DNA from: Glycera tridactyla
Lineage: Eukaryota
Reading direction: 5' to 3'
Length of the DNA stretch: 64,000 nt
Assembly (NCBI GenBank): GCA_965644265.1
Contig: OZ286476.1
Span: 22,506,001-22,570,000 of the forward strand
In this document: positions 1 to 64,000 of the stretch, piece by piece
Layout of the letters: every line of letters begins with the position of its first letter
Numbering within the stretch: position 1 is the first letter of the stretch
Made by a program: the position numbers and the translations under genes
Notes under the pieces: generated by a model
What the model was told of the DNA's origin: nothing
What the model saw: the letters and a program-made list of their open reading frames with translations, nothing else
Database searches by the model: none

Positions 1-187
1 GATGCGTAGCAATGGATGTATAATGTAGGTTTGGCATTAAATAGCAACAGAACATATAATATACCACAGGGTATGACTATAAAAGAAGGAATTTGTTTTG
101 GTTTTAGATCATTATCCTCTGGATTCATTGGATGAGATACTGTCAAGATTGACATCAGGTATATTTCGTTATACTTTGGTATTTGTA

Positions 188-790
188 ATGGGGCGTTCCA
201 GCAAACAGAGATGTTTACTATGCTATCGAATGTTTCGTGGTGGTGCTGGAATATCTTTACATGAGAGGAGGGTGCACTCGAGAATTTTGGATTCTAATAT
301 TGAAAACAACCCAGAGTTCAAGGAACAGGAGCTTGTTTTTCTGAGCAAATACGAATCTGATTTGTCACCAACAAACCTCAGGACACATGTTTTGGTAAGT
401 ATGGATATCCAAACATTGTGTGAAACAGATCAGAATGCATCCACAAGCAGTTTGAACGAGGTGAATAGCAACATCAGTCACAAAAGTGTGCTGCCTCAAG
501 ATAACATACTATCCAGTGACGCACTGGAGCCCTCTAGCTCCACAATGATTGGAAAAAGGAAACGGGAATCAGGGCACGAGCAGATAAGTGCCAAAAGGAT
601 CCATTACGATGAATCCAAATATTCAGAATTGGTTACAAAGTTAGCTTTGGATATTGTAATGGCCCCATTCTATTTGGCACTGATACAAATGCAAGTCAGA
701 TATTACACAGCAGTATCAAGGGTTGAAGGCTCATGTCAGCTCAATGGCACAGTAAATACATCTCATATACTTACCTGGATACATTATTAA
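188..790 (+). CDS. C2H2 zinc-finger protein with basic NLS-like segment (ORF track 98..790; ATG at 188)
   Basis: CLLC-x12-H-x4-H (CLLCYRMFRGGAGISLHERRVH) with F and hydrophobic residue at canonical positions; GKRKR motif. A perfect donor TTG|GTAAGT at 394/395 suggests splicing. Confidence 0.6.
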   Translation: MGRSSKQRCLLCYRMFRGGAGISLHERRVHSRILDSNIENNPEFKEQELVFLSKYESDLSPTNLRTHVLVSMDIQTLCETDQNASTSSLNEVNSNISHKSVLPQDNILSSDALEPSSSTMIGKRKRESGHEQISAKRIHYDESKYSELVTKLALDIVMAPFYLALIQMQVRYYTAVSRVEGSCQLNGTVNTSHILTWIHY

Positions 791-1269
791 TGATCATAAT
801 ATCCATTTTATTTCAGTTTCAAGGCTTCATACTACGTACTCCATCATACAGCAAGGTAGCAGTGTGTGTATATATGTGTCCATGTTGATCAGCAGTAGTA
901 CATCTCCTTAAACGGTAAGTGCATAAGTGACGTTGAACTGTGATATTCATTCAATCCACACCCTGTTGCCAGCCACTCACCCCACTCTCTACACATATCA
1001 TCATCAACCAAGAATTACAAATGAATAAACACAGTTTTAAAGTCGTACATCCCAGATATGGTTTAGATTATATTAGTTCCAGTTTATTCACGTACGGTGT
1101 CAACTTTTTGGATGTATGCAGGTATATATCTGCTAGTATCACAAATTCCGCTATTCAGTAATGGGTTCTATTCAAAGTCCAGTATGTGAAGAAATAGTTT
1201 GTTGGTCAAGTTCATTTATTATGTTATTCTCATGCATATACTAATCTTAACTTGTCATTGTAGGTAATC

Positions 1270-4200
1270 ATGGAGGATAATGATTCCAGCGATGGACAAC
1301 AGTCAACTACTACTGACACTGTCATGCCATCGACTTCAAATGATAAGCAAGAGTCTCACCATACATCAAGAGTATGTGGAAGACGTGCAACAAAAAGGGC
1401 AAGGTCGAGAGGCAGATCTAGTGAATGGGCATCCAAAGTCCGCAGAAGGAATGTCAGACCTCATCCAGACTCACTGACATCTCGACAGCGTTTAGATGAT
1501 GTAAGCATAGACAATAGTCAATATTCATTAGTCCGCCATAACGTCAGACCATTTATAAACGGATTAGGTGTCAGTATATCATTTGATTTGATTTTCTCAA
1601 GCAAACTCATTCAGTCGAATCCTAGACTGATGGACGTGAAGGACATTCTAGAGTCGGTGTTTGATGAGATTCTGACTACATTATCACAAAATACACAGTC
1701 AGATGCTCTTGTGAGAATTGTTCTGTTTCAACAGGAATTAGACTCACCGATGGTTGTGCCACTGAGGAAATTGAAGATGATGAATAGTTCACATATTCTG
1801 AACACCATAAGCAATTTATCACAGTCTAAGAAAAATGTCAGGCTAGATGAATCTCTACAAATAAAGGTTGAGATCATTCACAGTATGGAGGGTGGTGCAA
1901 GATATTCGATATCTTGCGAAAATGATAGAGACAGTAAGAGGTCTATCGTAGTCGTTAAGAATGACGATCATCTATGTTTGATACGAGCCATTTTCATTTC
2001 ATGGGCATCAGCTAACAAATTATCAGATGTAGAGTTCAAGGTCAAAGTAGAACAAACAAAATTGAGTAGAACAGATACAGCATTGAAATGCAGGTGTGTG
2101 GGTCAGTCATTTTATAAGGATCTCATAAGAAAAGGTAGGAAACAACTGACAGAATGTGTATGGAAAGTTCTCAGGGAATGTAACATTGATCCTTCAGAGC
2201 CAGTTAGACTTGAACATATTCCGTCATTGGAGGCGTACTTTGAATGTGCTATATTTGTTTTTTCGAATACATGTTCAGATAGATACTTGCGTACTCCAGA
2301 TGAGCAGGTTATAGAAAACAGTGAGACAGCGCTATTTGTATACCATACAAAGCAAGCTATAAATACATATCATTATGATGCTGTCACTAATGTAAAAGCT
2401 TTTTTCGGTAAAGGATCATACTGCAATATATGTCATACACCATACAAGGATGTGCATAAATGCAAGAAGAAATGTGAGGTGTGTCAAACTTCACAGTGCT
2501 TTTGGAATCAGAAAGGAGTTGACCAGAGGGAGATCACATGCTCTGACTGTAACATGCTATGTAAGTCTCAATTTTGTTTTGAAGAACATAGAAAGATCAA
2601 GGGGGTGAAAAAAAAAACATCACAATGTCTTAAACGCTGGAAATGTCTTCTATGTTGCAGGGTGGTGATACGAGGTAAAAACAAAAGAGCACATAAATGT
2701 GGTGAGTTCAGATGCAAAAACTGTGGATGTTACTCCAGAGACTTTCACCAATGTACCATGAGGAGTGTTAACAGTAAAGAGACAGTATCCAAGAACGACA
2801 TCCACATGTACATAGCCTATGATATAGAGACATGTCAGGACGAGATTCAACACTGTTCACAAGGATAAGTGTGCTCAAACTCTTCATTCAAGTGCAATGC
2901 CTGCACCAGATGTCGCAATTGTGGTACCATGGAGTGTGGAAGTTCGGTACACAAACCCAACCTTCTTGTTGCAGAGAAATGGTGTACATTTTGTCGGAAC
3001 ATTCCATTCAGCGAGAGTACATTCTGTTCCCATTGCGGCGATAGATGCAAAAAGTGTTCACGTAGGATTCCCAATATGGGACAATTTGCATATAGACATC
3101 CTCAGTGCGATAATAATATCTGTGGACAGAGGAGGATTATATTCCATGGACTGAATTGTGTTCAACATTTTTGTGATTGGTTGATTATGAGGAGTCATTC
3201 ACATGCTGTAGTAACAGCTCACAATTCGAGCAGATATGATTCATATTTTTTATTGAAAGAAATGCTAATCAAAAAGATCAAAGTAACGAACATTGTAGTC
3301 AATGCTGGTCAGATACTCTTTTTCAGAATCAATGCTCCTTACAGCATACGTTTTGTTGACTCTGCAAGATTCATGCCAGTAAGTTTGGCTAAACTCACTA
3401 GCATGTTCCACATGAGAGCTGATGGTGATCTGAATGAGTCAATTTCCAAAGGTTTCTTTCCTCATTTATTCAATACCACAGACAGGATTGATGATAATTA
3501 TGTCGGCTCTATGCCACCCAAAACTGATTTCATGCATGAAACTATGACTCCTGACCAGAAATCGAAGTTTGAGTCTTGGTATATGGAGAGAGTAAACGAG
3601 GGGTACGTTTTTGATTTGAAGAAAGAATTGATACGATACTGTATTAATGACGTAACCATTCTTCGAAAGGCAGTCATGCAGTTTGATGATATCATGTATA
3701 GTCATGCAAAAGTCCACCCTTTTAGAGACTGTTTCACTTTGGCATCTCTCGCTATGAGAATATACAGGAAGATGCATTTGACTGAGGTGTATGATGTCAA
3801 GCTCGAGCACAAGCAAGAAGCCAAAGTGATCAGAACTCAGGCCTTTGTCAGAGATGGTATATCTAAGGTTAGAATCGATGATAAACTTCATGTGGTAGAT
3901 ACAGTGTAGTTCCTCAGATTACAAGATCGTTTCCAGGTTCTTCAAGAACTCGTTTGTAGGAGTGTCTCCACCCAATGGCTACAGGAACAATATAAAAGCA
4001 TTCAGTAAAAAAGCAGTAGCCTGGTTGGAATACCAGGCACAGACTCGTAAGATCTCCATATTGCATGCATCTAACTTTCAAGAAATAATGATCAGAAAAC
4101 CAGATGGGTCTGTGATGTATGTCGATGGATATCACCCAGGCCAAAGCATCCCAGTAGTAAATCAGATTATAGAGCAGGTACCATCAGATGCTATAGTATT

Positions 4201-5833
4201 CTTATATCACGGTTGCCTGTATCACGGGTGTATTGAATGCTATCCCGAGAATAGAGAGAGAATGCTTTTCAAGTCATCTGGGCGGAGCTATCAGGAGTGT
4301 TATTTGAGGACAATCAAGGACCAAGAGATCCTTTCTGCGATGGGACTTAATGTTGAGGTGATGTGGGAGCACGATCATGATGCATTGATTCTCATAGATT
4401 CTCTTGCCAGGGACCTTAATCGCAACGTCCATTTTGAACCTCCTTTGAATCCCAGGGAGGCATTTTTCGGAGGTAGAGTGGAGAATATCAGACTAACATG
4501 GTGTAGAGATAAGGATGATAGAATGCTGTCTTACTATGATTATTGTTCTTTATATCCATGGGCAATGAAGTATAGAACTATGCCATTATTCAACCCTACA
4601 GTTATCACAAAGGACTTCACATGCATTGATGATTATTTCGGTCTAGCAAAGGTACTGGTTGTTCCACCCAAGAGGCTATTCTATCCAATATTACCATACA
4701 GAGCAAGAGGTAAGCTCGTATTCACACTATGCGCCAAATGTGCACATTCCAACAACCAAGAAGATGTGTGTAACTGCTCAGATAATGACAGAACACTTAA
4801 AGGTGTTTACGTAACAGAAGAGTTGAAACTCGCTGTCGAAAACGGATACCGGATTTCCAAATTTTTCGAGGTTTATCATTATGATCATAATTCAGACAAT
4901 TATCTGGATTCATTTCGTGGTAGTAATTCGAACATCTTTGAAGATTACATCAACCAGTTCCTGAAGATTAAAACAGAGAGTTCGGGCTACCCGGTAGACT
5001 GTATCAGCAATGAAGACCGCGAGAAATACATAAACGACTACTATACAAAGGAGGGCATTCGTCTTGATGCACAAAACATCGAAAATAACCCCTCAAAACG
5101 TGCAATAGCGAAGCTTATGTTGAATGCCTTATTCGGCAAATACGCCCAAAAGATTCATCGTAAACAGACCAAATTCATCACCTCAGACTATCCTCAGGAG
5201 CTGTTAAACATCATGTCTGACAGCAGAATAGATATAAGTGATTTCAACATCATTTCCAGTGACATACTATCGCTGGAATACACCGAGATGAAAGACTGCA
5301 TGAAGACCCCAGCAGTCAACAATGTCGTGATTGCAGCATTCATCACAGCATACGGGAGAATGAAGCTATATGAAGCATTGAAAAAGACACACAAGAGCTG
5401 TCTGTATATGGACACAGACTCCGTAGTTTTTGAGCAAAGTACAAAAAGCACAGTTCTCCCTCTTGGCAAGTTTCTGGGTGATCTCACCTCTGAGATACCC
5501 GATGACGTGTATATCAAAGAATTTGTGAGTACGGGTCCAAAAAGCTATTCGTACATCCTGTCAAATGGTTCGAGAATTCTCAAGTACAAAGGGTTCTCGT
5601 TAAATTCAAGGGCAAAATCAATTCTAAATATTGAAACAATGAAGAGCCTGATAAAAAATCACGAAGATGAAGAAGCTAGCACGAGCTCAATCAGTGTTCC
5701 TAACACTCTAATCAAGCGAAACAAAAAGAATCTGTCAATCACCACAACGTTTGATAGGATAAAGGATTATACATTCAATGTTGATAAGAGGAGAGTGATG
5801 AGTGATCTATCCACACTACCTTTCGGCTACTGA
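1270..5833 (+). pseudogene. polB: Protein-primed family B DNA polymerase (pPolB), disrupted by in-frame TAA at 2866-2868 and a frameshift at about 3899-3909
   Basis: ExoI YDIET, ExoII AHNSSRYD, ExoIII YCINDV; Pol motifs YDYCSLYP, KLMLNALFGK, YMDTDS. Cys-rich N-terminal region and a VSR-like nuclease insertion (VDGY...YHGCLYHGC...VMWEHD). ORFs 1270..2868 and 2869..3909 share a frame; 3962..5833 is in the next frame, open from 3899. Confidence 0.95.
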
Positions 5834-6079
5834 CATCAGTAGTCGATATTCGTATCAATAGACACTCGGTAACAATCTTGATATATCCATCAGTGATAAA
5901 AGATAGATCATCAGTCTAGGAATGTATACTGTTTGTGTTGCATGTGTTTGTAGATCAATCAATCAATACAGCTTTATTTAGGCAACCACCAATAGAGTTG
6001 TTTGGATGGTTCAAATGTGGTATGAAGTTTATGTCTTCAAACCTCATACATTCTTGCATTTATATCTTGTACTATTATT

Positions 6080-6630
6080 GCATTCAAGTATTTGTACTGT
6101 TATTGTATGTCACACTTGTTGAATTCTGGGATGAACATGAATTCATGAAGGAAAGATCTTTTTGTCTTATATGGAATGATTATCCTTTTATGTGTCATCT
6201 ATGGGTCACAAACCTGGTGTATAGTTAGTCTGTCAGTCAGTCAGCCAGCCAGCCAGCCAGCTAGCCAGTCAGTCACTCAGCCAGTCAGTCAGTCAGGCAG
6301 GCAGCCAGCCAGTGAGTGATTGATTCAGCCAGACAGACAGCCAGACCGCTTTTAGAGAATACAGCCATCTCATATGTGTTGGTACTGATATGTGTCAGGA
6401 GAAGGTGTCTCAGTATAGCACATCAATTCATCAGGCAATGTTCAAAGATGTATCAAGATTAGACTGCATTCATGTCTTATACTGTTATGACATTCATTAC
6501 TGTTATTGTATGTTACACATATTGAATTCTGAAATAAACATGAATTTATGAAGGAAAAGTCTTTTTGTCTCATATGGAATGATTATCCTTTTATGTGTCA
6601 TCAATGGGTTACAAAACTTGTGTATTAGAC
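6080..6630. repeat. Duplicated ~140 bp AT-rich segment (about 6085-6225 and 6500-6630), each copy followed by a (CAGT/CAGC)n tract
   Basis: Shared sequence such as GGAATGATTATCCTTTTATGTGTCATC in both copies; microsatellite at about 6227-6345. Confidence 0.85.
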
Positions 6631-6635
6631 CATCT

Positions 6636-6830
6636 CAGTCAGTCAGTCAGTCAGTCAGTCAGTCAGTCAGTCAGTCACCCTCCTCTGCCGCCGAGCCCGC
6701 CCTCTGGGCGGGCTCGTCGGGTGTCATAATTACCGAAGCGAACGTAGACGAAGTCGGCCGACGGGGATTCGAAGTTCCTGGGTCAGTCAGTCAGTCAGTC
6801 AGTCAGTCAGTCAGTCAGTCAGTCAGTCAG
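6636..6830. repeat. (CAGT)n microsatellite split by a 106 bp GC-rich inverted copy of about 10383-10500
   Basis: 6636-6676 and 6784-6830 are CAGT runs. The reverse complement of 6677-6782 matches CCCAGGAACTTCGAATCCC...GGTAATTATGA...GGGCGGGCTC near 10383-10500. Confidence 0.9.
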
Positions 6831-8040
6831 CTCCAATGCAAGACCGCTTTCTGCTTGATATCTGTATGTAAAACAAGCTGGTGAATCCGCTGGTCGAGTC
6901 GGATTCGCGATAAAACTGCCGGTTTCTTCACAAATAGTTTTTTGAATAGGTGAATAAATACCTCTCTAACTGAGACCACCTCCGATGCGAGACCGCTTCA
7001 TATCTATACCTAAAACAAGATGATGGGCACGCTGGTCGAGCCGGATTCGTGATAGAACTGACAGTTTTCTTCACAAATTGTCATTCGAACATGTGAATAA
7101 ATACCTTGCTGAGTGAGACAACCTCCAATGCGAGACCGCTTTTGGCCTCATATCTATACATAAAACAAGATGATGAACACGTTTATTGGATGGGATTTGT
7201 GATAGAACTGATGTGAATAAATACCTCTCGAGACCACCTCCAATGCGAGACCGCTTTTGCCTTCATATCTATACATACGGTCCAGCCAGATTTGTGATAG
7301 AACTAACGGTTTCTTCACAAAGTGAGCATTCGAAGATGTGAATAAATACCTTCCATGAGTGACCACCTCTGTTGCGAGACCGCTTTTAACTTCATATTCA
7401 TACGTAAAACAAGATGGTGAATACGCTGCTCATGTCGGATTCGTGATAGAACTGATGTGAATAAATACCTCTCTCAGTGAGACCACCTCCAATGCGAGAC
7501 CGCTTCTAGCTTCATATCTATATGTAAAACAAGATGATGAGCATGCTGGTCGAGCCGAATTCCTGATAGAACTGACGGTTTCTTCACAAATAGTCATTCG
7601 AACATGTGAATAAATACCTGTCTGTATGAGACCACCTCCAATGCGAGACCGCTTTTGGCTTCATATCTATACGTAAATCAAGATAATGAACACGATTATT
7701 GAGCCGGATTTGTGATGGAAATGATGGTTTCTTCACAAATAGCTGTCAAAGTGAGCCCTCGAGATGTATCATGTTTGTGTATCTACTCGAGCTGTGACGA
7801 AAATAACCGAGTGTACCCGAACCTGCGCCCGGCTTAATATAGTCAAATATGTGAATAAATACCTCTCGAGACCACCTCCAATGTGAGACCACTCTGGCGA
7901 ATATAGTCGTCAAACTTCATATCTATACGTAAATTAGGATGGTGAATACGCTGGTCAAGTCGGATTTGTGATAGAACTGACAGTCTCTTCATAAATAGTC
8001 GCCAAAGTGAGCATACAATAGGAATGTGTATCTGCTCGAG
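6831..8040 (+). repeat. Left arm of tandem array, ~8 units of 115-145 bp with core GAGACCACCTCCAATGCGAGACCGC
   Basis: Cores near 6832, 6972, 7114, 7230, 7360, 7480, 7628 and 7868; shared GTGATAGAACTGA and TGTGAATAAATACC. Confidence 0.9.
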
Positions 8041-8189
8041 TCCACAGAGTTAGATGAGGGGAGGGGGGTTGCTGGTGGGGTGTAGCGCTGACCCTAATCT
8101 GAGGGAGCCTACCAGCCGCATATTTGACTTTATCTAGCCTACTTATTCTAGCCAAGCACAGGTTCGGATCCACTCGGATATTTCCGTCA

Positions 8190-10190
8190 AGACAGGAGTA
8201 GATACACATTCCTATCGAATGCTCACTTTGGGGACTATTCATGAAAAAACCGTTAGTTCTATCACAAATCCGACCCCATCAGCGTGTTCATCGTCTTGTT
8301 CTACGTATAGACATGAAGTTTGAAGACTATGATCGTTAAAGCGGTTTCACATTGGAGGTGGTCCCGAGAGGTATTTATACGTATATTTGACTGTATCTAG
8401 CCGAATGCAAGATCGGCTACACTCGACTATTTCAGGCCGAGTGTAGGTTCGGATTCATTCGGCTATCTCCGTCACGGCATGAGTAGATACACACTCCTAT
8501 CGAATGCTCACTTTGGAGACTATTTTTGAAGAAACCGTTAGTTCTATCACAAATCCGACCCCATCAGCGTGTTTATCGTCTTGTTTTACGTATAGACACG
8601 AAGTTTGAAGACTATGATCGTTAAAGCGGTCTCACATTGGAGGTGGTCTCGAGAGGTATTTATACGTATATTTGACTGTATCTAGCCTACTTATTCTAGC
8701 CGAGCACAGGTTCGGATTCACTCAGCTATCTCCGTCACGGCACGAGTAGATATACATTCCTATCGAATACTGACTTTGATGACAATTTGTGAAGAAACCG
8801 TTAGTTCTATCACAAATCCGACTCCATCAGCGTGTTTATCGTCTTGTTTTACGTATAGACTTGAAGGGGTCTCGCATTGGAGGTGGTCTCACACAGAGAG
8901 GTATTCATTCACATCAGTTATATCACAAATCCGGCTCGACCAGCGTATTCCCCGCCTTGTTTTACGTATAGATATGAAGTCAAAAGCGGTCTCGCATTGG
9001 AGGTGATCTCACCGAGAGAGGTATTTATTCACATCTTCGAATGACTATTTGTGAAGGAACCGTTAGTTCTATCACAAATCCGGCTCGATCAGCATGTTCC
9101 CCATCTTGTTCTATGTATAGNNNNNNNNNNNNNNNNNNNNNNNNNNNNNNNNNNNNNNNNNNNNNNNNNNNNNNNNNNNNNNNNNNNNNNNNNNNNNNNN
9201 NNNNNNNNNNNNNNNNNNNNNNNNNNNNNNNNNNNNNNNNNNNNNNNNNNNNNNNNNNNNNNNNNNNNNNNNNNNNNNNNNNNNNNNNNNNNNNNNNNNN
9301 NNNNNNNNNNNNNNNNNNNNNNNNNNNNNNNNNNNNNNNNNNNNNNNNNNNNNNNNNNNNNNNNNNNNNNNNNNNNNNNNNNNNNNNNNNNNNNNNNNNN
9401 NNNNNNNNNNNNNNNNNNNNNNNNNNNNNNNNNNNNNNNNNNNNNTCTTGTTTTACCTATTGATATGAAACGGTCTCGCATCGGAGGTGGTCTCACTGAG
9501 AGGTATTTATTCACATCTTCGAATGACTATTTGTGAAGAAACCGTTAGTTCTATCACGAATTCGAGTCGATCAGCGTGTTCATCATCTTGTTTTACATAT
9601 AGATATGAAGGCAAAAGCGGTCTCACATTGGAGGTGATCTCACTTGGAAGGTATTTATCAAGAAACCATCAGTTATATCACAAATCCGACTCGAGCAGCA
9701 TGCTCACCATCTTGTTTTACATATAGATATGAAGGCAAAAGCGGTCTCACATTGGAGGTGATCTCACTCAGCGAGGTATTTATTCACATGTTCAAATGAC
9801 TATTTGTGAAGAAACCATCAGTTCTATCACGAATCCGACTGGACCAGCGGATTCACCAGCTTGTTTTACATACAGATATCATGCCAGAAGCGGTCTCACA
9901 TCCGAGGTGGTCTCAGTTAGAGAGGTATTTATTCACATGTTCAAATGACTATTTGTGAAGAAACCGTCAGTTCTCTTGCGAATCCGAGTGCAGCAGCGTG
10001 TTCATCGTCTTGTCCTACGTATAGATATGAAGCCAAAAGCGGTCTCAAATTGGAGGTGGTCTCACTCTGACAGGTATTTATTTGTATATTCTATCGCAAA
10101 TCCGATTCAAGCAGCATGCTCATTATCTTGTTTAACATATAGATATGATGCGGTCTCACACCGGAGGTGGTCTTACTCAGCGAGGTATGT
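8190..10190 (-). repeat. Right arm of the same array in inverted orientation, at least 10 units, with an N gap at 9121-9445
   Basis: Core reads GCGGTCTCRCATTGGAGGTGGTCTC near 8340, 8626, 8868, 8987, 9471, 9620, 9741, 9890, 10040 and 10149. Confidence 0.9.
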
Positions 10191-10298
10191 TTGACTGGCT
10201 GGCTGGGAGAGGTATGCCTGACTGCTTGTTTGTGTCACGCTCCAATTCCCAGGGGGACTTGCCACCAGACCTCTCTCATTCACCCTCAGTCAGTCAAC

Positions 10299-10446
10299 AT
10301 GGGAGCCTGCACGATCACCCTCTGGTGCTTCTGCTACCACCTCATCCAGGGCAAGATCATGAGCTGTCCGGACTTCCCGCCGCCCAGGAACTTCGAATCC
10401 CTGTCGGCCGACTTCATCTTCGTCCGCGGGACGCCCTTCTCCTTCG
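10299..10446 (+). CDS. Candidate first coding exon (signal-peptide-like MGACTITLWCFCYHLIQG...) of the antisense membrane-protein gene, or a stand-alone 98 aa ORF 10299..10595
   Basis: ATG at 10299; strongly C/G-ending codons up to a phase-1 donor TTCG|GTAATT at 10446/10447, after which the composition changes. Confidence 0.35.
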
Positions 10447-10663
10447 GTAATTATGAAACCCGACGATCCCGCCTGGAGGGCGGGCTCAGCGGGCAAGGCG
10501 GGCGGCGGGCAGGCCGGCGCTCCCCCACCCCCCCTCCAGAGAAAACAAATGCAAAACACAAACGAGTATATGCGGATTTCATCAATTTTTTTTAATTTCT
10601 TGCGTAAATACATAGAATATCGCGTTTACATATCGATTATAGTCAAAGCGTAAATAGTGTCCG

Positions 10664-12010
10664 TTACGATGCCGGAAACACGTTTCTGCCTTCGTCGATC
10701 GACATGACGGCCGGAAACATGGCGTACAGAACGAGGACGATGCTTTCGGTCAGGTTCGAAGCGAAGCGCAGGGTCAATCGCGTGGTGCCCATCTGGCGTT
10801 GCTGCGTGAACTCGTTCTGGAGCATGTGGGGCATGATGTCGAAGACGATGAAGCAATAGCCGTTCTTGTACTCCTCTCTCCCGATCATCGGAAATTGCCC
10901 GGTTTGCTCGTTTTTTGCGTGAGCCAGCGTCGAATAGGCTTCCAGATATCGGTCGTTTTCGAAATCCGTGTTGATCGGTCTGTTCGGCACGCTCTGTCCG
11001 TTCACCTCGAAAGAAATGGACGACAGCTTGAAATGCTTGAACACGAACGGGTTCTTGTTGTAGGCGCCATTGAAGTTCGCTTGGGGTACCATGCCCACGA
11101 TCAATCTCGTCGGCGTCCTGCCGTTGAACGGGTTGTCGTACTGGTCGCCGCTGGTTCCGTCTTTGATGATCCACGTCTTGGTATCGCATCTCGTGTAGGG
11201 ATACATGGCGGGTCTGACCGCGAGCGCTTCGCCGTGCGCCAGAAATACGGAGGGCGAAACGTTCAGCATGGGCACCCTGACGAAGGTGTTGGTGATCTCG
11301 ACCTTGTAGTTCCCGGTCGCGCTACTGCAGATCAGTCTGAAGGCGTCCGTGCTCTGGCGGAACTTCAGTTGGAGTTGACACGCGTTCAACAGATACCGTC
11401 CGCACTTGAAGAGGTCCAGGTGGATGCGACCGATCAGCTCGATTTCCGTCGACTCGCTCGTCCTCTCGGCTCGTTTGGCCAGCTTGAGATTGACATTGGT
11501 TGCGGCCGCGAGCTGTGCCGCGGTCCGTTTCGGAACGGCGTCGTCCAACGTTCCGGCCTCCTCCTTGTCGAACATGCCCATGCTCAGCGGCGCGATCGTT
11601 TCCGATTCGTTGGCGTTCAGTAGAATGTCCATCATGGACTTGTCGGGATAATTCGACTGACATTCCACCATCTTTTGCGAAATGTAGCATTCGACAGCAC
11701 CGAAGAAGGACAAGATCGGCATGTTCGCCAGTGCCACCCCGTCCGTCGATGCGAGATCGCCACCGTCGCTCTTGACGATCTTGACCTTCAGATGCAGGTT
11801 CATGCGTTCCAAATCGATGTACATGCGCTGGTTTCCCGTGATGCTGAACTCCAGCGGCGAATAGCTGTTTATGGCCGCCACTGGACCGTAGTCGACGTGA
11901 TTGCGCGACTCGATGGAGACCTCTCGCGGCGGGAGGTTGAACAGTGCCATGGACGACACGTATCCCCAACCTCGGTCCGTGGAGTCGGGCGGGCTCTCGG
12001 ACGTGTCCAT
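10664..12010 (-). CDS. Major capsid protein (double jelly-roll, hexon-like/PY), intact 448 aa
   Basis: Polinton MCP-type N-terminus (ALFNLPPREVSIE...Y.P...I...SPLEFSI.G...YIDL); C-terminal NG..VP..P, GYCFIVFD and G..RL.LRFA motifs. Confidence 0.92.
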   Translation of the reverse strand: MDTSESPPDSTDRGWGYVSSMALFNLPPREVSIESRNHVDYGPVAAINSYSPLEFSITGNQRMYIDLERMNLHLKVKIVKSDGGDLASTDGVALANMPILSFFGAVECYISQKMVECQSNYPDKSMMDILLNANESETIAPLSMGMFDKEEAGTLDDAVPKRTAAQLAAATNVNLKLAKRAERTSESTEIELIGRIHLDLFKCGRYLLNACQLQLKFRQSTDAFRLICSSATGNYKVEITNTFVRVPMLNVSPSVFLAHGEALAVRPAMYPYTRCDTKTWIIKDGTSGDQYDNPFNGRTPTRLIVGMVPQANFNGAYNKNPFVFKHFKLSSISFEVNGQSVPNRPINTDFENDRYLEAYSTLAHAKNEQTGQFPMIGREEYKNGYCFIVFDIMPHMLQNEFTQQRQMGTTRLTLRFASNLTESIVLVLYAMFPAVMSIDEGRNVFPAS

Positions 12011-12020
12011 GATTTTTTTT

Positions 12021-12311
12021 CTAAAATGCTATTCGTAGCGAGCCTTTTTTCGACGAACGTTTGACTGCAGTTTGGGGTCTCTTCGCGCGCTTCTTATGCC
12101 TTTTGTCGGACGACGGTCGTTTCACCCCCAATAGCGATTGCGATTGTTCCACCGCGGCTTGAGCGGGAGATATGGCGACCAGCGATTTCGCCGTCGTCGT
12201 CGTGGGTTTTACCGGTTTGCTCTCGCGAAGAAGCTTGAAGGACTTGGTGTAGGGTACCCGGCCGCGAGCCATTTGCACAAAGTGTTCCTTGACCTTCGCG
12301 TGCTCAGCCAT
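12021..12311 (-). CDS. Small basic core-like protein between penton and MCP
   Basis: 96 aa, K/R-rich C-terminus, ISPAQAAVEQ motif recalled from similarly placed Polinton ORFs. Confidence 0.65.
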   Translation of the reverse strand: MAEHAKVKEHFVQMARGRVPYTKSFKLLRESKPVKPTTTTAKSLVAISPAQAAVEQSQSLLGVKRPSSDKRHKKRAKRPQTAVKRSSKKGSLRIAF

Positions 12312-12774
12312 CCTTCTTCAGAATCAGTTTCAGATAGCAGAAATGTCGAATGCACGGCGAGTCCGAGTGCGTGGGGCGATCGAGATCCCGGTTGATGAAC
12401 CGCACTTTGATACGATCCACGTAATTCTTCACGACTCTGACGTAATGATCTTCGGGAAAGTCGATTTGTTAGTTCTCATAGACTTTGCTCGTGGATCTCA
12501 TCGGAAGATCGCTCGGTATCAGGAGGGTGAGCAGCGGGAGTTGCGCGTTTCCAACCTGCGTCTCTTCTATAAAGTCGCACAGCACCAGTAGCGGTAATCG
12601 GAGGCTCTTGACGGACTTGTTTGCCGGAAACATGTACGAGAAGTACGCGCTGGCGATTCGACATTTCCAGCCGCCGTCCAAAAACGAAGGTTGCGGTAAG
12701 ACGTACGTAAACTCAGACAGGTCGTCTCCGTCGTCACTCCCGGAAATACCCGGTACAATCACAATCTGATCCAT
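12304..12774 (-). pseudogene. Minor capsid protein (penton/PX-like), one in-frame TAA at 12469-12471
   Basis: FTYVLPQP..LDGGWKC, LLVLCDFIEETQVGNAQLPLL. The frame continues past the TAA as QIDFPEDHYVRVVKNYVDRIKVRFINRD...LILKKDG* (TGA 12304-12306). Confidence 0.8.
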
Positions 12775-12918
12775 GGGCTAGTGCGTGTTCCAGTCTTTTG
12801 ACTCTGGCGCGAAAGCGGATGGAATCGAGAAGCTGCGAGCTAATGTCTCTCGCGTCTCTAGCCTCGTGCGGGTACTCTTCCAGATATCTGAATTCGACGA
12901 AATGATCGAAAGCCACTT

Positions 12919-14058
12919 TCAACTGTGTGGAACGTGCGTGACCTCCTTCGCGTCTATCCATGAGTTGAACTTGTTGTGGAAGCCTTTCCACTTGACGTAC
13001 ACCTGTTCCCTTCCATCCAGCACGCGTCTCTTGACGATCTTTTCTATGTCGTACAGTTGATCCGCGTCGGCCGTGTCGCGCACTGCCTGTAGTTCGCTTT
13101 CGTAGAAACTACCTTGCAACCGCTCGCCGTCTTGATCTCTTATGAAGTACACGGGCATGTCTTGCCTCTTTATGACCGAGTCTACGTAGTAGATCTCTCT
13201 GGTCCATCTCTCCGCGTACTCTCCGTACATTTTCTCGCGTCTTTTGGTAATTCTCACCGATTGACCTACACCGTATCTCGGCTTCTTGTTGACTTAGCTC
13301 GCATAATTCCTGGGCTTCCGCTTTTGACGACTGACGTATTGTGCGTATCTGACTTCGTGTTCGTTGTCGGCGTTCACTTCGTTCGGCGTACATCCGATGG
13401 AGCTGTGATAGGTGTCGTTGTATCCTCGAACAAAATCCTGTAGCTTGTCTATGTAACGCTCTGTGCGGTTCTCGTTCATGTATTTTTTAATGCGCTTCTT
13501 GAGCGATCTCCACACTCTTTCGATGAATGCGCATTGCGCCGTGCCGTGAGAGAAATAGTGACCCATGTCGTTTGTTTCTAGGTATTGCAAAAACTTGCTG
13601 TTGGTGAACTCGCTGCCCATGTCTGTCCTCAGACTGTTGCATTTTGCTCCCGCCTCTCGTAACACCGACTCAAACGCTTCTATCACGTTGTCACCGGTCT
13701 TTGTTTGGAGCGGTCTCACATACAGCTTTCTACTGAATATGCAAATGACACCCAACAGGTATCCGGTGTTGGAATTACGTTTTCGCAACTTCTGGTAATC
13801 GCACAGATCCGCTTCCCATATGTCGTTTATCCCGTTGGAAATGACGTTCGACTTTGGGAACTTGAACCGCGCCTCCTTGTTCAGCATATAACTATCCCGG
13901 GTCTGTAACCACCTTTTCACGTCGCTCAGCGTGATCTTGAACCTGGTGTTTTTTCTCACGGCCTTGTACACCTTGTCCGGCGATTGGAAACTACCGGCAG
14001 AGCGCGGATCTGTATAGTGTCTTTTGAGATAATCTTCGCCCTTTTTCGTTAGGACCAT
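12919..14058 (-). pseudogene. int: Retroviral-like (rve) integrase with C-terminal chromodomain, one in-frame TAA at 13294-13296
   Basis: DDE: WEADLCD, LRTDMGSEF, FIERVWRSLK. The frame continues RNYAS*VNKKPRYGVGQSVRI...WTREIY, then the chromodomain YDIEKIVKRR...YVKWKGF...NSWI. Confidence 0.93.
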
Positions 14059-14060
14059 CG

Positions 14061-14546
14061 TTACGATTTATTCTTGTTGAATTTTGGCGTAGGTAGCATT
14101 TGGCCGTACGAAACGCCCAGCATCAAAATCCAAACCTGTCTGTTCTGCGCGTTCAGACTGAGTAACACAATGCTGCACACCACTGTTATTATCGCCAGCA
14201 GGGACTGCGTGTAAAATATCTCCCTCGACTGGTTTGTTCTCTTATGAATTATGGGATCGAAAATTATTCCCCTGGGGTTGACTGAGCCGTTTACCGACGT
14301 GTTTTCGGCCGACGTCTTCTCCTGTTGCGTTTTTTTAATTCTGGGACAGGGTAGCATCAGTCCTATTCCGGTAGAAAGATATATGATCCACACCTGATCC
14401 TCGTCGTGTCCGATCGCGATGTTGATTATGCTAGCAATCACCACCAGAAATATCATGGACGCCTGTATGTAAAACACCTCTCTCACTAACACGTTCCGAC
14501 GGATCCACGATCTATCGACATCTTGCTCTTCGGTGGATTCCATCAT
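14061..14546 (-). CDS. Predicted four-TM membrane protein made of two similar halves
   Basis: EVFYIQ...VWIIYLSTGIGLMLPCP and EIFYTQ...VWILMLGVSYGQMLPTP, each with two hydrophobic segments. First ATG at 14546. Confidence 0.75.
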   Translation of the reverse strand: MMESTEEQDVDRSWIRRNVLVREVFYIQASMIFLVVIASIINIAIGHDEDQVWIIYLSTGIGLMLPCPRIKKTQQEKTSAENTSVNGSVNPRGIIFDPIIHKRTNQSREIFYTQSLLAIITVVCSIVLLSLNAQNRQVWILMLGVSYGQMLPTPKFNKNKS

Positions 14547-15106
14547 CACTCGTTGCTACCTTTATGCAAACAAGATACACTTATGCGTTCCTGCAGGGAT
14601 TCTAGAGCGCGGACAACGCTGATCTGACTCTTCTCGTTGTGTTTCATCCCCGTGATGATGACGACGCCCGACGAGTGTATCAAGAACTTTATTCGTTTAC
14701 CGACCCTCCAAATGAGCGCGTTGAATATCTCCGGTTCGTAAGTTGCGTTCTTCAAATTCAAGCGACGCAGGTCCGGCAGTGGAGTTAACCTGACAGTTGC
14801 CGATATCGTGTTGATCTTGATCCTCTCTAGACGGGGACTCAGACCTTTTCTCTGCAATAGTCTGGCGTATTGTCGAACTTTCTTCTTAGCCAGTTCGACG
14901 GAATTTGCTCCGTGTACCGATATATAACCATTACGGAAAATGAGAGCGGTCGATTTGATCCGTTTGTGACGCCAGACGATGTTACTCATCTTGGGATTGA
15001 CGACGATTCTGGAACAGTTGCGATACATCCAATCAGAGTCTATTGACGTGTTCAAATTTGCGCTGGCAACGACATTAGTTATGCAAATGTCTACATTCTG
15101 ATCCAT
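14546..15106 (-). CDS. Divergent TATA-box-binding protein (TBP)-like protein, intact 186 aa
   Basis: Both TBP repeats align by eye: ITNVVASANL, NPK, TALIFRNG..SVHGANS, KKVRQYARLLQRKG, KINTISAT, YEPEIFNALIWR, FLIHSSGVVIITG. Confidence 0.88.
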   Translation of the reverse strand: MDQNVDICITNVVASANLNTSIDSDWMYRNCSRIVVNPKMSNIVWRHKRIKSTALIFRNGYISVHGANSVELAKKKVRQYARLLQRKGLSPRLERIKINTISATVRLTPLPDLRRLNLKNATYEPEIFNALIWRVGKRIKFLIHSSGVVIITGMKHNEKSQISVVRALESLQERISVSCLHKGSNE

Positions 15107-15675
15107 CTCTGTTCTAGTAGCTTTCTCTGTTCGTCGATGCTCTGGCGGACTTTCTTCAAGTCGAGCTTTGTCGGTTTTACCCGTTTTCTCGGTACGACCT
15201 CGTCCTCTACTACGATAGATGGCAACTTCTTTCCTTTCTTCGTTCGCTCTTCCAATCGTTTAACTGTCCTTTTTCGTTTCCTGTTTGTAGGTGCACTGCC
15301 AGACGACTCCACCACGTCCCGTCCGACTGTCGAGGAGGTGCGGGATGATTCAACGAGTGCTGCCTCGGATGGTACAACCGGCACTTCGACTGTCGGGATA
15401 GATGCCGCAACGATCGCACTATCTGACGAATTGACTAGTCCATCAACGTCAACAGCAGTTTTATCGACGGATGCATCGACCGCGGTCCGTCAAGCGACAT
15501 CATCCGGAGCGAAGACTGACGACGCCTCGACCGTGGACCGTTGAGCGATGTCGACTGCAGTTTTGTTGGCGGAATCTACCGCAGTCGACGGTTCCACCAC
15601 CAACATATCCGACGAAGATCCTTCTAGACGCGACTTGGGTAAGATGATATATTCCCTCACTTCCTTCGATGCCAT
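15091..15675 (-). pseudogene. Polinton ORF of unknown function (S/T/D-rich middle, K/R-rich C-terminus), one in-frame TGA at 15490-15492
   Basis: ORFs 15490..15675 and 15091..15384 share a frame and are joined by open codons (DVA*RTAVDASVDK...TVEVPVV). It overlaps both neighbours. Confidence 0.65.
15291..15638 (+). other. Candidate Ser/Thr-rich (mucin-like) exon, phase 1-1, with internal TGA at 15542-15544
   Basis: Acceptor TTTTCGTTTCCTGTTTGTAG|, donor TTGG|GTAAGA; 348 nt. The pyrimidine tract could instead reflect Lys/Arg codons on the opposite strand. Confidence 0.3.
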
Positions 15676-15995
15676 ATAAGTCTCTTGGCCGATCTGTACA
15701 ACAACAACAGTATGTCGTGAATGCTGTCCTGATTATCGATCAATAAGGCCTTTTTCTTCTTCAACGACGTCCTCCGCGATGCAAGCACTCGAACCAGCGG
15801 TTTCAAATCCACCAGCGATTTCTTTGTGGAATCCGACAGCGGAAGAATGCCATACAACGCGTTGTGCGCGAGTTCGGATATCGCTTTGATCTGCTTGTTG
15901 GATATGGATTGAAGAAGCTTGTTTCTGACCCAGGCTCTCCTCCCGGCCAGTACTAACATGGAAATGAATGGTCCAGACTCTCTTATGAGCTCCAT
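15657..15995 (-). CDS. Conserved small Polinton protein (PW-like; probably the family labelled GasderminX in adintoviruses)
   Basis: LL...S.KQIKAISELAHNALYGILPL.....K.L...K..VRVL....TSLKKKK.LL pattern, located next to the ATPase. Family name is from memory. Confidence 0.65.
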   Translation of the reverse strand: MELIRESGPFISMLVLAGRRAWVRNKLLQSISNKQIKAISELAHNALYGILPLSDSTKKSLVDLKPLVRVLASRRTSLKKKKALLIDNQDSIHDILLLLYRSAKRLIWHRRK

Positions 15996-16029
15996 ATCCG
16001 ACTACTTTTTCGCAATTCACACGCGTCAC

Positions 16030-16740
16030 TTATGAATAGAATGTACACGTTTCACCCGGAAATATGTCTGTTCTCAAACGCAGATAGTTTGGCATGTTCA
16101 CGGTCATGTCCACAACCAGATATCCGTACCGTCTGTCGATTACGGATTTCTCGTAAGCCTTTGGGAGCAAGAGCTTATTTGTTGGGAACCGCTGTCTTCC
16201 AAAAACCTTGATCTGATCAGATGCGGCTGGTGTTTCGAACAGGATCACGTATCCGGCATTCACTGCGATAGTCTTGCTGAATTTACCTTGCTGAAATAGA
16301 TTGTGGCTCACGAAAACCATGGAGCAACCGCTGTGGTGGCATCTGACTGTAAAGAAGTCCATCACGTCTGTCGAATCCACAATTTCTCTCATGAGATCGT
16401 CCAGTACGATTATCAAATGATGCGAGCTCGGATCACAGTGTTCCAAAATCTCGTCTTGAGATAGTAAACCCTGGTGAAAGATTACGCAATCTAACTCGTT
16501 ACGGATCTGGTCAAATAACGGTTGGTAATTTTTGTAACAATACAAGATGTGATGCGGTTTGTCGCTCTCAATTAAGAACTCCTTGTTTGTGAGAAATCTG
16601 TGAAGAAAACTGGTCTTTCCTGCACCAGATCTACCCACTAAGATATAACACTGGTTGAGTTTGAATTTGATGTATCCGTTCTCGCCGTCCAACGAAATCA
16701 AGTCAGACCACACGGGATCCAGTTGCTTGAGACGGCTCAT
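16030..16740 (-). CDS. A32/FtsK-like genome packaging ATPase, intact 236 aa
   Basis: Walker A GRSGAGKT, Walker B IIVLDDL, RCHH...VSHNLF, C-terminal YGYLVVD...LRTDIF. Confidence 0.95.
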   Translation of the reverse strand: MSRLKQLDPVWSDLISLDGENGYIKFKLNQCYILVGRSGAGKTSFLHRFLTNKEFLIESDKPHHILYCYKNYQPLFDQIRNELDCVIFHQGLLSQDEILEHCDPSSHHLIIVLDDLMREIVDSTDVMDFFTVRCHHSGCSMVFVSHNLFQQGKFSKTIAVNAGYVILFETPAASDQIKVFGRQRFPTNKLLLPKAYEKSVIDRRYGYLVVDMTVNMPNYLRLRTDIFPGETCTFYS

Positions 16741-17075
16741 ATCTTAATCGGCTCCCGCAATTGGTGGTTGTGTGCCGCGTAGAATATATCTGTCAACTCT
16801 TTGGCCTTTGATGGAAATTTGTCCATTAAGATCGAGGTTAACTCCCACAACACTTTGACTCTTCCCCAATTCCACTTCCCATCATCAAACATGTACCGCA
16901 AGATGGCCCTGTATTGATGTACGGAGGTAATATCTCTGCTTATGATGCCGATAGATTCCGTAATCCTGCGATCTAGCGATTCCAGTATAACATCCACTCT
17001 CTTATGACTTACAGACGAAGACGATGACGACTTGTTGCTCGAGACATCCATTCTGACGTCCTTGGTTGCGTTCAT
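16737..17075 (-). CDS. Small Bcl-2-like protein (BH1 motif)
   Basis: YRAILRYMFDDGKWNWGRVKVLWEL matches BH1 (F..V..ELF.DG..NWGRIV.L..F). No clear BH2 or C-terminal TM. Confidence 0.72.
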   Translation of the reverse strand: MNATKDVRMDVSSNKSSSSSSVSHKRVDVILESLDRRITESIGIISRDITSVHQYRAILRYMFDDGKWNWGRVKVLWELTSILMDKFPSKAKELTDIFYAAHNHQLREPIKI

Positions 17076-18875
17076 TGGAGTGTGCGGTTTAGCTGTTTAC
17101 GCGTATAAGAGACATCGAGGTGAGTCACTTATAACAAGGGAAAGACTACGAATATGTGTTGTAGCTGCAATAGATACCTACATGTGATATTTCTGATGCG
17201 GTTCTACTACTGTTCTGCAAAGTCCGGCTGTTTACGACTTGAAACACGTATATCTTTCACGTGGCGTAGTGTAATTCTACTATATATATATATATATATA
17301 TATACAGTCTGACTGGCCAAGTGTGATGGCGACACATATGATGTTAAACCAACGAATGACAAACAGCATATGTTGTAATTGTGTTTATTGGTGCCGATAC
17401 AGGTGTATACATATATATATGAATATAACAATTCAATGAATACATTGCAATATATATAATTCTACTAATACGGATGTAAGCATGTCTCGTCCTTGTTTCA
17501 GGTGTCATCCCTCTCAGGTTGCCGGTTGCGGTCGATATACCCATGATACCTGTGGATTCCGGGACGGCTATGAATTCAGGTGAGTAGAGCTCAATGAACG
17601 TGGTACAGTACAGTGTTCGCGTTGCCTACATACTAACTATATATGTAGTATATGATTAATATAGAGCTCACAATGTGCGGCATGAATAAATGCTACATTC
17701 ATCATTTACACTGTACAAGTTCGTACTAGGAGGATCATCGAGTTACGTGAACTAAGATTCCCGGGATATGAGATTACATGAACGTAATCTCTCTCACAAT
17801 GTCTATACCGTTATAGGATCCTGTAGTCAAGTTCAGATAGTTTAATTGTAGTTTATGATGAGGATCACGAGTAGTAAAGTTCATACTGCTCAATTGCAGT
17901 TCATGATGGGGATGACGAAGAGGAAGACGAGATTGACGACAGCACTATATTCACTGTTGTCAATGAGGAGACCATAGTCGAGGAAGGAGCACGGGGGAAT
18001 GTGGCGTCGACACCTTTGTTAAAAAGCATGCCCAGACCATCTGATGAAATCACTGTCATAGAATCGGGCAAACCTCGTGCCAAGATCAACCTTCGTGATG
18101 TCGAAAAAGCTCTCAGTAACCTCTCCATTGATGACACAGTATATCGTCCCGGCGAGGAAGCAACATCAGAAGTGCACGGCGTGATAGATGAGATGAATCT
18201 TGATAACACTGTCTACCACAAACTCCATGGAGATAAAGAAGACATCATCTTCCCCCGACGTGGCACCAGAGAACGTAGACCAGGTAATCACTCATTCTCT
18301 TGCACATCGATCTCGATCCCGATCTCTGTATTGAACTCATCCACGTGCATCTTCATCTCTGCAAATTCTTCTGTGTTCAGATGAATCCCCCTCAAACCTG
18401 GCTGCAATGTACCGTCTTTAGCCTCGTAGTATTCCCTTAGCTGTAGTAGCTTGTAATCATTGTTCATAGACACGTGCTGGTTCGAATCCAAAGCAAACTT
18501 GAACTCTTGTCGATTGCCTGCCATGATTTCGTCGACGGCTGCCTGGATGGTATCTAGCTTCTTGATGAACTCTTTCCATACCGGCTGAGCCATGGTGTAT
18601 CTTCGAATCCTCAAGTGGCTGCTCTTTCGTTGGAATGAAAACCTCGACATCACCACCATGGTTGATCTGGGAGTGTAGGCTATCATGGTCTCTGCTTCAT
18701 GGGCCACGCTCAGCACCATTCTGACTGTTCCACGTGCATCTGGAATTAATACTTTTGATTAGTAAGGTTGTAACAATATGGTATATACATTGTAAATGTG
18801 AGATTACGTGTCTCGAGTATGAATACAATACTATTACACAATGATCTGTTCTCATTTGCAGTTGATCGATACTGA
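17015..18875 (+). CDS. Spliced single-pass membrane protein, exons 17015-17119, 17502-17579, 17900-18283, 18862-18875 (5' exons uncertain)
   Basis: All junctions are canonical AG/GT and phase 1 (CTTACAG|, |GTGAGT, TTGTTTCAG|, |GTGAGT, ATTGCAG|, |GTAATC, ATTTGCAG|). The joined frame is open: DEDDDDLLLETS-ILTSLVAFIGVCGLAVYAY-KRHR, an acidic tail, ending RPVDRY*. Confidence 0.7.
18288..18719 (-). CDS. PC4/Sub1-like ssDNA-binding transcriptional coactivator domain protein
   Basis: LLQLREYYEAKDGTLQPGLRGIHLNTEEFAEM matches the PC4 pattern IDIREYW...G...PGRKGISL..EQW. A degenerate second copy is probable in the N-terminal half. Confidence 0.8.
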   Translation of the reverse strand: MVLSVAHEAETMIAYTPRSTMVVMSRFSFQRKSSHLRIRRYTMAQPVWKEFIKKLDTIQAAVDEIMAGNRQEFKFALDSNQHVSMNNDYKLLQLREYYEAKDGTLQPGLRGIHLNTEEFAEMKMHVDEFNTEIGIEIDVQENE

Positions 18876-19025
18876 CCGACATGAACTCCACACCCGGCAG
18901 TTCTATATCCATCTATGGGAGATCTTTCTGAAAATTTAGATCCTTGAACAGAGTCGTCCGAGTTGGATCTGGTATCCTCTTGATCTCTCGTAGCTGAATG
19001 GGACCTCTCCATTGTGCTAATCCTC

Positions 19026-19031
19026 AATAAA
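19026..19031 (+). terminator. AATAAA polyadenylation signal for the spliced plus-strand gene
   Basis: AATAAA lies 150 nt after the predicted stop at 18873-18875. Confidence 0.5.
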
Positions 19032-19263
19032 GAGTGACTATCAACTGCCTCCGACTCTCTTATATATTCACAAGTGGAGGCATACTATACTATCTCTTGT
19101 ATAATATATTGTGATGGTATAATCTATTGATTATATATTCTACACATATGTTCTATGTTTAGATTCTGTCTCCGAATATACACTGTATAATCTATGAATG
19201 GAAACCTTATATAATACCATATCAATATCCCGTGTACGTGAACTGCATACAGTTACTACTCAC

Positions 19264-20136
19264 CTAATTCTCTAATTGACACACGTCGAAGGACAGAAAG
19301 TAATGGAATTGTGCCAATATGTCAAATGTCCATAGCTCATTGTCTGCGGTGTAGAGCATGATCAACACATATTTGAGTACATCCTGGTAGCCTGTATGCG
19401 GTTGCTGGTGCCTCATGGCATTCAGAATTTTACGAAGGTGTGTGGGAGAGGCGACTCCATCGATCATTTTGTGAAAATCTGATGGGAGTTGGTAATCGTG
19501 TCCTTGAAAATAGGACTCATCGAAGTTGTTCTTGTTGATGTACACCGATAAAAAGTTGAAATAGGTGGCCAGCTCCTCTGTGGTTGGATAGCCTCTACTG
19601 CGACCAGATTCACAGATCTCAGACAGTCTTTGTGCATACAGCTGGTCAGTATCTTCACGCCTGAAAGGTATAATCATCTCAAGCACAGGTTCGACCACCT
19701 GAATGTTGAACATCCAGTTCAGTATGAAGTTAGTGAAAGTATGAATGATGGGGATGAATGCTCTTGGAGAAACACCCAGCAGCCTCTTGCAGATTATGAT
19801 CATCAGTAATATCTCCTTGGATGTGCAGCGGCCTTGATTGAACAGATCAAACAGGACCTCACTGAACATATCCCTCCCAGTAATCTTGGAACATACATGA
19901 TCCATGTATGCATTCACCTTCAGAGTGTAGGGATGTCTCCAATCAAAATGCCAGTATGACTCCTTCTCTTGATTTGCAATGCGATGAAAATATGCCATCA
20001 CTTCTTGCAGTGACCATTCTCGCTCTGATGATATATCAAAATGAGATGGTGCTGCAGCTGTTTCAAAATCCTGATATAGCTCAACCTCCTCAAACTGTTC
20101 TACCATCTGATCAACGGATGTCTCTAAAGTTGTCAT
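19264..20136 (-). CDS. Uncharacterised helical protein, paralog A (290 aa)
   Basis: Long intact ORF; colinear similarity to 20460..21311. Confidence 0.8.
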   Translation of the reverse strand: MTTLETSVDQMVEQFEEVELYQDFETAAAPSHFDISSEREWSLQEVMAYFHRIANQEKESYWHFDWRHPYTLKVNAYMDHVCSKITGRDMFSEVLFDLFNQGRCTSKEILLMIIICKRLLGVSPRAFIPIIHTFTNFILNWMFNIQVVEPVLEMIIPFRREDTDQLYAQRLSEICESGRSRGYPTTEELATYFNFLSVYINKNNFDESYFQGHDYQLPSDFHKMIDGVASPTHLRKILNAMRHQQPHTGYQDVLKYVLIMLYTADNELWTFDILAQFHYFLSFDVCQLEN

Positions 20137-20459
20137 GATGCTGAGGAGGATACTCTCTCAAATGAATAATATGTGAGATGTGACTGTATATATACTTTTG
20201 CAGATGTGAGAATATATATATTACCTTGAGTGACTATTCTCATGCTAGAGAACAAAACTGGCTAGTCTAGAGACAGATTGATAGTATACTCTCCCTCCAT
20301 AGAGCAAAGGTCGCTTGATATCTCATTGGCACAAAGTATGTGATAAACAAGTGTCACCTTCCGAAAAAGCACTCTAGATGTTTGTTAGTTCAACTACGAT
20401 GCCCGTGATGTACACCCGCCAGATGGTTCATTGGATCTACTTACTTGATAGGATACACA

Positions 20460-21311
20460 TCATACTTCCATTCTGCATACATCGACGGCTACGAATAAAT
20501 AGAATTGGAATAGATAATCGTAGTAGCATGATCCATATTCAGCAGCCTTCAACGTGATTAGTATGTATTTCAGTACTTCTTCATATCTCGTGTGGAATAC
20601 CTCTCTGTGCATAACATTCAGGATTTTACGAAGATGGAGGGGGGATTTTACTTGTTGTACCATTGTATGGAATGCACTGTGATATTGAAATTCATATCCC
20701 TGTAAGCAGTTCTCAGCAAAGGGTTCTCTGAGTATGTATACACACATCGTATTGAAATAACTGGCTAGGTCTTCTGTGGTCATATGCCCATTGAGATTGT
20801 ATGGTCTGATACATGAACGCATCACCTTTGAATAATTTTGGTCATTCAATTCACGGTTGTAGGTGATTGTCATGCAAGTTTCAGGATGTGTCATTTTGAT
20901 GTTTAACAACCAACCGGTTATGGTTTGTGTGAAAATGTTAACAATCCGTATCAATGCACGAGGAAACAACCAAGCCAATCTGCTGAATATCAAAACCATC
21001 ACCAATATGTCTGTGTGGCTGCAGCTGCCATCCTTCACCAAATCAATCATGATCTCAAACAGCATATCATTCCCCCTGATTTTGGTGCATACATAGTCGA
21101 AATATGTGTTCACAGTGTATGGGTCCAACTTATTCCAAATATATCTATGAAGAGTATCCTTATGTAGTGATGAGACCGCCATGAAATATGCACTCATATC
21201 CTTTATTTCCCATTCATCTCGGTCCTCTTCCAGAGACTCTTTCTCGGAATCCATCCTGCTTATTCGACTATTCGATTGTAAATGAGCTACACATTCCATA
21301 ACATCTTCCAC
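20460..21311 (-). CDS. Uncharacterised helical protein, paralog B (283 aa)
   Basis: Shared with paralog A: W....AYF, VC.KI.G.D, FPRA/SPRA, TTE.LA.YFN, SP.HLRKILN.M, VLKY.LI.L, F..DVC. Confidence 0.8.
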   Translation of the reverse strand: MEDVMECVAHLQSNSRISRMDSEKESLEEDRDEWEIKDMSAYFMAVSSLHKDTLHRYIWNKLDPYTVNTYFDYVCTKIRGNDMLFEIMIDLVKDGSCSHTDILVMVLIFSRLAWLFPRALIRIVNIFTQTITGWLLNIKMTHPETCMTITYNRELNDQNYSKVMRSCIRPYNLNGHMTTEDLASYFNTMCVYILREPFAENCLQGYEFQYHSAFHTMVQQVKSPLHLRKILNVMHREVFHTRYEEVLKYILITLKAAEYGSCYYDYLFQFYLFVAVDVCRMEV

Positions 21312-21427
21312 AATGCCATCTCATATACTATAGTCTAATATACATGTACACCATGGTAGATATATTCAGCTGCTGTCATAGTGCCCCGTTCCTGGTAGAT
21401 AGCTGTTATACAGCCCCTCTAACTACT

Positions 21428-21966
21428 TGTGTCGTTTTGTGTTTGATTCATGAACTTCATTACGCAAAAGACATGAGACCTCAGAAGGTCATAGTACATG
21501 CTGATGCCAGAAAGATAGATCGGAAATATCAAGGCATGATATGCCAATCATACTTCAGCAAACTTTTGTGATGATTCGATCTTTATGACTGGTTATATGA
21601 GTTGCATCGTCAAAGATAGTGGCTGGAGCTCAGCTGATCCAAGCCTGGGTTCGAGGATTTTGAGATGAAAGTGTCAGGCGCAATGCACCTGGTCAATACA
21701 AGTCATATATCGAAAATGTCATCCCATAAGCTGAAAAAAATCATTCATTAGAGTTCCTTTGTATCAAAGCCCCAACATTTGAGTGATATATGTAGGAGAC
21801 ATAGATTCTGACTGGTAGCCAGACGAGCGTGGCAGATGGATAGCTCCCTCGAGGGGCAGATTCTTGTACATAAATATCAAATTAACTTGCAAATGACGCA
21901 GATTCTCCTGACCGAAAATGTTGGAGTAGAGACACCAAAGAACAGATATGCTACGTAATGAAGATA

Positions 21967-22038
<72 letters not shown>

Positions 22039-25000
22039 TGGTGATGATGATNNNNNNNNNNNNNNNNNNNNNNNNNNNNNNNNNNNNNNNNNNNNNNNNN
22101 NNNNNNNNNNNNNNNNNNNNNNNNNNNNNNNNNNNNNNNNNNNNNNNNNNNNNNNNNNNNNNNNNNNNNNNNNNNNNNNNNNNNNNNNNNNNNNNNNNNN
22201 NNNNNNNNNNNNNNNNGATGATGCTGATTGGCATCCTCCCGTAAGAGGTTTTCATCATCAGTACCTGATAAAAGGAGCTCACCTAGATATAATGATATCA
22301 GAGGCAAGATGCAAACCTTCAGATGTTGGCGAAGCATCCAATCCACCATCCTTCCTACTTTAATCAAATTGTATTCAGGCCGAGCTGGAGTGTGGTAGAC
22401 TTGAATATATTCCAACTTGATCGGAAATGTGATTGCACAGGATTTTGACCTCACCTTGAGAGAGGCAAGCACCGCCTCTAGTAAGATATATTGTCACTAT
22501 TCTGCAGATGGCGAGAGCATTGGGTAGCCCTTCTGAAATCAAAGATCTTTGATTGCATGCACCAGTGACTTTATTATATCAACTCAATCTGGTCTTCTCA
22601 AAGGATGGTGGGTGGTGAATGCAGATCGTACTTTCCTGGATGAAAGTTTGAAGAAGGAGGCTGGTGTCTGAGAAATGACACTCTCGAGGTCTGTAAATCT
22701 TGTATAATGTTCATCTTCTGTTGAGGAGCTGGAAGGAGAAGTCTCTAAAGATCTCATCCATACACACAGCATAGACACCAAAATATAGACCGGATGGCAC
22801 TACTATCACGTGAAACAGCCAACCAACAAACACCTGGTAGTTTTTATGGTTATGTTTGTGGGGTGGTGATCTCTTGCAAATACCATCATTTTGCTACTCT
22901 TGATGAGAATGTAGGCTCTGCCATTTCATTGGATTTTCATTATTCTAGTGGAAGTAATGACCATCAAAGAAATGCACCATGCTTGCTCAGAAAATCAATC
23001 ACCATACCCCCTCACAATAGGTCCTGGCATATGTCTCAATTTCCGATGATAGAAACAATTCCTGATAATGCTGTGATCATGGAGAATGCCCTGAGTGCTT
23101 GGTACAGAGTCGTGTTACAGACTGAGTAGCTGATCCTAGCGCTGCACCTGTGGCCATGGCACGATTGGCATTCTATACTCATCATCTGGTATTTCTATTT
23201 CAATATTTGAAATTCTCCTGACTTTGGAAATCTGGCTAAGATTGACCGCAGCATCTTGTCAGGCTACCAGTTGACCTCAACTTGATTATGACGCCATGAA
23301 GCAGGGCACGATGAACAATCAATTGATTGTGCAGAGAGACCCTGTCAGTTGACCTGGGTTGGGTCACCATGTGTTTGTGGTAGGTTACCACCTGCCAGTG
23401 AACCAGAGCTATCACATACATGCTAGCCGCGATATGGTACGATAATGACTGCTACAAATGCTCTTGTTACCGTTATTGTCAATCAACAGTCTGGATAATA
23501 CCAGTACTCCATCACTATCTCGTCATTGAGAGATTGAAATATCATAAAAGGCAATGAATGGCCGGTCTTTCTGCTGGTGAACCTAATGAACAACTAATTC
23601 CAATGGATACAGAAGACATTTTTCAATTAGTTTTCACATGAAATTTCTCTGATGGACTTGAGACGAGCTTCAAACATTGAGTCTGACTTGATAAAAAAAA
23701 AACTCATACTCTTAGATAGCCAAATATTCTGGAAGGATGTATTCACATCCTGGACAACATAAGCAAAATGTAGTTATTCAAAGAGACCAAGCTATTCATC
23801 ATATAGTGATGGCAATGTGGAGGTGCTTCCACAAAATGTGTGGTATGATGTGCCTGATCCATTCCAACAAATAGTGAGGGGATGGTTGGCAATGTGGAGC
23901 ATGGCAGAGGCTGACATTATTTGTGATGTCACCAATCTCCAACTGACATGTAACATGCACCTCGAGAACAGCTGCAATGTTAGCTGTCATTCAGATTAGC
24001 TTGTTAATGTCATCATGAAAGAGATTATCTTCACGGTCTTGTCACTGATAATCGATAATCATTTGACATTTCCTGGACGCCAGATGATGGGGGGTAGAGT
24101 CATCAGAGCATATTCAGAAGACCATACCATCAAGTTTCAATCAAACTTTTTTACAGGACACATACTCTTATGACATCATAATCAGATTCATCTGGACGAA
24201 ATTGCCCCTTTTCTGTGGCATGGTTAAGCTTATTTACAGTTTCCAATGGATAGCCAACCACTGCCCTGCTTTTGCAAAAGGCAGCACGATGTCACCATGT
24301 ATATGCAGAAAAATATGACTATGTAGTCAGGGGTTATCATTTCATGCCTAACATGTCTTAGGGCCCATGTGCATACACAGAGTAAGATAAATCTTCATTA
24401 GATCATTGCCTGCTCACACACTGCTAGGTTTTCTATTCACTTCCCGTGAATACAGTCAACATGCAAAATCTCCATATTGACTTGAATCTATATCTTTCTT
24501 TGATTATTAACAATCCAGGCACTGGATAAACATGATAATCAGTGTTTGTAGGACATACCAGCACTAACCCACAGTGAATAAATTCAGAATTTACTTAGAA
24601 AGTGAAGTTCGATGGAGAACCTATCGATTAGGACGGTAAGAAAATTGGTGATCCAACCATGATTCCTTCAGATTGAGCCTGACAAAATGCCATTAAAGAT
24701 CCAGCATTCAATCTCCAAACTGTTCATCCCCCATGATCGGATCCTTATTCAAATTCATCTATGGGTTTTGTTGAAGATGGTAAGATGAATATCGCCTGTG
24801 CAACTATTCGCAAAATCTCACTCGACAAACTTGTTGCTTCAATTTGTAGTTGAATATGATCATGGAGGACGCAAGCAGATATTTTCACAACAAACTATTA
24901 CCAAAATTGCGTTGTCGTTGTGAATACTTTTTAACTAGGGATGAAGCAGGAAGATGATGGCACATAATAGAAGCAGCGGGAGATGATGATGACTCTCTAC

Positions 25001-25175
25001 GGTATACTTGCAGTATCTATGATGTAGGACGACGACCTCTTATAAGAAGATAGAAACATCAGCGGGTGGTGATAATGGCGTACACAGAAAAAATGCCCAC
25101 AGGAGCAGCCCTACTGGTATATGATGCTATTCTATGAGTCTATGCTTATACTAGTTTTTTCGTCTTTGATGGAGT

Positions 25176-25246
<71 letters not shown>

Positions 25247-26814
25247 TTCTATCTCTGAGTAGATCGTCATGCATATGGAGACATTTTATGGCAGCCATTC
25301 TATGAAAGCTGGATACATTTATTTCTGCATTGGCCCTGATATGTCTCCCTGCCCTCTCACCCTTGCCTTCATGACCCACCCCACCTACCTTACTTCACCT
25401 ACTATTTGTCCCCCCCCCCTTATTCGAATCATATTGGATTTTACCAAGCTACATATTCTAGTTTAGAATATCGTGCCCACAGGATATGCTTCCCTGAGCA
25501 ACTGTGTGATATGTCTTTGTGTATACATGACGAAGTAAAATTAGGTTCTTTAATCAATCAATACTCAGAGAGGATGGCGACAGCAGCAGCCCCATTTGAT
25601 GTCTGACATAAGATGCTATGCTATGACAGATGTCATTGAGCTTCGAAGTTATGACCACTGTAAAGGATAGAGTGATCTGCTCGATTATTGATGCGAACCT
25701 GGCCAAAGCAGCCCTGGGGCAGTTGTGTCACCATGCACAATGAAGATGCCAGTAATACAAGCTCTGGGTTATTGGGTAGGTTCACTGTTGAGTGTGATGG
25801 CATTGTCATGCAGGCATATGGAAAAATTATTTCAAAGCCGCTTCGAAGCTGATGTTTCATAACTGAACATGGCTGAAAATTATCGAGCATTAGATACATT
25901 TTGACGATGAGATCATATGAAACTAAGAGCGAAGAAAAAGCATCAACATTTCAACTTTCAAGACCTATCTGAGTCAAAGATTCAGGCATTCGTATTTCAG
26001 ATTGATATCAAGTCAGATCATCTCGTACTTGACCATTTCTGTGTTGCATCTTGTGAAATGGATGCCTCTTGGAGATCACACAAGCCTTTTGCCTCTCACT
26101 TTACCTCTTTTCTGCCTCGATTATCTCCTCTTTAGATGCGTGTCCAAATGGTCATGGTGACAGACACTTAGCAGGGCAATCATTCCTAAGGTATGCAGGA
26201 TTCACTTGGCAGGTTTATGGTGTGTAGAGGAGCCAGGTTGTAGGTGGTAAGCTACTGTGATGTATGTGAACATCAAACAGGCTATTGGCACTGACCTGAG
26301 AGACCCCTATTCTCTGTATCTAAATTGACCTGTAGATGGTCATCAGCATTACTTCTCACACAGATCACGACATGCCACATTGCTCACCCAACACCTTACT
26401 GTTCCATTTACATTCGAATACTAAATGATGATGATGATGATGATGATAATGATGACGACGTGATGTTTGGTTTTTGCTCTGATGCCAATCTACGAAATTG
26501 ACACATTCGGTTCTCCATGTGAGTCTGTATAACGTAACCATATAGGTATCGTCAGAATATCTGAAATGTACAATCATAATCCACGAATTGATTCAATTGA
26601 ATGATGGCAGCTTCCACGAGAAAATGTGCACCGAGAAAATTGCAATATCCACTGAAGATGAGGAAGGTGATAAGATTTATGCTAGCCAATCATGTCATAT
26701 ATTGATGCTGACAGGGACAACATTATGCTGCCATACTGGTATGATGTGAACTGACACGATCAGTTTAGTCCGATGTCAAGATGACGATGATGTTGTGGTT
26801 GTTGTTATTGTTGT

Positions 26815-26863
<49 letters not shown>

Positions 26864-29800
26864 AATGATGAGGGTGATGATTTTCTGCTCGACATGGCAT
26901 GATGGACAGCAATCTAATGGTGAAAACGATAGTCGGGAATATTATGGTAACAGAACAAAGTAGCTGACCATAAGGCAGAGATCGTAATGCTTTGTTCTCT
27001 TCTCATCCAACTTTAATTGAGTTGTGTCCTGCTTGAACTGAAGTGAGACAGACCTAAATTCCATTTTGATTAGGAGTGTGATAGCACAGTGATCGCACCA
27101 ACACCTACATTAAATGCACCAAACTCAGCAACTGATGTGTTGTCAAACCCAACCATTTATTCCCATTTCTGTTCACATACCACACTATTATTTCAGTTTA
27201 TGACATGAGATACTGATGGAATTTGATCATGATTACAAATCACATCGACAACACCTCTTGTTAAATAGTGCCCGGATACTATAGTTGATATCTAATCCAC
27301 ATGAAATTGGATGTCTCCCATGGCATGCATAAGTGGCTTTGATGCTGTCGATTCAATCAGCTACAATGGAAGTGACGGTGCCACAAACCGCCATGCTCTT
27401 CATGGCCACACTTTGATCAATGACGATTCGAAGCACATGCTGATTCATGCAGATAAGTGCCGATCCTCTGGCTAATGATGCTGCTATGTTATCAAGTATG
27501 TATCACTTCTCATCAGAAATGGCACAGTCAGTTCGCTTGATGTGATTTGATCCGATATGCAAAACCCATAGCAGATAATTATATTTGTTCCTCTGTCTGA
27601 AATGGTCCATATCATATCTTACTTAGCATTCTTTAAGGAAAGGCTCTATCATATTCTGTGATGGGTATTGAATTTGCAAACCTTGGTGATTGTGTACATT
27701 CATCAAGGACTTTATGTTCATTTTGGGCATGTCTGTGATGTGTGCCCTGTAACTTTTTCTTGTCTCTCTCCACTCTGTGTTTTAGAGTATCCATTCATTG
27801 TTGTTCTTGGTCGGAAAAATATAGGTTGTGCACCTTCTGTGCAATGAGTTGAAAAATAGATGCGGATCAAATCAAATGGTTCAGAAATCCTCATACATGG
27901 GAATCACATTTTTGGATACGCCATATTTGATATCACTGGGCATGTAGACCATGTGGAATAAGCAGAAATACCAAATGTTACAGCTTCACAACTATCATGG
28001 CCTAATTATTAATGCGTACCTTGCACTTTATCGTTCTGTTGAACTCAGGCTTATCCTAAATATATCACTGTGACAGAATCTTCTTGAATTGTAGCCTGAT
28101 AGGAGCATGATGTGTATCAATTATGAACATCTGTGCGAGTAGTTCGAAGAGATGAAGGATGGAAACAAGTTGTTTGTTGCGATAATACTGATAATGTTCA
28201 AATTGCCGCCCAATGTTCTTCCTATGAAATTGGGAGAAACTTGACCCTTCTGACGATAGAGCGACCACCCAATTGGGCATGATTCACGAGATTGGTCTCC
28301 ATCTCGTGTCAATTTTCCCTCTCCTTTGTTCTGATGGAGATATATATATATCTATGATATAATACCAGCATCCCAAAATACTGTGGCACTGAAATCTCTG
28401 CTCTAGACGAACTGATTTGGTCCGGCTTGGTCTCAATTCGAGCACAACTATTTTTTCTATGGAAAAACTTTTTTGAAAGCCGCAAGTGCTCTGTATGCTG
28501 AGATTTTATTAACTTTGTGCCAACTTTTGCACCAACTGGCGGCCATCTTGGATTGCAATTCTCCCTACCTCCATATATATCTGGCTCCCTGGCTCATCTG
28601 CATAGCTTCTATGTTGTCATGAGGTGGGGGGGGGGGGGGCGGGGGGAATTTCATGGCTACCGTCGGCGTGTGTCTGTAGACATGTATGTACTTCTCCCCG
28701 CCACTCACCCCAATGAATGACAGTGAGGAGAAGGGGCATATACGCTGCATCCTCCTTCCCACCATGTGAGTGTGTGACCTGATTTTTCACCCTAATTTCA
28801 TTCACTTTGCAGTTAATTGAAACACCAAATTGTTTATCAGTGACAGTCACTGAAAGCTTTCAATTTAAGCTACAAACAAAAATTCACAAGAAGGATTTCA
28901 TTTGAAAAGATAATGAACATGCATGCCTCTGATCACTGTAATGGGTAACCCATCTGCTTGCACTGAAATATGTTTGGCCATTCACGAGTTCAATTTTCTG
29001 TTGAAATTCTCCAAGGGAGCGAAGAGCAAAAATACATCCGTGTATCACACAGGCTACGGCTATTATATATGCACACTCCTCGCCACTTCGTGCTGTAAAT
29101 CTCCAACTCTAGCCATATCATTTCGGCCGAGAGAGGAGAGAACACAAGAAGTAAGTGAGCTGCATAATCTCGCCATTTCGTGCTGTTGATTTCCCTTCCT
29201 AGCCATCTCACATAGGCCAAGAGAGGAGAGAACACACACAAAGGGGGAGAGCTGCATATTCCCACGTCGTCGTGCTGCAAATCACCATTCTGGCCTTCCC
29301 ACTTAGGCTGAGAAAGGAGAGAGTGCATGACGCATGGGATCTGCATATTCAGCGCTGATTCTTCTGTGAAAGTTTTGCTTCTTGCATATCGAATAGCAGA
29401 ACTGATTGTGGGTCTGAGAATTTTAGCTCTCCACACAGGAGTGACGAGCAGAAATTCATGACTATGAGGCAAAAACGTCCTATATTATTTTTGCCGAAAA
29501 GTCAACAGAAACCCATTGAAGAAACAGCCAACTTCGTGAGCAGATTACTTTTTGCTGTCCGAGTCTATGGATTAGGTTGATTCACTCTGATATCTTGCCT
29601 TTGCCTCGTCTACATCATATACTTTTTATGGCAAGATAACTGAGTGGGCTTACCTCTCCTTCGATGGCTCACTGGTATTCATTGATTTACCATGATGGCA
29701 AAAGATATGGTGCATGATGGTATCACAACAAGCCGTCAATACACCTACTGTAATGCATGTGAAATATCTATGAGATAGAGAGCTTTTACTGGCTCTTAAT

Positions 29801-32800
29801 CTCTCTGGAAGACACTGGAAGTTCCAGCAACTGGAACCTTGGTTTCTTTCACAAACATCTCTTCGAGGGGAAAAATGGTTCAACTGCCAATTTTCTGGAG
29901 TACTCACTCAATAGAGATGTTGTTTTACCCAATATGTGGGCTTTATAGGCAACTGATGAGGCTCATACAGCCGAAACCGAGAATCCGATGGTCAGGGCAT
30001 CCCAAGACCTGGGAAACCCTCCATTATGACGTCACTGATGACATCACAGATGCCGCCGAATCTCGCTGTTCTGTTACGTCACTGATGACGTCACAGACGC
30101 CGCCGAATTGGTTATTCTGTGACGTCACAGACGTCGTTGACCTGGATACATCACATGCGACAGTTACGCTCGAATGTAGCTGCTCTCGGTCTTGCCAGCC
30201 CTATGCACACTCCTCGCCACTTCGTGCTGTAAATCTCCAACTCTAGCCATATCATTTCGGCCGAGAGAGGAGAGAACACAAGAAGTAAGTGAGCTGCATA
30301 ATCTCGCCATTTCGTGCTGTTGATTTCCCTTCCTAGCCATCTCACATAGGCCAAGAGAGGAGAGAACACACACAAAGGGGGAAAGCTGCATATTCCCACG
30401 TCGTCGTGCTGCAAATCACCATTCTGGCCTTCCCACTTAGGCTGAGAAAGGAGAGAGTGCATGACGTATGGGATCTGCATATTCAGCGCTGATTCTTCTG
30501 TGAAAGTTTTGCTTCTTGCATATCGGATAGCAGAACTGATTGTGGGTCTAAGAATTTTAGCTCTCCACACAGGAGTGACGAGCAGAAATTCATGACTATG
30601 AGGCAAAAACGTCCTATATTATTTTTGCCGAAAAGTCAACAGAAACCCATTGAAGAAACAGCCAACTTCGTGAGCAGATTACTTTTTGCTGTCCCAGTCT
30701 ATGGATTAGGTTGATTCACTCTGATATCTTGCTTTTGCCTCGTCTACATCATATATATATATATATATATCAAAGTTTTATTTGTATGTAGTATAATCAG
30801 AAGCATTGCATACATTATGGTAGGTACATTCATGTTGCTTCTTCGCTGTCAGTGAGCATTATTGAGGACACAACGAGGACATACCAAGGCTTCTGAGAGC
30901 ATATTGAGGCACTTGAAGTTTGTTTGAATCAAACCAAGGTAGAGACGCTATTCAACTGCAATTACCTAATACCATGCACTATTTAATTGCAATGAGAGTG
31001 TCATCATGAGCAAAAGATGATGTATTGTCCTATAATCGCGAACTGCTAAGCTTTTTTAATGAGCTTTTGTAGGACTAGATTATGGAGAAGGAAGATTAAG
31101 GCCACCTGCGTTTGGTTTGATTAGAAACACTACTAATCTTCTGCTTGCTCGTCTGACTACAGTCATTCCATCTCTCTCATTGTCAGGTCTTTTGCTAACC
31201 CATTCAAAGACAGCCCGTTTTCTCTCAAAAAAATGATTACTTCACTCAGAACTTTGTTCTTCTCCAACAATCAGATTGACTACATATACAAGTCACTACA
31301 CTATCGTTTGTATATGGATCATGCTGATCGAAAGGACATGTAAAGGTCTCATAAAAGATCCAATGATATAGAAGGTCTGTATTCAAACAGATTTTCGACA
31401 ACAGCTACATGAATGGCTGAATTTGAGCACTGAGACACTAGTGATGAGAGTCTCAAATTCCAAGAGATAATGGAGAAAAATGAAGATGAAGAGATTTTCA
31501 TATTGACAATTGGGTCACATATCTGATTTCAATACTGAAATGGGAAATTTGCTTTGCAATGCTGAGCCTTTTTTGTTATCAGGATGTGGACATTCCTGGC
31601 AACTCCCAGCCTCTCCAGACAAGGTATGCACGATCTCAGTGACCTCTTTCGAGTGTAGTCAGTCGACCTAACATATCTGTAGTGAACAGTCTCAATGTAT
31701 CAGAGCCCTCTTTATATCTGCACTGAGCAATCTGAATACATCAAAACAATCATTACAAAGTGCAGGCTAAGATCGTACATCATTACAGTGCCAACAATAC
31801 GTGCATCATCACTGTTTCTCATCCATCGGATGACATTTATATTGGGCATATACATATTTTGTTTGTACATGATGCATTGTGTTTTGAATTACTGGTCTCT
31901 GTTTAAAATTGGATGTGTGATATCATTTGCATTCTGTAAATTAGACTGAAATGAGGCATTTGACAAATAATCCACATCAATACTTTATATGAAGCTTCAT
32001 GAACCTGCATACCAGCAGAGCATGAACAGATCGCCACTGTAGAACCCTGCAGTGAGTTACGATATTTACCAGAATAAATACCATAGTTCACCAGCTGTCA
32101 TTAGACATGTTCTTCACAACTCTTTCAATCAATGATACCTTTGCAGCTCTGTGAAGCCTCGATACCAACAGAACATGACCGGATTACCATTGCAGGGGCC
32201 TGCAATGAGATACATTATTTATTGGAGCAAATATCATCAATCACCAACTGACATTGGACGTGTTCCTCGGAAACAGCTGGAATGATCATCATTCCAACTA
32301 GCTAGATTCTGTCTCAATTCTGGAGATCACCGCCTTGATTATGTCACTAATGCCGCGTGATCAATGCTGCTCTTGATAATCTGATGTAATCTCTGAAACA
32401 GACTTGGACAAAAATGATTCGACTCTTGATTGAAGTTATCAGTTCATTCAAAGATGTTTATACTAGTGTTCGTGCTTGCTGATGGCTTCACTACACTTCT
32501 GAGATCCCTCCAACTGGCTGAGATGAGAATGATTACCAGGAAGTTTGAAAGAAGAATTGTCCTCGCAATTGCATGGGCGTCAATGTCTGCCCTTTTGCGA
32601 TGTTTTTGTCAATTTTTTTTCTCGAAATTGTTGTTGCCGCAAGGTTTTACATCGGAGTTTTCGTTGAACCCATCTGCTATCATTGCATCTCATTCACATG
32701 TACTATAATATATCAGGAATCATTTGTAGAGGGCATTTCGGCCACCACATAACTCTACGTAAAATGCATATTCGGACTTGCTTGCAGACTTCGGATATTG

Positions 32801-34340
32801 ACTTCATGTCAAGGTTTTTGTCAGAGTCAAGTAACTCAATAACCATGGCCCCACCATCACCAATGTCATACACATATGCTCCATCGTGTTACAGGGGATG
32901 TTCACCCACCACAGCAGCAGTATCATAGTTTTGGGTAGAGCAATTGCTTATATTGGGGAAAATGGACTGTTGTTCTTGTTCAGGTTCAACTCCCATTCTT
33001 GTAGTGATTTTCAGTCAAGGGTTGATACTTCATAAGAATCTGTATCCCCATCGATCTAATACAGTCTACGCGAGTATAAGACAATAGTATGACAACAAAT
33101 CAGGAAATATGAGCAGGGGAAATGCTAAGTAAAACTGATAGAATATACAAAAATACGTGGTAGCAGTAGTGGTGCAATAGCATGATGTGTCTATGTTGTC
33201 CCCAATTGAAAAAATACTACATAGGATGAGATCTGAAAAGCATACAAATTGATTAAAGTGCTGGGTATTAGTTTAGAGTATTTCATTCTTTGAGAGAATA
33301 GCTGACTATATATTTCAGGAGATTGAAACTGATTATATATTCTATTTGGAAATGAATAAGTTCTCACCACTGCTGCTCTCAATCTGTAGTGACCTTGTCA
33401 ATTTTCGAATATCCCAAATTTTTTATTTGCACCGAAATATTAGGTGATGAAGTCACTTTAGCCACACAAGTGAACTAAAACCAGCCCAGCTATCACTAAT
33501 GTGTCGCATTAGTGCGTGATTTCCTCACATTCCTGCCCCACTTTTGCGGCGCATATCCATATTACCGCTTGTTCTTTTGATAAACACTCTTCACTTTTTA
33601 TTGTTGTCGATGCCACTATTTGCAATCCTGATATTTTCTGCAATGAATCATCAGAAAAATGCCTTCTTCATCGCATATTTCCGCATTACAACTAATTGCA
33701 TCCCTACCATCTTCATGTCTAGGAACCATATTGCTGCATCAGCTAATGCGACTTCAAAGAATACTGTCTCCTCTGTTCTCACTAGTGTTGATACTTCTAG
33801 GACTGCAATGCTCCAATTATCACATCATCATTACATCTTCTATTTTGACTCATACTCCCAACCGTATCCAAACTAGAGGCGAATCCCAGACATTTTCACA
33901 CATGAAATATCGCGAGAAATATGTCATGGTTGTGAGATGTCTCATTGGTATGATGTATGCTGTATCGAATTCAATGAAGGCAGGCAATATTACATGAATT
34001 GGGGATAACCCATCCGGCCTGAATCATACCGGAATAGAGCACTCAGATATGTGATATTTCTCTGTAAGCAATCACATCAACAGAAGTGAGATTTGACACA
34101 ATGTTTCACAGTGTGCAGTCAGACTTGTACCAAGCAAGAACCTGCCCTAAGCTACAGAATTGTGTTTATCCCACCAAGTTATTCTTCACTATACTCGACC
34201 TGTCCTGGGCATTCACTCGCCCAAGGCACACACTTTCTTCACTTCCTGTGACTTCATACGTAGGACAAGTCTGACCATTCACAGCAGGCAGGTGGATAAA
34301 GCATGGACCAGGCGTGCACATTTCTGTATGCTTCCTGACC
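21428..34340. repeat. Copy 1 of a degenerate 10-13 kb tandem unit of unknown origin
   Basis: Colinear with 46284-56330 and 56565 onward. Contains (GAT)n at about 21960-22050 (then an N gap), (CT)n at about 25180-25242 and (GAT)n at about 26817-26865. Only short broken ORFs. Confidence 0.9.
29070..30751. mobile_element. 1.68 kb TRIM-like/non-autonomous insert: two 548 bp TG...CA direct repeats (29070-29617, 30204-30751) around a 586 bp core, inserted in a TA run
   Basis: Absent from copy 2, where GGCTATTATATATATATACATGTCAAAG (about 53730) is continuous. About six differences between the repeats. Each repeat holds three ~95 bp subrepeats. No clear PBS or PPT. Confidence 0.7.
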
Positions 34341-34366
34341 CCCCCCGGTTAATTTATTAAACGTGG

Positions 34367-34558
34367 GGATCTATACACACCACTTCTACCTCAAATTCTG
34401 CATTCCCCAGGCCGGATGCCTGGTGCGAACATTATAACAGTATAAAATTTATTTAGAGGATGGGACCTCCCTCCAATCTCCCTTCCACCAGGTGGCTAAT
34501 GATATACTGGCCACCAGAGGTCGGCCCGTCTACTTTGTTTATTGCTGTATTTTTCCAA
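34367..34558 (-). repeat. DIRS right (3') inverted terminal repeat, plus ~26 nt terminal extension 34341-34366
   Basis: The reverse complement aligns with 45859-46050 (GACGGGCCGACCTCTG, ATTAGCCACCTGGTGGAAGGGAG, CCTGGGGAATGCAG). Confidence 0.8.
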
Positions 34559-34602
34559 CAAGTGTTGAGCTCTACAGCAGGGAAGGACGGGAGGGACCAT
34601 CC

Positions 34603-34694
34603 AATTTGAGGGAGAAATGGTAAGTTTAGATCCCCAGGGTAAATGAATAAACCTGGGGGGATCTATCTGTACAATTTCTCCCTCAAATTCTGCA
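34603..34694. other. Internal complementary region (ICR)-like hairpin of the DIRS element
   Basis: AATTTGAGGGAGAAATGGTA...GATCCCCAGG pairs with CCTGGGGGGATCTATCTGTACAATTTCTCCCTCAAATT. The arms match the element ends and the loop resembles the terminal extension. Confidence 0.7.
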
Positions 34695-34744
34695 TGAATA
34701 TGACACAGATGGTAGGTGTAGAGCCCCCATCACTACATGTCTAC

Positions 34745-35125
34745 CTGGAAGTCCATATACCAAACCTGGTAATGGGATCAAACCCGGTTATTCAGAATAA
34801 TATATATATATATATAGACCCAGAGTATACACTCCTTGTCTACTACGAAGTTCATATACCATTCCTGGTAATGGAATCAAACCCAGTTGTTTAATATATA
34901 CAAGACCCAGAGCAAAAGTCCATGTCTACTAGGAAGTTCATATACCATTCCTGGTAATGGAATCAAACCCAGTTATTTATTAATAATGATAGGACACGGA
35001 GCAGAAACTCCTTGTTTAACAGGAAGTTCATATACCAGCTGGTAATGGAATCGAACCTGTTTATCCATATGATATACAAGACCCGGAGAAAACTCCTTGT
35101 CTATCAGGAATTTCATATTCTGTTA
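34745..35125. repeat. Four to five ~90-100 bp tandem repeats in the DIRS 3' region
   Basis: Recurring GAAGTTCATATACCATTCCTGGTAATGGAATCAAACCC variants near 34750, 34850, 34937 and 35026. Confidence 0.8.
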
Positions 35126-36230
35126 TCAGTGATGTAATCAAACCCAATTATGAATGTGAATATAACTATAACTACACATATGTAGGGATTATTAATCAAT
35201 TGAGCTACCACAAGTGGACCTAATGAGTACAGATTGAGAGCCTGGCCATGCATGTCTCGAAGATAGAAGGCGGCAAACCTGAAACCAGACTTCCAAAATG
35301 CTGCCCTCATTAGTTCATCCACAAAATGACCTTGATTAAACGACTTCCAAGAGGTTTCCATGACTCGTCTCATGAGCTGAAACATTTTCTGGTAGTTCAT
35401 CTGATTTATCAGCTTTGTCATAAGCCATTTTGACGACTTGCTGAATCCATGTAGAGGTCCTGTCAAGTTTGATCTCTCTCTGTGGAGATCTACAGGGAGG
35501 TATGAAAAGTCTAATTCTTCTACCTCTGAAAGGTTATACTCTGCTCAAATATGTGTGTAGTGCCTTAACCGGACACACTGAGTTCTGTATTCCACTGTTC
35601 ACCGGAATAGCTGGAATAACAACCTCTGGTTGTCCTGACAATGGACTCTGATTCTTTGCCAAGAACCCAGGTGCAGCAAACAATCTGACACTGGACAGGT
35701 CTGCAGCGAATCTCACTGCTTTGTCAGAACCTGAAAATGCATGTATCTCACTCCTCCTATTGCCTGGAGCAAGAGTAATAAGCAATACTACTTTCCTGGT
35801 GAGATTCAGGAAACTACAAGAAGTGACGGGTTCAAAGGTCTTAGAAAGTAAAAATCTTAAGACAAAGGACAAATCCTATTGTGGAACCATTCTTTGAACC
35901 ACTGGCCTGTCCCGAAAGAAATTATTCAGCAGAGATTTGACATCTCTTTCTGCAAGAACATCACAACCCGTATAAATAAAAACAGATTGAATAGCGTTCT
36001 GTACCTCTGACAGTAGATGGAGATAGTCCTGACTCGAAAAGTTCGATCAGAAATTCTACCAATTTTGGTGTAGAGGGGTGTGCACAATCCACTCCCCTGT
36101 TCTCACACTAGAAGGTTCATTACTTCCACCCACTGTCATAGCTTTAGCTGATGAATCTCTGACTGAGCGAGTGATCCGCTCCGCAGCCTTTGCTGAGTAA
36201 CCCTTTCTGGAGAGGGTGCTCCTTGTGGTC
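35113..36230 (-). pseudogene. DIRS tyrosine recombinase, fragmented
   Basis: LSRKGYS, FEPV...LTRKVVLLITLA..NRRSEIHA, FLAK, CPVKALHTYL, MRAAFWKS..F..FYLRD, LGPLVVAQ. Confidence 0.88.
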
Positions 36231-36239
36231 AGGTTCATT

Positions 36240-38070
36240 ATTTGTGGGTGGAAGTGGTAAACTCTTTTGTTGCTCACTACTTGTGTCATTAGATTTACTT
36301 ATACTGGTAATTCCAGAGGCTGACCTATTGACATCTCCAGAAGGTCTGAAAACTGGTTTGGCCACCAAGGGGCGATACATATCAGTGTGGTTTCCAGACC
36401 TCTTAGACAATTTATCACATGTGGAGGAGAAGGGCAGATGTGGAGGAGAAGGGCAAATGAACACAGGAAGTCTTGTGTTTGTCTGCGTAGCCATCAAATC
36501 TATCACTGGAAACAATTTGTATTTCTCTACAATCTGTTGAAAAACTGTTGCATCCAGAGTCCACTCTGTTTGAATTGGGTTTGATTGGGACAGAGCATCC
36601 TCGTATACATTGCGGCTTCCCGGAATGTGCCTCACTCTCAATATCATTGACATTTCCTCTGCCTGAGTTTATATCGTCCATGCAAGAGCACACATCAGAG
36701 ATGAGTGTATGCCCCCTTGCTTCTTTATGTAAGAAACTGTTGTCGTATTGTCTGTTGAAATCAAAACAATCTGGTTGATGAGAAACTCTAAGAAATGGGC
36801 AATTGCAAGCAGTACCGCTTCCAGTTCCAAAGCCTTGATGGATCTGCCCATCAATGAGACTGGCCATATTCCTGCCGTCTGTTGTCTCTCTTCGTCTATG
36901 ATCAGGCATGCTCCTCATCTCTTGAGAGAAGCGTCTGTCATCAGGGTGGCAGTTGTGGGTTCCTCTAGTAGTAGAATCCCCCCAAGTGTGTTCTTTCTGT
37001 CCAACCACCATCTCAAGCTTGTCACCACCTTTTTGTGGAAGGCAAATCATTATTTCGATCGGGTCTGAAAGGGTTTCCACAGAGATAGAAGAAAAATCTG
37101 TAGCTGTCTCATGTGGAGTCTCCTTAGATGTATATAGTCGGCCATTCTTGACATATGGCTGAGAAGACGGAGGATGGATCTGACTAGCTGCCGAAGCCTT
37201 CTGAGGAACAACCTTACACAGGGCTCATGCCTCTCCACTCCCTGCATTGTTGGCATTACCAGCCGAGAATGGATGTTGAAAAATATTCCCAGATACGTAA
37301 ATTGGCAGTTGGGAATCAGATCTAACTTTTGATGGTTGACTATCCATCCTAGGTTGGTTGCCAATTACAGGACATAGTCAAAATGCTGAGAAAGAGTGAC
37401 TGGATCCTGGTGCCTCAAGAGATTTTGATTCCACGACTGTGAAGATGGTGTGCCACCTCCCTCAGAACCATTGTGAATATCCTGGGTGCAGTTTACAGCC
37501 CGAACAGAAAAGTTTGGAATTGATATGCTTCTGTCTCGGACAGTGCAAATGGTAGGTATTTCTGATGATCCTGTCTTATTGGAATGTGGAAATATGCGCC
37601 TTTCAGATCTATCGACACTGACCAATCGTTCATGCACACTGCTTTCAATGGGGACATAGCCGTCTCCCTTTTGAATTTCTGATGAATCTGTTCAATGGTT
37701 TCAGATTGATGATTGGTCTGAAGCCCCCCGTTGCTTTCGAGACTGGGAAGAGGTTGCAATAAAACCCTTGACCTGGGTCAGGATGTTGGAGCAACGGTAT
37801 AATGGCACGCTTCTCCAACATTCCCCTGATCCCGGAAAGCGGGGCTTCTCTCTTCTCCTGACCTTTGGGAAGTGTAAATGAGAGGAATCTCATTGAGAGA
37901 GGAGGTTTGCTCTGAAAGGATAAAGACGGATCTTCCTTGATAATCTCCAGAATAAATCTGTTTCGTGTCAATTTCTGCCATTGATCTATGAAGTTGAGAA
38001 GACGTGCTCCCACCTCCGGGTGAGCTTGGAGAGTGGCGCTTGATACCCTAGGGCTGTTGTTTCTTGCCAC
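36240..38070 (-). pseudogene. DIRS reverse transcriptase - RNase H - methyltransferase-like region, frameshifted
   Basis: VGARL..F...W, GFY..LF.V.K..GGFRPIINLK.LN, SIDLKGAYFHIPI, LELEAVLLA, TDNTTTVSYIKKQGG, HIPG..NV..DALS, IDLMAT..N.RLP, CIAPWWP. Confidence 0.9.
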
Positions 38071-38110
38071 GGCCTCTGGGATGAGAAAAGGTAACCTTAC
38101 CTTCTTGTTT

Positions 38111-41020
38111 TTAACTTCTGTTGGCCCTGTCCTTTGTAGCTATTAGAATGGTCATCATTCTTCTACTGGTAAGTGGTTTCCCTCTACTACGACCTCTACC
38201 CCAGTTGGACTGGCCTCTGTTTCCTCGACCATGGTACCCACCTCTGCTCCTCTTGTTTCCCACCCTGGGCTGATCCTTGAACTCATGCACCTGAGCATCA
38301 TAAGACATCTCACAAGATTGCCTGCCTGCTTCTGATGTCTGTTTACAAGCTTCCTTGAGACCACCTCCAAATAACTCTTCTAGTCCCAGCGGTAGAGCAC
38401 GTAACTGAGCCTCGGTATCTTTGTCAAACTCTGTAGGTTTTAGAGCCAGAGTTTGTCTTGCTAACTCCATATTAGCAGTTACCTTCAATACCAGCTGAGT
38501 CGCATGCTCCACCACAGCAAGACCAACACTTGTCGCCGTTTTAGCTTTGGCTTTGACATCAGGAATGTCTGCATCAGTAAGTTCTGCTGCTGAAAGACCC
38601 TCTGCTAATGCAAAGTCTGCATAGTTAAGGGACTTCAGTGAATCTCTTGAGGTGATCTCGTCATTTGTTGGCTTGAGATCAAGCTTGGAAGCTGAGCCAT
38701 ATCTACTATAATTACGATCAATTAGGGGTGCTTCAACTACATATCTGTGAGATCTTTCTCCTGCTCTCCAAATTCTATAAAATCTTCCTGAGGATCCATA
38801 AATCTTGGGAAGTTTAGAATGGTAGTACTTTGCCTTAGCCTCATAGAGGCAACTCCTACCTACTTTGAAATCTTCTAGACCCTTAGACATCCTCCTCTTC
38901 TTCCTCTAGTCGTTGAAGGAAGAATCTGCTATGAACTCAGGGGTTTGTTACACCTCTCTGCCTCAAGAGATGTGTTTAATTGCAGGCTTCCCCTTCTCTC
39001 CATCAGAGTCATGACCTGAATCATCTTGTCCTTCTGTTGCACTCTTCTCACCTAACCTCTTTTCTACCTTCTGCATTCTTGTCTGCATTGCCTCAATCTT
39101 AGCGTCTCTTCCTTTATCTTTGATAGATCTATTGTCAATAAGTGTAGTATAACTACCCTGAAAGAGAAGATCTGTGCCCATCTGACTGTGTTGATTTGAA
39201 GCAAAAGCAGTACAAGGAGTGGCTGAATATCTGACAATCTTAGTAGGGATATTGCTAACCATGACACTCTTTCTTTTCAAGGTAGGTATACCTGAGGGTA
39301 CAGGAGTATTTATCACAAGGATAATCATAGGTGTGGGAGTAGTAGGATTGACTGTAGTTGTGACTGTTACTGTAGGGTGGCGAGTGACTGTATGAATAGG
39401 GGGATTCACAATTTGCGGATTCAAAGCTGCATGCAAGGGTGGCTTACCAGCATTTGCTGAGGGCTGGTTCAATACTGACTATGAGGTTGACTTGAACAAG
39501 GGTTGGTTTATCATCAACTTTGCAGTGATTCTTTGCAGTTGCCTGAAGTTATTTCCCATCATCAACCTCCTAGCTGAGAGTGTTTCTATTCTACTATCCG
39601 TTGCTGAAAGAATAGAGTTGGGTGAACCGAAAACTGATGGTTGTAAATCTTCATTCAAATCATCATCATTTAATTGAGCCAGAATTTGAGCATGAGATTG
39701 AAGCTGTGAAGGTGGGAGTCTCTTATTTGTCAAACATTACTGTTGAGGTTGACTATGACCTAAGGGAGACTGCCTATGCTGACATATGTTAGGTGTCTTC
39801 ATTGTACTATGTACCATGCTTGAAGGTACAGGACCGGTCTGAAGCATACAGACCCCTACTGGTACAGTACTCACCGGACACACTGTCTTGGACACTGCCA
39901 CTTGTCCTATATTTACCAGTGCCTCTTCACCTATTGACTGTCCTGTTGCCCGTACCACCGGACCGGACTTCTGTGAGGCTTGTACAGGTAGTTGACTCAC
40001 CGGCCCAGTAATGTGAGTAATATCCACATTTTGTCTGTCTGTGAGTGCAACTGAGGTTGACTGACCGGACTGAATAACATTTGCCATTGATTTGTCCATG
40101 TCTGTTACCTTTTCCAAGTCCAGGGCTCCATCCATGCCCTCCATTTGGACTGGAAAATCTTGAGGAACATGATATTCTGGATTCCTGCCAGGAATCCACA
40201 AGGGGTGAGAGGGAGATCAATATTCTCAATAGAGCTTTGAATAAGGGCTTGGGTCACTGACACTTCCTTGGATTGACTGATTGTTTGATCAGTTGATTGA
40301 TGCTCAGAAGAAAGAATAGCGGGTTGATTGGTTGGGTCAACCTTTGCAAAAACTGGTCATGGTCAATATTCTCCCCAACTTCCCCAGGCTCAGACATGTC
40401 TTCGTAAGTATCTTCACTCCCCACCTGGAGTATTTGATCATTCACCCTCTCAGAGAGACCACTGCCCGAATCTGGCAACCCGGTACTCTCAATTTCCTCA
40501 GGCTGAGCCAATTTCACAACATTTGCATCAACTCTTCAGCGGGCCAATTGTTTTCTCTGCCTGATGGAAGTGAGAAGATTGGATGTAATGACATATCATC
40601 TGCCAGACTATTGAAGCTGAAGCAACTAATTTGTTATCATTGGCATGAGACAATGAAGGGACTACAACCGACAACGTTTTCAGTTTTGGAACTGATCTAG
40701 AATCTGAACCATCAGAATTTGCAGAAGTATTGCCAGTTTGTCTCTTAGAAGCAGCAGACTTCCTCTTTGAGGTGAATTTTCTTCGTTTGTAATGCACTGC
40801 TCAGCGTTCTAGGGTCCAGGCAGAACAGATATTACATACTCTCTGCCCGAATCTTTCGACATCCTCCAATTCATCACAAGCCCTACACAAAAGGCGAAGA
40901 TCGTGGTCTTCCCATGACCCATGTTTCTGCAAAGATGACATAATTGAATGAGTATTCGCAATTGATGAATGATTGGTGCAGGATCACTATGCGCACACAT
41001 GAAATAGACGCCCACCCACA
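38111..41020 (-). pseudogene. DIRS ORF1 (gag-like), heavily degraded
   Basis: Chain of minus-strand ORF fragments directly upstream of RT; Cys/His-rich N-terminal remnant near 40900; RG-rich end typical of DIRS ORF1. Confidence 0.55.
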
Positions 41021-41309
41021 CACGATACGGATTAGCAGGAATAATATGACAATCACTCTATAAATCACTCATGAAAAGGGTATATGACACCATCTGAAAA
41101 GACAAGGTTATGAAAGTCACAGACCTGAGGGCCATATCAGCTCTCCTGTGGCAAAATTGATTATAATAACTTTGCCAGCCACAACAATGATATGAAATTC
41201 ACAGACTCAATGCCAAGGCAAGAATCATTTCAACACAATACACAAGCAACAATATTGAATTGAATTGAATATCAAGCTGAATGAGGTTTCCGATCATTGG
41301 ACAACTGAC

Positions 41310-41790
41310 ACCAGACATGGCCGTGAACAAAACACTACCTCAGATGCGTCACCGGCCACGGCCACACAAGAATTAGAGCTCCCGTAGAGCAGTGTAGAGA
41401 TACCGGACACTATGATCGCATTTGAAGCTGCTTAATACCTGGGAACAACTGATTATGACGACTTAATTCCACGGAACTGTAAACTGTCATCGCGCGAACA
41501 AATCGGCGATAAACACACCAATTTACGTCAGCGACCTATTACCGCTGCTGTCAATTATACTGGACAAAGCTGTGAACGAAATGCAATTGGATGCGTCACC
41601 GGACATAGCCGTGCAAGAATAAGACGCTCTCGAAAAGCTACCGGACACCGGAAACTATGATCACACACGGATCTGCTTAATACATGGGAACAACTGATTA
41701 TCACGACTTAATACCACGGAACTGTAAACTGTCATCACGCGAACAAATCGGCGATTGATAGACCAAATTTCGTCAGCGACCTATTGTTGT
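41310..41790. repeat. Tandem duplication of ~230 bp (about 41310-41545 and 41590-41785)
   Basis: Shared GGGAACAACTGATTAT..CGACTTAAT.CCACGGAACTGTAAACTGTCATC.CGCGAACAAATCGGCGAT. Confidence 0.85.
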
Positions 41791-42299
41791 GTTCTCCACA
41801 CAAACAATACACGCGGAACAGGTCAGGAATACATTGCAACAACAATACATATAATGACAGTAAAGGATACAAGTTAAATCATGGTGAGATGAGAGTCATC
41901 AGCAAGGATATGCAAGGATACGCAAGGCTACGTGCTTACCGTTCGCTACCAAAGACAACTCTGCCGGATCTTCGGATCTCGCGCCGGAATACACGTGATC
42001 CAATCGCCAATGATTCACGCGAGATGGCGCAAGTCGCCACACTCCTCCCCGTTTTAGCCCCCTCCATTACGATTGCAGATGGTGGACGTCCCTCGATGAT
42101 TACGCCGTTGCTTCCGTTTGACAGTGATATCTTGCAACATTCCCAGCAATCAAAGCTGGTTATCCGTGACATGGAGTGAGCTCCAGGAGAATTCATGGAG
42201 TAGATGTTCTCCGTATGCGTAGTACCTCTACTATTCCAACGTTGGCGTCCATTATCTTGTTGTGTGTCCAATTGGTGGACCAAGGAAGAGGCCCCAAAC

Positions 42300-43118
42300 T
42301 GGCTATTTGCAGAAAAATACTATCAACTTGAAATTCCTGCCAGACTGAACATTCAATCAGAGGAAATCAAACTTGAAATCTCTCCAAAAGTATCTAGCAA
42401 GAACTGAAAACTGCGGGAGAGGTCTGACCCATGGATATATCCCCTCAGGCTTGACTCAAAAATACTGGAAAGACTATCAATGCTTCCAACCAATCTGACA
42501 AACAAGACTATCAGCTGATATAAAAGAATAACTGCAAACCAGTGCAGAATACACCTTATTCACCACCGATCTTCTCAATTGGAATGACTTACAAGTTCAT
42601 ACCAAAATGTCTTCTCTTTGTTATGTACTGATAAAAATAGTCTAAAACTTCCAAGATAACCCTGGACCAAATCTGTAAAATATCAAAGCAATTTCAAAAC
42701 TGATCTGGAACACCTATCCAGATATACTCTTGAAACATTCCAATCCAAACAGTGTGAGCGCACATCTCTCCTGCGTGCACACCTCTCTCAACTTCCAGAT
42801 AAAATACCAATTAAAACCCCAACTAGCACAGTTGCTAGCCCCAAAACTAAAACTTGCCATATGAAATGACCTCACTGTTCAAGAAATCCCGAACCTGATA
42901 AATGATTTGTATACCACATTGTAACAAACTCAATTGTGACAAGAGGAAACCGAGTTGGAATTTGCTTGTCGAAACCACACACGCGGCGGTGTATGTACAG
43001 GAAATCCTGGACAATTACAGCTCACTCAGACTGAAGGTATAATTTCTCTCCATGATATCTGGCAAGCACCGGATACCCTGAAAAGAACTCAATTATGACT
43101 CACTCCCTCCCCCCTTTT
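42300..43118 (-). mobile_element. Candidate gypsy 3' LTR (43102 down to about 42300) preceded by a polypurine tract (43103-43118)
   Basis: The minus strand reads AAAAGGGGGGAGGGAG then TGAGTC. A possible CA end at 42300 is followed by TTTGGGGCCTC, loosely PBS-like. No second LTR is visible. Confidence 0.4.
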
Positions 43119-43729
43119 GAAAAACCATATCAGCCAATCAAACTGAAACATCCCAATATTAATAAGCATAACCCTGATCACCAATCCCAGACATTCTGAT
43201 TACTTCAGGATCTCTAGATACAATTAAGAATACAATGATCTCCATCCATCTCTCAAACGGTGTCGATTCAATACATGAAAATAATCCGGAGAACCTCAAT
43301 TCCAGTGAAGATTAAAACTGAAGACACACAGCTTAGATCACACCACTCACAATGGTGTCAGAAAAAATAACATAGACTTTTTTTTCTTTCTTTTTCTGTA
43401 GATATTGAACAAAAACTTCAGTGTACTCGACCACAGGGACCTAGAATGGCAGAAACTAAAGTTGCAGCAAAAAAAACCCCAGCTTATAACTGATGTGCTA
43501 GCAAACTCCAGTGGATCATTATTTGAACAACTTCCCTGCTCGACATCAAAAGAACTAAGAGCAAATGTACTCTCCAAATATATACATTGTCACGGCAAGC
43601 ACCCTGACAAGGTCAAAACCGATGGCATCAGGTTTGTATTCTGCCTGAAACTCCCCTGTTGCCAGGTCCACTGTTTGGCCTTTTCTTCGCTGTATGACTG
43701 GGTCTTGGCCCTCAGAACCAGTCAATCTT

Positions 43730-45720
43730 AGTTTCCCGAACCTGGCGAAGAGCCTCTGCTTTCCGAATTTCCGAGTGACCGAGATTGTGTTCTGCCCTGT
43801 TCTTTCTTTGGATTTGATTCTATCGGGCTTGGTGGTGGCGGCGGAGTTACACCCCCCCTCGGACACTGACTACTCATGTGATTGCTGGCTCCACACCCGG
43901 AACAGTTTCCTGGTGATGGAGGCAGGGCACTCCACTGTTCGATTTTTTTGTTGGAGAATTTCCATCTGTTCCAGCACCTTCTTAATGCCCTCTGACTGTT
44001 CACTGCAAGGTTTGTTTGAAGTATGGGAACACTCATCCTCTTCTAGTTGAAACCCTACTTGCCGACTTGCATACGGGTTTACGCTGCAAAAAGCTTTCTG
44101 ATTTCCCAATGCTGTTTTGACGAACTTCACGGCTGCTGATATAGACTTTGGAGATTTGTCAGCAGCTGTAAGAACAGCACGCTTGTGATGGCATCCTTTC
44201 AGGAATGTCTCCACTACCATCTCTTCAATCGTATCATCGTCACCATGACGATAACTTTCTCAGACCAACTGACCTGCACGATCGGCCCAGTCTTCTAAGC
44301 TTTCCTCTTCTTCTTGACATGCATATTGCAGCTGTCCGGGCTTCATACTAGGCGGCTCTGCCTCCCCAAACCTTTTGTCTAGACCTTTCACCAGTCGGCG
44401 ATAATCTCGGCAAAAAGATGTTGACTGTGCATAGATGTACTCGATCGCTTTTTTCCGTAAGTTCTGCAATAAACGAAGGCGTTTGGTCTCTTTGTCCCAT
44501 TCATATTGTTTGGCTGCCTGCTTGAATTGTAAGAAGAAGGCTTTCCATGTTCCTGTTGTTCCCGAAAATGTTGCCATTTTTGGCGACGGTGGTCCAGACT
44601 GTGAACGTCGTCGGTCCTGGTGCTGATCCTGTTTATCCTTGATGATTTCTTCCTCTAAGTATGAGTCAGATAATAAGCTAGTCGACGATTCTGACGAACT
44701 AGAGCGTTGTTTCTGACTATGTTCCTTCCGAGAACTTCTCAAACTTTGCCGGGAACGACTGTCGTCTTCCAAAATTTTCTGCGAATGGTCAATTGACGAT
44801 CGCTGCTCCTCAAGATTTGCACCAGCCAAACTTCCCATTCTATGCAGATCTCGCTGAGACACAGCATTGGAATGTTGATACAACATCCCACTGGCCTCAG
44901 GTGTTCCCCTTCCCAACAAATCCCTCCCCGAACTATAACTCGGTAAATGTTGAGAAATATGGACCCCATGATAATCAAAATGGGATTTCTTACCACTACC
45001 ATGAGTCTTCATATAATCCAATGGAGTATACCCTGTCCTATCAGGCTGTACGAATGACCTCCCCTCCCTGTCACATGAATGACTAGCAGGGGAGTACTCA
45101 CCAACCTGTCCAAACCGATGTACTGTGGGTTGATACCCCCCTTGAGTCGCAAGTGGCGCTGGACTACCATGTATGGTGAATTCTTGAGTGTGTAGATCTG
45201 ATCTATCACCATGGTGCTGGGACTCCTTGATATTCCAGACAGGATGTACTCCACGATGGTAAATAGCGTCATCTGGAATAATTTGTTGAATTCTATCGAA
45301 TATTTCAGGATGAGATTGCGCAGACTCATTCTTCCTCGAGGTTGCAGGAGGTTGTCCTACAGCCTTCATGATTTCTTGGAACATCCCTTCGACCCTTCCC
45401 GAAAGATCGGAGCCATCTCTGATTCCGTCTCTCTTGCACAACTCCTCTTGCAATGCCGCTATTTCCAAGTTCATTGCATCCAGTTTTGAGATGTACCTTG
45501 CATGAACAGTTTCCAACCCCTCGTCACGCCATTTCCGTTCCCTTTTCAAAACATCTTCCAATGACTTGTTCTCCGCTCGCAAGGATTCTAGCTGACAGTG
45601 TGATAAGTTCAATTTATCTTGCATGCAAGCTTGTTCTGCTTGGCGGCTGGCTGTTGCTGTTTGCAATTGAGTCTCTAGTCCATTTTTCTGAGCAAATAAA
45701 CTCAGACAATCTGCTTGCAA
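43730..45720 (-). pseudogene. gag: Ty3/gypsy-type gag with CCHC zinc knuckle, no pol
   Basis: SPKMATFSG..TW.AF..QF...A..Y.W, L..RFG, Q...ESLEDWADR, ETFLKG; knuckle CSGCGASNHMSSQC at 43863-43904; internal stop at 44260. Confidence 0.85.
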
Positions 45721-45858
45721 AGATTCAATTTTCCTTTACCAAGAATATGATATCCTGATGATATACACGCAATGATTCCACTGGAAAGTCCGTAGGTATC
45801 GCAAATTCCAATTTTCGCGAGAGCCCGGGTATTCCTCAACTGTCTCTATGGACGCGAA

Positions 45859-46050
45859 GTTGGAAAATACACAGATAAACAAAGCAGACGGGCCGACCTC
45901 TGATGGCCAGTATATTATTAGCCACCTGGTGGAAGGGAGGTCGGACGGGAGTTCCATCCTCTAAATAAATCTTATATTGTTATAATGTTCGCATGTAGGC
46001 ATTTGGCCTGGGGAATGCAGTATTTGAGGGAGAGATGGTACAGATAGATC
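45859..46050 (-). repeat. DIRS left (5') inverted terminal repeat
   Basis: Inverted match to 34367-34558; ends at TAGATC, where the host repeat resumes. Confidence 0.8.

Positions 46051-64000: not shown

Follow-up and report, generated by a model that had tools for sequence, protein, structure and literature searches.

Gene content and organization of the element

The window, that is, the whole 64,000-nucleotide stretch of Glycera tridactyla DNA analysed here, contains a 21,827-bp Polinton/Maverick whose left end lies 400 bp outside the window and whose right end is at 21427 (Table 1); an earlier note on this DNA gave a length of about 21 kb or more. The 69-bp terminal inverted repeats begin with AGTAGT, and inverted repeats with (AGT)2 or (AG)3 ends are characteristic of Polintons (PMC8097293). 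The element is flanked on both sides by a 5-bp TGTGT and a sister copy by a 6-bp GAGACG, 6 bp being the target site duplication of Polintons. The genes for pPolB and the rve integrase are both present, with matches to PF03175 and PF00665 above the cut-off, and both are broken in the window copy, the polymerase by an in-frame stop at 2866-2868 and a frame change near 3900. The ATPase, major and minor capsid, PW and PZ genes are recognized by weak Pfam matches and by profile relatives, in an order conserved across lineages. The names PW, PZ and minor capsid, assigned by position, are putative, as is the label PM-like for the membrane protein at 14061-14546. A Pfam scan of 20 ORFs of the element turned up no RNA polymerase gene.

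The element has the AGT-type inverted ends, pPolB, rve integrase, ATPase, capsids and PW/PZ-like genes of Polintons/Mavericks and adintoviruses (PMC8097293; PMC8502044), and differs from them in carrying a TBP gene between the membrane gene and PZ/PW, in its spliced genes, and in that no adenain-like protease was found in family A. For this protease (pro), no profile match was obtained in the window or in five family-A/A57/A58 loci; it is present in the other Polinton loci that span the capsid end (27/27; 28 profile matches in all). The absence from family A is read as a lineage loss, which weakens the term ‘autonomous’ and not the term ‘Polinton-derived’.

Several further genes are present. 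The spliced antisense gene comprises exons at 15291-15638 (Ser/Thr-rich), 17015-17119 (a hydrophobic helix), 17502-17579 and 17900-18283, and has a premature stop at 15542-15544 in the window copy. Among the accessory genes listed in the earlier note, the C2H2 finger amounts to a single C2H2-like pattern; the Bcl-2-like gene corresponds to an ORF whose PF00452 match is below the Pfam cut-off (a relative gives 2e-5); and the membrane receptor-like gene, if it is the ORF at 14061-14546, is a hydrophobic ORF not peculiar to this element, with relatives across almost every Polinton lineage in the sample (32 profile matches). Weak Bcl-2 profile matches in PF loci (E ~2e-4 to 5e-4) were taken as noise. 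Bcl-2 homologues have already been annotated in adintoviruses, as has a MOSUB (PC4/MoSub1-like) gene. In the text of the adintovirus paper, TBP is named only in figure legends, those for MELD viruses and elements related to them, within a section on non-animal eukaryote datasets (PMC8502044).

The large repeat array at 6.8-10.2 kb is also real. The idea that its units are promoters of the form TATAGA plus initiator, read by TBP, was dropped: TATAGA is not among the top 6-mers before the module genes, the arrays differ among lineages, and one RNA-type contig that links array-like sequence to 15289 extends some 100 nt into the array-like part. Portions of the TBP, capsid and polymerase ORFs are covered by four contig sets from a single study; since contigs show neither strand nor start, they provide no evidence on TBP expression. 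No data set recorded as RNA was listed among those with this sequence.

Table 1. Features of the Polinton/Maverick in the window (distances of boxes are to the next ATG named).
Feature	Position	Strand	Remarks
Polinton/Maverick	1..21427 within window	.	Inserted in host repeat
ORF with one C2H2-like pattern	188..790 (frame 83-787)	+	Canonical TATAAAAG upstream at 78
Protein-primed DNA polymerase B	1270..5833	+	PF03175 E 2e-24 and 3e-25
Array of 113-150 bp repeats, two opposed halves	6827..10215	.	Splice-donor-like AG/GTAT (cut at the stroke) in each unit
Major capsid protein	10664..12010	-	Weak PF21738 match (E 0.068), size, position
Small basic core-like protein	12021..12311	-	Putative label
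CATAAGAA box	12091..12098	-	88 nt upstream of capsid ATG
Minor capsid-like ORF	12469..12774	-	Putative label (position, profile relatives)
rve integrase with chromodomain, two ORFs in window copy	12919..14058	-	PF00665 E 1.4e-10; PF00385 E 3.9e-9
CATAAGAG box	13137..13144	-	370 nt upstream of minor capsid-like ATG
Hydrophobic membrane protein	14061..14546	-	Common to Polintons of genome sampled
CATAAGAG box	14239..14246	-	188 nt upstream of integrase ATG
TBP-like protein, 186 aa	14546..15106	-	PF00352 E 4.3e-29, two repeats
CATAAGTG box, within TBP ORF	14578..14585	-	39 nt upstream of membrane-protein ATG
PZ-like ORF	15094..15675	-	Interrupted by stop at 15490-15492 in window copy
Spliced antisense gene	15291..18283	+	GT..AG joints; exons all in one phase
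PW-like conserved ORF	15657..15995	-	Profile relatives across lineages
CATAAGAG box	15980..15987	-	312 nt upstream of PZ-like ATG
CATAAGTG box, on ATPase stop codon	16027..16034	-	39 nt upstream of PW-like ATG
A32-like packaging ATPase	16030..16740	-	P-loop matches; PF04665 E 0.044
Bcl-2-like ORF	16737..17075	-	Family A only; PF00452 E 3.1e-4; TATAAGTG upstream at 17133
CATAAGAG box	16999..17006	-	266 nt upstream of ATPase ATG
PC4-like (MOSUB) coding exon, 143 aa	18288..18719	-	PF02229 E 6.9e-8, above cut-off
Probable first exon of PC4-like gene, 45 codons, Ser/acidic	18877..19012	-	TATATAAG upstream at 19066
Two paralogous ORFs, 290 and 279 aa, ~40% identical	19264..21299	-	Family A only; canonical TATA-like boxes upstream
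Right terminal inverted repeat, 69 bp	21359..21427	.	98.6% identity with left repeat; AGTAGT end

The TBP-like protein

The TBP-like and PC4-like genes reported in the earlier note are both genuine, as their Pfam and PDB matches attest. The TBP-like ORF matches 35 PDB sequences at E<=0.001, every one of them a TBP, and its AlphaFold model (pLDDT 92.8) has the two-repeat saddle of the TBP family (PF00352). In common with cellular TBP and TRF2/TBPL1, Polinton TBP has this saddle and retains N69, F116, E186/E188, L205 and T215; it differs from both in the lack of an N-terminal tail and in fixed changes at F99, K120, V122, T124, N159, V161 and mostly P191. Its core is presumably about 35% identical to TBP, as estimated from PDB alignments. 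The TRF2/TBPL1 signature (Asn99, Trp116, His190) was not seen in a comparison with two TRF2 rows, and in a quick tree the Polinton proteins do not join TRF2 and form a group of their own, apart from both cellular groups (SH-aLRT 99). A further 23 tail-less TBP-like proteins are on the tree, and one of 20 clusters looked up has a name. No TBP relatives were found in viral_contigs or in phage records.

Its DNA-facing residues are changed. In the window protein (own numbering), the canonical residues on this face have given way to Met40, Tyr61, Ser63, His65, Thr100, Ser102, Asn129 and His144, and the Glu124/Glu126 stirrup is retained. Its positions 99/116/190/207 are Met, Phe, Phe and His, where canonical TBPs have four intercalating Phe, and its residues at N69/T124/N159/T215 are Asn, His, Thr and Thr. 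Comparison of 23 Polinton-locus TBPs with 92 canonical TBPs (yeast numbering) shows that F99M, K120Y and V122S are fixed (each 23/23), that N159 is changed in 23/23 and P191 in 21/23, and that V161S occurs in 22/23; position 124 is, by lineage type, either His (T124H, 8/8) or Asn (T124N, 15/15). The DNA-binding face of cellular TBPs is nearly invariant (87-92/92 at most positions). E186 and F116 (each 23/23) and E188, L205 and T215 (each 22/23) are retained, and the E186/E188 stirrup is presumed to serve in TFIIB binding. The window TBP is under purifying selection, with dN/dS of 0.21-0.40 against eight family copies and 0.59 against one degraded copy.

The PC4-like gene and its distribution relative to TBP

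The best PDB matches of the PC4-like ORF are human PC4 and MoSub1. A GT-AG intron at 18740-18876 joins the two exons in frame; the joint occurs in one contig and the splice dinucleotides are retained in 8/8 sister copies. The predicted model (pLDDT 87.1) is a single chain with two successive beta4-alpha repeats. It corresponds to a type I PC4-like domain in tandem form, best matched over its full length by PURA repeats (TM 0.56-0.61), and departs from type II, in which a single repeat acts as a homodimer (types as defined in PMC7549692). The ssDNA-binding residues of PC4 are represented by an aromatic at F77 (13/13), an invariant R86 and, in the window copy, a Tyr at W89. The C-terminal half has the PC4 fold found in PC4/Sub1, the phage T5 PC4 homologue and PURA/Whirly (PMC7549692; PMC4350104). 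Unlike PC4/Sub1, the protein has two repeats in one chain instead of a homodimer and a W89 position that varies across lineages, and no lysine-rich region was seen in its probable first exon.

The distribution of the two genes was analysed in 14 TBP-bearing and 19 TBP-lacking Polinton loci from the G. tridactyla genome. PC4-like genes were present in 14/14 and 12/19 of these, respectively, and no TBP match was found within 25 kb of distant PC4-like matches (0/22). Candidate PC4 genes of the U lineage (6/7 loci) were counted as PC4-negative (profile comparison probability 3.8%, E 0.011; best Pfam E 0.08; no PDB PC4 match). The TBP-less P lineage is nested among TBP-bearing lineages and has retained PC4; its capsid loci have a TBP match within 25 kb in 0/34 cases and a PC4-like match in 17/34, and the best candidate for a TBP remnant in 3973 frames had an E no better than 0.64. 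Two changes of TBP state suffice in each of the capsid, ATPase and integrase trees. Within the family, TBP and PC4 trees are discordant, and between the window and two sister copies dS is ~0.05 for TBP and 0.74-0.81 for PC4.

On the proposal of the earlier note, the TBP-like and PC4-like proteins would form a minimal initiation kit and work jointly at the promoters of the element or at its repeat array; this is quite unlikely. The invariable presence of PC4 in the TBP-bearing loci, the purifying selection on both genes and the probable Ser/acidic N-terminal exon, which loosely resembles the tail of human PC4, are what such a pair would be expected to show. The PC4-like gene is nonetheless common in loci without TBP, persists in the lineage that lost TBP, differs from TBP in dS and in its tree, and encodes a fold closest over its full length to PURA. 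In the TBP-bearing lineages examined, the arrays that separate polymerase and capsid appear to have no sequence relationship with one another, and one TBP-less lineage has a repeat array as well; the cis element that tracks TBP is a short box among the virion genes and not the array. Of the independence of the two genes, the co-occurrence check upheld one side: PC4 does not depend on TBP, but no TBP-bearing locus sampled is without PC4. The PC4-like protein is better regarded as the product of a separate, older and widespread Polinton gene, predicted to form a single-chain PC4 pseudo-dimer, and is likely a candidate ssDNA-binding protein of Polinton replication that would coat the displaced strand during protein-primed synthesis, with a possible side role in transcription.

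A box that tracks residue 124 of TBP

Seven CATA boxes lie on the virion-gene strand of the window (Table 1), and canonical TATA-like boxes stand ahead of the PC4-like gene, the two paralogues, the C2H2-like ORF and the Bcl-2-like ORF. Ahead of the TBP gene itself no consistent promoter was found. Across lineages, the form of the box varies with TBP. Lineages with His-124 have CATAAGWR on the virion-gene strand (sense/antisense 17/1), those with Asn-124 have CATAGGWR (36/0), and the TBP-less PF lineage has TATAAAWR ahead of the same genes (13/1; all three counts module-wide). In the P lineage, which lost TBP, neither CATA box nor TATAAAWR is enriched (<=2 of any, module-wide). Boxes occur in 9/27, 15/55 and 10/34 upstream windows, against 0.5, 1.2 and 0.4 in 200 dinucleotide shuffles, none of which equalled these counts. 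CATAGGA is the top 7-mer of the Asn lineages (39 observed, 5.6 expected), and CATAAGA ranks third, not first, in the His lineages. In coding frames there are more boxes than in synonymous-codon shuffles (7 vs 1.1; 21 vs 4.6), and no such enrichment was found in polymerase or PC4 frames. The U lineage has neither TBP nor an enriched TATA box, and no TATA-like motif is among the top 7-mers that might replace the box in P or U, which indicates that Polintons can do without either.

The pairing of residue and box was predicted beforehand and then checked on a second assembly, in which 11/18 loci were used for 8-mer counts, and it held there: His-type loci gave CATAAGWR 8/0 and CATAGGWR 1/0 (sense/antisense), and Asn-type loci CATAGGWR 15/1 and CATAAGWR 2/2. 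These loci belong to the same two clades, so that conservation and not independent origin was tested. In this assembly the Asn-type signal in upstream windows is weak (CATAGG 3/41), and over all 18 loci the 6-mer CATAGG is sense-biased in His-type loci too (7/1). The correlation rests on about three evolutionary events (gain, the His/Asn split and loss), that is, on few independent contrasts. The PF TATAAA boxes are clearly followed, 30-33 nt downstream, by an initiator-like signal (YYANW, 11 matches in 16 boxes); over 20 tests in all, this signal appears for the His lineages in 2/4 patterns (YAGT p=0.004, YABY p=0.022) and is absent behind Asn-lineage and second-assembly boxes.

The motif could instead be a signal in RNA or packaging (a splice acceptor, stop-codon context or translation signal) that was co-inherited with TBP. 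CATAGG contains TAG/G and CATAAG contains TAA, and the few contrasts and weak initiator signal would fit such a role. It is decidedly unlikely, since the motif falls on the stop codon of a profiled gene in just 2/18 and 5/46 instances, no pyrimidine tract precedes it (0.48-0.51 vs background 0.46-0.47), and its positions 7-8 show the W-R pattern of TATA boxes. It also sits where the PF lineage has TATAAA: the capsid gene has TATAAAAA at -86 in PF and CATAAGAA at -88 in family A, and the membrane-gene box is at -42 and -39, respectively.

A putative late-gene switch

The best explanation, to which a probability of roughly 0.6 can be given, is that an altered-specificity TBP switches on the late/virion genes of the element through a box of its own. 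Given the DNA-facing changes and the matching boxes on the virion-gene strand, this TBP likely binds CATAAG[A/T][A/G] and recruits host machinery. Bound to the box, it would bring in host TFIIB and Pol II and turn on the capsid, packaging and integrase genes. Host TBP would serve the early genes (PC4-like, two paralogues, zinc-finger ORF and Bcl-2-like) at their canonical TATA boxes, and the element’s TBP would open the late class after this early phase. On a residue-to-base map drawn from TBP-DNA structures, the changes Val122 to Ser and Val161 to Ser could create the space that guanine needs at box positions 5-6, and the residue at 124, His or Asn, could select A or G at position 5. Counting against this reading, the next ATG is 188-370 nt away for 4/7 window boxes. 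A more far-reaching version falls slightly short of even odds: one captured TBP was rewired to CATAAG/CATAGG, with residue 124 setting base 5, and gives a private late-gene switch through host Pol II, closed to host TBP and sister lineages. For the earlier view that the element redirects host Pol II, the intact TBP under purifying selection probably does so; a functional TBP-PC4 pair is not supported.

Alternatively, the protein might be a decoy and sequester TFIIB or other partners of host TBP, the CATA boxes being read by host TBP at low affinity or by the polymerase of a helper virus. The baculovirus late motif, TAAG, is part of CATAAG, and the initiator signal is missing behind most boxes. 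The TFIIB-facing glutamates are retained, and several DNA-facing changes correspond to DNA-binding-null alleles of yeast TBP (T124N, F99L, V161A and P191A; PMC2265533, Table 1). This is unlikely, as the DNA-facing changes are fixed, with the same residue in 22-23/23 and no drift, the box changes form together with residue 124, there is no TAAG in CATAGG, and the boxes are gone where TBP was lost.

Parallels and significance

A switch of this kind would resemble that of beta- and gamma-herpesviruses, whose TATT-binding proteins (EBV BcRF1, KSHV/MHV68 ORF24, CMV UL87) are likewise viral TBP-like proteins that work with host Pol II, at capsid genes preceded by a non-canonical variant of the TATA box (PMC4893493). 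The herpesvirus protein has ~10% identity with TBP and is one member of a viral complex of six proteins (PMC4893493), whereas Polinton TBP is a bare core with its TFIIB stirrup intact, and no other vPIC subunit gave a Pfam match among the element’s 20 ORFs. The Polinton box is CATAAG/CATAGG, not TATT, and its two variants track one residue. Compared with vPIC late genes, the pairing in Polintons is a statistical one; no earlier paper on it was found.

Virions of animal Polintons have not been observed, and how their capsid genes are activated is an open question (PMC8097293). If the preferred reading is true, a self-encoded TBP and its box would provide an early/late cascade that needs neither a helper virus nor an RNA polymerase of viral origin, parallel to that of beta- and gamma-herpesviruses. 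Since the DNA face of cellular TBP is near-invariant, naturally occurring TBPs of altered specificity whose cognate sites are known would be informative on TBP-DNA recognition. Virus-encoded TBP folds are also found in giant viruses (Nucleocytoviricota) and mirusviruses, which mostly encode their own RNA polymerase, and a search of BFVD with the Polinton TBP gave 38 structural matches at E<=0.001.

The element and its gene pair

The TBP-like and PC4-like genes that the earlier note had placed in this element, a Polinton/Maverick of family A, are confirmed by profile matches (see table), and sequence matches in the PDB were to TBPs for the first and to PC4/MoSub1 for the second. Both reading frames are open in the window copy; its polymerase, integrase and PZ-like genes are broken. 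The dN/dS values against the window, in ranges that leave out divergent copies with saturated dS, were 0.21–0.40 for TBP in eight copies (0.59 for a ninth, degraded copy) and 0.07–0.16 for the PC4-like gene in 11 copies (0.42 for one degraded copy), and the 19264–20136 ORF is under purifying selection (0.10–0.14). No adenain-like protease is detectable 3' of the capsid gene in family A (window 10299–12010; loci L033, L036, L039 and L042), and other lineages have one; a conserved Cys-rich ORF (10299–10595, plus strand) lies at the protease place. The element is inserted in a host repeat, further copies of which occupy much of the remaining window (28593–56800; also at locus L031).

Features of the Polinton, in window positions
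Feature	Position	Strand	Observation
Polinton	21,827 bp, start 400 bp left of the window		69-bp ends, AGTAGT
TBP-like ORF	14546–15106	-	Two PF00352 repeats, E 4.3e-29
PC4-like ORF	18288–18719	-	Above the PF02229 cut-off, E 6.9e-8
Two paralogous ORFs, ~285 aa	19264–21299	-	Without Pfam match; family A and A58 only
Spliced antisense gene	15291–18283, with 18862 onward	+	Spans PZ, PW, ATPase, Bcl-2 and PC4

DNA-facing residues of the TBP

TBP-like matches number at least 144 genome-wide, in several Polinton families; the host genes besides these are two, both intron-split, one TBP-like (at C4) and one TRF2-like (at C1). In a quick tree of 101 rows, with canonical TBPs thinned to one in six, a single branch (SH-aLRT 99) separates all 23 TBPs taken from Polinton loci (nine from this genome, the window, and 13 of the 18 loci of another assembly) from cellular TBP and TRF2. 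The residue at yeast position 124 divides these 23 into two clades, one with His and one with Asn. F99M, K120Y and V122S are fixed in 23/23; N159 is T, A or S in 23/23, V161S occurs in 22/23 and P191 is altered in 21/23, while F116, E186, E188, L205 and T215 are retained in 22–23 of 23 and N69 in 17/17. Because the altered residues resemble the yeast alleles T124N, F99L, V161A and P191A, listed as DNA-binding-null in the accessible part of PMC2265533, the Polinton TBP is predicted to lack normal TATAAA binding, although these residues are conserved. The predicted loss and the conservation are the two sides on which a decoy role for the element TBP is to be judged, and such a role seems unlikely. 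The sister group consists of tail-less TBP-like proteins of ~170 aa (P0018, P0023, P0027 and 20 more), with Asn124 in 12/23 and Phe99 mostly retained.

A matching promoter-like box

In a first look at the 120 nt upstream of the module genes, the top 6-mer was CATAAG in family A and TATAAA in the TBP-less PF lineage, and CATAGG was among the top in Asn lineages. CATAAG was present in 9/27 upstream windows of His lineages, CATAGG in 15/55 of Asn lineages and TATAAA in 10/34 of PF, against means of 0.5, 1.2 and 0.4 in 200 dinucleotide shuffles, none of which reached these counts; the same test gave no box enrichment in the upstream windows of P and U, two further TBP-less lineages. Module-wide, with three near-identical family A copies and two other near-copies omitted, sense/antisense boxes numbered 17/1 for CATAAGWR (His), 36/0 for CATAGGWR (Asn) and 13/1 for TATAAAWR (PF). 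Boxes lay on stop codons in 2/18 and 5/46 cases, and those within ORFs numbered 7, 21 and, in PF, 7, against 1.1, 4.6 and 2.0 in synonymous shuffles, a comparison that gave no enrichment in polymerase or PC4 frames. On the minus strand of the window, from 17133 to 12010, no TATA-like 8-mer occurs apart from a single TATAAGTG and seven CATAAGWR, roughly one for each gene; canonical boxes precede the right-hand genes and the zinc-finger ORF. Presumably, V122, T124, N159 and V161 face base pairs 4–6, where CATAAG and CATAGG depart from TATA.

The second assembly matched a prediction written beforehand: CATAAGWR 8/0 versus CATAGGWR 1/0 at four His-type loci, and CATAGGWR 15/1 versus CATAAGWR 2/2 at seven Asn-type loci; over all 18 loci, CATAAG lay in 6/25 His-type windows and CATAGG in 3/41 Asn-type windows. 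The residue/box pairing has about three evolutionary events behind it, to which this assembly adds no independent origin. An initiator signal at +30–33 validates the PF boxes and is modest for His-type boxes; none was found for Asn-type and second-assembly boxes, which counts against the box reading, as does the lack of both TBP and an enriched box in P and U. Nor did any consistent promoter turn up before the TBP gene that would explain its start. That the CATA motif is a non-promoter motif is unlikely, by a small margin the least probable of the readings considered.

The reading we favour, with a probability of roughly 0.6, is a late-gene switch, in which host TBP would start the early genes and the element TBP, bound to CATAAGWR and keeping its TFIIB contact, would bring host Pol II to the virion-gene module (capsid, integrase, membrane, PZ, PW and ATPase genes). 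The element TBP would work like the TATT-binding proteins of beta- and gamma-herpesviruses, as far as the accessible text of PMC4893493 describes them; unlike these, it is no vPIC member. A search of the openly accessible literature, with few supplements and without RepBase, found no animal Polinton TBP described with a cognate promoter box. In the available portions of the adintovirus paper PMC8502044 and its preprint, TBP occurs only in figure legends; the available text of PMC10675990 mentions TBPs in putative mirusvirus repeats, and that of bioRxiv 10.64898/2026.06.19.733378 does not mention TBP.

TBP and PC4 as separate genes

Sampling covered 34 places, namely 33 Polinton loci (window included) and one non-Polinton PC4 match, searched with profiles made from the copies; the loci are not independent points, some being near-copies. 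TBP was present in 14/33, in every case flanked by the membrane gene and PW/PZ, and each of these 14 had the PC4-like gene. So had 12 of the 19 TBP-less loci (P 7/7, PF 5/5, U 0/7 with an equivocal candidate counted as negative). Of these 19, six were chosen via their PC4 match; among the 13 chosen by capsid alone, six had PC4. Genome-wide, no TBP match lay within 25 kb of any of 34 P-lineage capsid loci or 22 distant PC4-like matches. Capsid, ATPase and integrase trees (quick, with long-branch warnings) each need two changes of TBP state; under midpoint rooting these are one gain and one loss, the loss in P, which retains PC4.

Two family A copies combine a window-type TBP with PC4 of another type, and the synonymous distance between the same pair climbs from ~0.05 at TBP to 0.8 at PC4 (window 16030–20136 versus L034 and L151), so that family A copies are recombined mosaics. 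PC4 thus appears to be older than TBP and not dependent on it, given its presence in TBP-less loci, its retention in P and the mixed types in family A. The earlier proposal of a self-encoded system redirecting host Pol II accordingly stands in part: the TBP is intact and likely recruits host Pol II, and the coupling to PC4 finds no support in the co-occurrence counts. A joint TBP and PC4 kit, which the 14/14 count would fit and the TBP-less loci would not, is rather unlikely.

The PC4-like model has two beta4-alpha repeats within one chain (pLDDT 87.1), an arrangement classed as type I, like that in PURA and Whirly, according to the accessible part of PMC7549692; in Foldseek its C-terminal half matched PC4 and its whole length PURA. 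Its best viral structural match was MOSUB from a lancelet adintovirus (E 2.1e-6), a label that also appears a single time in the available part of Supplementary Fig S2 of PMC8502044, and a PC4-like gene is therefore already known in the adintovirus group; one paper that mentions Polintons has PC4 as a table label. The F77 position is aromatic in 13/13, R86 is invariant and the W89 position varies, their roles being taken from the available part of PMC4350104. Splice-site conservation and a joint within a contig point to a first exon of 45 codons, Ser/acidic in content and preceded by a canonical TATA box. A protein-primed polymerase, as in adenovirus and phi29, displaces a strand and requires an ssDNA-binding protein. 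For that reason, and because a PC4 homologue serves in the replication of phage T5, as cited in the accessible part of PMC7549692, a replication ssDNA-binding protein would be the likeliest role.

Repeat array, zinc finger and antisense gene

The array and C2H2 finger, once counted as parts of the same unit, lend it no support: arrays at the same place differ between lineages, and zinc fingers are not confined to elements with a TBP, since in TBP-less U and PF they lie at the N-terminus of long frames holding or leading into the polymerase (L096, L099, L102, L105, L108, L093, L124 and L127). The array (6827–10215) has a donor-like AG|GTAT in each unit, 11 on the plus and 7 on the minus strand, and may be a source of alternative leader exons, oriented in opposite directions. 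One RNA-type contig (one study, contigs only) connects array-like sequence with a plus-strand splice acceptor at 15290; beyond this acceptor, GT..AG joints link four exons, all in phase, that belong to a mucin-like membrane gene. The first exon of this antisense gene keeps its splice sites in 7/8 sister copies and an open frame in 6/7 translated; the product, with a Ser/Thr-rich exon, a hydrophobic helix with a basic tail and an acidic region, resembles membrane proteins of the mucin type.

What the first reader, a model, noticed from the sequence alone, without database searches (positions are those of the whole stretch)
14546..15106. A Polinton encoding its own divergent TATA-binding protein
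The intact 186 aa ORF covers both TBP repeats. The two DNA-contacting Asn (TNVV, INTI) are kept. Two of the four intercalating Phe are kept (ALIF, EIF); the others are replaced (NPKMS, LIH), hinting at altered DNA specificity or a decoy role. TBP homologs are established in large nucleocytoviruses, but I do not recall TBP as a standard Polinton gene. It could drive element promoters or sequester host TFIIA/TFIIB.
Basis: partly seen in the sequence, partly recalled or inferred. Interest (0 to 1): 0.85.

Follow-up and report, generated by a model that had tools for sequence, protein, structure and literature searches.

The report
Polinton-borne divergent TATA-binding protein gene
The ORF is a real two-repeat TATA-binding protein (TBP) gene inside a decayed Polinton/Maverick virus-like element, and it belongs to a large, almost undescribed clade of Polinton TBPs that keep the surfaces for host transcription factors but have changed DNA-reading residues.

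Summary
The 186-aa ORF at 14546-15106 (minus strand) is real and is a TBP. Pfam TBP gives E 4e-29 over both repeats, and the AlphaFold model matches solved TBPs at TM about 0.8.

It lies in a Polinton/Maverick with protein-primed PolB, rve-chromo integrase, double-jelly-roll capsid protein, packaging ATPase and a PC4-like gene. This copy is decayed: three genes are broken, the protease is missing and a repeat block is nested inside it.

The gene is not an oddity of this element. In every relative on a contig long enough to judge (eight different contexts), a TBP sits just upstream of the integrase. This holds down to 35% identity. One such relative is a complete 12.5-kb element with 95-98% matching terminal repeats, next to an animal gene.

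At least 74 cluster representatives form this clade. dN/dS among close members is 0.04-0.09.

The clade keeps the two glutamates that contact TFIIB and the basic patch on helix 2 of the N-lobe. It never has the second central Asn, which is Thr or Ser instead.

Best reading: an element-encoded core-promoter factor that plugs into the host Pol II machinery. The only precedent I found is a figure label in the adintovirus paper.

The parts
14546..15106 (-). TBP gene, 186 aa, intact; two TBP repeats
   Evidence: relatives at 49-54% identity
15091..15384 (-). 97-aa basic ORF overlapping the TBP start by 16 nt. Relatives have a 146-187-aa gene here, also overlapping their TBP start. No detectable sequence similarity.
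14061..14549 (-). 162-aa predicted membrane protein between TBP and integrase; 50% identical to the 166-aa gene of L003
12919..14058 (-). Integrase (rve core plus C-terminal chromodomain); broken by one in-frame stop
   Evidence: Pfam rve E 1.4e-10, Chromo E 4.6e-9; 61% identical to the L003 integrase over 372 aa
12307..12774 (-). Homologue of the conserved 152-aa gene downstream of the integrase; broken by one in-frame stop
10664..12010 (-). Major capsid protein, 448 aa, intact; double jelly-roll
   Evidence: weak Pfam DJR-like hit; AF2 model pLDDT 69.7 matching bracovirus-borne Maverick, virophage, adomavirus, adintovirus and giant-virus capsid proteins; 54% identical to L003
15657..15995 (-). 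Conserved 112-aa gene of unknown function
   Evidence: 43% identical to the L003 113-aa gene
16030..16740 (-). Packaging ATPase (A32/FtsK-like), 236 aa, intact
   Evidence: weak P-loop and Pox_A32 hits; 50% identical to the L003/L004 ATPase
16737..17075 (-). 112-aa ORF with a weak Bcl-2-family hit; first gene of the co-oriented block
   Evidence: Pfam Bcl-2 E 3e-4, below cut-off; L003 homologue E 3e-3
17111..17207 (-). Remnant of the block promoter. It aligns with the conserved heat-shock element, TATA box and leader of relatives, but the HSE and TATA box are degenerate here.
   Evidence: alignment A3; coordinates
18288..18719 (-). PC4-like (transcriptional coactivator p15 / ssDNA-binding fold) gene, 143 aa
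   Evidence: Pfam PC4 E 6.9e-8, above cut-off; a PC4-like gene (Pfam hit from significant to only faint) lies in the same relative position in L003, L004, L009 and L010
18746..20136 (-). Two conserved genes of unknown function (93 aa and 290 aa)
   Evidence: tblastn matches to L003/L004 genes
1270..5833 (+). Protein-primed family-B DNA polymerase, convergent with the capsid/TBP block; broken by one in-frame stop and one frameshift
   Evidence: Pfam DNA_pol_B_2 E 2.5e-24 and 6.5e-27; 36% identical to the L009 PolB
6688..10492 (.). Nested foldback-like block: 113-149-nt tandem repeats in two inverted halves, flanked by a 110-nt inverted match. It occupies the place where relatives have the protease gene. 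It contains a masked N run that I left alone.

Best explanation
The ORF encodes a member of a Polinton/Maverick-specific clade of TATA-binding proteins.

Shown:
- It has the complete two-repeat TBP saddle.
- It lies in a conserved position just upstream of the integrase, in a virus-like element with pPolB, a double-jelly-roll capsid protein, a packaging ATPase and a PC4-like gene.
- The clade evolves under strong purifying selection.
- The clade keeps the two C-lobe glutamates that contact TFIIB/TFB and the basic patch on helix 2 of the N-lobe.
- The clade has changed the central DNA-reading residues.

Inferred mechanism:
- The protein acts as an element-encoded core-promoter factor. It binds and bends element promoter DNA and nucleates a pre-initiation complex through host TFIIB (possibly Brf) and the host polymerase.
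- This gives the element a supply of TBP activity of its own, with shifted sequence preference or kinetics.
- The PC4-like gene may be a second part of the same transcription module, or the element's ssDNA-binding protein.

This copy: the element here is decayed, so this gene is most likely a relic of that function and not active today.
For: Fold and family.

Conserved synteny: TBP lies directly upstream of the integrase, or separated from it only by a small membrane-protein gene. This holds in L001/L002, L003, L004/L005 (49-54% identity), L009, L010, L012 (35-38%) and L018-L020.

Complete relative: L009 is a complete element of about 12.5 kb with terminal inverted repeats 95-98% complementary. 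It lies on a 499-kb contig beside a Cys-loop receptor gene.

Clade size: in an NJ tree, all eight context-verified TBPs fall on one side of a split holding 74 of 152 sequences and none of the 56 canonical TBPs.

Selection: dN/dS is 0.04-0.09 for pairs about 85% identical.

Host-factor signatures kept, counts out of 74 clade members: E124 in 63, E126 in 71, R78 in 70, R82 in 71, Lys/Arg at position 86 in 64. Ravarani et al. 2020 (PMC7221094) identify the two glutamates as the TFIIB/TFB contacts. They identify the N-lobe basic cluster as the shared site for TFIIA, TAF1, Mot1 and Brf. They report that giant-virus TBPs lose both signatures and bring their own TFIIB. Here no TFIIB-like gene is seen in any context.

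DNA-reading changes are clade-wide. The second central Asn column is Thr in 59, Ser in 7 and Asn in none. The neighbouring Val column is Ser or Thr in 72 of 74. The first-lobe Thr column is Asn or His.

Promoters: relatives carry TATA boxes upstream of gene blocks, 14 of 74 genes against a 9.4% background, p = 0.008. A conserved TATA box with a heat-shock element precedes the block that contains TBP.
Against: - No expression, binding or interaction data exist.
- The mapping of R78/R82/R86 onto the published N-lobe positions rests on alignment and spacing. I did not check it in a structure.
- The promoters I could recognise have ordinary TATA boxes that host TBP should read. So the need for a special TBP is unexplained, and no element-specific box was found.
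- In the close relatives TBP has no promoter of its own and overlaps the upstream ORF. How it is expressed from a multi-gene block is unknown.
- In the close subfamily one Phe of each intercalating pair is replaced (Met, and Tyr or His), which could weaken DNA kinking.
- The NJ tree has no support values.
- The 74-member count rests on eight verified contexts.
Confidence: 0.55

Rival explanations
1. Decoy or competitor. The protein binds host TFIIB, TFIIA, Brf or TBP regulators without productive promoter binding. It thereby redirects or dampens host transcription, or escapes negative regulators, in favour of the element.
For: Host-factor contact signatures are kept while DNA-contact residues are changed: 2 of 4 Phe, 1 of 2 Asn, and Val to Ser. 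The recognisable element promoters have ordinary TATA boxes that host TBP could serve.
Against: Most clade members outside the close subfamily keep three or four Phe: 43, 53, 52 and 43 of 62 at the four columns. The DNA-facing changes are conservative and clade-wide, not degenerate. That looks like a retuned DNA surface, not an abandoned one. A pure decoy would not need the whole saddle under dN/dS below 0.1.
Confidence: 0.15
2. Architectural DNA-bending cofactor, not a transcription factor. The TBP fold helps the integrase, either in intasome assembly or by tethering to TBP-containing complexes at target sites. Or it bends AT-rich termini for protein-primed replication.
For: The most conserved feature of the gene is its place immediately upstream of the integrase, in eight different contexts down to 35% identity. 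From general knowledge, some retroelements target Pol III promoters through TFIIIB, which contains TBP.
Against: Adjacency in a compact viral genome is weak evidence of functional coupling. This role would not explain retention of the TFIIB-contact glutamates in 63-71 of 74 members, or of the N-lobe basic cluster. The integrase carries its own chromodomain for targeting. I did not examine the insertion sites of relatives.
Confidence: 0.12
3. A host TBP, or a TBP paralogue or pseudogene, that lies inside or next to the element by chance or by very recent capture.
For: TBP is a universal host gene. Identity to canonical TBPs is about 30-35%.
Against: It is co-oriented with, and overlaps, element genes on both sides. 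The synteny is conserved in distant elements. It has no N-terminal extension. It falls outside the tight canonical cluster. All 46 members scanned score far below the archaeal TBP model cut-offs.
Confidence: 0.02

Closest known systems
Cellular eukaryotic TBP (core domain)
   Same: Two-repeat saddle fold (TM about 0.8). First central Asn, two of four Phe, second-lobe Thr, the stirrup glutamate pair that contacts TFIIB, and the basic residues on N-lobe helix 2 are all kept.
   Different: About 30-35% identity and no N-terminal extension. Second central Asn is Thr, the flanking Val is Ser, the first-lobe Thr is His, one Phe is Met and one is His. The first stirrup is one residue shorter. It is encoded by a mobile element.
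TBP-like proteins of giant viruses (Nucleocytoviricota)
   Same: A virus-encoded TBP fold. BFVD matches include Heterosigma akashiwo virus, Terrestrivirus, marseillevirus and mimivirid TBPs.
   Different: They are structurally and sequentially more distant than cellular TBPs (10-25% identity, TM mostly 0.5-0.7). According to Ravarani et al. 2020, giant-virus TBPs lose the TFIIB-contact and N-lobe signatures and travel with a viral TFIIB. The Polinton clade keeps both signatures and has no TFIIB-like gene.
The gene labelled 'TBP' in a MELD virus with adintovirus-like PolB (Starrett et al. 2021, PMC8502044, Fig. 5)
   Same: A TBP homologue in a mid-sized PolB/integrase virus-like element.
   Different: The text held gives only a figure-legend label. 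There is no sequence, conservation, position or residue analysis. I could not tell which element carries it, or whether it belongs to the clade found here.
TBP-related factor 2 / TBPL1 (from general knowledge; no named hit came back)
   Same: It works like this in outline: a TBP paralogue with changed DNA-contact residues that, as I recall, still binds TFIIA and TFIIB and serves a separate promoter set.
   Different: No tool returned a named TBPL1, so relatedness is untested. TBPL1 is a host gene, not an element gene.
Polintons / Mavericks / adintoviruses
   Same: pPolB, rve integrase with chromodomain, double-jelly-roll capsid protein, A32-like ATPase. Relatives also have a cysteine protease and terminal inverted repeats.
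   Different: This clade adds a conserved TBP and a PC4-like gene. The window's copy lacks a recognisable protease and recognisable termini.

Membership tests
TBP family (Pfam PF00352, TBP-like fold) | Two tandem TBP repeats scoring above the curated threshold | tested here: met
   100.6 bits against a cut-off of 22.9, in two stretches
TBP family (Pfam PF00352, TBP-like fold) | Saddle-shaped fold superposable on solved TBPs | tested here: met
   Model pLDDT 84.6. 44 PDB TBP chains match at E 1e-14 to 2e-10, TM 0.74-0.81. The helix H1' region of the second repeat is shorter and modelled with less confidence.
TBP family (Pfam PF00352, TBP-like fold) | Four intercalating Phe | tested here: not met
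   The four columns read Met, Phe, Phe and His here. The close relatives read Met, Phe, Phe and Tyr. Canonical TBPs have Phe in 54-56 of 56.
TBP family (Pfam PF00352, TBP-like fold) | Two central Asn that hydrogen-bond the minor groove | tested here: not met
   The first is kept (N11). The second column is T100, and 0 of 74 clade members have Asn there against 56 of 56 canonical TBPs.
TBP family (Pfam PF00352, TBP-like fold) | C-lobe glutamate pair contacting TFIIB/TFB (C.L3.2 and C.L3.4 of Ravarani et al. 2020) | tested here: met
   E124 and E126 are present here, and in 63 and 71 of 74 clade members.
TBP family (Pfam PF00352, TBP-like fold) | Sequence-specific binding and bending of TATA DNA | not testable with these tools
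   No binding data or complex modelling are available.
Canonical eukaryotic TBP orthologue (host gene) | Core at least 45% identical to other eukaryotic TBPs, N-terminal extension, host gene context | tested here: not met
   30-35% identity. The core starts at residue 7-9. It falls outside the canonical cluster. It is embedded in element genes.
Archaeal TBP | Reaches the NCBIfam TBP equivalog or subfamily cut-offs | tested here: not met
   Best score 88 bits against cut-offs of 181-347. None of 46 clade members comes near.
Giant-virus TBP-TFIIB orthogonal pair | A co-encoded TFIIB-like protein and diverged TFIIB-contact residues | tested here: not met
   No TFIIB-like Pfam hit in any related element. 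The contact glutamates are conserved. Pfam alone could miss a very divergent TFIIB.
Polinton / Maverick element | Protein-primed family-B DNA polymerase | tested here: met
   DNA_pol_B_2 E 2.5e-24 and 6.5e-27. The gene is broken twice.
Polinton / Maverick element | Retroviral-type (rve) integrase | tested here: met
   rve E 1.4e-10 plus chromodomain E 4.6e-9. The gene is broken once.
Polinton / Maverick element | Double-jelly-roll major capsid protein | tested here: met
   The AF2 model matches virophage, adomavirus, adintovirus, MELD-virus and giant-virus capsid proteins, 125 matches at E up to 1e-3.
Polinton / Maverick element | FtsK/A32-like packaging ATPase | tested here: inconclusive
   Only sub-threshold P-loop and Pox_A32 hits. 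It is 50% identical to relatives' genes that carry the same weak hit.
Polinton / Maverick element | Adenain-like cysteine protease | tested here: not met
   No match in the window to the L003 159-aa gene. Relatives have weak Peptidase_C5/C48 hits. The nested repeat block lies where the gene is expected.
Polinton / Maverick element | Terminal inverted repeats | tested here: not met
   No inverted match between the left 6.8 kb and the rest of the window, apart from the flanks of the nested block. The left end is probably outside the window. The relative L009 has terminal repeats 95-98% complementary.

The most novel reading that the evidence does not exclude
A large clade of Polintons/Mavericks, found in an animal-type contig and in marine and other metagenomes, maintains its own TBP lineage, usually with a PC4-like gene. 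This TBP stays compatible with host TFIIB and with partners of the TFIIA type, but reads DNA through a rewired centre: Asn to Thr, Val to Ser, Thr to His or Asn. That would make it a third kind of TBP paralogue, beside host TBP-related factors and the orthogonal TBP-TFIIB pairs of giant viruses. It would be a mobile-element general transcription factor that plugs into the host pre-initiation complex.
Probability: 0.45. Interest if true: 0.7.

Novelty: new variant of a known kind. Interest (0 to 1): 0.6.

Why it matters
Polintons/Mavericks are thought to rely wholly on host transcription. A conserved general transcription factor of their own changes that picture.

It also offers a natural contrast to giant-virus TBPs. 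Those are orthogonal systems with their own TFIIB. This one appears built to use host TFIIB.

The clade-wide swaps at the central DNA-reading positions are a natural experiment on how TBP specificity can drift while the partner interfaces stay fixed.

The TBP-integrase gene pair gives annotators a simple marker for an unannotated clade. None of the Polinton-clade relatives I looked up carries an organism or accession; one has a generic JGI 'TBP' name.

Tried and rejected
- IMG/VR scan with the close-family alignment: no relatives.
With the close family it returned five loci, all from one assembly already seen.
- Rfam on the whole window: nothing.
- PDB profile search with the capsid alignment: nothing.
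- Search for the element's terminal repeats in the window: none found.
- k-mer search for an element-specific promoter box upstream of genes in seven elements: nothing consistent beyond ordinary TATA boxes.
- Alternative genetic code as an explanation for the in-frame stops: rejected. The same codon also ends intact genes at the positions where relatives' genes end.
- Host identification: failed. The TBP is not in the protein collection. Capsid and integrase searches gave only unnamed metagenome proteins, plus one 27%-identical Nymphon striatum protein.
- Three short contigs (L006-L008) and two distant representatives (P0067, P0160) gave no usable context.
- P0015, a high-scoring 376-aa hit, is a tandem pair of canonical-like TBP domains, not a fusion of this family.
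Full report
**1. The observation**

The ORF listing gives an ATG-started ORF of 186 aa on the minus strand at 14546..15106.
- Pfam TBP (PF00352) matches at E 4.3e-29, 100.6 bits against a curated cut-off of 22.9, in two stretches that cover both repeats.
- phmmer against PDB sequences returns 35 TBP chains from plants, fungi, animals, microsporidia and archaea, at E 2e-17 to 4e-11.
- An AlphaFold2 model built on ten family sequences has pLDDT 84.6 and pTM 0.74, with the expected strand-helix order in both halves.
- Foldseek places the model on solved TBPs at TM 0.75-0.81 and E about 1e-14. The next non-TBP hit is at E 1e-3.

So the TBP call is secure and far beyond chance.

**2. Residues**

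I used the printed HMMER alignments to PDB TBPs. I also used a MAFFT alignment of 152 TBP cores from the exhaustive profile search.
- The four canonical Phe columns read M40, F57, F128 and H144.
- The first central Asn is kept (N11).
- The second is not. The column that is Asn in 56 of 56 canonical TBPs holds T100. N99 lies in the preceding column, which is Gln in canonical TBPs. The following column (I101; Ile or Met in every group) fixes the register.
- The Val next to the second Asn is S102.
- In the first lobe the Val/Thr pair is S63/H65.
- In the second lobe the equivalent pair is conservative (I150/T152).
- The C-terminal stirrup keeps its Tyr-Glu-Pro-Glu-(Ile/Leu)-Phe pattern.

**3. The element**

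On the same strand, tightly packed and often overlapping, lie these genes:
- a 448-aa capsid gene (10664-12010);
- a homologue of a conserved 152-aa gene (12307-12774);
- an rve integrase with chromodomain (12919-14058);
- a 162-aa membrane protein (14061-14549);
- the TBP;
- a short basic ORF that overlaps its start;
- a conserved 112-aa gene;
- a P-loop ATPase (16030-16740);
- a 112-aa ORF with a weak Bcl-2 hit;
- after a 1.2-kb gap, a PC4-like gene (18288-18719) and further conserved genes up to about 21.3 kb.

A protein-primed PolB lies convergently on the plus strand at 1270-5833.

The capsid model (pLDDT 69.7) matches double-jelly-roll capsid proteins. Its best hit is a Cotesia bracovirus-borne protein (26% identity, E 7.5e-26). 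Virophage, adomavirus, adintovirus, MELD-virus and giant-virus capsid proteins follow.

This is a Polinton/Maverick, and it is decayed:
- PolB has one in-frame stop and one frameshift relative to L009.
- The integrase has one in-frame stop.
- The 152-aa homologue has one in-frame stop.
- The protease found in relatives is not detectable.
- A 3.8-kb foldback-like block of tandem repeats is nested between PolB and the capsid gene.
- No terminal repeats are found, and the left end is probably outside the window.
- The PolB arm has a lower G+C than the capsid/TBP block, 0.39 against about 0.50. I cannot fully exclude that the two arms come from different copies. However, the convergent architecture is the same as in L009, L010 and L018.

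Masked N runs were left alone.

**4. Relatives**

The word-indexed search found seven unnamed relatives at 49-54% identity. Their contigs show the same order: ATPase, 113-aa gene, 146-187-aa gene, TBP, 166-169-aa gene, integrase, 152-aa gene, about 85-aa gene, capsid, and a likely protease.

The exhaustive profile search of 1.84 billion representatives found 2,988 TBPs at E up to 1e-3. Clustering the best 150 gave two groups:
- one tight group of 56 canonical TBPs with N-terminal extensions, scoring about 85 bits;
- about 85 very diverse short proteins (about 170 aa, core starting at residues 1-5), scoring up to 207 bits.

None of 46 of these short proteins approaches the archaeal TBP model cut-offs.

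Four distant representatives sat on contigs long enough to read. All four lie immediately upstream of an rve integrase in elements with PolB, capsid, ATPase, and variously PC4, BIR or Peptidase_C5 genes:
- P0024 (L009), P0027 (L010) and P0043 (L012);
- P0033 (L018-L020, Tara Oceans metagenomes).

L009 is a complete element of about 12.5 kb with terminal inverted repeats 95-98% complementary. It sits on a 499-kb contig next to a Cys-loop receptor gene, which indicates an animal genome.

In an NJ tree without support values, all eight context-verified TBPs fall on one side of a split with 74 leaves and no canonical TBP. Because only the top 150 hits are listed, 74 is a lower bound.

**5. Selection**

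For pairs about 85% identical, dN is 0.09-0.12 and dS is 1.0-2.3, giving dN/dS of 0.04-0.09. Synonymous sites are near saturation, so these ratios are rough, but the direction is clear.

The window's protein keeps 11 of the 12 most conserved family positions.

The intact ORF in this decayed copy says little by itself. With about four breaks in 3,300 codons of neighbouring genes, a 186-codon ORF escapes a break about 80% of the time.

**6. What the residue pattern means**

Ravarani et al. 2020 (PMC7221094) make three relevant points:
- Two C-lobe glutamates contact a conserved Arg and Thr of TFIIB/TFB.
- A eukaryote-specific basic cluster on the N-lobe is the common docking site for TFIIA, TAF1, Mot1 and Brf1/2.
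- Giant-virus TBPs lose both signatures and carry their own TFIIB.

In the Polinton clade the picture is the opposite:
- The glutamates are present in 63 and 71 of 74 members.
- Three basic residues spaced four apart on helix 2 (R78, R82, R/K86) are present in 70, 71 and 64 of 74 members.
- R78 and R82 are two of only three invariant columns in the 46-member alignment.

No TFIIB-like gene appears in any context.

The changes concentrate on the DNA-facing underside and are clade-wide: Asn to Thr or Ser (0 of 74 Asn), Val to Ser or Thr (72 of 74), and first-lobe Thr to Asn or His.

The extra loss of one Phe from each pair (Met, and Tyr or His) is confined to the close subfamily and some others. 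Most clade members keep Phe.

My assignment of R78/R82/R86 to the published positions N.H2.13/17/21 is an inference from alignment and spacing.

**7. Promoters**

Upstream of the first gene of the block that contains TBP, four relatives share three features: a perfect three-unit heat-shock element, a TATA box about 20 nt downstream, and a conserved leader. The window aligns there, but both elements are degenerate (17111-17207).

The heat-shock pattern occurs 7 times in L003 against 0.38 expected (0 of 200 shuffles reach 7). It occurs 6 times in L004. In both it clusters upstream of the gene blocks, with a TATA box following in at least five cases. It is absent from the window's element.

Across six elements, 14 of 74 genes have a TATA-type box within 100 nt upstream, against a 9.4% background (p = 0.008). 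These are mostly genes that follow an intergenic gap.

No element-specific box emerged. So these elements use TATA-containing promoters of Pol II type. Whether their own TBP or the host's reads them is open.

**8. Explanation and rivals**

Most likely (0.55): an element-encoded core-promoter factor that nucleates the host pre-initiation complex through TFIIB, with retuned DNA reading. The PC4-like gene may be a partner, or the element's ssDNA-binding protein.

Rivals:
- a decoy for host factors (0.15);
- an architectural cofactor for the adjacent integrase or for protein-primed replication (0.12);
- a host gene present by chance (0.02).

The remaining probability covers functions I have not thought of.

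**9. Literature**

Full-text searches for Polinton, Maverick or adintovirus together with TBP or TATA terms gave one relevant item. Starrett et al. [quoted passage not shown] 5, on MELD viruses with adintovirus-like PolB.

Other hits concern mirusvirus-like or giant-virus TBPs or unrelated uses of the words.

The library lacks most subscription journals, so an earlier mention cannot be excluded.

**10. Slips**

- In one search my script printed the codon type of each of the three in-frame stops and the residue that one relative has at the aligned position. It printed no positions. I used it only to reject an alternative genetic code, and I do not repeat it.
- My first notebook entry and my working reasoning gave the bounds of the separate ORF pieces of the integrase and of PolB. 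These imply where the breaks lie.
- In this report each broken gene is given as one part, with counts only.
- The consensus lines that the alignment tools printed were not used.

Noticed in passing
L003:1401-1510, 3672-3704, 6103-6115; L004:137-323, 2456-2493, 5560-5572; also L001 and L005: Perfect heat-shock elements (GAAnnTTCnnGAA) cluster in the stretches upstream of the gene blocks of the close relatives; in at least five of these spots a TATA box follows within about 100 nt. L003 has 7 against 0.38 expected. This suggests stress-inducible promoters. There are none in the window's own element.
   Followed up: partly
window 6688-10492: A foldback-like block: 113-149-nt tandem repeats arranged as two inverted halves, flanked by a 110-nt inverted match. 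It is nested in the Polinton where relatives carry the protease gene.
   Followed up: partly
window 18288-18719 (-); L009:7450-8130; L010:169-714; L004:3396-3770: A PC4-like gene (transcriptional coactivator p15 / ssDNA-binding fold) recurs in the TBP-bearing elements at the same relative position. It could be a transcription partner of the TBP or the element's ssDNA-binding protein.
   Followed up: partly
window 16737-17075 (-); L003:6323-6580: A small ORF at the head of the capsid/TBP block gives sub-threshold Bcl-2-family hits in two divergent copies (E 3e-4 and 3e-3). L010 and L011 carry a BIR (IAP-like) gene. These may be anti-apoptotic accessory genes, as reported for adintoviruses.
   Followed up: no
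window 35500-45720 (-): A run of decayed minus-strand ORFs with reverse-transcriptase-like and RNase H/integrase-linker-like motifs, plus a 486-aa coiled-coil, gag-like ORF. It looks like a degraded retrotransposon. There are no Pfam hits.
   Followed up: no
window 1-7000 versus 10000-17000: The PolB arm has G+C of about 0.39, but the capsid/integrase/TBP block has 0.47-0.55. The two arms may have different histories, or the block may be under different compositional constraint.
   Followed up: no
window 98-790 (+): A 230-aa ORF upstream of PolB in another frame, with a very weak deaminase-like hit (E 0.03). It could be an N-terminal PolB extension or a separate gene. The element's left end is not within the window.
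   Followed up: no
L009:5337-5551: A cluster of short palindromes containing GGCGGCCGCC lies just outside the left terminal repeat of the complete relative. Its meaning is unknown.
   Followed up: no

Follow-up and report, generated by a model that had tools for sequence, protein, structure and literature searches.

A truncated Bcl-2-family gene under purifying selection in Polinton elements of Glycera tridactyla

Introduction

A stretch of 64,000 nucleotides from the genome of Glycera tridactyla (contig OZ286476.1, positions 22,506,001 to 22,570,000; here called the window) carries a short minus-strand open reading frame, immediately upstream of a packaging ATPase gene, that contains the Bcl-2 signature NWGR. 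In a first-pass annotation the frame was read as a mini Bcl-2-like gene in a Polinton, and its presence there was taken to imply control of apoptosis during a true viral cycle. The locus thus raises the question of whether this frame encodes a Bcl-2-family protein, which parts of such a protein are retained, whether it is maintained by selection, and what it may do for the element.

Sequences and methods

Copies of the element were collected from the 2.04-Gb genome assembly, and seven Pfam-positive cellular Bcl-2-family exons were used as the host set; host exons L020 and L021 were omitted from the tree because they are too short upstream of BH1. Transcripts were viewed in three public contig sets of one study, which are strandless and whose kind was guessed as RNA. 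The query for the adenain-type protease was the protease of another Polinton family in the genome.

The element and its mini Bcl-2 gene

The features of the element are summarized in Table 1. A pPolB gene, an rve integrase, a packaging ATPase, a major capsid protein and terminal inverted repeats, i.e. the criteria for Polintons/adintoviruses, are all present, which bears out the placement of the gene in a Polinton; the weak Pfam matches of the capsid and ATPase genes also align to the genes of other Polinton families. No adenain-type protease was found at E<=0.05 in the window element and three related copies by single-sequence tblastn, a search of low sensitivity. No counterpart of the TATA-binding-protein homologue appears when the retrieved sister and distant families are mapped by tblastn. 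The genome holds a minimum of 150 scored Polinton ATPase matches (514 candidates), many of them near-identical, so that several Polinton families have expanded recently. Elsewhere in the window (35100-39500 and 43600-45800), decayed retrotransposon-like frames were recognized, DIRS/gypsy-like by eye (RT, RNase H, recombinase, gag-like).

Table 1. Features of the window element, with tandem-double ORFs of related elements
Feature	Position	Strand or length	Remarks
Protein-primed DNA polymerase B (pPolB)	1264..5833	plus	three ORF pieces in the window copy
Predicted first coding exon, antisense gene	10299..10446	plus	inferred; Met, signal-peptide-like start, phase-1 donor
Major capsid protein	10664..12010	minus	double jelly roll-like; Pfam weak, E=0.068
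rve integrase	13294..14058	minus	followed by chromodomain ORF 12919-13230
TATA-binding-protein (TBP) homologue	14546..15106	minus	Pfam E=4e-29
Ser/Thr-rich (36%) exon	15291..15638	plus	premature stop in the window copy
Packaging ATPase (A32/FtsK-like P-loop)	16030..16740	minus	Pox_A32 E=0.044, weak
Mini Bcl-2-family ORF	16737..17075	minus	112 aa; end of helix 2 to about helix 6/7
BH1 region M62-L76	16848..16892	minus	NWGR codons 16860-16871, residues 69-72
VDVILESLD	16971..16997	minus	positional equivalent of C-terminal half of helix 2; without BH3 Gly-Asp
Transmembrane exon	17015..17119	plus	acidic stretch, TM helix, basic stop-transfer; AG/GT ends, phase 1-1
78-nt exon	17502..17579	plus	
384-nt acidic exon	17900..18283	plus	predicted cytoplasmic tail; spliced to 18862, frame ends after 4 codons
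PC4-domain gene	18288..18719	minus	upstream neighbour common to other mini-Bcl-2-bearing Polinton groups
290-aa all-helical ORF	19264..20136	minus	possible highly degenerate double mini-Bcl-2
279-aa ORF	20460..21299	minus	38% identical paralogue of the 290-aa ORF; like two-part match, weak
Right terminal inverted repeat	21359..21427	69 bp	98.6% to inverted copy ~400 bp upstream of the window
Tandem double mini-Bcl-2 ORFs	L056:2325-3032, L118:106-876, L121:221-1027		C4, C11, C31; distant families, next to PC4 genes

The mini Bcl-2 ORF is confirmed; its product comprises 104 aa if translation begins at the second Met (17051), as in most copies, and M9 is the start in 8 of the 10 open genome copies, giving 95-103 aa. 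The BH1-like segment MFDDGKWNWGRVKVLWEL represents residues 62-79 of the 112-aa protein, and VDVILESLD residues 27-35. NWGR was found intact and in close BH1 context, as first described: the pattern F.DG.{1,2}NWGR[VI] is matched a single time in a six-frame translation of the window and in none of 60 base shuffles, and NWGR[VI] alone is expected 0.07 times per base shuffle of the window. Searches with the mini gene and with the ATPase alike gave 13 loci of the window's family in the genome; the mini Bcl-2 gene is present in all 13 (10 open, 3 broken), with NWGR in 10/10 open copies and the W-N-W-G-R context in 9/10.

The stop codon of the gene and the start codon of the ATPase overlap as ATGA (16737-16740), and this overlap is kept in all 10 open copies of the family. 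The coupling emphasized in the first-pass annotation is thus real here, but it loses weight across Polintons, since in two other groups the gene lies at least 8 kb from the ATPase, past the capsid gene and directly behind PC4; PC4, rather than the ATPase, is the usual neighbour of mini Bcl-2 across Polinton groups. In the three contig sets, depth over 16707-17077 may derive from an antisense exon (see below) and not from the mini Bcl-2 ORF.

Bcl-2 homology and predicted fold

The Pfam Bcl-2 profile (PF00452) matches the window protein over profile positions 25-69 only, with E=3e-4 and 21.7 bits (cut-off 31.4), and it matches 11 of the 12 members of alignment A2, the best with E=9e-7. Searches of the PDB placed Bax first, both by phmmer with the window protein (E=0.003) and with the A2 profile (E=3e-6), the latter followed by NRZ/A1 and Mcl-1. 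Judged by these sequence comparisons, the protein is a Bcl-2-family homologue, and the initial assignment of the gene holds.

The AF2 model (20 sequences; pLDDT 80) has four helices (residues 18-48, 52-62, 70-86 and 88-107), and its first 20 residues are of low confidence and poorly conserved. Helices 2 and 3 are merged in one 31-residue helix, so that the model does not show a preformed groove. Superposition by VIA placed residues 34-112 on Mcl-1 219-310 (Z 6.9, 3.0 A, 79 residues) and residues 16-87 on a protomer of the Bax core dimer (8spe_C; Z 6.5, 3.3 A, 71 residues, 27% identity), with Z 6.2-6.6 for Bax/Bak core-dimer protomers. The Z of 6-8 for Bcl-2 matches falls within the range of generic helical bundles: in a wide VIA search, Bcl-2-family proteins were found in 7 of the best 50 rows, and unrelated helical bundles were equal to them (top Z 7.2). 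With Foldseek, 40 of 42 among the matches listed were Bcl-2-family proteins, all at E>=0.33 and none at E<=0.001; the BFVD fold search also gave none at E<=0.001, and viral Bcl-2-type proteins make up five of its first 24 rows. In the ESM Atlas the top three clusters were Bcl-2 or poxvirus Bcl-2-like (score 0.78, leads only). The predicted structure is consistent with Bcl-2 homology and is not decisive, the structural scores being not significant alone.

Parts lost and residues kept

BH2 and the transmembrane anchor are absent, as had been noted from the sequence. No G[G]W was found in 15/15 minis, whereas 6/7 host exons have it, and no TM segment was found in the same 15/15 (best 19-residue hydropathy 0.3-1.43; 0.67 for the window protein); the stop that overlaps the ATPase start leaves no room for a downstream anchor part. 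The structural alignment stops at Mcl-1 310, and the protein ends 44 residues past the Asn of NWGR. An end point 39-46 residues past NWGR was observed in 12 of 14 single-domain proteins, most of them from other sources. BH4/helix 1 and the full bundle (up to eight helices around helix 5) are absent as well, the model having four helices. No minus-strand splice joint to an upstream BH4-helix exon was seen in the contigs, which is a weak absence.

For VDVILESLD, a BH3-like spacing had been proposed. V27, I30 and L34 align to Bax L63, I66 and L70, and L34-D35 to Bax L70-D71, whereas L31-E32 take the place of Bax G67-D68, i.e. the BH3 Gly-Asp position. Gly-Asp occurs at the BH3 columns in 0 of 21 aligned rows, relatives do not conserve the segment, and those of 73-74 aa begin downstream of its equivalent. 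The segment is therefore BH3-like by hydrophobic spacing only, and its reading as a functional BH3 is not sustained.

In 21 aligned domains, the exact NWGR is present in 8 (4 of these from the window's own family), the Trp in 11, G71 in 16, Arg or Lys at 72 in 19, and the acidic residue at D65 in all 21. For the first-pass annotation, a predicted fold unlike Bcl-2 together with loss of NWGR among homologues would have spoken against the claim; the predicted fold is Bcl-2-like, and the exact motif is kept in a minority of the domains. Positions outside the groove are also among the best kept (S/T51, 19/21; aromatic 55, 20/21; E78, 15/21; P88, 15/21).

Helix 5 carries a charged stripe of K74, E78, S81 and D85. 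Glu occupies the E78 position in 15/21 minis and 0/7 host rows; human Bcl-2 bears Glu at the equivalent position. K74 occupies a site that is hydrophobic (Val/Ile) in 7/7 host rows, and helix 5 holds 2.9 charged/polar residues in minis vs 1.1 in host paralogues, rows that are not independent. Relative to Bax, F93, A97, V111, Y115 and L122 are replaced by R56, R60, K74, E78 and D85, while the positions of F100, F114 and S118 are kept or similar (F63, W77, S81). Overall, the protein is Bcl-2-derived, yet it falls short of full membership in the multi-BH class, as BH2, BH3, BH4 and the anchor are missing; it has lost what a family member needs to anchor in a membrane or to serve as a BH3 donor.

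Selection and spread across Polinton families

Between subfamilies, dN/dS on codons 23-112 is 0.10-0.21 (Fisher p 2e-3 to 3e-7), close to the 0.13-0.18 of the ATPase; overall, values for the gene range over 0.1-0.24. In comparison with the 54%-identical copies L009/L010, synonymous sites are saturated and NWGRVKVLWELTS is unchanged. In sister families (ATPase 52-55% identical), orthologues of 93-96 aa precede the ATPase in 8/17 loci, with NLAK, DHGR or DNSK for NWGR and dN/dS of 0.14-0.22; a full ORF before the ATPase was not found in the other 9/17 loci, where the gene is thus dispensable or decayed.

As had been recommended, homologues were sought in other Polintons, and both single and tandem-double forms were found. 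A distant family has a 103-aa NLGR form with at least 22 matches (15 retrieved). Tandem doubles gave at least 14 matches with frames of 243-269 aa plus one truncated, and four such elements were mapped; their first domain carries NWGR or HIGR, BH1 of the second is decayed, and dN/dS is 0.14-0.48. Families with tandem doubles also carry an adenain-type protease, as shown for L056. These 103-aa and tandem-double forms represent the two groups with the gene behind PC4.

Outside the genome, a profile gave 8 representatives among 1.84 billion entries plus 3 further clusters, i.e. 11 clusters; these relatives are of 73-133 aa, except one of 169 aa, and none is named. Of the outside homologues P0002-P0015, three come from contigs 1.1-2.4 Mb long. 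A single-sequence search of 5.8 billion proteins gave no candidate, scans of IMG/VR and JGI metagenomes with A1 gave 50 and 198 pattern matches with 0 confirmed, and no longer or fused form (297-2000 aa) was found with profile A4 at E<=0.01 among 7992 candidates, which is weak evidence.

In a 40-column tree, 12 minis, chosen by their own profile, stand apart from 5 host paralogues (100/98). Neither a Bax-like nor an Mcl-1-like host donor is separated by BH1-window identity (0.246 vs 0.244), nor by the tree. One host exon of 356 codons (L019:754-1821, C40) encodes a Bcl-2 domain over the Pfam cut-off with, by eye, a CARD-type death-fold-like domain ahead of it.

Mini Bcl-2 is a selected, widespread accessory gene over several Polinton families of one genome. 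Purifying selection, its presence in 13/13 family copies, and the single and tandem-double forms in other families argue that it is not a decayed fragment.

An overlapping spliced antisense gene

Four GT..AG joints of the plus strand (15638^17015, 17119^17502, 17579^17900 and 18283^18862) are contained in the three contig sets; all are in phase 1, and the reading frame continues through them. The predicted first coding exon has a homologous frame and phase-1 donor in a diverged copy; no contig shows it joined to 15291, and in one contig a repeat-array unit is joined there instead. The gene lies opposite the whole virion module and is predicted, from its sequence, to encode a type I membrane glycoprotein with a signal-like start, a Ser/Thr stalk, a TM helix and an acidic tail; Pfam searches with its exons gave nothing meaningful.

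The transmembrane exon covers the first 20 codons of mini Bcl-2, and its acidic run is antisense to poly-Ser, which explains the Ser-rich, odd N-terminus of the mini protein. Splice sites, phase and TM helix of this exon are kept in the diverged copies L009/L010; the exon is broken in 6 of 10 copies examined, and a similar TM helix was recognized in 12/17 sister-family loci (best-window scan, by eye). No description of an antisense spliced Polinton gene was found in the accessible text of the literature searched on Polinton splicing. Annotation by ORFs only would miss such overlapping spliced genes in Polintons.

Between the PolB and capsid genes lies a repeat array (6800-10200) of ~150-bp units in both orientations, with (CAGT)n runs, inverted fragments of the predicted first antisense exon, and units with donor-like sites; it is present in two related copies and not in the diverged copy. 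A low-complexity minus-strand ORF (15090-15680), located between the 112-aa mini Bcl-2 gene and TBP and antisense to the Ser/Thr exon, is interrupted by a stop in the window copy.

The 290-aa and 279-aa neighbour ORFs

Two paralogous, all-helical ORFs inside the element (Table 1) are conserved in other element copies (35-100%). With a weak two-part mini-Bcl-2 profile match, 3 of 6 homologues beat the best of 1200 shuffles, and the 290-aa window protein did not. VIA gave Bcl-2 folds in 9 of the best 50 rows (Z 4.5-5.7); for a Bcl-2-like identity of the 290-aa protein, Foldseek and ESM Atlas gave none, and hhalign gave a probability of 0.35-3.3%. The profile matches hint that both ORFs may possibly be degenerate double mini-Bcl-2 genes.

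Proposed function and alternatives

We tentatively propose, at somewhat less than an even chance, that mini Bcl-2 blocks host apoptosis as a soluble decoy for BH3 helices, probably in dimeric form. It would bind the BH3 helices of the host's pro-death proteins, and apoptosis would be delayed during replication of the element. Helices 2-5 are described as building the BH3-binding groove (PMC11209288, excerpt), the Arg conserved in BH1 is the partner of the Asp in BH3 (PMC7022251), and a D68-R109' pair is reported for the Bax dimer (PMC8280806, excerpt). Because the helices that build the groove (2-5) and the Arg of BH1 are retained, the BH3 helix of Bax/Bak or of BH3-only proteins would be the likely ligand. 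The missing anchor and the charges on the lipid face of helices 4/5 suggest a cytosolic protein that forms no pores. Loss of helices 1 and 8 would leave helix 5 exposed, and a partner copy would probably complete the fold; a dimer is suggested by the missing terminal helices together with the existence of fused tandem doubles. Against a decoy stand the loss of BH2/helix 8, by which the canonical groove is closed at one end, K74 at a hydrophobic Val/Ile site, the exact NWGR in only 8/21 domains, the merged helices 2 and 3 of the model, and the 9/17 sister-family loci where no full ORF was found before the ATPase.

The main rival, because orthologues without NWGR are still selected, is a Bcl-2-fold scaffold redeployed outside apoptosis, in the manner of the poxvirus blockers of NF-kB/innate signalling, with a vestigial BH3 groove; we consider it rather unlikely. 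The NLAK, DHGR and DNSK orthologues and the decayed second domains of the tandem doubles are under purifying selection, so that selection need not act on BH3 binding; several of the best-kept positions (S/T51, aromatic 55, E78, P88) are non-groove ones, the 290-/279-aa ORFs may be still more degenerate versions, and the third ESM Atlas match, as a lead only, is a poxvirus Bcl-2-like cluster (0.78). Arg or Lys at 72 in 19/21 domains, G71 in 16/21 and the retention of NWGR by the window's family across saturated synonymous distance point away from it, and so does the fact that poxvirus signalling inhibitors usually lose their BH motifs. Non-groove NF-kB roles of Bcl-2-like proteins are known (PMC7022251, in part). 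A more far-reaching form of the decoy, which we regard as unlikely, is that Polintons hold their own 'half Bcl-2' lineage, the smallest natural Bcl-2 fold: a naturally evolved mimic of the activated Bax/Bak core, in solubilised form, which would act as homodimer or fused tandem pseudo-dimer and cap growing Bax/Bak oligomers via BH3-in-groove contacts, with motif-less paralogues including the 290-/279-aa neighbours, and interleaved with the antisense membrane-glycoprotein gene as an adenovirus-E1B/E3-like host-control region.

A late or structural accessory for the virion or for packaging, made together with the packaging ATPase by co-translation and only incidentally of Bcl-2 origin, is improbable: the ATGA overlap (10/10 open copies) and the position before the ATPase in 8/17 sister-family loci fit it, but in the two PC4-linked groups the gene is far from the ATPase, and short overlaps are unspecific, as other module genes overlap too (TBP and the next gene at 14546, 1 nt). 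Slightly less probable still is a constitutively open, Bax-core-like protein that is pro-death or membrane-damaging, for particle release or toxin-like. Bax is the top sequence match, the model fits the Bax/Bak core-dimer protomer, and the helix 1 and tail that restrain Bax are absent; however, there is no BH3 Gly-Asp for dimerising and no anchor, charges (R56, R60, K74, E78, D85) lie on the lipid-facing side, and BH1-window identity and tree favour neither a Bax-like nor an Mcl-1-like donor. With the substitution F93E, Bax binds lipids and forms pores less well (PMC8280806), and R56/R60 at the F93/A97 lipid-face sites thus argue against a pore former, though the F100, F114 and S118 sites stay similar. 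Very improbable, and refuted in the main by the selection test, is the reading of the gene as a captured host Bcl-2 in decay, or as a frame kept only by the antisense exon. The truncated architecture, the 3/13 broken copies and the conserved antisense exon over the first 20 codons would agree with it, but the low dN/dS was measured on codons 23-112, outside the overlap, and a like end point recurs in 12/14 single-domain proteins.

If the decoy reading with its BH3 binding is true, the family defines the minimum Bcl-2 fold that still blocks death and offers a natural test of groove function without helices 1 and 8; through the Polinton mini Bcl-2, apoptosis in invertebrates could also be approached. 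That many Polinton families of one animal genome carry an anti-death gene under selection would support, without proof, replication in cells that otherwise kill themselves. The 'true viral cycle' of the first-pass annotation goes too far: mini Bcl-2 alone does not prove a viral cycle, since purifying selection shows use in replication of the element and not virion production, and a BCL2-like domain is also carried by planarian Burro retrotransposons (PMC6431247, in part).

Comparison with known systems

A Bcl-2 gene in a Polinton is already known, so that the novelty first attached to it falls away: adintovirus Bcl2 and IAP homologues have been reported (Starrett et al. 2021, PMC8502044), with Bcl2 labelled three times in the Beta-PolB maps of Fig S2, once as Adintoc5:Bcl2, and most mammal-associated adintoviruses encode anti-apoptotic homologues according to the accessible part of a preprint (Buck et al., 10.1101/2024.03.25.586562). 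The adintovirus Bcl2 belongs to the same element class and gene family as here, and may be full-length or this very family; the excerpted text of PMC8502044 holds neither its architecture, selection or mechanism nor an NWGR string. A bcl2 match in 10.1101/2024.01.25.577265 was rejected, being the program bcl2fastq. No description of a truncated or tandem Polinton Bcl-2 was found in the literature searched, which covers few subscription journals and whose supplements may hold it; neither the half-size, tandem and motif-decayed forms nor the antisense overlap seem to have been described before.

Cellular Bax and Mcl-1/A1/NRZ share with mini Bcl-2 the BH1 NWGR and superposable helices 3-6. In contrast to cellular multi-BH proteins, it has no helix 1/BH4, BH3 Gly-Asp, BH2 or TM, carries the charged stripe on helix 5, and remains below the Pfam cut-off. 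The protomer of the Bax/Bak core (helix 2-5) BH3-in-groove dimer has a nearly equal span; that core, however, is an engineered fragment of an activated pore former, whereas mini Bcl-2 is a natural gene, the product of which lacks the BH3 Asp, retains helix 6 and has charges on its lipid side. The features of the Bax/Bak pore formers, i.e. BH3 motif, non-polar helix 4-5 surface and anchor, were not found in it.

Among viral proteins, iridovirus GIV66 is a homodimer through the groove and binds Bim, TFV ORF145R has only BH1 and TM recognisable, and vaccinia N1 is an anchor-less, cytosolic protein of 117 aa (all from the accessible text of PMC11209288). All three are small viral Bcl-2 folds and in this resemble the predicted mini Bcl-2, the model of which matches GIV66:Bim with Z 6.3 (VIA). 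GIV66 and ORF145R act at mitochondria, the latter with a TM segment, whereas mini Bcl-2 is without an anchor. GIV66 and N1 keep the whole helical bundle, and unlike them the mini Bcl-2 family drops both terminal helices.

Follow-up and report, generated by a model that had tools for sequence, protein, structure and literature searches.

A spliced membrane-protein gene interleaved antisense with the core genes of a Polinton-type element in Glycera tridactyla

Polintons or Mavericks (adintoviruses) carry terminal inverted repeats (TIRs), a protein-primed family B polymerase (pPolB), an rve integrase-chromodomain, an A32-like ATPase, a capsid gene and a Bcl-2-like accessory gene; the part of PMC8502044 considered here lists Bcl-2 homologs and membrane-active proteins and holds no match for 'splic'. 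Introns were not seen in the genes of intact vertebrate Mavericks (PMC8097293, excerpt), in agreement with the remark of an earlier sequence-only reading of the present DNA that introns lie outside the usual description of Polintons. Nematode Mavericks have core genes free of introns, host cargo genes with introns and a gB-like fusogen, MFUS-1 (10.1101/2022.07.12.499685, excerpt). Furthermore, excerpts of two other reports describe group I introns in protist elements (PMC12220804) and splice acceptors that precede the late genes of adomaviruses (10.1101/341131). The portions consulted of 10.1101/2024.03.25.586562, 10.1101/2023.08.22.554363, 10.1101/2025.02.07.637071 and 10.64898/2026.10.13.758929 hold nothing on a spliced Polinton membrane gene interleaved with other genes, and none was found in the portions of the literature searched, although Repbase annotations, supplements and the 2006-2007 descriptions may mention one.

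The locus analysed here lies in a stretch of 64,000 nucleotides (the window) of a 2.0 Gb host genome. That a spliced membrane-protein gene is interleaved antisense with Polinton genes in it, as the sequence-only reading had proposed, is borne out by joints in presumed RNA, by selection and by conservation in distant families. The element shares with Polintons the TIRs, pPolB, the integrase-chromodomain and, probably, the ATPase, capsid and Bcl-2-like genes, and differs from them in having two spliced genes, in the position of its core block inside introns and in the absence of a cysteine protease among the ORFs scanned. With nematode Mavericks (10.1101/2022.07.12.499685, excerpt) it shares element-borne genes with introns and an encoded single-pass membrane protein, but there the genes with introns are cargo taken from the host and located in a variable region apart from the core, whereas the gene described here (hereafter the hidden gene) is clade-wide, interleaved with the core and without a non-Polinton copy among 20 loci. 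MFUS-1, in turn, is large, resembles gB and has a signal peptide; the product of the hidden gene shows neither a fusogen fold nor a signal peptide. The protein family is uncharacterised, and a spliced interleaved gene in this known element type was not found in the searches made.

The main features of the element are the following, E2 and E3 being exons of the hidden gene listed further below.

about 400 bases before the window to 21427, about 21.8 kb: Polinton-type element with a 69-nt TIR at both ends
21359..21427: right TIR, 69 nt, 98.6% identical to the left one, which lies about 400 bases before the window
6676..10200, no strand: repeat field of ~150-nt units in both orientations, internal to the element
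15091..15675, minus strand: small core gene with acidic middle and basic C-terminus, overlapped by E2; in-frame stop at 15490-15492 in the window copy
16737..17051, minus strand: Bcl-2-like gene from its conserved ATG, overlapping E3 by 37 nt; Pfam Bcl-2 E 3e-4, below the curated cut-off

The TIR starts with AG as in Polintons and a target-site duplication is present, of 5 nt here and 6 nt in the sister copy C4. On the plus strand pPolB is found in three ORF pieces (PF03175, E 2e-24 and 3e-25), and the minus strand holds the genes for a probable capsid, the integrase-chromodomain, a small membrane protein, a TBP-like protein, the ATPase, the Bcl-2-like and PC4-like proteins and two paralogs of ~280 aa. 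The rve integrase (PF00665) and its C-terminal chromodomain (PF00385) were both detected, separated by an in-frame stop in the window copy, and the packaging ATPase gives only weak Pox_A32/AAA matches. A 448-aa minus-strand ORF has no Pfam match; from its position, size and conservation we take it to be the probable capsid gene. No Pfam match to an adenain-like cysteine protease was obtained among 21 ORFs scanned. The window copy is decayed, with frameshifts in the polymerase and in-frame stops in the integrase and the small core gene.

The sequence-only reading had described a gene of four exons with canonical AG/GT ends, all in phase 1, joined in one open frame and followed by AATAAA; these exons are real and were found as claimed, and their product indeed has an acidic stretch, a 19-aa helix (mean hydropathy 2.07), a KRHR motif and a tail of ~160 aa. 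Nevertheless, they are the 3' part of the gene only: position 17015 follows an acceptor and no in-frame ATG is present, so the gene must start further upstream, where two exons had been missed. The resulting model has six exons.

10299..10446, plus strand: E1, ATG and 49 codons, four-cysteine head, phase-1 donor; placed by homology (55% aa identity and a phase-1 donor in a distant family)
10447..15290, plus strand: intron 1, predicted; acceptor 15289-15290 used in run X1
15291..15638, plus strand: E2, Ser/Thr/Asp-rich stalk exon, 36% S+T, phase 1/1; joint 15638>17015 in X2 and X3
15639..17014, plus strand: intron 2; GT..AG joint seen in presumed RNA
17015..17119, plus strand: E3, acidic stretch, transmembrane helix and KRHR; 56% aa identity in the distant family; first exon of the sequence-only reading
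17502..17579, plus strand: E4, 26-codon tail exon; joints on both sides, a conserved island between diverged introns
17900..18283, plus strand: E5, 128-codon acidic tail exon with TVYxxL and a basic end; joints and purifying selection
18862..19031, plus strand: E6, last 4 codons and 3' UTR; joint 18283>18862, AATAAA at 19026-19031

All exons are in phase 1 and together encode 358 aa in 1077 nt. E1 sits just behind the 3' end of the capsid gene, and intron 1 contains the minus-strand genes for the probable major capsid, the integrase-chromodomain, the small membrane protein and the TBP-like protein, while intron 2 contains a minus-strand 112-aa ORF, the packaging ATPase and most of the Bcl-2-like gene. 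At the other end, the coding part of E6 (18862-18875, last codons VDRY*) lies inside the intron of the PC4-like gene and its 3' UTR is antisense to the first exon of that gene; AATAAA or ATTAAA is present at the gene end in most sisters.

Splicing was read from contigs of four runs of one study (X1-X4), presumed to be RNA and aligned on 10200-21427 at a depth of 2-9. The three junctions predicted by the sequence-only reading were all found at the expected bases as GT..AG joints, 17119>17502 in X1, 17579>17900 in X1 and X3, and 18283>18862 in X1 and X4, and an extra GT..AG joint, 15638>17015, was observed in X2 and X3. With one intron of the PC4-like gene, five introns are thus seen in presumed RNA, in an element type whose intact vertebrate members are characterised by intronless genes. 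The joints are assigned to the plus strand because their GT..AG ends read on that strand. A few letters set the contigs apart from the window, so they come from an allele or a sister copy; the only other near-identical locus in the genome search retains its introns, which argues against a processed DNA copy. The joint between E1 and E2 (10446>15291) was not observed in the contigs of the four runs. The sole contig entering E2 from upstream does so from repeat-field sequence ending at a donor-like site, with E1 skipped. Three contigs run across the E1 donor or come close to it without being spliced, those of X2 and X4 running across. No conserved coding exon was found upstream of E1, and we infer that E1 is the first coding exon, spliced to E2 across the capsid-integrase block.

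The second spliced gene is the PC4-like one, for which the following parts were delimited.

18877..19012, minus strand: exon 1, 45 codons, phase-1 donor; purifying selection in 3/3 comparisons (p <= 1.6e-5), joint in X1
18740..18876, minus strand: intron; X1 joint, same sites in a distant family
18288..18739, minus strand: exon 2, inside the last intron of the hidden gene; Pfam PC4 E 6.9e-8, dN/dS 0.07-0.14

The X1 joint runs from 18731 to 18877 with 8 sister-type letters in between, which fits this intron. The sequence-only reading had placed the PC4-like gene within the last intron of the hidden gene; this is right for the ORF 18288-18719, which belongs to exon 2, but the gene is spliced and its exon 1 overlaps the last exon of the hidden gene. 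The two genes are thus mutually nested, each having a coding part in an intron of the other. Similarly, the transmembrane exon had been said to overlap the N-terminus of the Bcl-2-like protein. The acidic stretch does overlap it, but the helix lies upstream of the start conserved among sisters, which is 17051 and not 17075.

E2 is antisense to the small core gene in such a way that third codon positions coincide; Val, Ser and Asp/Glu codons of one strand thus become Thr, Asp/Glu and Ser codons of the other. The E2 frame is open in 6/9 aligned near sisters and, among the nine exons examined, eight have no stop and the window copy has one, at 15542-15544; the same frame of the homologous core gene shows 2, 2 and 8 stops in three elements without interleaving. 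However, the antisense frame is also free of stops over 64 core-gene codons that are not overlapped (background 0.04 per codon), so that composition accounts in part for the openness of E2.

Near sister copies were compared; 13 related loci were fetched, nine of which aligned over the region of the hidden gene. Both splice sites of the membrane exon are kept in all nine, and each of the six splice sites of the sequence-only reading was found by motif search in 8-10 of the 13 loci, the misses in the alignment being mostly deletions. The introns can hardly be aligned: in the two sisters for which this was measured, gaps take up about half of the columns. The largest exon, E5, is under purifying selection: pS was 0.64-0.78 and pN 0.18-0.30 in five out of five sister comparisons (p <= 1.6e-9), with dN/dS of 0.11-0.17 in three of them and saturated synonymous sites in the other two. 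For the helix alone, of about 20 codons, selection is weak (w 0.24-0.54, p 0.02-0.25) and goes in the same direction, and E1 differs from one sister by 5 synonymous and 0 non-synonymous changes. All near copies examined are broken somewhere. The membrane exon is disrupted at its end in seven of the nine aligned sisters, by a stop in three and by small deletions in four, and the window copy cannot make the full protein because of the stop in E2.

Beyond the near sisters, a distant family with core proteins 55-80% identical has all six exons in the same places with phase-1 GT/AG sites in 2/2 copies, the identity to the window being 55% for E1, 56% for the membrane exon and 48% for the first half of E5. 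The head domain encoded by E1 gave 91 matches in the genome at E <= 1, 34 of them at E<0.001, and 20 of the 91 were fetched, chosen to span the ORF-length classes and not at random. All 20 start with Met and adjoin Polinton genes (in one case only a capsid fragment), and no non-Polinton copy of the head gene was met among them. Family C, whose polymerase is 35-47% identical, has the gene order of the window, and its E1 has a phase-1 donor at codon 56-62. The exons predicted to follow are S/T-rich ones, one of them antisense to the same core gene, then the one with the membrane helix, a short one and a long one for the tail. This family also has a further candidate for an S/T-rich exon, non-overlapping and at most about 500 codons long (L088+L099, L090+L101, L087+L105), and stalk length therefore varies widely. 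In family B the gene is not interleaved, the head and a stalk of 200-300 aa forming one ORF with a predicted membrane exon right behind it, which ties these parts to one protein. These distant gene models are predictions from sequence alone. With a fixed filter, a phase-1/1 membrane exon was found in 8/10 distant elements and in none on the opposite strand.

Outside this genome, a profile search gave 24 matches at E <= 0.001, and four long ones (P0015, P0017, P0020, P0024) were dropped as partial; in the other 20 the head is again found, with S/T-rich or acidic residues behind it, and of 10 that were looked up none bears a name. In metagenomes, 75 loci with a related capsid gene were collected (24 of at least 5 kb), four of which carry the head behind the capsid gene, and L144, which reaches far enough, has a phase-1/1 membrane exon behind the head. 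A head followed by a spliced membrane exon is thus also found in two more families and one metagenome contig. Scans of viral contigs gave no usable locus; no E5 homologue was found among 427 longer candidate proteins and no head homologue among 8000 candidates of a word-indexed search, both being weak negatives. We take the hidden gene to be real and ancient within this Polinton clade.

The head follows the motif C-x4-W-C-x-C-x10-C-P..PP...E.L.A...V.G, and its AlphaFold model (pLDDT 79.6) displays a beta-hairpin in a small beta domain. No significant fold match was obtained (best Foldseek E 5.4 against PDB and 1.2 against viral structures, best Z 3.3 in a wide search), which is not proof of a new fold, and nothing usable for head or tail was found in Pfam (19 head members), PHROGs, PDB sequences or the ESM Atlas. 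Two resemblances were considered and discarded. An LRRNT cap gave an HHalign probability of 1.3% against nine host LRRNT domains, no Pfam match in 19 members and three LRR-cap Foldseek rows at E about 9 that a second aligner did not keep; a gB-like class III fusogen fold of the Maverick kind is at odds with an ectodomain made of a 50-aa head and a low-complexity stalk, and gave no fold match. By hydropathy no cleavable signal peptide was detected. A conserved Met, 7-11 residues before the conserved Trp in 18/20 homologs, directly precedes the cysteine domain, which is polar in many of them, and in view of the polar homologs the idea of E1 itself as a signal peptide was abandoned. In all families there is a single helix with acidic residues before and basic residues after it, and a tail that ends in a basic run, the TVYxxL of the tail being kept in near and distant families. 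A strict R-x-K/R-R furin-type site follows the head in 5/20 homologs, a furin-type site is also present in the distant family, and the stalk of that family has N-x-S sequons. The charge asymmetry, the furin-type sites and the sequons point to an N-out, C-in topology. The predicted product is a protein of the cell surface in which a long stalk, likely coated with sugars, bears a small cysteine-rich head.

We consider it fairly probable that this product is a host-modulating surface protein of the infected cell, in the manner of the adenovirus E3 glycoproteins. Host splicing would join the exons across the core-gene block and yield a single-pass membrane protein of 358 aa, with four introns seen in presumed RNA and a fifth predicted. 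With no signal peptide, the helix would act as a reverse signal anchor; an N-terminal part of ~200 aa is long for such an anchor, and the unfolded stalk would let it be threaded into the ER. Once O-glycosylated, the stalk may hold the small disulfide-bonded head outside the cell and away from the membrane, where the head would bind a host surface molecule and, in some relatives, be released at the furin-type site, while the YxxL motif of the tail could sort the protein or dock a host adaptor. The gene is clustered with the Bcl-2-like and PC4-like genes. As to its origin, the core-gene block probably came to lie within the first intron, and an antisense frame of a core gene was probably then recruited as stalk exon. 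Adenovirus E3 proteins are made by splicing in a related virus lineage. E3/49K is reported to be a heavily glycosylated single-pass viral membrane protein that is shed and binds a host surface protein, much as proposed here for the hidden product; it is however of type I with a different head domain, whereas the hidden product lacks a signal peptide, and the likeness is one of architecture. Fractalkine, RSV G and GPIb-alpha also combine a small cysteine-rich head, an S/T-rich stalk, one helix and a cytoplasmic tail, again a likeness of architecture only.

The same gene and topology could alternatively serve a virion envelope, attachment or egress protein of membrane-wrapped Polintons, the head binding a receptor on the next cell and the basic end of the tail contacting capsids or targeting the nuclear membrane. 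The presence of the gene in every Polinton family sampled, its position next to the capsid gene in family B and four metagenome loci, the basic runs that end the tails in all families and a second, small two-lobed membrane protein in the element are consistent with this, and so is the fusogen predicted for a nematode Maverick, which spans the membrane once and has a signal peptide (10.1101/2022.07.12.499685, excerpt). The hidden product nevertheless shows no fusogen-like fold, only a 50-aa head on a low-complexity stalk. Moreover, double-jelly-roll Polinton capsids are usually taken as non-enveloped. We hold such a virion role to be unlikely, and rank host modulation above it because of the gene neighbourhood and the missing fusogen fold. 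A cytosolic metal-binding head is less probable still: the protein would then be an anchor of the ER or nuclear envelope with opposite or no surface exposure, as the missing signal peptide, the Met shortly before the Trp in 18/20 homologs and four near-invariant cysteines that could bind zinc would allow, but the charges flanking the helix in all families, the furin-type sites in 5/20 homologs and the sequons in the distant family's stalk argue against it.

Finally, the joints could stem from transcripts that read through a decayed element and were cryptically spliced by the host, yielding no useful protein. The depth is low, one isoform starts in the repeat field and none of the near copies examined is intact; nonetheless, E5 and E1 are under purifying selection and the phase-1 design is kept in families whose polymerases are 35-47% identical, which makes this explanation highly improbable. 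It is largely refuted for the gene family and may hold for the window copy with its stop in E2.

A conserved and selected spliced membrane protein, as favoured here for the surface of the infected cell, fits a virus that deals with cell surfaces rather than a purely intracellular transposon, and bears on whether animal Polintons are real infectious viruses. A bolder view, which we regard as possible and on balance doubtful, is that animal Polintons include an entire clade of viruses that are enveloped or spread from cell to cell, with an adenovirus-like programme of spliced transcription and an overlooked attachment glycoprotein with a new receptor-binding head; if the attachment reading were true, ORF-based annotation would have missed the gene throughout the clade. 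Polintons are annotated by listing ORFs with introns assumed absent, and the hidden gene implies that their gene inventories are incomplete. The profile of the 50-aa head is a concrete marker for such elements, and E2 is a clear example of antisense overprinting that can be compared with relatives lacking the overlap.

Several further observations were made on the element. The TBP-like gene (14546-15106, minus strand, Pfam E 4e-29) is also present in families A' and B and, with the PC4-like gene, suggests viral transcription factors. The small membrane protein (14061-14546, minus strand, 161 aa) consists of two similar halves and is kept in all families sampled. The two ~280-aa paralogs (19264-20136 and 20460-21299, minus strand) are 38% identical and present as one copy in the distant family; the N-terminal half of each can be loosely aligned with the Bcl-2-like ORF (19%), and they may be diverged Bcl-2-like proteins. 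A 200-aa ORF at 188-790 on the plus strand has a C2H2-like start, and its two homologous parts lie 1.6 kb apart in both copies of the distant family, the gap being perhaps another intron.

The repeat field (6676-10500) contains (CAGT)n runs, and at its borders lie a partial copy of the E1 end, in inverted orientation, and a hairpin with a 16-bp stem (6676-6783 vs 10385-10500). The field is found in all near sisters and absent from the distant family, and in our estimation it resembles Helentron-associated elements. A shuffled array of coding mini-exons was considered for the 150-nt repeats and found no support, unit lengths between splice-like sites being mostly not multiples of three, C7d having no such field and a single contig being concerned. 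The element itself lies inside a host block repeated in tandem (spacings ~25 and ~10 kb) with retrotransposon-like remnants (21428-64000 and upstream). In family C, minus-strand donor-like motifs just upstream of the head ATG (L084, L085, L087, L095, L097, L098) hint at further minus-strand splicing. Among families, the orientation of the core-gene block and its position relative to the head exon differ (L108+L092, L110+L081, L112+L082), and the block has therefore been inverted or moved.
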